Assembly (NCBI GenBank): GCA_031459875.1
Contig: JAVKHQ010000035.1
Coordinates: 1 to 25,984, forward strand
Length of the DNA: 25,984 nucleotides
DNA from: Candidatus Fervidifonticultor sextus
Lineage (GTDB): Bacteria > Sysuimicrobiota > Sysuimicrobiia > Sysuimicrobiales > Humicultoraceae
Direction: 5' to 3'
Under the pieces are notes generated by a model. That model was not told the DNA's origin and made no database searches. It was given only the letters and a program-made list of their open reading frames with translations. Below are positions 1-25,984 of the stretch, one piece after another; positions within the stretch are counted from its first letter, which is position 1; each line of letters begins with the position of its first letter. Both the position numbers and the translations under genes were made by a program.

Positions 1-311
1 TCTGCCGAACGAAAGCGGAGGCGATCCTAACACTGTCCGACCCACTTACCAGCGTCTCAAGCGCTGATCGGGTAGCTTCCGCTGTGGGGAGGACTCGAAC
101 TTCCACAGTTGTCCCCGTCTTCTGCACGGACGGGAGGATCTCCTCACCGGCCGGGATCTCCTCAGTAGCTCCGGGTCCCGGAGGGTTCGTGCTCCTCTTC
201 GGGAGGCTCGGGGGAGAATCCCGCCTGTCAGGGGGATGCGGGCGCCGAACGGCGGCTCGGGTCAGAGAGCGGGAGGGATTCGCCACGAGGCATCCGCACA
301 GCCAGGTCTCC

Positions 312-980
312 TCAGATGGACGCCGGGCCGAAGAGCCGCCAGTACGGAACGGTCCACACGCCCGGAGCGATCGGCTCGACCTCCCGCCCCCGGGTCACGA
401 CGAGTCCCAGGCGGAAGGCCTCCCTGGAGCCCGATCGCCCGGGGCCAGGGCGAAGCCCGCGCAGGCTCTCCTGGAGGGTACGGGCTTCCCGCGGCCCGAC
501 GGCCCGGCCCGCCCGCACCTCCAGCGCGAGGAGGCGGGTCCCGTCGGAGAGGACGACGTCGACCTCGCGCCCGGCGTGCGTCCGGAAGAAGTGGAGGGAC
601 GGTGGGAGGGGCTGCCACGACGCCCACCGGAGCAGCTCGTCGATGACGGCGGTTTCGAAGAGGGCGCCGTTCGCCTCACCGAGGCGGTCCGAGAGCACGC
701 GGGTCAGCCCCGGGTCGGTCCAGTAGAGCTTCGGGCTCTTCACGAGCCGTCCGGCCACCGTCGGCAGGAGCGGACGCAGCAGGTAGACCTGGTAGGAGAT
801 CTCCAGGAAACGGATGTACCGCTTGACGGTGTTGACGGCGACACCCAGTTCCCTGGCCACCTCGCTGTACGACAGCAGCTGTGCTGTTCGGGCGGCCAGG
901 AGGTTCTGGGTCAGGGCGAACTGGTCCAGGTCGGCGACCCGACCGAGGTCTGCCAGGTCTCGCTCGAGGTAGGTCCGCCG
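312..980 (-). pseudogene. 5'-truncated AAA+ ATPase/DUF4143 family gene (only the C-terminal DUF4143 and PD-(D/E)XK-like part remains)
   Basis: The frame of ORF 312..860 extends upstream as RRTYLERDLADLGRVADLDQF...LLSYSEVARELG. It contains KSPKLYWTDPGL, GALFE, FFRTHAGREVD and LEV, typical of DUF4143. An in-frame TGA at 1035-1037 and no Walker A/AAA domain indicate the N-terminal half is lost. Confidence 0.8.
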
Positions 981-1030
981 GATGAAATCTTGCTGCCATT
1001 GAGGAAGAAATCCCCCTACGACCCTGACCT

Positions 1031-1096
1031 GAGATCAAGACCGGCAAGGTGGACGCCGAAGTCCTCGTGCGCCTGTTGGCCAGCGGATGGCTACGC
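1031..1096 (+). mobile_element. Small remnant of an IS110-family transposase
   Basis: The + frame from 1031 reads EIKTGKVDAEVLVRLLASGWLR, matching the IS110 N-terminal (DEDD) motif KTDxxDAxxLAxLL..G.L. It is bounded by stops at 1025-1027 and 1127-1129 and sits near the break point of the DUF4143 gene. Confidence 0.55.
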
Positions 1097-1175
1097 GGCG
1101 CCGCGTCGCAGATCTCTCCTTCGAACTGATGGGCGGACCGCCGGGCAGGGGGGCTGAAGAGGCTTTCCGTTCGGC

Positions 1176-1595
1176 CTACCGCTTCCTCCTGGCCGGCAGG
1201 CGCAAGAGCTTCACCCTGGCGCCAACTGCGTCCAGTTCGGGATCTTTGTGGATCAGGGTGGCGTCCTGCATGATCGCCACGCCAGCGACCAGGGCATCGG
1301 CGACCGACAGGCGGTACGTGGCCTTCAATCTTCCCGCCTGCAACAGGAGTTTGTCGTCTGGATACACCGACTTCACAGGCCAGGTCTTCGCCAGCGCCGC
1401 CAACCGCGCGGCCATGTCCTCTCCGTGTGCACGAAGAGCCGTAGAGAAGAGTTCCATCAGGGTAATGGAGCACACCAGCACTTCATGCCGGCCGGCCCGG
1501 GCTCCCCGTAAGAGGCGTTCCACCGCCTCTGCGCCGGGTTCATCCCCGAGGAAAGCAAGGATGGCCGAGGTGTCCAGAACGTAGCGCTCAGCCAC
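1176..1595 (-). CDS. vapC: Type II toxin-antitoxin PIN-domain ribonuclease (VapC family)
   Basis: MAERYVLDTSAILAFL...SITLMEL...LSVADALVAGVA...LIHKDPEL carries the PIN acidic residues. The GTG start at 1595 overlaps the antitoxin stop. Confidence 0.9.
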   Translation of the reverse strand: MAERYVLDTSAILAFLGDEPGAEAVERLLRGARAGRHEVLVCSITLMELFSTALRAHGEDMAARLAALAKTWPVKSVYPDDKLLLQAGRLKATYRLSVADALVAGVAIMQDATLIHKDPELDAVGARVKLLRLPARRKR

Positions 1596-1808
1596 GCTGT
1601 CGTTCGTGCGCGCGCTCCCGCAGCAACACTTGGCGGAGGCCCCTGGCGGCCCCACGAGCCGCAGCGATAGGGTCCTTCGGCAAGGCGACGACCCGGATCG
1701 TCTGGCCGTCGTCGATCCATTCGAGGCGGGTCTTTGCGCCGATTCCATGAGCCCGGCGCACCTTGGCTGGAATCACAGTCTGCCCCGGGCCGTCACCGTC
1801 GTCCGCAC
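1588..1808 (-). pseudogene. AbrB/MazE/SpoVT-family antitoxin with a 1-nt frameshift
   Basis: GTG at 1808 (RBS GGGGTGA) gives MRTTVTARG; the rest (QTVIPAKVRRAHGIGAKTRLEWIDDG...) is in another frame. One extra G in the G-run at 1783-1786 restores the canonical AbrB motif TVTxRGQxVIPxxVRR. Confidence 0.75.
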
Positions 1809-2067
1809 CGAAACATCACCCCAGAAACGCTTATACAAGGCAAAACGAATATTTGCAGGTCGATTCTCGAATTCGACGTGCATCGATTCTAGCCTGGCTC
1901 CAGGGCTGCCCAGGAGCACCCCACCGAAGACAATGGGGGAGGAGAGGAACTTGGAAGGGATATAAGGCTGGCAGACGTGCTCGCCGGGGAGGCGGTCCTT
2001 CTCGCACCGGGAGAAGGTCACGCTGGCGAGCGGATGCCCGCGTCTGCTACCGGTCCATCCCGCCGGC

Positions 2068-2328
2068 CTACAGCAGGCGGTAGATCCAGACCGCGATGAT
2101 GATGCCCAGGATCATCGCCAGGTTGAGCCGGATGATTCCGCCCGCGGTCACGCTGACGATGCGCAGGTCGAGGGTGACCGGCGGATCGAGGCCCGCGCGC
2201 ACCTCGCGCGCCAGGAAGCCCAGCACCGGGTAGCCCACGACCGCTTCGGCGATGACGCTGCCCAGCAGCCCGCCGGCCAGCACGACGACGAGCAGGACCC
2301 ACCAGGGGTTGCGAGGCCGTCGCGCCAC
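2068..2328 (-). CDS. Small membrane protein, DUF4321-like
   Basis: 86 aa with two hydrophobic segments (GGLLGSVI, LDLRIVSVT-G-IRLNLAMILG); immediately downstream of tatC. Confidence 0.75.
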   Translation of the reverse strand: MARRPRNPWWVLLVVVLAGGLLGSVIAEAVVGYPVLGFLAREVRAGLDPPVTLDLRIVSVTAGGIIRLNLAMILGIIIAVWIYRLL

Positions 2329-2329
2329 C

Positions 2330-3064
2330 CTACTCGACGACCGGCTCCACGTAGGAGGACGGCCGCGGCGCGACCAGCCGCGCCAGCCAGATGCTCAGTT
2401 CGTAGAGCGCGTAGGTTGGGACCGCCATGAGCAACTGCGAGATGACGTCGGTGCCCGGCGTGAGCACGGCCGCCAGGATCACGATCAGGAGGATGGCGTA
2501 GCGGCGGGTCCCGGCCAGCGTCGCCGGCGAGACGAGGCCCATCCGGGCCAGGAAGACGATGACGATCGGCACCTGGAAGACGAAGCCAAACGCCAGGACG
2601 AACGCCAGCATGAAGGAGAGCGTGGGGCCCACCGCCAGCATCGGCTGCAGCGTCTCGGTGGCGTAACTCAGCAGGACCCGGATGCCGATGGGCATGATGA
2701 CGAACAGCCCGAAGGCCGCCCCGAGCAGGAAGAGCACCAGCGAGGGCGGGAGCAGCATCATGACCACCCGGCGCTCGGTCTGGGTCAGCCCGACCGCGAT
2801 GAACATCCAGAGCTGATAGAGGATGACCGGCAGCCCGAGGAAGACGCCCAGCAGGACGGCGATCTTGATCCGGACGAAGAGGGCCTCGGCCGGGGCGAAG
2901 AAGACCACCTGGCGCACCTGCATCATGCGGACCAGCAGGTCCAGGACCCGGTCGACGAAGAGGAAGCCAATGGCCGTGCCGGCGCCCAGGGCGGCAAATG
3001 ACAGGAGGAGCCGCCGGCGCAGCTCCTCCAGGTGCTCGACGATGGTCATCGGCCGGTCTTCCAT
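2330..3064 (-). CDS. tatC: Twin-arginine translocase subunit TatC
   Basis: MTIVEHLEELRRRL, PAEALFVRIK, YQLWMFIA, FGFVFQVP, AAVLTPGTD, PTYALYELSI; about six TM segments. Confidence 0.97.
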   Translation of the reverse strand: MEDRPMTIVEHLEELRRRLLLSFAALGAGTAIGFLFVDRVLDLLVRMMQVRQVVFFAPAEALFVRIKIAVLLGVFLGLPVILYQLWMFIAVGLTQTERRVVMMLLPPSLVLFLLGAAFGLFVIMPIGIRVLLSYATETLQPMLAVGPTLSFMLAFVLAFGFVFQVPIVIVFLARMGLVSPATLAGTRRYAILLIVILAAVLTPGTDVISQLLMAVPTYALYELSIWLARLVAPRPSSYVEPVVE

Positions 3065-3079
3065 GGCCGCCGGGACCCG

Positions 3080-3262
3080 TCAGGCGCTGGGCTTGGTCGG
3101 CTTGGTGTCCTTGACGTCTTCCTCGACGTCGCTGATGGCTTTCCGGAACTCCTTGATCGTCTTGCCCGCCGCGGCGCCCAGTCCGGCCAGGCGGTTCGCG
3201 CCGAACAGCAGCAGGAGGATCAGCAGGATGATCAGCAACTCCATCGGGCCCACGTTTGGCAT
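3080..3262 (-). CDS. tatA: Twin-arginine translocase subunit TatA
   Basis: [21 protein letters not shown]...[10 protein letters not shown]; strong RBS GGAGG upstream. Confidence 0.95.
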
Positions 3263-3284
3263 CGTCGGCTACCTCCACTCTCCC

Positions 3285-3290
3285 ATTATA
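3285..3290 (-). promoter_or_regulatory. Probable sigma70-type -10 box (TATAAT) for tatA-tatC-DUF4321
   Basis: A perfect TATAAT in very GC-rich DNA, about 22 nt upstream of the tatA ATG and just before its RBS. No clear -35 is visible. Confidence 0.55.
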
Positions 3291-3540
3291 GCCTACCGCC
3301 GCCGCGCCGGACGCCGGCCAGGTCGGCGAGGGCGGCCAGCACCGGGCGCAGGCCTGAAAGCAGCGCCTGGAGGGCGCGCAGCGCGCGTGCCGCCTCCGCC
3401 ACGGCGCCCACGACCTCGTCGGGCGCGCGGCGACCCGGCCCCGTCCAGCGCCGCCACCGGGACCGCAGCTCGGCCAGGTCGCGGCTGATCCGCCGGTGGA
3501 GCGCCGCTAGTTCTCCCGCGGGAACAGGCTCCGGAGCCAC
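3286..3540 (-). CDS. Small hypothetical helical protein (usual partner position of a YqjE/holin-like membrane protein)
   Basis: GTG at 3540 follows GGAGGAGG; amphipathic LHRRISRDLAELRSRW; overlaps the end of the upstream membrane protein gene. Confidence 0.45.
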   Translation of the reverse strand: MAPEPVPAGELAALHRRISRDLAELRSRWRRWTGPGRRAPDEVVGAVAEAARALRALQALLSGLRPVLAALADLAGVRRGGGRL

Positions 3541-3905
3541 CGGACTTCCTCCTCCACCATGGCCGCCCACGACGCGCGCCGCCGCCGCACGCGCCGCGTC
3601 CCCAGGAAGACGAGCGCGCCCATCACCGCGACCACTGCGCCCAGCGCCACCGCCGCGGCCAGCCAGCCGGGCAGCCAGATCGCCAGGACCAGCACCAGGA
3701 CCGCGACCGCCAGCCCGAGCGCGAAGACCCCAAGCGCCAGCGCCGCGCCGATCATCAACGCCGCCGCTGCCACGTCGCGGCCGAGCCCGCGCAGGTGCCC
3801 GGCGACCGCCCGGCCGTAGAGCCGCAGCAGCGCCGCGAGGTCGGCGGCCAGCCTGCGGACCAGGTCGCCGGCGGGTTCCTCGGGCCCGCGGGGCTCGTCA
3901 CTCAT
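3507..3905 (-). CDS. 'Phage holin family' (YqjE/DUF1469-like) two-TM membrane protein
   Basis: DLVRRLAADLAALLR, two long TM helices, WLPGWLAAAV and a C-terminal EEEVRWLR; RBS GGAGG upstream. Confidence 0.75.
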   Translation of the reverse strand: MSDEPRGPEEPAGDLVRRLAADLAALLRLYGRAVAGHLRGLGRDVAAAALMIGAALALGVFALGLAVAVLVLVLAIWLPGWLAAAVALGAVVAVMGALVFLGTRRVRRRRASWAAMVEEEVRWLRSLFPREN

Positions 3906-3911
3906 GAGCGG

Positions 3912-5771
3912 TTACTTCCAAGCCCCGAGGGACTTCTCCTCCGCGGCGGACGCGCCGGCAGCCGACGCCTCCGCGCCGACCAGCGTGGCCGCGCGCGGCC
4001 GGTAGCCCAGCAGCCGCAGGCCGTTGGCGACGACGATCACCGTGCTCATCTCGTGGCCGACGACGCCATAGGCCAGCCGCAGCCCGAAGACGAGGACGGC
4101 GACCACCAGTCCGACGATCACCAGCGACGCGAACACCAGATTCTGGACCACCGCGGCCTGGGCGCGGCGGGCCAGCGCGAGGGCGTAGATGAGGCGGGAG
4201 AGGTCGTCGTGCATCAGGACCACGTCGGCCGTCTCCAGGGCGGCATCGGTCCCGGCTCGGCCCATCGCCACCCCGACCGTGGCCGTGGCCATGGCGGGCG
4301 CGTCGTTCACGCCGTCGCCGACCATGGCCACGCGGCGGCCGGCGTCGCGCAGCCGGCGGATCGCGTCCACTTTTTCCTCGGGCAGCAGGCGCGCCTCGAC
4401 GTGGGTGATGCCCAGCGCCGAGGCCACGCCTCCGGCGACGCGGTCGTTGTCCCCCGTGACGATCCCGATGTGGTCGATCCCCAGGCGGCGCAGGGCCGCC
4501 ACGGCGGCTGCGGCCTCCGGCCGGACGGCATCCGCCATGGCGATGGCGCCGAGCACCCGGCCGGCGGCAGCGACCAGGACCGCGGTCTTGCCTTCCGCTT
4601 CGTACCGCGCCAGGGCCTCCCGGGCGGGCGGCGGCACGCCGCCGCAGGTGCGTGCGACCAGCCCGGGCCTGCCGACGACGACTTCGGTCCCGTCCAGCGA
4701 CGCGACGATCCCCAGGCCGGGGGTCGCCTGGAAGGCATCGGGCAGGCGCAGCACCTGGCGCCGCCGCCGTGCCTCGGCCACGATGGCGGAGGCCAGATGG
4801 TGCTCGGAGCGCTGCTCGGCCGAAGCCGCCAGGGCCAGAACGTCTGCCGCATCGCCGCCGTCGAGCGCGACCACATCCGTGACGGCCAGGACGCCCCGCG
4901 TGAGGGTCCCCGTCTTGTCGAAGACGACCGCGCGCACCCCGGCCAGGGCCTCCAGCGCGGCCCCGCCCTTGAACAGGACGCCGGCCCGCGCGGCGTTGGC
5001 GATCGCCGACAGCAGCGACGCCGGGGTGGAGATCGCCAGCGCGCACGGCGAGGCCACGACCAGCAGGGCCATGGCGCGGTAGAAGGCCGCTTCACGCGAC
5101 CACCCGCCGAACACCGGCAGGGCAAACACGAGCAGGGCGCTGGCGGTGATAACCGCCAGGGCGTAGGGCTGGCCGAACCGCTCGATCAGCCGCTGGGTCG
5201 GAGCCCGCTGGCGCTGCGCCTCGGCGACGAGCCGGATGATGCGGACCAGCGTGCTCTCGCCAGCCGGCCTCGTCACCTGGATCTCGAGCAGTCCACCGCC
5301 GTTGATCGTCCCCGCGAAGACATCCTCGCCGGGCCCGCGCGCGAGCGGAATCGATTCGCCGGTGATCGGCGCCTGGTCCACGTCGGAGGTGCCGGCGATG
5401 ATTCGGCCGTCGAGAGGGATCCGCTCCCCGGGCCGCACGACGATGGTCTCCCCGACCGCCACCCGGTCGACCTCCACCGCGACATCGCCTTCCGGCCGGC
5501 GCACGAGCGCCCGGTCGGGCCGCAGCGCCATCAGCGCCTCGATGGCCCGCCGGGTGCGCGCCATCGCATAAGACTCCAGGGTGTTGCTCAGCGAGAACAG
5601 GAACAGCAGCACCGCGCCCTCGTCCCAGGCTCCGAGGATCGCCGCGCCCGCCGCCGACAGCAGCATGAGCAGGTTGACGTCGATGCGGCCAGCGCGCAGC
5701 GCCCGGGCGGCGGAGCGGGACGCCACGGCGCCTCCGAACAGGTAGGCCAGCAGATAGCCCGGGCGCCCCAA
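3912..5771 (-). CDS. Heavy-metal-translocating P-type ATPase, P1B-4 subclass (Co/Fe/Zn/Ni-type); true start probably upstream
   Basis: TGES, SPC in ASPCALAISTP, DKTGTLT, SEHH, GDGVNDAP and HEMST in the last TM; no N-terminal metal-binding domain. The frame stays open and hydrophobic upstream to about 5903. Confidence 0.92.
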   Translation of the reverse strand: MGRPGYLLAYLFGGAVASRSAARALRAGRIDVNLLMLLSAAGAAILGAWDEGAVLLFLFSLSNTLESYAMARTRRAIEALMALRPDRALVRRPEGDVAVEVDRVAVGETIVVRPGERIPLDGRIIAGTSDVDQAPITGESIPLARGPGEDVFAGTINGGGLLEIQVTRPAGESTLVRIIRLVAEAQRQRAPTQRLIERFGQPYALAVITASALLVFALPVFGGWSREAAFYRAMALLVVASPCALAISTPASLLSAIANAARAGVLFKGGAALEALAGVRAVVFDKTGTLTRGVLAVTDVVALDGGDAADVLALAASAEQRSEHHLASAIVAEARRRRQVLRLPDAFQATPGLGIVASLDGTEVVVGRPGLVARTCGGVPPPAREALARYEAEGKTAVLVAAAGRVLGAIAMADAVRPEAAAAVAALRRLGIDHIGIVTGDNDRVAGGVASALGITHVEARLLPEEKVDAIRRLRDAGRRVAMVGDGVNDAPAMATATVGVAMGRAGTDAALETADVVLMHDDLSRLIYALALARRAQAAVVQNLVFASLVIVGLVVAVLVFGLRLAYGVVGHEMSTVIVVANGLRLLGYRPRAATLVGAEASAAGASAAEEKSLGAWK

Positions 5772-5892
5772 CGTGGGCAGCCCCAGACGGTCTGGGACCG
5801 CAGCCGCCAGCAGCGCGGCCAGGGTTGCGGCCGTCAGGAGGGCCTGGGCGTGGCAGACGACCCACCGCGGCCAGGCCGGCAGGCAGGCGGGC

Positions 5893-6612
5893 CTAGGCGT
5901 CGATCAGCCCCTTGCGCACGGCGTAGCGGACGAGGTGCGCGCGGTCGTGCAGGTCCAGTTTCTCCATGATGTGGGTGCGGTGGGTCTCGACGGTCTTGAC
6001 GCTGATGTGGAGCGCCTCGGCAATCTCCCGGTTGGTCTTGCCTTCGGCGATCAGGCGGACCACCTGACGCTCGCGCTCGGTCAGGCCGTCGAAGCGCACC
6101 CGGTCATCGTCCCGGGCAGCCGGACTCTCATACTCCGACACCAGGCGTCTGGCGATCACCGGGTGGAGGAATGTGTGCCCGCTGGCCACCGCGCGCACGG
6201 CGTCCACCAGGTCGCGGGCGCTGGCCCGCTTCATCACGTAGCCCGAGGCGCCGGCTTTGACCAGTTCGTAGACGTAGGCCTCGTCCTCGTGCATGGTCAG
6301 GATGACCACGCCGACGCCCGGCATCGCGCTCTTGATCCGCCGGGTGGCCTCGACGCCGTTCATGCGGGGCATGCTCACGTCGAGGCAGACCACGTCGGGC
6401 CGCAGGCTGGCGGTCAGTTCGACCGCCGCCTCCCCATCGCCCGCCTCGCCCACCACCTCCAGATCCGGTTCGGCCGTCAGCAACCGCCGGATCCCCTCGC
6501 GGACGATGACGTGGTCCTCGGCGAGCACCACCCGGATCGGCCGGCCGCGCCGCGGCGGTGGGTCATGGCGGCCAGCGGACCCCTCGCCGCTGTTATGACG
6601 CCCTCTGGACAT
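5893..6612 (-). CDS. NarL/FixJ/LuxR-family DNA-binding response regulator
   Basis: Receiver domain (VVLAEDH, PDVVCLDVSMP, ILTMH, GYVMK) plus LuxR HTH (LTERERQVVRLIAEGKTNREIAEALHISVKTVETHR). Confidence 0.95.
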   Translation of the reverse strand: MSRGRHNSGEGSAGRHDPPPRRGRPIRVVLAEDHVIVREGIRRLLTAEPDLEVVGEAGDGEAAVELTASLRPDVVCLDVSMPRMNGVEATRRIKSAMPGVGVVILTMHEDEAYVYELVKAGASGYVMKRASARDLVDAVRAVASGHTFLHPVIARRLVSEYESPAARDDDRVRFDGLTERERQVVRLIAEGKTNREIAEALHISVKTVETHRTHIMEKLDLHDRAHLVRYAVRKGLIDA

Positions 6613-7147
6613 GGCTGGCGACCTCCTGTGCGCCGCGGGCCAGGGCGTCCAGGTTGCGCGCCCGCGCCTGCGGGTCGCGCACTTTGGTCTCGAGGGCGGC
6701 CCGGATGCTGTCCTGCGACAGGATCGGCTGCGCGGCCAGCAGCGCGCCGAGGATCACCATGTTGGCCACCCGCGCCGCGCCCAGGTCGTTGGCGATGGCC
6801 GTGGCCGGCACGCAGACGGTTTCCGCGTCGGGGCGGGCGGGAGCCCGGCCGGTCATGGTGACGTCGCAGACGATCAGGCCGCCGGGCCGCACTGCGGGCT
6901 CGAACCGGTCCAGCGACGGTCGGTTGAGCGCAATCAGGATCGAGGGATCGGCGACCACCGGCGAGGCGACGGGTCGATCGCTGATGACGACCGTGCAGTG
7001 GGCGGTCCCGCCCCGCTGCTCGGGCCCGTAGGAGGGGAGCCAGGTGACCTCGTAGCCCTCGTGCAGCGCCGCGTGGGCCAGGATCTCGCCGAGGAACATC
7101 ACGCCCTGACCGCCGAACCCGGCGATGATGATCTCATACGTCGGCAC
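6593..7147 (-). CDS. 2-oxoacid:ferredoxin oxidoreductase gamma subunit
   Basis: [33 protein letters not shown]. Confidence 0.93.
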
Positions 7148-7901
7148 GGGCCGCCTCCCGGCGCGCCGCGGTGTCCTTCACTACGCCCAGCGGGAAGGCG
7201 GGGATCATGTGCGTCTCGCACCACCTCAGGGCGTCGACGGGGTCCAGGCCCCAGTTCACCGGGCAGGTGGAGAGCAGCTCGACGATGCCCAGCCCCCGGT
7301 CCTCCAGTTGGGCCCGGAAGGCGGCCTCCACCGCCTTCCGCGCCCGGTGGATGTGCGCCACGCTGGTCACCGCTTCGCGCGCCGCATAGGCCACGCCGTC
7401 GAGGGGGGCCAGCACCTCCACCACCCGCAGCGGCGCACCGTGGAGGCGCACGTCGCGGCCCAGCGGCGTCGTGGTGGTGACCATGCCGGGCAGCGTGGTG
7501 GGCGCCATCTGCCCGCCGGTCATCCCGTACAGCGCGTTGTTGACGTAGATCACCGTGATCCGCTCGCCGCGCGCGGCCGCGTGCAGGATCTCGGCCGCGC
7601 CGATGCTGGCCAGGTCGCCGTCGCCCTGATAGGTGAAGACCACGCGGTCGGGCAGGACGCGCTTGATCCCGGTGGCCACCGCCGGCGCCCGGCCGTGGGC
7701 CGCCTGTTGGAAGTCCACGTCGAAGTAGTTGTAGGCGAAGACCGAACAGCCCACCGAGGCCACCCCGATGGTCCGCTCCCGAATCCCCAGCGCATCGATC
7801 ACCTCGGCCACCAGCCGGTGGATGATCCCGTGGGTGCACCCCGGGCAGTAGTGCATCGGCACCTCGAGCAGGGTGCGGGGCCGGCCCGCGACCTGGATCA
7901 C
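7134..7901 (-). CDS. 2-oxoacid:ferredoxin oxidoreductase beta (TPP-binding) subunit, VOR type
   Basis: [54 protein letters not shown]. The GTG start overlaps the alpha stop (GTGA). Confidence 0.93.
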
Positions 7902-8950
7902 GCCGCCACCGCCTCCTCTACCGCCACCGCGCGCATGACCCCGGCGAGTTCGACCGGGGTCGGGACCACGCCGCCAACCCGGACGTAGGTCGCCACCGGC
8001 GCGCGACCGCCGACCGCCAGCCTGACGTCCTCGACCATCTGTCCGGCATTCATCTCCACGACCAGCCAGCGCCGGGGGGCGCCGGCAAAGGCCTGCACCG
8101 GGAAGGGCCAGAGCGTGATCGGGCGCAGCAACCCGACGGCGAGGCCCTCGGCGCGGACGCGGTCGACCGCCGAGCGCGCGATGCGGGCGGTGGTCCCAAA
8201 GGCCACCACGACGAGCGCGGCATCGTCGGTCCGATAGGTTTCCCATCGCGCCTCGCGCTCGCGGATGCGCCGGTAGGTCTCCATCAGGTCGAGGACATGG
8301 CGTTCCAGGTCCTCGGGCTCCAGGTAGATCGACGAGATGACGCGGCGCTCGGCCCCCGCCCCCCGCGTCGCCCACGCCGGCGGAGGCGGCGGCGGGACCG
8401 GATCCGGCAGGGCGACCGGCTCCATCATCTGACCGATGAGCCCGTCGGCGGCGATGATGGCCGGGAGGCGGTAGCGTTCGGCCAGGTCGAACGCCAGCGC
8501 GAACAGGCCGACGGCCTCCTGGATCCCAGACGGGGCCAGGACGATGCCACGGGTGTCGCCGTGCCCCAGCCCCCGGGTCACCTGGAAGTAGTCGCCCTGT
8601 GACGGCGCGATGTTCCCCAGCCCCGGCCCGCCCCGCATGACGTTGACGACCACGCAGGGCAGCCGCGCGCCGATGAGGTACGACAGGCCCTCGGTCATCA
8701 GGCTGAACCCCGGGCCGCTGGTCGAGGTCATGGCCCGGACGCCGGCGCCCGCCGCCCCGTAGACCATGTTGATCGCGGCGACCTCGCTCTCAGCCTGCAC
8801 GAAGACGCCGCCGGCTTCGGGCAGGCGGCGGGCCATGTACTCGCCGATCTCATTCTGCGGCGTGATCGGGTAGCCGAAGTAGGCGCGGCACCCGGCCCGG
8901 ATCGCGGCTTCCGCCATCGCCTCGTTGCCTTTCATCAGGATGCGGCTCAT
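7898..8950 (-). CDS. vorB: 2-oxoisovalerate/2-oxoacid:ferredoxin oxidoreductase alpha subunit (VorB type)
   Basis: [77 protein letters not shown] overlap with the ferredoxin subunit. Confidence 0.92.
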
Positions 8951-9243
8951 GCGGCGGCCTCCCGCCGGGCCCGGACCCGGGGCAGCCGGTACACCGCTAT
9001 CGCCGTCTCCGGGCAGATCAGCGCGCACGCCGTGCACGAGGTGCACCGGTCGTTGTCCAGCAGCACGGCGGCCGGGTATCCCCTGGCGTTGAGGGCCCCC
9101 AGGGCCAGGACGTTTGGCGGGCAGACGGCGACGCACAGCCCGCACCCCTTGCACCGGTCGACGGCGACGACCACGCGCGGGAAGGGCGCGACGATCACCG
9201 GCTCGTCGCCGTTCCACAGCACGTGCGCTCCCGCAGACGCCAT
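8947..9243 (-). CDS. 2x[4Fe-4S] ferredoxin-like delta subunit of the oxidoreductase
   Basis: [12 protein letters not shown] and [22 protein letters not shown] upstream of ATG 9243. Confidence 0.9.
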
Positions 9244-9248
9244 CCGGC

Positions 9249-9986
9249 TCACCTCAGACGGGGCAGTTCCGGCCGGACCTGGCTGTCGTCCACCTCGTAG
9301 GTCAGGCGGTTGCAGACCTCCACGACACCGTCGGCCATGCCCGCCCACCGCCCGGCGAGATCGCGCTCGGACTTCCGCTCGACGACGCCGTCCAGGTAGG
9401 CGATCCCGTCCTTGACGGTGACGCTGACCCGCTCGGTGTTGATCCAGAGGTCGCGGACCAGGCTCTCCCGGATGGCCTCGGCCAGTTCGGCGTCGGGCCG
9501 GCGGAACGCCTTGAGCACGTCGGCCCGGCTCACGATGCCCACCACGCGGCCGGCGCGCAGCACCACGACGCGGTTGATGCCGTGGCGGACCATCACATCG
9601 GCGATTTCGTGGACCGTGGCCGCCTCGGTGACGGTCAGGACCGGCGAGGTCATGATCTCATAGGCCCGCGTGGCCTCGGCCTTGCGGGCGCGCTCCGCGG
9701 CTTCAACCACGGCCCGGATCGGGAGCCGGCGCACGATCCCCGGAGGCTCCGCGGGTTTGGGCAGCACCTCCTTGTAGAGCAGGTCGCCCTCGGTGACGAT
9801 CCCCACCAGTTCGTGCTCCTCGGTCACGATGGGGATGCCGCTGATCCGGTGGGTCGTCATCAGGGCCGCCAGGTCCTTGATGGTCGCATCAGGCCTCGCC
9901 GTGATGACCGGCGAGGTCATGATGTCGCGGGCGAGCAGCCGCAGCGGCCGCACGCGGGATGTCGGCTGCGAGGGTGCTGTCGCCAC
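9249..9986 (-). CDS. CBS-pair plus BON domain protein
   Basis: [11 protein letters not shown]...ISGIPIV...GIVTEGDL, a second CBS (GIVSRADVL) and a C-terminal BON ([14 protein letters not shown]...[10 protein letters not shown]). Start placed at GTG 9986 from RBS spacing; 9995 is an alternative. Confidence 0.9.
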
Positions 9987-9999
9987 AATGATCACCTCC

Positions 10000-10470
10000 T
10001 CATGCGTTGGCCCTGGCCACGAGGTCGCCCGCCCTTCGGGCCAGGATGGCGTACGGGACGACCACCACGGGGCACGGCGCCCGTCGCACCACCGCCTCGG
10101 CGACGCTGCCCATCAGCAGGCGCGGCAGGCCCGTGCGTCCGTGGGTGCCCACCACGATCAGGTCGGCCCCGGCGGATGCCTGCTCGAGGATCGCCTCGGC
10201 CGGATCCCCCTCGACGACAACGACCTTCACCCGTCCGGCCTCCACCCCGGTGCGCGCGAGCAGGTAGGCCATCTCGGCCCGCAGGTGGTCGATGAACCGG
10301 TCGAGATGCAGCCCGGCCTCCCGCCACGCGCGCGTGGCCTCGTCGGCGGTGTACGCGTGGAGCGCGGTCAGCGCGCCGCCGGACTGATGAGCCAGACGCA
10401 CCGCGAACTCCGCCAGCGCCGCCGATGTCGGCGACAGGTCCAGCGCCACGAGCACCCTCACCGGCCTCAC
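10000..10470 (-). CDS. Universal stress protein (USP)
   Basis: VLVALDLS, GDPAEAIL, ADLIVVGTHGRTG...GSVAEAVVRRAPCPVVVV. Confidence 0.93.
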   Translation of the reverse strand: MRPVRVLVALDLSPTSAALAEFAVRLAHQSGGALTALHAYTADEATRAWREAGLHLDRFIDHLRAEMAYLLARTGVEAGRVKVVVVEGDPAEAILEQASAGADLIVVGTHGRTGLPRLLMGSVAEAVVRRAPCPVVVVPYAILARRAGDLVARANA

Positions 10471-11114
10471 CCCTCCCGAGCAGGCACCGGCTCGGCCTGG
10501 AGGCTCACCTCCAGCGCCAGCCGGCCCAGGACCTCGCGCGCCCGGCGCGCGTCCCGGGCGTGCACGACGAGGTCGATCCCCTCAGAGCCGCGGAACCGCA
10601 GCGTCTGCAACGACAGGATCGGGACGCCCGAACGCGCCAGGCCTGCGACGATCCGGGGCAGTTCCACGGTCACGCTGCCCACCGCCACGCGCAGCCGGGC
10701 CTCGCCCGGTCTCATCCCCAGGACCTCGGCGAAGACCTCGAAGAGATCGCTCTCGGTCACGATACCGACCAGCCGGCCGCCGTCTGTGACCGGGAGGCCT
10801 CCGACCTTGTGCCGGCGCATGAGCGCGGCGGCCTCCTCCAGCGAGGTCTCCGGTCCCACGACAATCGGCGCCGGGGTCATGAGGTGGCGCACCCGGACGC
10901 CGACGGTCAGGTGCGGGACCTCCCACACCCCGCCGACGGCCGGGGGCCGCACCCGCACCAGATCGGTCCAGGTCACGATCCCCACCAGGGCGCCGTCCTC
11001 CACGACGGGCAGGCGACGGATCCTGCAGCGCCGCATGGTGCCCAGCGCTTCCCAGGCAGGAGCGTCGGGCCCGATCGTCTGCACCGGGCTCGTCATGCAG
11101 TCGCCAACGCGCAT
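10467..11114 (-). CDS. acuB: CBS-pair plus ACT-like protein (AcuB-like)
   Basis: Two CBS domains (IRRLPVV...GIVTWTDL; KVGGLPV...GIVTESDLF) and a C-terminal ACT-like segment; directly follows an AcuA-like gene. Confidence 0.75.
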   Translation of the reverse strand: MRVGDCMTSPVQTIGPDAPAWEALGTMRRCRIRRLPVVEDGALVGIVTWTDLVRVRPPAVGGVWEVPHLTVGVRVRHLMTPAPIVVGPETSLEEAAALMRRHKVGGLPVTDGGRLVGIVTESDLFEVFAEVLGMRPGEARLRVAVGSVTVELPRIVAGLARSGVPILSLQTLRFRGSEGIDLVVHARDARRAREVLGRLALEVSLQAEPVPAREG

Positions 11115-11123
11115 GGTGGTCTC

Positions 11124-11744
11124 CTAGGCGGCCAGTTCGCCCCGCTGGGCCTGGCGGAACCGGCGCAGCAGGCGGGGGGGAACGTCGCGGCCGACGCGCA
11201 CAGCCAGGAAGTTGTTGGGATCCATGGCCACATTGGGTTCGTTCGTCCACTCGCGACGGAAGCCGAAGCGCTCGAAGAGCCGCAGCAGCCGGTCGGCGTA
11301 GACGCTGGCGGCGAGGCCGGTGCCCTCGACGTCCCAGCACCAGACGTAGGCCGTGGCCACGTAGATGCGGGATTCCACCTCGGGCCGCTCGAACGCACGC
11401 CGCATCAGGGCCCGGGCGACCCCGCGCCCGCGCCAGCCCCGCGCCACCTCGATCCCGATCTCGAGCACCCGCAGGTCGTTCAGGCGTCCCCAGGGCTGGT
11501 CGGGGCCCGACGGTACGAGCAGGAGATATCCGACAACGGTCTGACCCGCGACGGCTGCGAAGACCTCGCCGCCGGGCACCCGCAGGGTCTTGCCGAGGGA
11601 TTCCCGGACGATCTCGGTCCGACGTCGGCTGTAGCGCGAGAACGACCCCAGGCCGGGATCGATCTCGTAGTCCGCCAGCGCTCGATTATCTTTGAGCTGG
11701 ATGATCGTGGCGGGGATGCTTTGAAGGGCTGTCGTCTCGGCCAC
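11124..11744 (-). CDS. acuA: GNAT acetyltransferase, AcuA-like
   Basis: IDPGLGSF, VVGYLLLV, VLEIGIEVARGWRGRGVARALM, AYVWCWD, FERFGF, TNEPNV, N-L-VRVG resemble Bacillus AcuA. The start is uncertain (11744 GTG, 11759 ATG or 11843). Confidence 0.75.
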   Translation of the reverse strand: MAETTALQSIPATIIQLKDNRALADYEIDPGLGSFSRYSRRRTEIVRESLGKTLRVPGGEVFAAVAGQTVVGYLLLVPSGPDQPWGRLNDLRVLEIGIEVARGWRGRGVARALMRRAFERPEVESRIYVATAYVWCWDVEGTGLAASVYADRLLRLFERFGFRREWTNEPNVAMDPNNFLAVRVGRDVPPRLLRRFRQAQRGELAA

Positions 11745-11762
11745 CGATCTCGACCCCATGCC

Positions 11763-11809
11763 AGCATAGACCGGGCGCCCGTCCCGGGGCCATCGGACGG
11801 ATACCCTAT
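11763..11809 (-). promoter_or_regulatory. Putative promoter of the acuA-to-vor operon: 18-bp palindrome plus -10 TATGCT
   Basis: + strand ATCGGA-CGGATA-CCCTAT at 11792-11809, a 23-nt spacer, then TATGCT on the minus strand at 11763-11768. Same architecture as the sites at 18705-18774 and 24370-24414. Confidence 0.5.
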
Positions 11810-11829
11810 TTGGGCCTAGACCGCGGGAA

Positions 11830-12360
11830 CTACCCGCGCGCACCCCTACAGGACCCGCCCTCGGCGGCCCCGACGAGGTCCAGCGCTTCGCCCAGCACCC
11901 GTCGGGCCGCCGTCTCCAGGGCCGAGGCGACCGGCGCCGACAGCGCGTGGCCCGGTGAGAACGATGCCCCCTCGATGCCGTAGAAAATCACGCGGGAAGG
12001 ACTGCGACCCAGCGCGCGGGCCAGGCCGACCGCCTCGGCGATGCCAAATGCGTGGGTCGAGGGATGCCGCAGCGCCGGAATGGTCCCCGCTCCCAGGTCG
12101 AGGCGGTAGATGGTCCCCGGCGACGCACCCGAGACCACCGCGTCCACCAGGATGGCCGCCTGCGCCCCGGCCCAGGCCTCCATCAGGGCGGCGGCGTCGC
12201 CGGTATGTTCCACCACCGTGATGGCATCCCGGATACCCCGGCAGGCCGGTTCGGCCAGGAGGACGCCGACGCGCCGGGCTACGGCGAGCCCCGCGGCGTC
12301 GTCGCCGCGGTCGGTGGCGCCGACCCCGATGATCAGGACCGCCTGACGTGCATGCCGCAC
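11830..12360 (-). CDS. [NiFe]-hydrogenase maturation endopeptidase (HyaD/HycI family)
   Basis: IIGVGATDRGDDAAG, ILVDAVVSGASPGTIYR, STHAFG, YGIEG; directly downstream of the large subunit. Confidence 0.88.
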   Translation of the reverse strand: MRHARQAVLIIGVGATDRGDDAAGLAVARRVGVLLAEPACRGIRDAITVVEHTGDAAALMEAWAGAQAAILVDAVVSGASPGTIYRLDLGAGTIPALRHPSTHAFGIAEAVGLARALGRSPSRVIFYGIEGASFSPGHALSAPVASALETAARRVLGEALDLVGAAEGGSCRGARG

Positions 12361-12370
12361 CGGAGGACCG

Positions 12371-13675
12371 CTACGTCCTGGCGACGGACAGGCGCAGAAA
12401 GTGCGTGGCGCACGAAATGCACGGGTCGTAGCACCGGACCAGTTGCTCGCACCGCCAGGTCGCCTCCTCGTGCGGCAGGTCCAGGACGCCCGGGACGAAC
12501 TGCCACAGGTCGTCCTCGATGCGCTTGAGGTTCTGGCTCGTCGGCGGGACGATCCTGGCCGAGGCGACGAGACCGCGGTCGTCGACCTGGTAGCGGTGAT
12601 ACAGGAGGCCTCGCGGCGCCTCGGTGGCGTGCGCGCCGGACCCGGCGCGTGGGGGGTCCGGCAGCGGTGCGCGCGGCGGCGCGGGAGGCTCGTAGGCCCG
12701 GACCAGGGCCAGGGCCTCCTCGAAGGCATGCACCGTCTCCAGGCCCCTCGCCAGCAGGCTCCTGAACGGATTGCGGATCGGCAGCCCCAGCCCGATCTCC
12801 CGCGCGACGGACTGCGCGGCCGGCGAGAGCCGGTCGAAGTTCAGGTTCACCCGACTGGTGGGCCCCACCAGGTAGCTCCGTCCGGTCTCGACGCGGCGCG
12901 CGTGCAGGGCGTTGGCATGGGCCACCTGCTCCTCGATGACGTGCCGCTCGAAGTCTTCGACCGGGGCGTCCAGGCCCGCCGATGAGACGAGGCGCCCCTC
13001 GTTGAGCGGGTATTCGTCCGGGTGCCGCAGGCTGACGAACTCGTAGTCGGCCTCGAAGTCCGGATACTCCAGCCCGGCGGCAAAGCGCACGGCCTCGACG
13101 GCCGTCTCCAGGCCCCACGCCAGGTCCGGCTCCATCGCCGCCAGGTCGGCCCGCCGCGGCGCCCGGTAGAAGCCGCCGACGCAGGCGTTGACCGGGTGGA
13201 TCTCCCTTCCGCCGATGAGGGCCACCAGGCGGTTGCCGATCTGCTTCATGCGCAGCGCCCGCTCGACCCAGGGCCGCAGGCGCGGGTCGGCGGCCATGCT
13301 GAGGGCCGACTCGTGCCCGAGGAAGTCCGGCAGGTGCAACAGGAAGATGTGGAGGACGTGGCTGGAGATCCACTCGCCGCAGTAGAACAGCCGGCGCAAC
13401 TCCCGCACGCCCGGCGGCGGGGTGACCCCCATCGCCTTCTCCAGGGCGTGGGCGGCGCTCATCTGGTAGGCCACCGGGCAGATGCCGCAGATGCGCGCGG
13501 TGAGGTCGGGTGCTTCCTGGTAGTGCCGCCCCCGCAGGAACGCCTCGAAGAAGCGGGGTGGCTCATAGATGTGCAATTGAATGTCGGTGACGCGGTGGTC
13601 CCGGACCGTCACGCGCAGCGCGCCCTCGCCCTCGACGCGGGCTAGGGCGTCGACGGCGATGCGTCGCTCACCCAC
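12371..13675 (-). CDS. hydA: Group 3b [NiFe]-hydrogenase (sulfhydrogenase) large/alpha subunit
   Basis: ARVEGEG, EPPRFFE, L1 [16 protein letters not shown]2 [12 protein letters not shown] followed by a cleavable C-terminal extension (FLRLSVART). Confidence 0.96.
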
Positions 13676-14492
13676 GGCCGGCCTCCCCGGCCCCGCCGGT
13701 GGCGGCCTCCCTCCCGAACTGCATGCTGGCCGCCCTGAACGCCCGGGCGTAGCCGTTGACAGTCCGGAAGGCCCGTGCCACCTCCTCCGGACTCAGCCCC
13801 AGCACCAGGAACTGCGTGCCCAGCGAGGTCACGTTGGGTAACTCCATCGGGCCGAAGCACCCGTAGCAGCCGCGGTGGTAGGCGGGACAGATGGCCCCGC
13901 AGCCCGCCTGCGTGGCCGGACCCAGACACGGGATCCCGTGGGCTACCATGACGCACACGGTCCCCTGCCGCTTGCACTCCCCACACACGCTGTGCGTGGG
14001 CACCTGGGGCTTCCGGCCGATCACCAGTGAGCTCACGAGGTCCACGAGCTGGCGCTTGCTGATCGGGCATCCGCGCAGTTCGAAGTCCACCGGCACGACC
14101 TCGCTGAGCGGCACGGACCGCTCAAGCGCGTGGATGTGCTCGGGCCTGGCGTAGACGACCCGGGTGAATTCGGCCACGTCCGCCCAGTTGCGCAGGGCCT
14201 GAATGCCGCCGGCGGTGGCGCAGGCCCCGATGGCCACCAGCAGCCGCGCCTGCTGCCGGATCTCCTTGAGGCGCTCGACCTCTTCGCTGGTGGTGACCGA
14301 GCCCTCGACCAGCGCCACGTCGTACGGGCCGGGGGCCGTCCGCCGGCTGGCTTCGAGGAAGTAGGCGATCTCCACCTCACCGGCGACGGCCAGCAGTTCC
14401 TCCTCGCAGTCCAGCAGCGCCAGCTGGCAGCCGTCGCAGGAGGCGAACTTGAAGACCGCCAGGGTGGGTTTGCGCCGGCGCACGGTGGCCAT
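13668..14492 (-). CDS. hydD: Group 3b [NiFe]-hydrogenase small/delta subunit
   Basis: [54 protein letters not shown]; no Tat signal. Confidence 0.95.
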
Positions 14493-15367
14493 CAGTACTC
14501 CTCCACCCCGAAGAAGGGCTCGATGCGGTCGTAGCGCAGCACCGGCCCGTCCCTGCAGAGGAAGAGCGGGCCGTACTGGCAGCGTCCGCAGAAGGCGACG
14601 GCGCACTTCATGTTGCGTTCCAGCGACAGGTAGATGCTGCCTTTGGGGATGCGCCTGGCCAGCGCCTCGTAGACGACGAACCGCATCATGATCTCCGGTC
14701 CGCACGTGAAGACCATGGTGCGCCGCGGGTCGGGACGGAGCAGGTAGAAGAGGATGGGCACCACCCCGACGCGCCCCTTCCACGTGTCGTCGGCGCGGTC
14801 CACGGTGACGATCACCTCGATGTCGTGGCGGCGCCAGGCCTCGTACTCCTGTGGGTAGAGCAGGTCGTCCGGCGTACGGGCCCCGATCAGCAGGTGGATC
14901 CGTCCGAACTGTCCCCGATGCCGGGTGAGGTGGTAGAGCGCCGGCCGCAGGGGTGCCATCCCGATGCCACCGGCGACGATGATGAGGTCCTGGCCCATGG
15001 CCCGGTCCACCGGCCAGGGGGTCCCGTAGGGACCGCGGACCCCGATGAGGTCGCCTGGGACCAGCCGGGCGATGGCCTGGGTGACGGTCCCGGCGACGCG
15101 GACTGTGTGCTGGAGGGCGGCCGGATCTGCCGGATCGGAACTGAGGGAAATGGCCGACTCCCCGATCCCGGGGAGGGAGAGCATGTTGAACTGGCCGGGG
15201 CGGAAGCGGTAGGCCTCGCGGACGGCTGGGTCGCGGAACTGAAGCGTGTAGGTGGCGATCCCCGGCGCCTCGGGCCGGACGGCGGTGACCGTTGCGGCAA
15301 GGGGGACCATGGGGTGTCCCACCTCGGGGCGCCGGGAGCCGCTCGCCGCCACCGCGCTCGCGCTCAT
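14492..15367 (-). CDS. hydG: Group 3b hydrogenase gamma subunit (FAD/NAD(P)-binding, 2Fe-2S)
   Basis: [50 protein letters not shown]...CRDGPV. Confidence 0.94.
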
Positions 15368-16500
15368 GACCGGGGCGCCTCCCGGATCGCCGCCACTTCT
15401 TCCGTCAGGTCGATCCCCACCGGGCACCACGTGATGCACCGGCCACAGCCCACGCACCCCGAGATCCCGAACTGCTCGATCCAGGCAGCGAGTTTGTGGG
15501 TCAGCCACTGGCGGTAGCGGGCGCGGACGGTGGGGCGCAGGTTGCCGCCATAGACGTGCGAGAACGCGCCGTCAAAGCAGGAGGCCCAGACCCGGACCCG
15601 TGCCGCCTGCTCGCCGGCGAGATCGCTGGTGTCCTGGACGTCGGCGCAGAAGCACGTGGGGCAGACCAGGGTGCAGTTGGCGCAGGCCAGGCACCGGAGT
15701 GCGACTTCGGCCCAGCGGGGATGCTCCAGGTTCTCGTAGAGGAGCCCGGGCAGGTCCTTCGTCTCCAGCGCCCGGCCCATCCTGGTCGCGGCCTCCTCCA
15801 GCAGGCGCCGGGCACGGTTCAGGACGAAGGCCCCGGCCGGCCGCCAGGGAACCCCGGCCAGCACCTGCGCGCCGAGTTCCGAGCCGACCTCCACCAGGAA
15901 GCCCTCGTCGAGCTCGGTGAGCGCCAGGTCGAACCCCGACGCGCAGCGGGGACCGGTCTTCATCGACGCGCAGAAGCAGACCCCGCCGGGCTCCACGCAG
16001 TTGACCGCCAGCACGAACGCCGCCTGACGGCGGGCCTTGTAGTGGGGGTCCTGGACGGCGCCTTCGAGGAAGACCCGGTCCTGCACCCCGATGGCGGCCA
16101 GGTCGCAGGCCCGCACGCCGATGAAGGCGAACCGCATCGGCGCCTCTCCGTCGGGCTCCACCTCGATCCCCGCGGGGGTCTTCCGGGTGGAGAAGAGCTT
16201 CAGGACCGGAGGATAGAGGTACCGCTTCCACGAGTGCGGCCCGACGACAAACCCGAAGTAGCGGTCGTCGTCCCGCCGGCGCAGCCGGTAGCTGCCGGGC
16301 CCCTGCTCATCGCGCCATCCCACGGGGAGGTCGGACAGCCCCCCGATCTCGTCGTAGACGATGGCGCCGTCGGCGATCGTGGGCCCGATCAACGTGAAGC
16401 CGGCCTCCCGCAGCGCGTCGAAGATGCGCTGCAGCATCGGCTTCTCGATCATCACGTGGGTGCCGACGCTCGGGGCGGAGGTCGGCGTCGGTCCCGTCAT
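15364..16500 (-). CDS. hydB: Group 3b hydrogenase beta subunit (4Fe-4S dicluster)
   Basis: [57 protein letters not shown]. Confidence 0.94.
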
Positions 16501-16985
16501 GTCCGCCCACCGACCCCGTAGACGTCCAGGAGCTGGAGGCGCGTCGCCTTGAGCCGGCTGGCGATGACCTGAGCCAGGATGCGGTAGACCTGGTAGCCGA
16601 GGTCGTGGTCGGCCTCGCAGGCCTGGTGCAGCGCAGCGGCATCGAAGGCGATGGCCCGGGTCGCCAGCAGCGCCCGGGCGCCGGCGGTCTTCTTCTCCAC
16701 CCCCGGCACCGCGGCCGACCATCCGAGGATCTCGTGGGGGCCCACGGTCAGGATGGTCGTCCGGCCCCGGCCGGGGATGTAGGTCTCCAGCGCCACCAGC
16801 CCTTCGACGACCAGGTAGAGCCTGTCGTCCGGTTCGCCCTCCCGGAAGATCACCTGATCTTCGCCCCAGGTCATCTCCTGGGCGAATGCCGCCAGCTGCT
16901 CCAGATGGTGCGGGGCCAGGGCCGCAAACAGCGGGCTGGCGCGCAGCCGGGCCACCAGCGTCTCTCCTGCCCTCGGGCCCGTCAT
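16497..16985 (-). CDS. Stand-alone cyclic-nucleotide-binding (CRP/FNR-type cNMP) domain protein
   Basis: SPLFAAL, VIFREGEPDDRLYLVVEG-VALE, GPHEILGWS, C-terminal RLKATRLQLLDVY; no HTH. This type often accompanies group 3b hydrogenases. Confidence 0.88.
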   Translation of the reverse strand: MTGPRAGETLVARLRASPLFAALAPHHLEQLAAFAQEMTWGEDQVIFREGEPDDRLYLVVEGLVALETYIPGRGRTTILTVGPHEILGWSAAVPGVEKKTAGARALLATRAIAFDAAALHQACEADHDLGYQVYRILAQVIASRLKATRLQLLDVYGVGGRT

Positions 16986-16992
16986 CGTCTGC

Positions 16993-17655
16993 TCACCTTC
17001 CGTGGACGTCCCGCTGGGCCTCGACCCAGGCAATCCAGGCCCCCAGACCCTCCCCGGTGCGCGCGGAGACGGGGAACAGCGGGGCCGCGCTGACCTCGCG
17101 CAGGCCGTCGGCGAACGCCGACATGGAGAAATCGGTCACCGGCAGGAGGTCGACCTTGTTGAGGACCACGGCTGCGGCCCGGGCGAACGCGGCCGGGTAC
17201 TTGCGCGGCTTGTCGTCGCCCTCAGGCACGCTGGCCACGACCACCCGCAGGTGCTCGCCCAGGTCGTAGGCCGCCGGGCAGACCAGATTCCCGACGTTCT
17301 CGATGAAGAGCACCTTGAGGGTCTCCAGCGGCAACCGGCCCAGCGCCGCGCGCACCAGGTTGGCATCGAGGTGGCAGAGGTTGCCGACCAGGCGCGTCTC
17401 GATCTGGACCGCCGGCAGGCCGCAGCGGGCCAGGCGCTCGGCGTCGCGGCTCGTGGCGATGTCGCCTTCGATCACGCCCAGCGGCAGGCGCGGGTGGAGG
17501 ATCGCCGCGGTCTGTTCCAGCAGGGCCGTCTTGCCGCTGCCCGGCGAGCCGATGATGTTGATGGCCACCACGCCGGCGCGGTAAAGCGTCGTCCGGACCT
17601 CCTCGGCCAGGGCGTCGTTGGCCCGCAGCACGCGCTCCAGCACCTCGACCCGCAT
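16993..17655 (-). CDS. hypB: Hydrogenase nickel-insertion GTPase HypB
   Basis: GSPGSGKT, IEGD, CHLDA, IENVGNLVCPA, EGDDKPRKYP, NKVDL, SARTGEG; no N-terminal His-rich segment. Confidence 0.96.
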   Translation of the reverse strand: MRVEVLERVLRANDALAEEVRTTLYRAGVVAINIIGSPGSGKTALLEQTAAILHPRLPLGVIEGDIATSRDAERLARCGLPAVQIETRLVGNLCHLDANLVRAALGRLPLETLKVLFIENVGNLVCPAAYDLGEHLRVVVASVPEGDDKPRKYPAAFARAAAVVLNKVDLLPVTDFSMSAFADGLREVSAAPLFPVSARTGEGLGAWIAWVEAQRDVHGR

Positions 17656-17658
17656 TCC

Positions 17659-17898
17659 TCACTCCCCCTCGATCCACTCCAGGCGCAGGTCTGCACCGTC
17701 CGTGGCCCGCACCTGGAGGGCCGCACCCGCCGTGGGACCGCCCCGGAGGACCTGGAACGCAAAGGCCAGCGCCTCCGGTCCCACCCCGGAGAGCGACCCC
17801 ACGCAGATGCCCACCGCGCTCACCGTGGTCAGACGGTGGCGCGAGACCACCTCGTCCACCTGTCGGAGCAGCGCCTGGGCGATCGACACCTCGTGCAC
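17659..17898 (-). CDS. hypA: Short HypA nickel chaperone lacking the zinc-finger domain (79 aa)
   Basis: MHEVSIAQ N-terminus, VG-LSGV-PEALAFAF, GAALQV, then directly the C-terminal strand G-DLRLEWIEGE; no CxxC...CPxC. Confidence 0.85.
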   Translation of the reverse strand: MHEVSIAQALLRQVDEVVSRHRLTTVSAVGICVGSLSGVGPEALAFAFQVLRGGPTAGAALQVRATDGADLRLEWIEGE

Positions 17899-17906
17899 GG
17901 TCGTCC

Positions 17907-18686
17907 TCAGAACGTCTGGTTGGCCAGCGCCATCATCCCGCGGGTGTACCGCTCCAGCGCGGCCACGTGTTCCGGCTCGAGGAGCACGCAGGCCCATCGC
18001 CAGTGGAACGCCACCACGTCACCGGGCGACGCACCTTCCAGGAACGTGTCGTCGCCGAGGGCGCGCAGCACGCGGGTGGGCTGCAGGTCGCCGAAGGCGA
18101 GCCGGCCCTCGCGGATGCACACCGGCCGGTAGTCCACGACGAAGGCGCCGGGCTCGACGGCGGTGATCGTGCCCCAACCGATGCGGCACAGGTCCAGGGC
18201 GGCGTCGCCCTGGGGCAGTCCGGTCCGCCGGGAGACGTCGAAGACGTGAAAGGCGTGGTGGGCCCGGGCGCCGGCCGACGGCTTGCCCGCCAGGAGGTCC
18301 AGCGCCGACGGCCGGACCTGACGTCGGAACCGTTCGTGCAGGTGGGCCGCGTAGCGCGCCCAGTCCACGTGCTCGAGCAGATCGTTGCCGATCCAGTAGG
18401 CTTCGACGACGCGGCGGTCAAACGGGTCCGGGATGGCGTTGCACTCGGCAATCAACTCCAGATAGGGATAGGCCGCCGCGAAGGTGCGGAGGTGGCGGCG
18501 CAGTCCGTCGTCGGCGGCATCGGCCTGCATGGACGCCAGCAACGCCGCGGCGACGTTCCCGCCGCAGTAGCCCAAGTGGTTGGGCATAAAGGCGAAGCGG
18601 GCGAACAGCCGCAGCCCGTCCAGCGATCCCGGGGTGACGACACCGCATCCCGAATCGGAACGCACTGATGCCTCCCGCGCGCGCAT
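17907..18686 (-). CDS. DUF6390-like protein with an apparent C-terminal HypC-like domain
   Basis: FARFAFMPNHLGYCG, F-AAYPYL-LIA, DPFD-RVVEAYWIGN-LL, HHAFHV, LDLCRIGWG, GDVVAFHW. The family name is recalled from motif familiarity, not searched. Start is ATG 18686 or GTG 18665; both have GGAGG. Confidence 0.75.
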   Translation of the reverse strand: MRAREASVRSDSGCGVVTPGSLDGLRLFARFAFMPNHLGYCGGNVAAALLASMQADAADDGLRRHLRTFAAAYPYLELIAECNAIPDPFDRRVVEAYWIGNDLLEHVDWARYAAHLHERFRRQVRPSALDLLAGKPSAGARAHHAFHVFDVSRRTGLPQGDAALDLCRIGWGTITAVEPGAFVVDYRPVCIREGRLAFGDLQPTRVLRALGDDTFLEGASPGDVVAFHWRWACVLLEPEHVAALERYTRGMMALANQTF

Positions 18687-18704
18687 CCGGCTTCCTCCGC
18701 CGTC

Positions 18705-18774
18705 ACAATACCGTCTGAGGGCGGGGCTGCCCATCGGGCGGGGGCTCGATGGGAGCACCGGACCTTCCCCCGAT
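18705..18774 (-). promoter_or_regulatory. Putative promoter of the DUF6390-hypAB-hydrogenase operon with tandem 18-bp palindromes
   Basis: + strand ATCGGG-CGGGGG-CTCGAT (18733-18750) and ACCGGA-CCTTCC-CCCGAT (18757-18774), a 22-nt spacer, then TATTGT on the minus strand at 18705-18710. Confidence 0.55.
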
Positions 18775-19634
18775 CACCTCGGGGTGGCGGCCTGCGGGTT
18801 GAGCCAGGCGTCGAGATCCTGCCCGACCGCCATCAGGGCGAGCGAGGTGAGGACGATGGCCGCCGCCGGCGGGCCGGCCCACCAGGCCCACGCGTCCGTG
18901 GTGAACAGCAGCGGATGGGCGAAGGCCTGGTGCAGGATCAGGCCCCAGCTCGGGCGGGCCGGATCGCCGAGTCCGAGCAGGCCCAGCGCGGCCTCCAGCA
19001 GGATCGCCCACCGCACCGTGAGGAGGAACTTCGCAGCCAGGATCGGCGCGATCTCCGGCAGCACGCTGGAGTGCACGATGCGGGATGCCGTCGCGCCGGC
19101 CGCCCACGCGGCCTCCACGTAGACCTGTGCCATCGTCACGCGCACCTGCGCGGCCACGATGCGGGCGAATCCGGCCCACCCGATGAGGACCATGGCCGCG
19201 ACCAGCGGCCAGAAGCCCGGCCCCGCGAACATCACCAGCAGCACGACCACGGGAATCCCGGGGATGGCCAGGAAGAGATCAATAAGGACCAGGAGTCCCC
19301 GCCGCCCCTGCTCCCACATCGCTGCGGCCGTGCCCGCGGCCGCCGACAGGATCGTGCTGGCCCCGGCGACCAGGACGCCGAGGAGCAACGAGGTGCGCGC
19401 CCCGTAGAGGACCTGGCTGAGCAGGTCCTGGCCGAGCGCGTTGGTCCCGAGCCGGAAGCGCGCATCCGGCGGCGAGACCGGCCCGCCGACCGACTGGTGG
19501 GGATCGTAGGGCGCCAGGTGCGGCGCCGCGATCGTCAGGACGAGGACGAGACCCAGGGCGGCTCCGCCTGCCCCCGCGGCGGCGAAGCGGCGCCGCCCGC
19601 GGCGGATCCGGCCGTCTGGCCCGCTCCCGCTCAT
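18774..19634 (-). CDS. ABC transporter permease (DppC/NikC family)
   Basis: APYDP, LGTNALGQDLLSQVLYGARTSL, EAA loop YVEAAWAAGA, LGLGDPARPSWG, WW-GPP. Confidence 0.92.
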   Translation of the reverse strand: MSGSGPDGRIRRGRRRFAAAGAGGAALGLVLVLTIAAPHLAPYDPHQSVGGPVSPPDARFRLGTNALGQDLLSQVLYGARTSLLLGVLVAGASTILSAAAGTAAAMWEQGRRGLLVLIDLFLAIPGIPVVVLLVMFAGPGFWPLVAAMVLIGWAGFARIVAAQVRVTMAQVYVEAAWAAGATASRIVHSSVLPEIAPILAAKFLLTVRWAILLEAALGLLGLGDPARPSWGLILHQAFAHPLLFTTDAWAWWAGPPAAAIVLTSLALMAVGQDLDAWLNPQAATPR

Positions 19635-20593
19635 GGAGGTCCCGCCAGCCGGGGATCGAACCAGGCGGCCAGCAGGTCGAGGACCAGCGTGACGGTCAGC
19701 ACCGCCAGGCTGGTGGTGAACACGACGCCCTGCAGGACCGGGAAGTCCCTGGCCGCGACCGCCTGGTAGAGCAGCCAGCCCATGCCCGGGTACGCGAAGA
19801 TGCGCTCGACCACGGCGGCGCCGGCGACGGCGGCGGCCAGGCGCAGGCCGAGCAGCGTCGCCACCGGCGGCAGCGCGTTGCGCAGCGCGTGCCAGGCGAC
19901 GCGGCGGGGCGGCAGGCCTTTGGCCCGGGCGGTCACCAGGTACGGCTGCCCCAGCACCGAGACCGCAGCCCCCCGGACCAGCAGCGCAAACGGCGGCGCA
20001 AAGCCAATGGTCAGCACGAGGCCCGGCAACGCTGCATGCCAGAGGACGTCGGCCAGGACGCGCAGGGGACTTCCGCCCGCTTCGAACGGGGTCGAGGCCC
20101 CTCCGGCGGGGAACAGCGGCCACCGCGAGGCCAGGAACACGATCGCCAGCATCGCCACCAGGAACTCGGGCAGGGTCCCGACCCCGACGAGGGCGGCCTG
20201 CGCCGCGCGCGCGAGGCGCGCCTGCGCCTTCCACGCGGCGAGCCACCCGACCAGTCCGCCGATAACTGCGGCCAGCAGCACGGCGCCGCCCACCAGGAAC
20301 AGCGTCCAGGGCAGCCGCTCGGCCAGGATGTCGGTCACCGGGCGATGGCTGACCAGCGACGTGCCCAGATCGCCGCGGGCCAGTCCGGCGAGGTACCGGA
20401 CGAACTGCACGGCCACGGGGTCATCGAGATGATAGGTCTGGACCAGCGCCTCGCGCGCGGCGGCGGGGAGCAGGACGGCCTCGGCCCCGCTCCCTCCTGC
20501 CACCGGACTCCCCGGCAGCAGACGGGGCAGGAAGAAGTTCAGGACGACCACCGCGCAGACCAGCCCGGCGAAATGCGCCAGACGGCGTCCCAC
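19631..20593 (-). CDS. ABC transporter permease (DppB/NikB family)
   Basis: LNFFLPRLLPGSP, GDLGTS, RLPWTL, YLVTARAKGL, HALRNALPP, VERIFAYPGMG, RDFPVLQG. Confidence 0.93.
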   Translation of the reverse strand: MGRRLAHFAGLVCAVVVLNFFLPRLLPGSPVAGGSGAEAVLLPAAAREALVQTYHLDDPVAVQFVRYLAGLARGDLGTSLVSHRPVTDILAERLPWTLFLVGGAVLLAAVIGGLVGWLAAWKAQARLARAAQAALVGVGTLPEFLVAMLAIVFLASRWPLFPAGGASTPFEAGGSPLRVLADVLWHAALPGLVLTIGFAPPFALLVRGAAVSVLGQPYLVTARAKGLPPRRVAWHALRNALPPVATLLGLRLAAAVAGAAVVERIFAYPGMGWLLYQAVAARDFPVLQGVVFTTSLAVLTVTLVLDLLAAWFDPRLAGPP

Positions 20594-20597
20594 GGGC

Positions 20598-22187
20598 CTA
20601 CCTCATCGGAAGGAAATCTGACGGCGTGATCAGGGCGAGTTTGTTCTCGACCAGCGGGATCCCGTTCATCAACCCTCCCCGGGCGGGCACCGGGGTAAAC
20701 TTCCGGCTGTCGTAGACCCAGTAGAACCGGCGGTAGTACAGCACCAGCGTCGGGAGTTCCTCGGCCAGGATCGCCTGCATGGCCGCCACCACGCGCCGGC
20801 GCGCCCCGACATCCAGCATCCCGACCTGCGCGGCGGCCAGCGCCTGGAACTCCGGGTGCGAAAACGCGCGGCTCTGCCCGAACAGGTTGGCCTCGTCGCC
20901 CACAAACCAGCGCCGCAGGTAGTCGGGGTCTCCGCCGGCCCCGATGTGGAAGGTGAGGGCTGCCTGGAACCGCGCCTCGGCGATCAGGGCGGCACGCGTC
21001 TGGGCGTCCACCGTGCGCAGCGTGACCTCGATGCCGACCTCGCGCAGCATCCGCTGGAGCAGCGGCGCGACGGGCGAGGGGCTGGTGACGATCTCCACAG
21101 AAGGCGCCGCCAGGCCGGCCTGCGCCAGCAGCGTCCGTGCCCGGGCAGGATCGAACGGATAGGCACGCAGGTTCGGCGCAGCCCAGGGATCCCCCGGAGG
21201 GATGACTCCCGGGCTGCCCGGCAGCCCCGGCCCGCGGGTCACCAGCGTGGCCAGCTGCATGCGGTTAGTGGCGTACGCGATGGCCTGGCGGACCGGCTTC
21301 CAGTCCAGCGGCGGCCGCTCCAGGTTGAACAGCAGGCGCGCCACGGACAGCGGCTCGGTGGCCCAGACCCGCAGGTAGGGGTGGTCGGCGAAGGCCCGCA
21401 CGACGTCGTAGGTGTCGGCCATGGCCACATCCGCCTGGCCGCTCTGCACCGCGAGGATCTGACGTTCCGCCGGCAGCACGCTGTAGCGGATCTCGTCGAA
21501 GCGCGGGCGGCCCCGGAAGTAGCGCGGGTTCGCCACGAACCGGTAGTCGCCGGCAGCAGGGCGGTACTCGGCCAGGCGGTAGGGGCCCGAGCCGACCGCC
21601 ACGGCCGGCGTCTGGGCGCGGCGCGGCTCGTCGATCCCCTGCCAGACGTGGGCGGGAATGATGGGGACAGTCCCGGCGACCTGTTCCAGGAACGGCGCGA
21701 ACGGTTCCCGGAGGACGACCGTGACGGTGTGGAGGCCCTCGGCGAGGGCCCGCTCGACGATCCGCGTGTCCATCCAGGCGAACGGATGGACCCGATAGTA
21801 CTCGAAGGTGAACTGCACGTCGCGCGCGGTCAGGGGACGACCGTCGTGCCAGAGGACATCGGGCCGCAGCGCAAACGTGATGCGCCGGCCATCCGGGGCG
21901 ATCCGCCAGGACTGCGCCAGCCAGGGGATCACCCCCTGCGGGTCCTTCCAGGTGAGCGTGTCGTAGAGCAACGAGAGGCGCACGACCCCGCCGGGCCCCA
22001 CGGTCGAGAAGGCGAACGGCGTGGGGAATCCCACATCGGTCCACCAGAGGAGCCGCAGGACCGCAGGAGACCGGGCCTGCGCGGCCGGCGGAAAAGAGAC
22101 GGCGAGGGCGGCCGCCAGGATCGCCGCCGCCCCCAGCGCCACGGCCCTGTGGTCAGAGCGGGTGCTGCGCCGGACGGCCGCACTCAC
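20598..22187 (-). CDS. ABC transporter substrate-binding protein, family 5 (peptide/nickel); Ni uptake inferred from context
   Basis: Signal peptide ending in AQA, LYDTL, PWLAQSW, F-LRPDVLWHDGRPLTARDVQFT, GSGPY. GTG 22187 overlaps the hypC stop (GTGA); 22223 is an alternative start. Confidence 0.9.
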   Translation of the reverse strand: MSAAVRRSTRSDHRAVALGAAAILAAALAVSFPPAAQARSPAVLRLLWWTDVGFPTPFAFSTVGPGGVVRLSLLYDTLTWKDPQGVIPWLAQSWRIAPDGRRITFALRPDVLWHDGRPLTARDVQFTFEYYRVHPFAWMDTRIVERALAEGLHTVTVVLREPFAPFLEQVAGTVPIIPAHVWQGIDEPRRAQTPAVAVGSGPYRLAEYRPAAGDYRFVANPRYFRGRPRFDEIRYSVLPAERQILAVQSGQADVAMADTYDVVRAFADHPYLRVWATEPLSVARLLFNLERPPLDWKPVRQAIAYATNRMQLATLVTRGPGLPGSPGVIPPGDPWAAPNLRAYPFDPARARTLLAQAGLAAPSVEIVTSPSPVAPLLQRMLREVGIEVTLRTVDAQTRAALIAEARFQAALTFHIGAGGDPDYLRRWFVGDEANLFGQSRAFSHPEFQALAAAQVGMLDVGARRRVVAAMQAILAEELPTLVLYYRRFYWVYDSRKFTPVPARGGLMNGIPLVENKLALITPSDFLPMR

Positions 22188-22417
22188 GGTGGGGAGGGAT
22201 CCGAGGTCCACAGCGCGTCCCACACCGCCAGGATCTCGGCGGCCTCGTCCGCGTCGATCTCGCGGATCGCCGACCCGTAGGCGACCAGCACGTAGGTGCC
22301 GACCTCAGGCGCCTCCAGCAACCCGGTGGAAATCTCGCGGAGGCCGTCGGGTCCCTGGGCCCGCGCGCGCCCGGGGCCCAGCAGCGTCACGATGCGGTAG
22401 GGCAGGGCCAGACACAT
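22184..22417 (-). CDS. hypC: HypC/HybG/HupF-family hydrogenase chaperone (variant lacking the conserved His)
   Basis: MCLALP N-terminus, REI, VGTYVLVAYG-AIREIDADEAAE; canonical HypC has GDYVLVHVGFA. Confidence 0.85.
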   Translation of the reverse strand: MCLALPYRIVTLLGPGRARAQGPDGLREISTGLLEAPEVGTYVLVAYGSAIREIDADEAAEILAVWDALWTSDPSPP

Positions 22418-22527
22418 GGTTCCAGAGGCAGTATCGCATACGCCGCCGGGGGCCCGACAATACTCTTCTGACTCGATGGACACCCTCGGACGCCGGCGGT
22501 ACGGTCGAGCCGGAGGGGGGAGAAACC

Positions 22528-22911
22528 GTGTCCACCGTGGACGACGCCATCCGCCGCGCCTACAACGAACTGGGGGAGCGCCGCTTCGCCGGCATCTGCG
22601 GAGCCTACTTCAAGGGGGACGCCTGGTTCGAGGAACACATCCCCGCGTGCTCCCGGCAGGAAGAGGTCGTCCTCCGGAACATCTGCCCGATCTACACCTG
22701 CGCGCAGCAGCGGGGGGTGGAGCACTGCGGGGTCTGCCCGGAGTTCCCCTGCCACCTGCTGCTGCTCTTCACCTCCCACGACGAGCGGCCGGGCGAACGG
22801 CTGGTCTCGGCCGCGATGCGTCAGGCCCTGGGGGAAGACGGCTGGCAGGCGTGGGCGGCGAAGCGGTCGTTTGCCGGGGTGCTCTGTCCGCTGCAGCCGA
22901 GGACGCGCTAG
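22528..22911 (+). CDS. Cys-rich DUF3795-like putative metal-binding protein
   Basis: GTG after GGAGGGGG; CPIYTCAQQRGVEHCGVCPEFPC matches the C-terminal Cys cluster of DUF3795. It is the only convincing + strand gene and is divergent from hypC. Confidence 0.72.
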   Translation: MSTVDDAIRRAYNELGERRFAGICGAYFKGDAWFEEHIPACSRQEEVVLRNICPIYTCAQQRGVEHCGVCPEFPCHLLLLFTSHDERPGERLVSAAMRQALGEDGWQAWAAKRSFAGVLCPLQPRTR

Positions 22912-23098
22912 CCCGACAGGCTCTTCGACGGACTTCGACGGATCGGAAACCAGACGGCGCGGGCGCCGGGCGCCTGCGCCGTCTGCTCATGCTCCTGGCG
23001 GGGTGTGGTGCAGTCTCCGCATCGGTTGGCTCCGACGGGGGGTGAGGAGGGTCTGCACCACTGTCACCCCCGCCAGGATCTCTCTGCGCGCGACCGGA

Positions 23099-23797
23099 CT
23101 ACATCGCCTGCGACCACGCCTTCGTATACGTCGCGTACGGCCTCCGGACGTCATCGGCTTCCGGTGCCGCGGCCAGGTGCAGGACCGGGAAGCCCGCGTC
23201 TCCCAACGCATCCTCCAGATGGAGCGGGTAGGCCGCATCCACCCGGATGACGGCCAGACGGCGATCGCCCTGCCGGTACGTCGCCAGCGATGTGAGGGCG
23301 ACGCCTGCAGCATCCACGACGGACGCGACGCCCGTCACGGCGTTCGGGCGGCCGGAGAGGTCCACCACCAGCCGGGCGCCGCCCTGCCGCAACCCTGTCA
23401 GGTCGATGAACGCCTCGAAGACATCGCTCTCGGTGATCATGCCGACCAGCGCCCGATCCTGCACCACCGGCAGCCCGCCGATCTTCTCGCGGCGCATGAT
23501 GACCGCCGCGGCCTCGATGGGGGCGTCCGGTCCGATGGTAATGGGATCCGACGTCATGATCTCGCGGACCGTCGCCTGGCGCAGCAACGACGGTACCTCC
23601 CAGGCGGACAGGGTCGAGGCCGGTGACGGCTGGGCGCGCATCAGGTCGGTCCACGTTACAATGCCGACGAGGCGGCCCCGCTGCAGGACCGGGAGGCGGC
23701 GGATGTCGTGCTCCCGCATCAACGCCTGTGCCTCGGCCAGGGAGGTTTTGGCGTCGACGGTGATCGCCGGTGATGTCATCCGGTCCCGCACCAGCAT
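23099..23797 (-). CDS. acuB: CBS-pair plus ACT-like protein (second AcuB-like paralog)
   Basis: MLVRDRMT, IRRLPV...GIVTWTDL, PSPASTLSAWE, KIGGLPV...GMITESDVF, G-RL-V, ACT-like tail. Confidence 0.8.
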   Translation of the reverse strand: MLVRDRMTSPAITVDAKTSLAEAQALMREHDIRRLPVLQRGRLVGIVTWTDLMRAQPSPASTLSAWEVPSLLRQATVREIMTSDPITIGPDAPIEAAAVIMRREKIGGLPVVQDRALVGMITESDVFEAFIDLTGLRQGGARLVVDLSGRPNAVTGVASVVDAAGVALTSLATYRQGDRRLAVIRVDAAYPLHLEDALGDAGFPVLHLAAAPEADDVRRPYATYTKAWSQAM

Positions 23798-23832
23798 CGC
23801 GTCGGTCGTCCCTTCCAGCCCGGTCGCGCGCC

Positions 23833-24333
23833 TCAGTCGTGCCCGTGCTGGTCGCCCACCGCCAGCGCGCTGGCGACCTCGCGGTCGGAGAGGTGCCGGA
23901 CCAGCAGGGGCAGGTAGATTTCCTCTTCTTTGCGGTCGTGCGCCTCCACCAGCGCTCGGATCTGGTGGGCCAGGATCCTGGCCCGATCCACGACGGCTGG
24001 ATCGCGCTCTCCCGCCTCGATGCGGCCGGCCAGCGCGGCGAAGGTCTCGATGCGCGCCATGATCTCCCGGTGGTCGACCAGCATCTGGGCGTTGGGGTCG
24101 CCGTGACGACGCACCAGCTCGCCCACTGCCGGGTAGAACGTGAGTTCTTCCCACTCGGCGTGGGGCACGAACACGCGCTGCAGGAATCGCCTGGTCTCGG
24201 CCAGCCGACGCACCAGCGACGGCTCCACCCCGCGCTGCAGCCGATCGAGGGTGTCGGTCATGGCCGCCAGTCCCTCGTCGAGCTGGCTGTGCTCCCGCTT
24301 GTAACCTTCGATAAGGCTGGCCTTGGTGCTCAC
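23833..24333 (-). CDS. Hemerythrin (HHE cation-binding) domain protein
   Basis: EH...HAEWEE-TFYP...DH...HDRKEEEIYLP di-iron ligand pattern; His-rich C-terminus QHGHD. Confidence 0.88.
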   Translation of the reverse strand: MSTKASLIEGYKREHSQLDEGLAAMTDTLDRLQRGVEPSLVRRLAETRRFLQRVFVPHAEWEELTFYPAVGELVRRHGDPNAQMLVDHREIMARIETFAALAGRIEAGERDPAVVDRARILAHQIRALVEAHDRKEEEIYLPLLVRHLSDREVASALAVGDQHGHD

Positions 24334-24369
24334 GGTCCACCCACCCCCGAAGCGAAATCCGTCACCCTC

Positions 24370-24414
24370 ATGGTAGGGACCGACCGCCCGGGCGCCATCG
24401 GGTAGGGAATTGAT
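24370..24414 (-). promoter_or_regulatory. Putative promoter of hemerythrin-acuB: 18-bp palindrome plus -10 TACCAT
   Basis: + strand ATCGGG-TAGGGA-ATTGAT (24397-24414), a 21-nt spacer, then TACCAT on the minus strand at 24370-24375. Confidence 0.5.
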
Positions 24415-24439
24415 TTTCGGTCCTCCGGCGGCAGCGGCC

Positions 24440-24910
24440 TCAGTGGGGGGTCCGCAGCAGGAGGACCGCGACGGCCGCCAGACCCACCCACAGGACGTCG
24501 CTGGCCACGCACCACGCGCAGATGGCGCGCAGGACCGCGATCTGCACCCAGAGCAGGTACAGCGAAAACGTCGTCCCGAAGGCGGCCAGACCGAGCAGGA
24601 CCACGGGGAAGCCTGCGCCAGCCCGGGCCCCGGCTGCGGCGACGGCGGCCACGACGACGTAGAGTCCCAGGCCCCAGGCGGCGATGGGCAGGCCCAGGAA
24701 GCGGGCATAGGGACTGGCGGCTACCTCGTCACACGCGCCGGCCAGGCAGACCGGGGGGATCCCCTGGAGGGCGGTCACGGTCAGGTAACCCGAGATCCCC
24801 GCTCCGGCCGCCGCTAGGCCCGCGGCGGCCCACCACAGACGCCGGCCAGCCGGTCCCGGCGGTGCGGCCGCGGCGGGCCGGGGGACCGGCCTACCTGGAT
24901 TGCGCCGCAC
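24440..24910 (-). CDS. Vitamin K epoxide reductase (VKOR) family membrane protein
   Basis: SGYLT...CLAGACDEVAASPYARFLGLPIA...FSLYLLWVQ...AICAWC: loop Cys pair plus CxxC. The start is uncertain (24910 or 24931). Confidence 0.9.
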   Translation of the reverse strand: MRRNPGRPVPRPAAAAPPGPAGRRLWWAAAGLAAAGAGISGYLTVTALQGIPPVCLAGACDEVAASPYARFLGLPIAAWGLGLYVVVAAVAAAGARAGAGFPVVLLGLAAFGTTFSLYLLWVQIAVLRAICAWCVASDVLWVGLAAVAVLLLRTPH

Positions 24911-25568
24911 GGATCGCGGCACGGAGGACATCCAGGGGCTGGTTGCCGACCAGCCTCCGCTCCCCGATGAAGAGGGTCGGGGTCCCTTCCACACCCAGCC
25001 GCGTCCCTTCGCGGACGTCGGCCTCCACGCGGGCGCGGATCTCCTGGCGCTGCGCGCAGGCGGCGACCGCCGCCGGGTCCAGGCCGGCTTCCCGGATGGT
25101 CGCGTCCACGTCCTCGGCCCCGCGCCAGGCTCGTCGGGCGGTCCGGGCAAAGGCGGCGTCGTGAAACGCCCAGAACCGCTGCTGGTCTGCGGCACATTCG
25201 CCGGCCGCGGCCAGGTACGCCGACAGCGGCGCGACGACGGGGAAGTTCCGATAGACCAATCGCACGATGCCGGGGGCGACGAACTCCCGGACCAGCGCCG
25301 GCTCCACCTCCCGCGCGAAGTCGGCGCAGTGGCTGCACAGGAAGTCCGAATACACCTCGATGACCACCGGCGCGTCGGGCCGACCGAGGATCTTGCCGTC
25401 CGTCTCGACCGCTGGCGCAGACCCAAAAGTAGGTGAGGGCCCGGGTGCCGTCGGCCGGCCCGCGCTCCACCAGTGCACCCCGGCCGCGGCGAGGCCGGCG
25501 CCGACGGCGGCGACGGTGACGAGGATCATGACGGTGCGGTGGGGCCGGTCGCTCTGCCGACGTTTCAT
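24891..25568 (-). CDS. Membrane-anchored DsbA/BdbD-like thiol-disulfide oxidoreductase
   Basis: N-terminal TM, LGRPDAPVVIEVYSDFLCSHC, AGECAADQQRFW-FHD, GVEGTPTLFI (cis-Pro loop). Confidence 0.92.
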   Translation of the reverse strand: MKRRQSDRPHRTVMILVTVAAVGAGLAAAGVHWWSAGRPTAPGPSPTFGSAPAVETDGKILGRPDAPVVIEVYSDFLCSHCADFAREVEPALVREFVAPGIVRLVYRNFPVVAPLSAYLAAAGECAADQQRFWAFHDAAFARTARRAWRGAEDVDATIREAGLDPAAVAACAQRQEIRARVEADVREGTRLGVEGTPTLFIGERRLVGNQPLDVLRAAIRAAQSR

Positions 25569-25984
25569 GCCGCACCGGTCCGCCGGATGGTGAAGACCGG
25601 CACCGACGCGTGCCGGACCACGTGCTCTGCGACGCTCCCGAAGAGGAGGTGGGCGAGCCCGCTGCGGCCGTGGGTGCCCATCACGATCAGGTCCGCCTTC
25701 ATCTCAGCCGCCGCCCTGAGGATCTCCTGGCGGGGCGACCCCTCGACGATCCTGGTCTCCGCGCCCGGCACCCGGGCGGCCAGCGCGGCCATCGAGGTCT
25801 TCGCCTCGGCCCGCAGGTCGTCGAGGAGCGCCTGGGGTGGCGGCGGCATCAGCACACCCCCCGGCCCGCCCATCAGGCCGCTGGCCGTGGTGTCCACCAC
25901 GTGGAGCAGGATGAGCCGGGCGCCGAAGGCCTGGCCCAGCGCCTGCGCCCATTCCAGCGCGGCGTCGGAGCTGGCGGAGAAGTC
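25565..25984 (-). CDS. Universal stress protein (5' end outside the window)
   Basis: The frame is open to the window edge: DFSASSDAALEWA...LILLHVV...GSPRQEIL...ADLIVMGTHGRSG...GSVAEHVVRHASVPV. Confidence 0.92.
   Translation of the reverse strand, partial: DFSASSDAALEWAQALGQAFGARLILLHVVDTTASGLMGGPGGVLMPPPPQALLDDLRAEAKTSMAALAARVPGAETRIVEGSPRQEILRAAAEMKADLIVMGTHGRSGLAHLLFGSVAEHVVRHASVPVFTIRRTGAA

Follow-up and report, generated by a model that had tools for sequence, protein, structure and literature searches.

DUF6390, an unstudied two-domain protein, alternates near-exclusively with the maturation protein HypD and is restricted to hydrogenase-bearing genomes. In the genome of Candidatus Fervidifonticultor sextus, a DUF6390 gene lies in a [NiFe]-hydrogenase cluster (Table 1), and the complete hydrogenase would be matured by a set of proteins that works without HypD, HypE, and HypF, the three proteins thought indispensable for [NiFe]-hydrogenase assembly. 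Sequence comparisons and a structure model suggest, with a probability of roughly 55%, that DUF6390 is the core of an iron-center assembly route independent of HypD, HypE, and HypF. The findings point to an undescribed way of building a hydrogenase metal center, on which full-text literature searches found nothing in print.

Organization of the Hydrogenase Locus

The genes of the locus were assigned by Pfam and NCBIfam profile searches of the window, i.e. the whole stretch of 25,984 nucleotides analyzed here. All components named in the first-pass annotation (hypC, nickel/peptide ABC transporter genes, DUF6390, hypA, hypB, and a hydrogenase with its endopeptidase) were present. The order on the minus strand is hypC, solute-binding protein, two permeases, DUF6390, hypA, hypB, a cyclic-nucleotide-binding (cNMP) gene, hydB, hydG, hydD, hydA, and the endopeptidase gene; DUF6390, previously placed first in the operon, is the fifth gene, and hypC is the first. 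The cNMP gene occupies the same place between hypB and hydB in relatives.

TABLE 1. Features of the hydrogenase locus in the window
Feature	Position	Strand	Profile matches and remarks
hypC	22184..22417	-	77-aa chaperone; PF01455 61 bits; TIGR00074 57.5 bits (cut-off 48)
NikA-like family-5 solute-binding protein	20598..22223	-	SBP_bac_5 230 bits; signal-peptide-like N terminus
NikB/Opp2B-like ABC permease	19631..20593	-	BPD_transp_1
NikC/OppC-like ABC permease	18774..19634	-	BPD_transp_1; start at 19634
DUF6390	17907..18758	-	PF19927 201 bits (cut-off 25)
mini-hypA	17659..17898	-	79 aa; PF01155 45 bits; TIGR00100 40.3 bits (below cut-off 88.1)
hypB, canonical GTPase metallochaperone	16993..17655	-	TIGR00073 234.7 bits (cut-off 121.2)
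Stand-alone cyclic-nucleotide-binding-domain (cNMP) protein	16497..16985	-	PF00027 48 bits; ATG start at 16985
hydB-type beta subunit (Fer4_22)	15364..16500	-	PF17179 111 bits
hydG-type gamma subunit (FAD/NAD-binding)	14492..15367	-	NAD_binding_1 + DHODB_Fe-S_bind
Hydrogenase small (delta) subunit, hydD	13668..14492	-	Oxidored_q6 92.6 bits
[NiFe]-hydrogenase large subunit, hydA	12371..13675	-	PF00374
Hydrogenase maturation endopeptidase	11830..12360	-	HycI PF01750 42 bits

The hydrogenase is of the group 3b type, and all of its subunits are present. The large subunit carries both CxxC pairs (RICGIC ... DPCISCATH) plus the C-terminal extension, and its best NCBIfam match was the sulfhydrogenase HydA at 241 bits, below the cut-off of that model. 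The genome has two hydrogenases, each of which keeps its own endopeptidase; together with the intact active-site cysteines, this argues for working enzymes. It is very improbable that the hydrogenase genes are relics in decay whose products no longer undergo maturation, considering that subunits, CxxC pairs, C-terminal extension, and dedicated endopeptidases are all intact, that the gene order of the cluster is conserved across the loci of the phylum at protein identities of 44-97%, and that the same pattern is seen again in many phyla.

The binding protein and the two permeases find their best family matches in the nickel importer NikABCDE and the staphylopine importer CntABCDF. However, all scores were below the curated cut-offs: the binding protein matched nickel_nikA best (127 bits, cut-off 393), the first permease the nickel ABC permease Opp2B (212 bits, cut-off 350), and the second permease Opp4C, Opp1C, and NikC, each below cut-off. 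The cluster further differs from both importers in having no ATPase genes, and no Walker A plus LSGGQ signature of an ABC ATPase was detected anywhere in the window. Of the ABC module proposed in the first-pass annotation, the binding protein and both permeases were recovered and the ATPase gene was absent.

Absence of HypD, HypE, and HypF

The earlier observation that no hypD, hypE, or hypF occurs in the 26 kb was borne out by the search of the window, and the suggested search of the whole genome (3.05 Mb, 67 contigs, 96.2% complete) found none of them. For HypD (PF01924), no match was obtained in the whole genome. The best whole-genome matches reached 96 bits for the hypE model (cut-off 251.6) and 43 bits for the hypF model (cut-off 466). 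The 43-bit match is an acylphosphatase and not HypF. The 96-bit match, an AIR-synthase-family protein, was rejected as HypE; it scores alike against ThiL (98.5 bits), its C-terminal end has no cysteine motif, and its gene adjoins Hsp33 and sugar-modifying genes. Sub-threshold matches to the hypE model were also present in control genomes without hydrogenase. HypD was found in none of 5 congeners, and the 5 most complete relatives (96-100% complete) gave no HypE or HypF match above cut-off. In sister genomes, the same models gave HypD, HypE, and HypF at 425-780 bits.

The fragmented and incomplete assembly, as well as the AIR-synthase-family protein, whose counterparts in relatives score 104-119 bits against the hypE model, might suggest that hypD, hypE, and hypF are present but lie in unassembled sequence or have diverged past recognition. 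However, this is scarcely credible. HypD is missing in all 37 DUF6390 genomes of the phylum, including a 4-contig, 97%-complete genome and a 100%-complete one, and in all 25 DUF6390 genomes of the Acidimicrobiia. The high scores in sister genomes, the equal ThiL score of the AIR-synthase-family protein with its missing cysteine motif and its neighboring genes, and the similar matches in hydrogenase-free controls likewise argue against hidden genes.

Distribution of DUF6390 and HypD

The phylum of the window comprised 94 genomes, 48 of them with a large subunit. Among these 48, DUF6390 alone was found in 37, HypD alone in 7, both in none, and neither in 4 (68, 83, 91, and 92% complete). The 46 hydrogenase-free genomes contained no DUF6390 and HypD in a single case. 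DUF6390-type and HypD-type genomes occur within one genus (g19). An independent replicate of the alternation was obtained in the Acidimicrobiia (151 genomes, each at least 85% complete), where the 43 hydrogenase-positive genomes had either DUF6390 only (25) or HypD only (18), with no genome having both or neither, and the other 108 had neither protein; Fisher values for the phylum and for the Acidimicrobiia overstate the significance, because related genomes are not independent samples. Across phyla, the large subunit was present in all 50 DUF6390 genomes. HypD was absent from 43 of them, which were also without HypE over cut-off, and HypF was absent from 42. All HypD-less carriers of DUF6390 in the sample are metagenome-assembled genomes. 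Enrichment of DUF6390 in hypDEF-negative, hydrogenase-positive genomes, named in the first-pass annotation as support for its proposal, was thus strong (without HypD in 37/37, 25/25, and 43/50). Neither a full hypCDEF set elsewhere in this genome nor a constant co-occurrence of DUF6390 with hypDEF was found.

In 7 of the 50 genomes, Streptomyces included, HypD, HypE, and HypF were present alongside DUF6390. There, DUF6390 is inside a hypF-hypC-hypD-hypE operon, in Streptomyces directly after these genes. DUF6390 can thus function together with HypDEF, too. The invariant residues described below are identical in the HypDEF-bearing genomes; taken with the co-occurrence, this means that the basic job of DUF6390 may exist beside HypDEF and not replace it. 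Of 80 DUF6390 loci, 57 have a further HypC-like ORF at a distance of no more than 4 kb. This neighborhood and the position in Streptomyces associate DUF6390 with the iron-side genes. No candidate for a cyanide- or CO-making enzyme was found in the conserved neighborhood.

Domain Structure of DUF6390

DUF6390 is a single-copy protein in the genome. In the AF2 model (pLDDT 92.8), an N-terminal helical Cys/His domain is fused to a C-terminal domain with the HypC fold. Residue numbers follow the 255-aa query (window:17910-18674). When 41 members covering at least 6 phylum-level groups were aligned, Cys37, His140, Cys163, and His224-Trp225 were invariant and His139 and His143 near-invariant; Cys163 and His224-Trp225 belong to the C-terminal domain, the others to the N-terminal domain. 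The top structural match of the model was HypC 2z1c in both VIA and Foldseek. VIA placed residues 163-251 on residues 2-72 of the 2z1c chain (Z 5.7, rmsd 2.1 Å, 71/71 residues), and Foldseek gave a probability of 1.0 with an E value of 0.02. A profile search paired the invariant His of DUF6390 with the HypC His, and BLAST clustering put HypC and DUF6390 ORFs into one cluster. By model and alignment, DUF6390 keeps counterparts of HypC Cys2 and His51. A free N-terminal cysteine defines HypC, whereas the corresponding cysteine of DUF6390 (Cys163) is internal. The DUF6390 of the window does not reach the Pfam and NCBIfam models of the HypC family (PF01455, TIGR00074).

The N-terminal helical Cys/His domain is new. 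No fold could be assigned to it (best VIA Z 4.3, best Foldseek E 2.3), no [4Fe-4S] motif was seen, and no Rossmann fold was predicted. Because of this, metal binding by DUF6390 is no more than a guess based on its conserved Cys and His. No part of DUF6390 is similar to HypE or HypF.

Stand-alone HypC, Mini-HypA, and HypB

The hypC of the window is the only one in the genome. Its product keeps the MC start (Cys2) and has Ala in place of the conserved His51, reading VLVAYGSA compared with V(I/L)(V/I)H.G in HypD-containing genomes. His51 was kept in all 13 stand-alone HypC sequences from 7 HypD-containing genomes, compared with 9 of 42 from HypD-less genomes. A separate true HypC is retained in 48 of the 50 DUF6390 genomes. 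The mini-HypA has the nickel-site start (GTG)-HE, but no CxxC motif and no zinc-finger insert, and covers positions 2-67 of 112 in PF01155 and 1-65 of 116 in the TIGR00100 hypA model. HypB shows the motifs GSPGSGKT, CH, and ENVGNLVCP. The deviations of HypC (no His51) and HypA (no zinc site) noted in the first-pass annotation were therefore confirmed. Their interpretation as co-adapted anomalies agrees with the counts for the His-less HypC and only partly with those for the zinc-less HypA, which occurs in 15 of 32 loci with a distribution that tracks lineage.

Proposed Role of DUF6390

HypE and HypF supply cyanide to HypCD. In a 2025 review (PMC12134894), HypCD is described as the construction site of Fe(CN)2CO and HoxV as an accessory factor of the kind that carries or modifies Fe(CN)2CO. 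The HypC-HypD scaffold (E. coli; T. kodakarensis, PDB 3vyr) is similar to DUF6390 in that a HypC-type barrel with Cys and His stands beside further Cys ligands in a hydrogenase cluster and, if the proposal made here is correct, in that active-site iron is held before transfer to the large subunit. However, no HypD homologue is present, the N-terminal domain of DUF6390 is all-helical with about 145 residues, both of its parts form a single fused chain, and HypE and HypF are absent here. The HypC/HybG/HupF/HoxL family (PF01455, TIGR00074; PDB 2z1c, 2ot2, 3d3r) shares the fold of residues 163-251 and the Cys2 and His51 counterparts, but DUF6390 differs from it in the internal cysteine, the extra 160-residue domain ahead of the barrel, and the true HypC kept besides.

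From distribution and fold, we infer that DUF6390 replaces HypD. DUF6390 would bind iron, and the enzyme would still have CN and CO ligands. The C-terminal barrel would provide both retained iron-binding residues of HypC, the helical domain would contribute its invariant Cys and His cluster, and iron would be held during building of the active-site precursor, which is the job of the HypC-HypD scaffold. The iron would then be handed to the stand-alone HypC, which would no longer need a His of its own, or straight to the large subunit. Nickel would follow via the Nik-like importer encoded next to DUF6390 and via mini-HypA and HypB, with the endopeptidase completing maturation. The alternation with HypD and the HypC fold are in line with the earlier suggestion that DUF6390 may replace or supplement the HypCD scaffold.

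DUF6390 could also act on the nickel side as a transport-coupled metal handler that passes nickel or a nickel chelate from an importer to HypA/HypB, with the loss of HypD, HypE, and HypF compensated by something else. Among 80 loci, 50 have a transporter gene no more than 4 kb from DUF6390. These transporters represent three unrelated families (EamA 21, ABC 19, MFS 10), with an EamA or MFS permease in the same position in other phyla; the nickel-importer likeness of the adjacent ABC genes fits this role equally well, DUF6390 is directly followed by hypA and hypB in the window, and a mini-HypA without zinc domain could need a partner. However, such a role is unlikely, because DUF6390 shares its fold and its conserved Cys/His pattern with HypC, the iron carrier, and because HypD-containing genomes have DUF6390 after hypE, away from hypA/hypB, with a transporter in 0 of 12 loci. 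EamA and MFS proteins are, to our knowledge, not among the nickel-importer families, and strict alternation with HypD and loss of His51 in HypC would be left unexplained.

A specialized HypC-type chaperone, comparable with HupF, HoxL, and HybG and tied to one kind of hydrogenase cluster, would account for the HypC fold of the C-terminal domain and for the complete HypCDEF set in 7 of 50 genomes. The alternation would then reflect the cluster type acquired, and the iron center would be made by other enzymes, scavenged, or chemically different. Both types inside one genus would fit, as would the horizontal origin of hydrogenase genes in Sysuimicrobiota given in a published study (PMC11604079). 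We regard this as likewise unlikely, since DUF6390 was found with 3b-type operons as well as with group-1-type operons having cytochrome b and is therefore not bound to one cluster type. In addition, (nearly) every hydrogenase-positive genome in two phyla has exactly one of DUF6390 and HypD, a pattern of functional alternatives, and the neighborhoods of DUF6390 across phyla yielded no further conserved gene family of unknown function.

The HupK/HoxV scaffolds and HypX of O2-tolerant hydrogenases are accessory to the core Hyp set and carry or modify Fe(CN)2CO, working with HypCDEF and not in its stead. HupK and HoxV are similar to the large subunit, and HypX is an enzyme that depends on formyl-THF, whereas DUF6390 resembles none of these. 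The DUF6390 of Streptomyces operons may be an add-on of the HupK/HoxV/HypX kind.

Distribution of DUF6390 and the HypDEF proteins

Intact [NiFe]-hydrogenases, HypC and endopeptidases were found together with DUF6390 (PF19927), and without HypD, HypE or HypF, in dozens of genomes from unrelated phyla. For Candidatus Fervidifonticultor sextus, the absence of hypD, hypE and hypF that the first-pass annotation reported for the window was found by profile searches to hold for the whole assembly (3.05 Mb, 67 contigs, 96.2% complete). The HypD model had no match in this genome; in the control search, matches were obtained in 4 of 14 named genomes. The hypE model recovered only AIR-synthase paralogues, scoring 96 bits or less (cut-off 251.6), and the hypF model recovered only an acylphosphatase (43 bits, cut-off 466). 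Neither HypE nor HypF exceeded its cut-off in any of the five most complete relatives (96-100%). The best candidate for a concealed HypE, an AIR-synthase-family gene on another contig of the same genome (C1:117642-118691, equal to positions 3643-4692 of locus L154), was rejected. It scored equally against ThiL, both scores being below cut-off, has no cysteine motif at its end, and is flanked by Hsp33 and sugar-modifying genes, a setting unrelated to hydrogenase. Its counterparts gave 104-119 bits against the hypE model in all five relatives checked.

The distribution of DUF6390 was compared with that of HypD in three data sets: 50 DUF6390 genomes across phyla, the Sysuimicrobiota, and the independent class Acidimicrobiia. 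The 50 genomes were selected, from 80 loci, only for the presence of a DUF6390 relative. All 50 encode a [NiFe] large subunit, and 48 retain a stand-alone HypC. HypD was missing in 43, and the same 43 had no HypE over the cut-off; the set includes one unpublished genome, without which HypD was missing in 42 of 49. HypF was missing as well in 42 of the 50. The one additional carrier is a Thermomicrobiaceae MAG (G016, the genome of locus L022), where HypF exceeded its cut-off (627 bits; C504:1691-3496) without HypD or HypE. This HypF may be a remnant, come from faulty binning or have a different role. Nearly all HypD-less carriers of DUF6390 are MAGs.

Among 94 Sysuimicrobiota genomes, 48 are hydrogenase-positive. 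These comprise 37 with DUF6390 only, 7 with HypD only, none with both and 4 with neither (68, 83, 91 and 92% complete). The 46 hydrogenase-negative genomes contained no DUF6390 and a single HypD. Both types, DUF6390 and HypD, occur within a single genus of the phylum. Of 151 Acidimicrobiia genomes with a completeness of 85% or more, 43 are hydrogenase-positive, with DUF6390 only in 25, HypD only in 18, and no genome with both or neither; the remaining 108 have neither gene. Fisher tests gave 4e-6 for Sysuimicrobiota and 2e-12 for Acidimicrobiia, values that are descriptive only because relatives are not independent. Such a partition, seen alike in two phyla and within one genus, is what would be expected if a single task had two alternative solutions.

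DUF6390 occurred together with HypD, HypE and HypF in seven of the 50 genomes, namely four Streptomyces and three MAGs (one Acidimicrobiia, one Nitriliruptorales and one labelled Spirochaetia). The Streptomyces gene order is endopeptidase, hypC-hypF, hypC, hypD, hypE, DUF6390. DUF6390 therefore appears able to act beside HypDEF, and there it is placed with the iron-side genes.

Structure and conservation of DUF6390

The genome encodes one DUF6390 protein and one HypC. The DUF6390 protein matched PF19927 at 201.2 bits (cut-off 25) over profile positions 4-240 of 244; residue numbers below refer to the 255-residue query. An alignment of 41 members was built from Sysuimicrobiota, Chloroflexota, Acidimicrobiia, other Actinomycetota, Patescibacteria, Bathyarchaeia and MAGs labelled Gammaproteobacteria or Spirochaetia. 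Pro31-Asn32, Cys37-Gly38, an EAYWIGN block, His140, Cys163 and His224-Trp225 are invariant in this alignment, and His139, His143 and Cys229 are nearly so.

In the confident AlphaFold model (pLDDT 92.8, pTM 0.90), residues 20-160 make up a helical domain, after which come a beta-barrel and a helix. The C-terminal domain has the OB-type barrel and C-terminal helix of HypC. In a VIA search of 48,161 chains, HypC of T. kodakarensis (2z1c_A) ranked first (Z 5.7, rmsd 2.1 Å, 71 of 71 residues), and the same protein was ranked first by Foldseek (probability 1.0, E 0.02). In the VIA superposition model residues 163-251 lie on HypC residues 2-72, so that Cys163 coincides with the essential Cys2 of HypC. 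The counterpart of the conserved histidine of HypC (His51 in E. coli) is present as His224 in 41 of 41 members, and a profile search paired the DUF6390 histidine with that of T. kodakarensis HypC. By its predicted structure, the rear half of DUF6390 would work like HypC. The two families also differ. HypC carries its essential cysteine at the N-terminus, directly after the initiator Met, whereas the DUF6390 equivalent is internal and preceded by about 160 residues. DUF6390 also falls below the HypC/HybG/HupF models (PF01455, TIGR00074): the window copy had no PF01455 match at E <= 0.001 and no NCBIfam match. PDB HypC chains reached only E 0.3-0.7 against the DUF6390 family profile. Plain BLAST clustering placed HypC and DUF6390 ORFs together.

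The helical N-terminal domain was also modelled alone (pLDDT 82.3). No fold was assigned to it: the best VIA matches, to acyl and peptidyl carrier proteins (Z 3.9-4.3), lie within helical-bundle noise. Foldseek gave no convincing relative of this domain (best E 2.3), and a protein-atlas search with residues 14-160, DUF6390 clusters excluded, gave no usable match. Two irregular loci were noted. In a Patescibacteria MAG the DUF6390 gene (L031:10001-10777) contains an in-frame stop under table 11; the gene may be broken, or the organism may use an alternative genetic code. In a Chloroflexia MAG a 243-residue ORF lies just upstream of DUF6390 (L035:9217-9945, plus strand) with a HypC domain only at its C-terminal end (residues 163-218); either the ORF was called too long, or this is another protein of DUF6390-like architecture.

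Variant HypC and HypA

HypA, HypB, HypC and the specific endopeptidase are present in the window, HypA and HypC as variant forms. NCBIfam confirmed hypB and hypC. The window HypC (57.5 bits, cut-off 48) retains Cys2 and has Ala at the position of the conserved His51, in agreement with its initial description as His-less. This position was surveyed in 54 fetched HypC sequences and the window's own, with the unpublished genome left out. It was His in all 13 HypC sequences of seven HypD-containing genomes, and in 9 of the 42 sequences from HypD-less genomes; the rest had A, V, T, N, Q, S, Y or I.

The proposal of a zinc-free HypA likewise held. The window protein has 79 residues, begins at a GTG start followed by His-Glu of the nickel site, and contains neither of the two CxxC motifs of the zinc site. 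It exceeded the cut-off of Pfam PF01155 (45.3 bits, cut-off 28.9) and stayed below that of TIGR00100 (40.3 bits, cut-off 88.1) because only model positions 1-65 of 116 are present. Zinc-less mini-HypA proteins of 79-84 residues were found in 15 of the 32 loci with HypA near DUF6390, in Sysuimicrobiota, one Dehalococcoidales MAG and Patescibacteria; in the remaining 17 loci HypA carries one or two CxxC motifs. Mini-HypA is a recurrent variant that follows lineage.

Transport genes beside DUF6390

The ABC module next to the hydrogenase genes had been described as a nickel/peptide system. A binding protein and two permeases are indeed present, but no ATPase gene accompanies them: no ABC-ATPase signature was found within the window, and 59 such signatures were found elsewhere in the genome. 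Most related ABC-type loci also have no ATPase gene; the exception is locus L085, with two ATPases next to its permeases. The nearest NCBIfam families of the window components are nickel importers, all below the curated cut-offs. The module thereby falls short of a NikABCDE-type importer: the NikA-, NikB- and NikC-like components reached 127, 212 and 114-124 bits where 393, 350 and 300-358 are required, and the NikD/E ATPases are missing from the window.

For a neighbourhood census of the 80 loci, every ORF lying no more than 4 kb from DUF6390 was clustered, and clusters were named by Pfam. A transporter was found in 50 loci (EamA in 21, ABC in 19, MFS in 10) and HypD in 12; the two were never found together. 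Another HypC-like ORF was present in 57 loci, HypA in 32 and HypB in 23. Patescibacteria loci run beta, gamma, HypC, EamA, DUF6390, small subunit, large subunit, with the place of HypC inferred from coordinates. The occurrence of three unrelated transporter families in the same position indicates that small-molecule or metal transport is part of the module wherever HypDEF is absent. Among the genes conserved near DUF6390 there was no HypE/F-like or radical-SAM enzyme. The adjacent transporter would be the only recurrent candidate for import of a cyanide or CO precursor, and the family matches in the window suggest nickel as its substrate.

Possible role of DUF6390

Our preferred reading, to which we assign a probability of about 0.55, is that DUF6390 serves as the iron-holding scaffold of a maturation branch free of HypD, HypE and HypF; it does not extend to the source of cyanide and CO. 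It is based on comparative genomics and structure prediction. The HypC-type domain would provide Cys163 and His224, and the helical domain would provide Cys37 and the His139/140/143 cluster, so that these residues jointly stand in for the HypC and HypD ligands of the canonical complex. With no HypD to pair with and His51 lost, the stand-alone HypC would act only as carrier to the large subunit. Nickel insertion by the importer, mini-HypA and HypB, and proteolytic finishing, would remain canonical. A wider proposal, which we put forward tentatively and hold at somewhat short of even odds, is that Sysuimicrobiota, Chloroflexota, Acidimicrobiia, Patescibacteria and Bathyarchaeia share a widespread second route to the [NiFe] site. 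Here DUF6390 would be the iron scaffold and the neighbouring permease or importer would bring a precursor. The cyanide/CO chemistry would be unrelated to carbamoyl phosphate, HypF and HypE, or the iron would have a different ligand set.

Other readings were weighed against the scaffold role. DUF6390 might work on the nickel side, coupled to transport, as its proximity to transporters and the nickel-importer matches would suggest; its exclusion of HypD within two phyla and its place in Streptomyces speak for the iron side, and we consider the nickel-side role unlikely. Slightly less likely is that DUF6390 is a mere specialised HypC paralogue, the true replacement being another factor or the metal centre being different. 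The HypC fold of the rear half, the seven genomes with both DUF6390 and HypDEF and the presence of both types in one genus agree with this; that nearly every hydrogenase-positive genome of two phyla has exactly one of DUF6390 and HypD fits functional alternatives better. When DUF6390 and the stand-alone HypC were submitted to complex prediction as alignments, the score was 0.00, which counts neither way.

The two remaining readings are both very improbable. One is that hypDEF was missed in this 96.2%-complete genome; the most complete relatives gave the same result for HypE and HypF. The other is that the hydrogenase genes are dead, against which the large subunit retains both cysteine pairs (RICGIC and DPCISCATH) and its C-terminal extension. 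Contigs of one metatranscriptome from the same study as the genome gave short partial matches to positions 11100-22500, 93% of them running on into unlike sequence, and so do not bear on expression either way.

All six Hyp proteins are described as needed for the NiFe(CN)2CO cofactor in a 2025 review (PMC12134894) and a 2025 research paper (PMC12130793), each in its abstract, and the accessible parts of the review mention no organism without HypDEF. A study of chemoautotrophic enrichments that include the genus of the window (PMC11604079) lists the hydrogenase groups of Sysuimicrobiota; in its accessible parts hyp genes are not discussed, and the word "maturation" occurs 0 times. A full-text literature search, with subscription journals and supplements outside its scope, returned no paper on DUF6390. 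By title or abstract of the matches listed, and again outside subscription journals, no paper addressed hydrogenase carriers without hypD or HypDEF, MAGs and Patescibacteria included. Among the matches listed for hyp, hydrogenase and Patescibacteria, only canonical maturation, hydrogenase distribution or expression was treated. If the enzymes are active, either the cyanide and CO ligands can be made by another route or a [NiFe] site can be built differently. Both outcomes touch the long-open questions of CO ligand origin and active-site iron source, as well as hydrogenase engineering with a smaller helper set. For annotation, uncultured groups with many genomes that are hydrogenase-positive but hyp-negative would cease to seem incompletely sequenced. 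The gene set in the window, compact and fully ordered over about 11 kb, lends itself to direct testing.

Gene content of the window

The window is an entire contig (C29) of the assembly. Third-position GC analysis and Pfam placed nearly all window genes on the minus strand (table). DUF6390 had been placed first in the hydrogenase operon; it is the fifth gene of the run. The alpha, delta, beta and gamma subunit set is complete (NiFeSe_Hases, Oxidored_q6, Fer4_22 and FAD/NAD domains), and the large subunit has N- and C-terminal CxxC pairs. Its best NCBIfam matches are sulfhydrogenase alpha subunits, below cut-off, and the assignment as group 3b-type is based on the subunit set and the cysteine motifs.

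Features of the window and the second hydrogenase locus of the genome
Feature	Coordinates	Strand	Remarks
Hydrogenase and maturation run	22417 down to 11830	-	Order: hypC, family-5 binding protein, two permeases, DUF6390, hypA, hypB, small cNMP-binding protein, beta (Fer4_22), gamma (FAD/NAD), small delta, large alpha, endopeptidase; Pfam
Binding protein and two permeases	18774-22223	-	
DUF6390	17907-18758	-	
Stand-alone cyclic-nucleotide-binding-domain protein	16497-16985	-	Between hypB and hydB, stop overlapping hydB start
DUF3795 protein, Cys-rich	22528-22911	+	Divergent from hypC; PF12675 at 32 bits
GNAT acetyltransferase	11124-11843	-	Directly after endopeptidase
DUF4143 and PIN-domain genes	312-1748	-	Left contig end; Pfam
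TatC, P-type ATPase, LuxR-type response regulator, three-subunit pyruvate:ferredoxin oxidoreductase		-	After DUF4143/PIN genes; Pfam
Second hydrogenase, Mvh/Hdr type	C49:39-5001 (L153)		HdrA-like, MvhD, small and large subunits, own maturation protease

The second hydrogenase has no hyp genes of its own and so presumably uses the maturation module of the window. Beyond it, contig C49 also carries molybdopterin and NADH-dehydrogenase-like genes. An NCBIfam search with the DUF3795 protein gave no match.

A frameshift joining the cNMP-binding and hydB frames was rejected; these are two genes, hydB starting at an ATG (16500) that overlaps the stop of the cNMP-binding gene (16497-16499). In relatives, and in Acidimicrobiia loci too, sequence similar to the cNMP-binding gene adjoins the 3b hydrogenase, and the protein may serve that enzyme as a sensor or regulatory subunit. 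The GNAT gene is also found downstream of the hydrogenase in four other loci (L007, L010, L011 and L013), with 53-95% identity.
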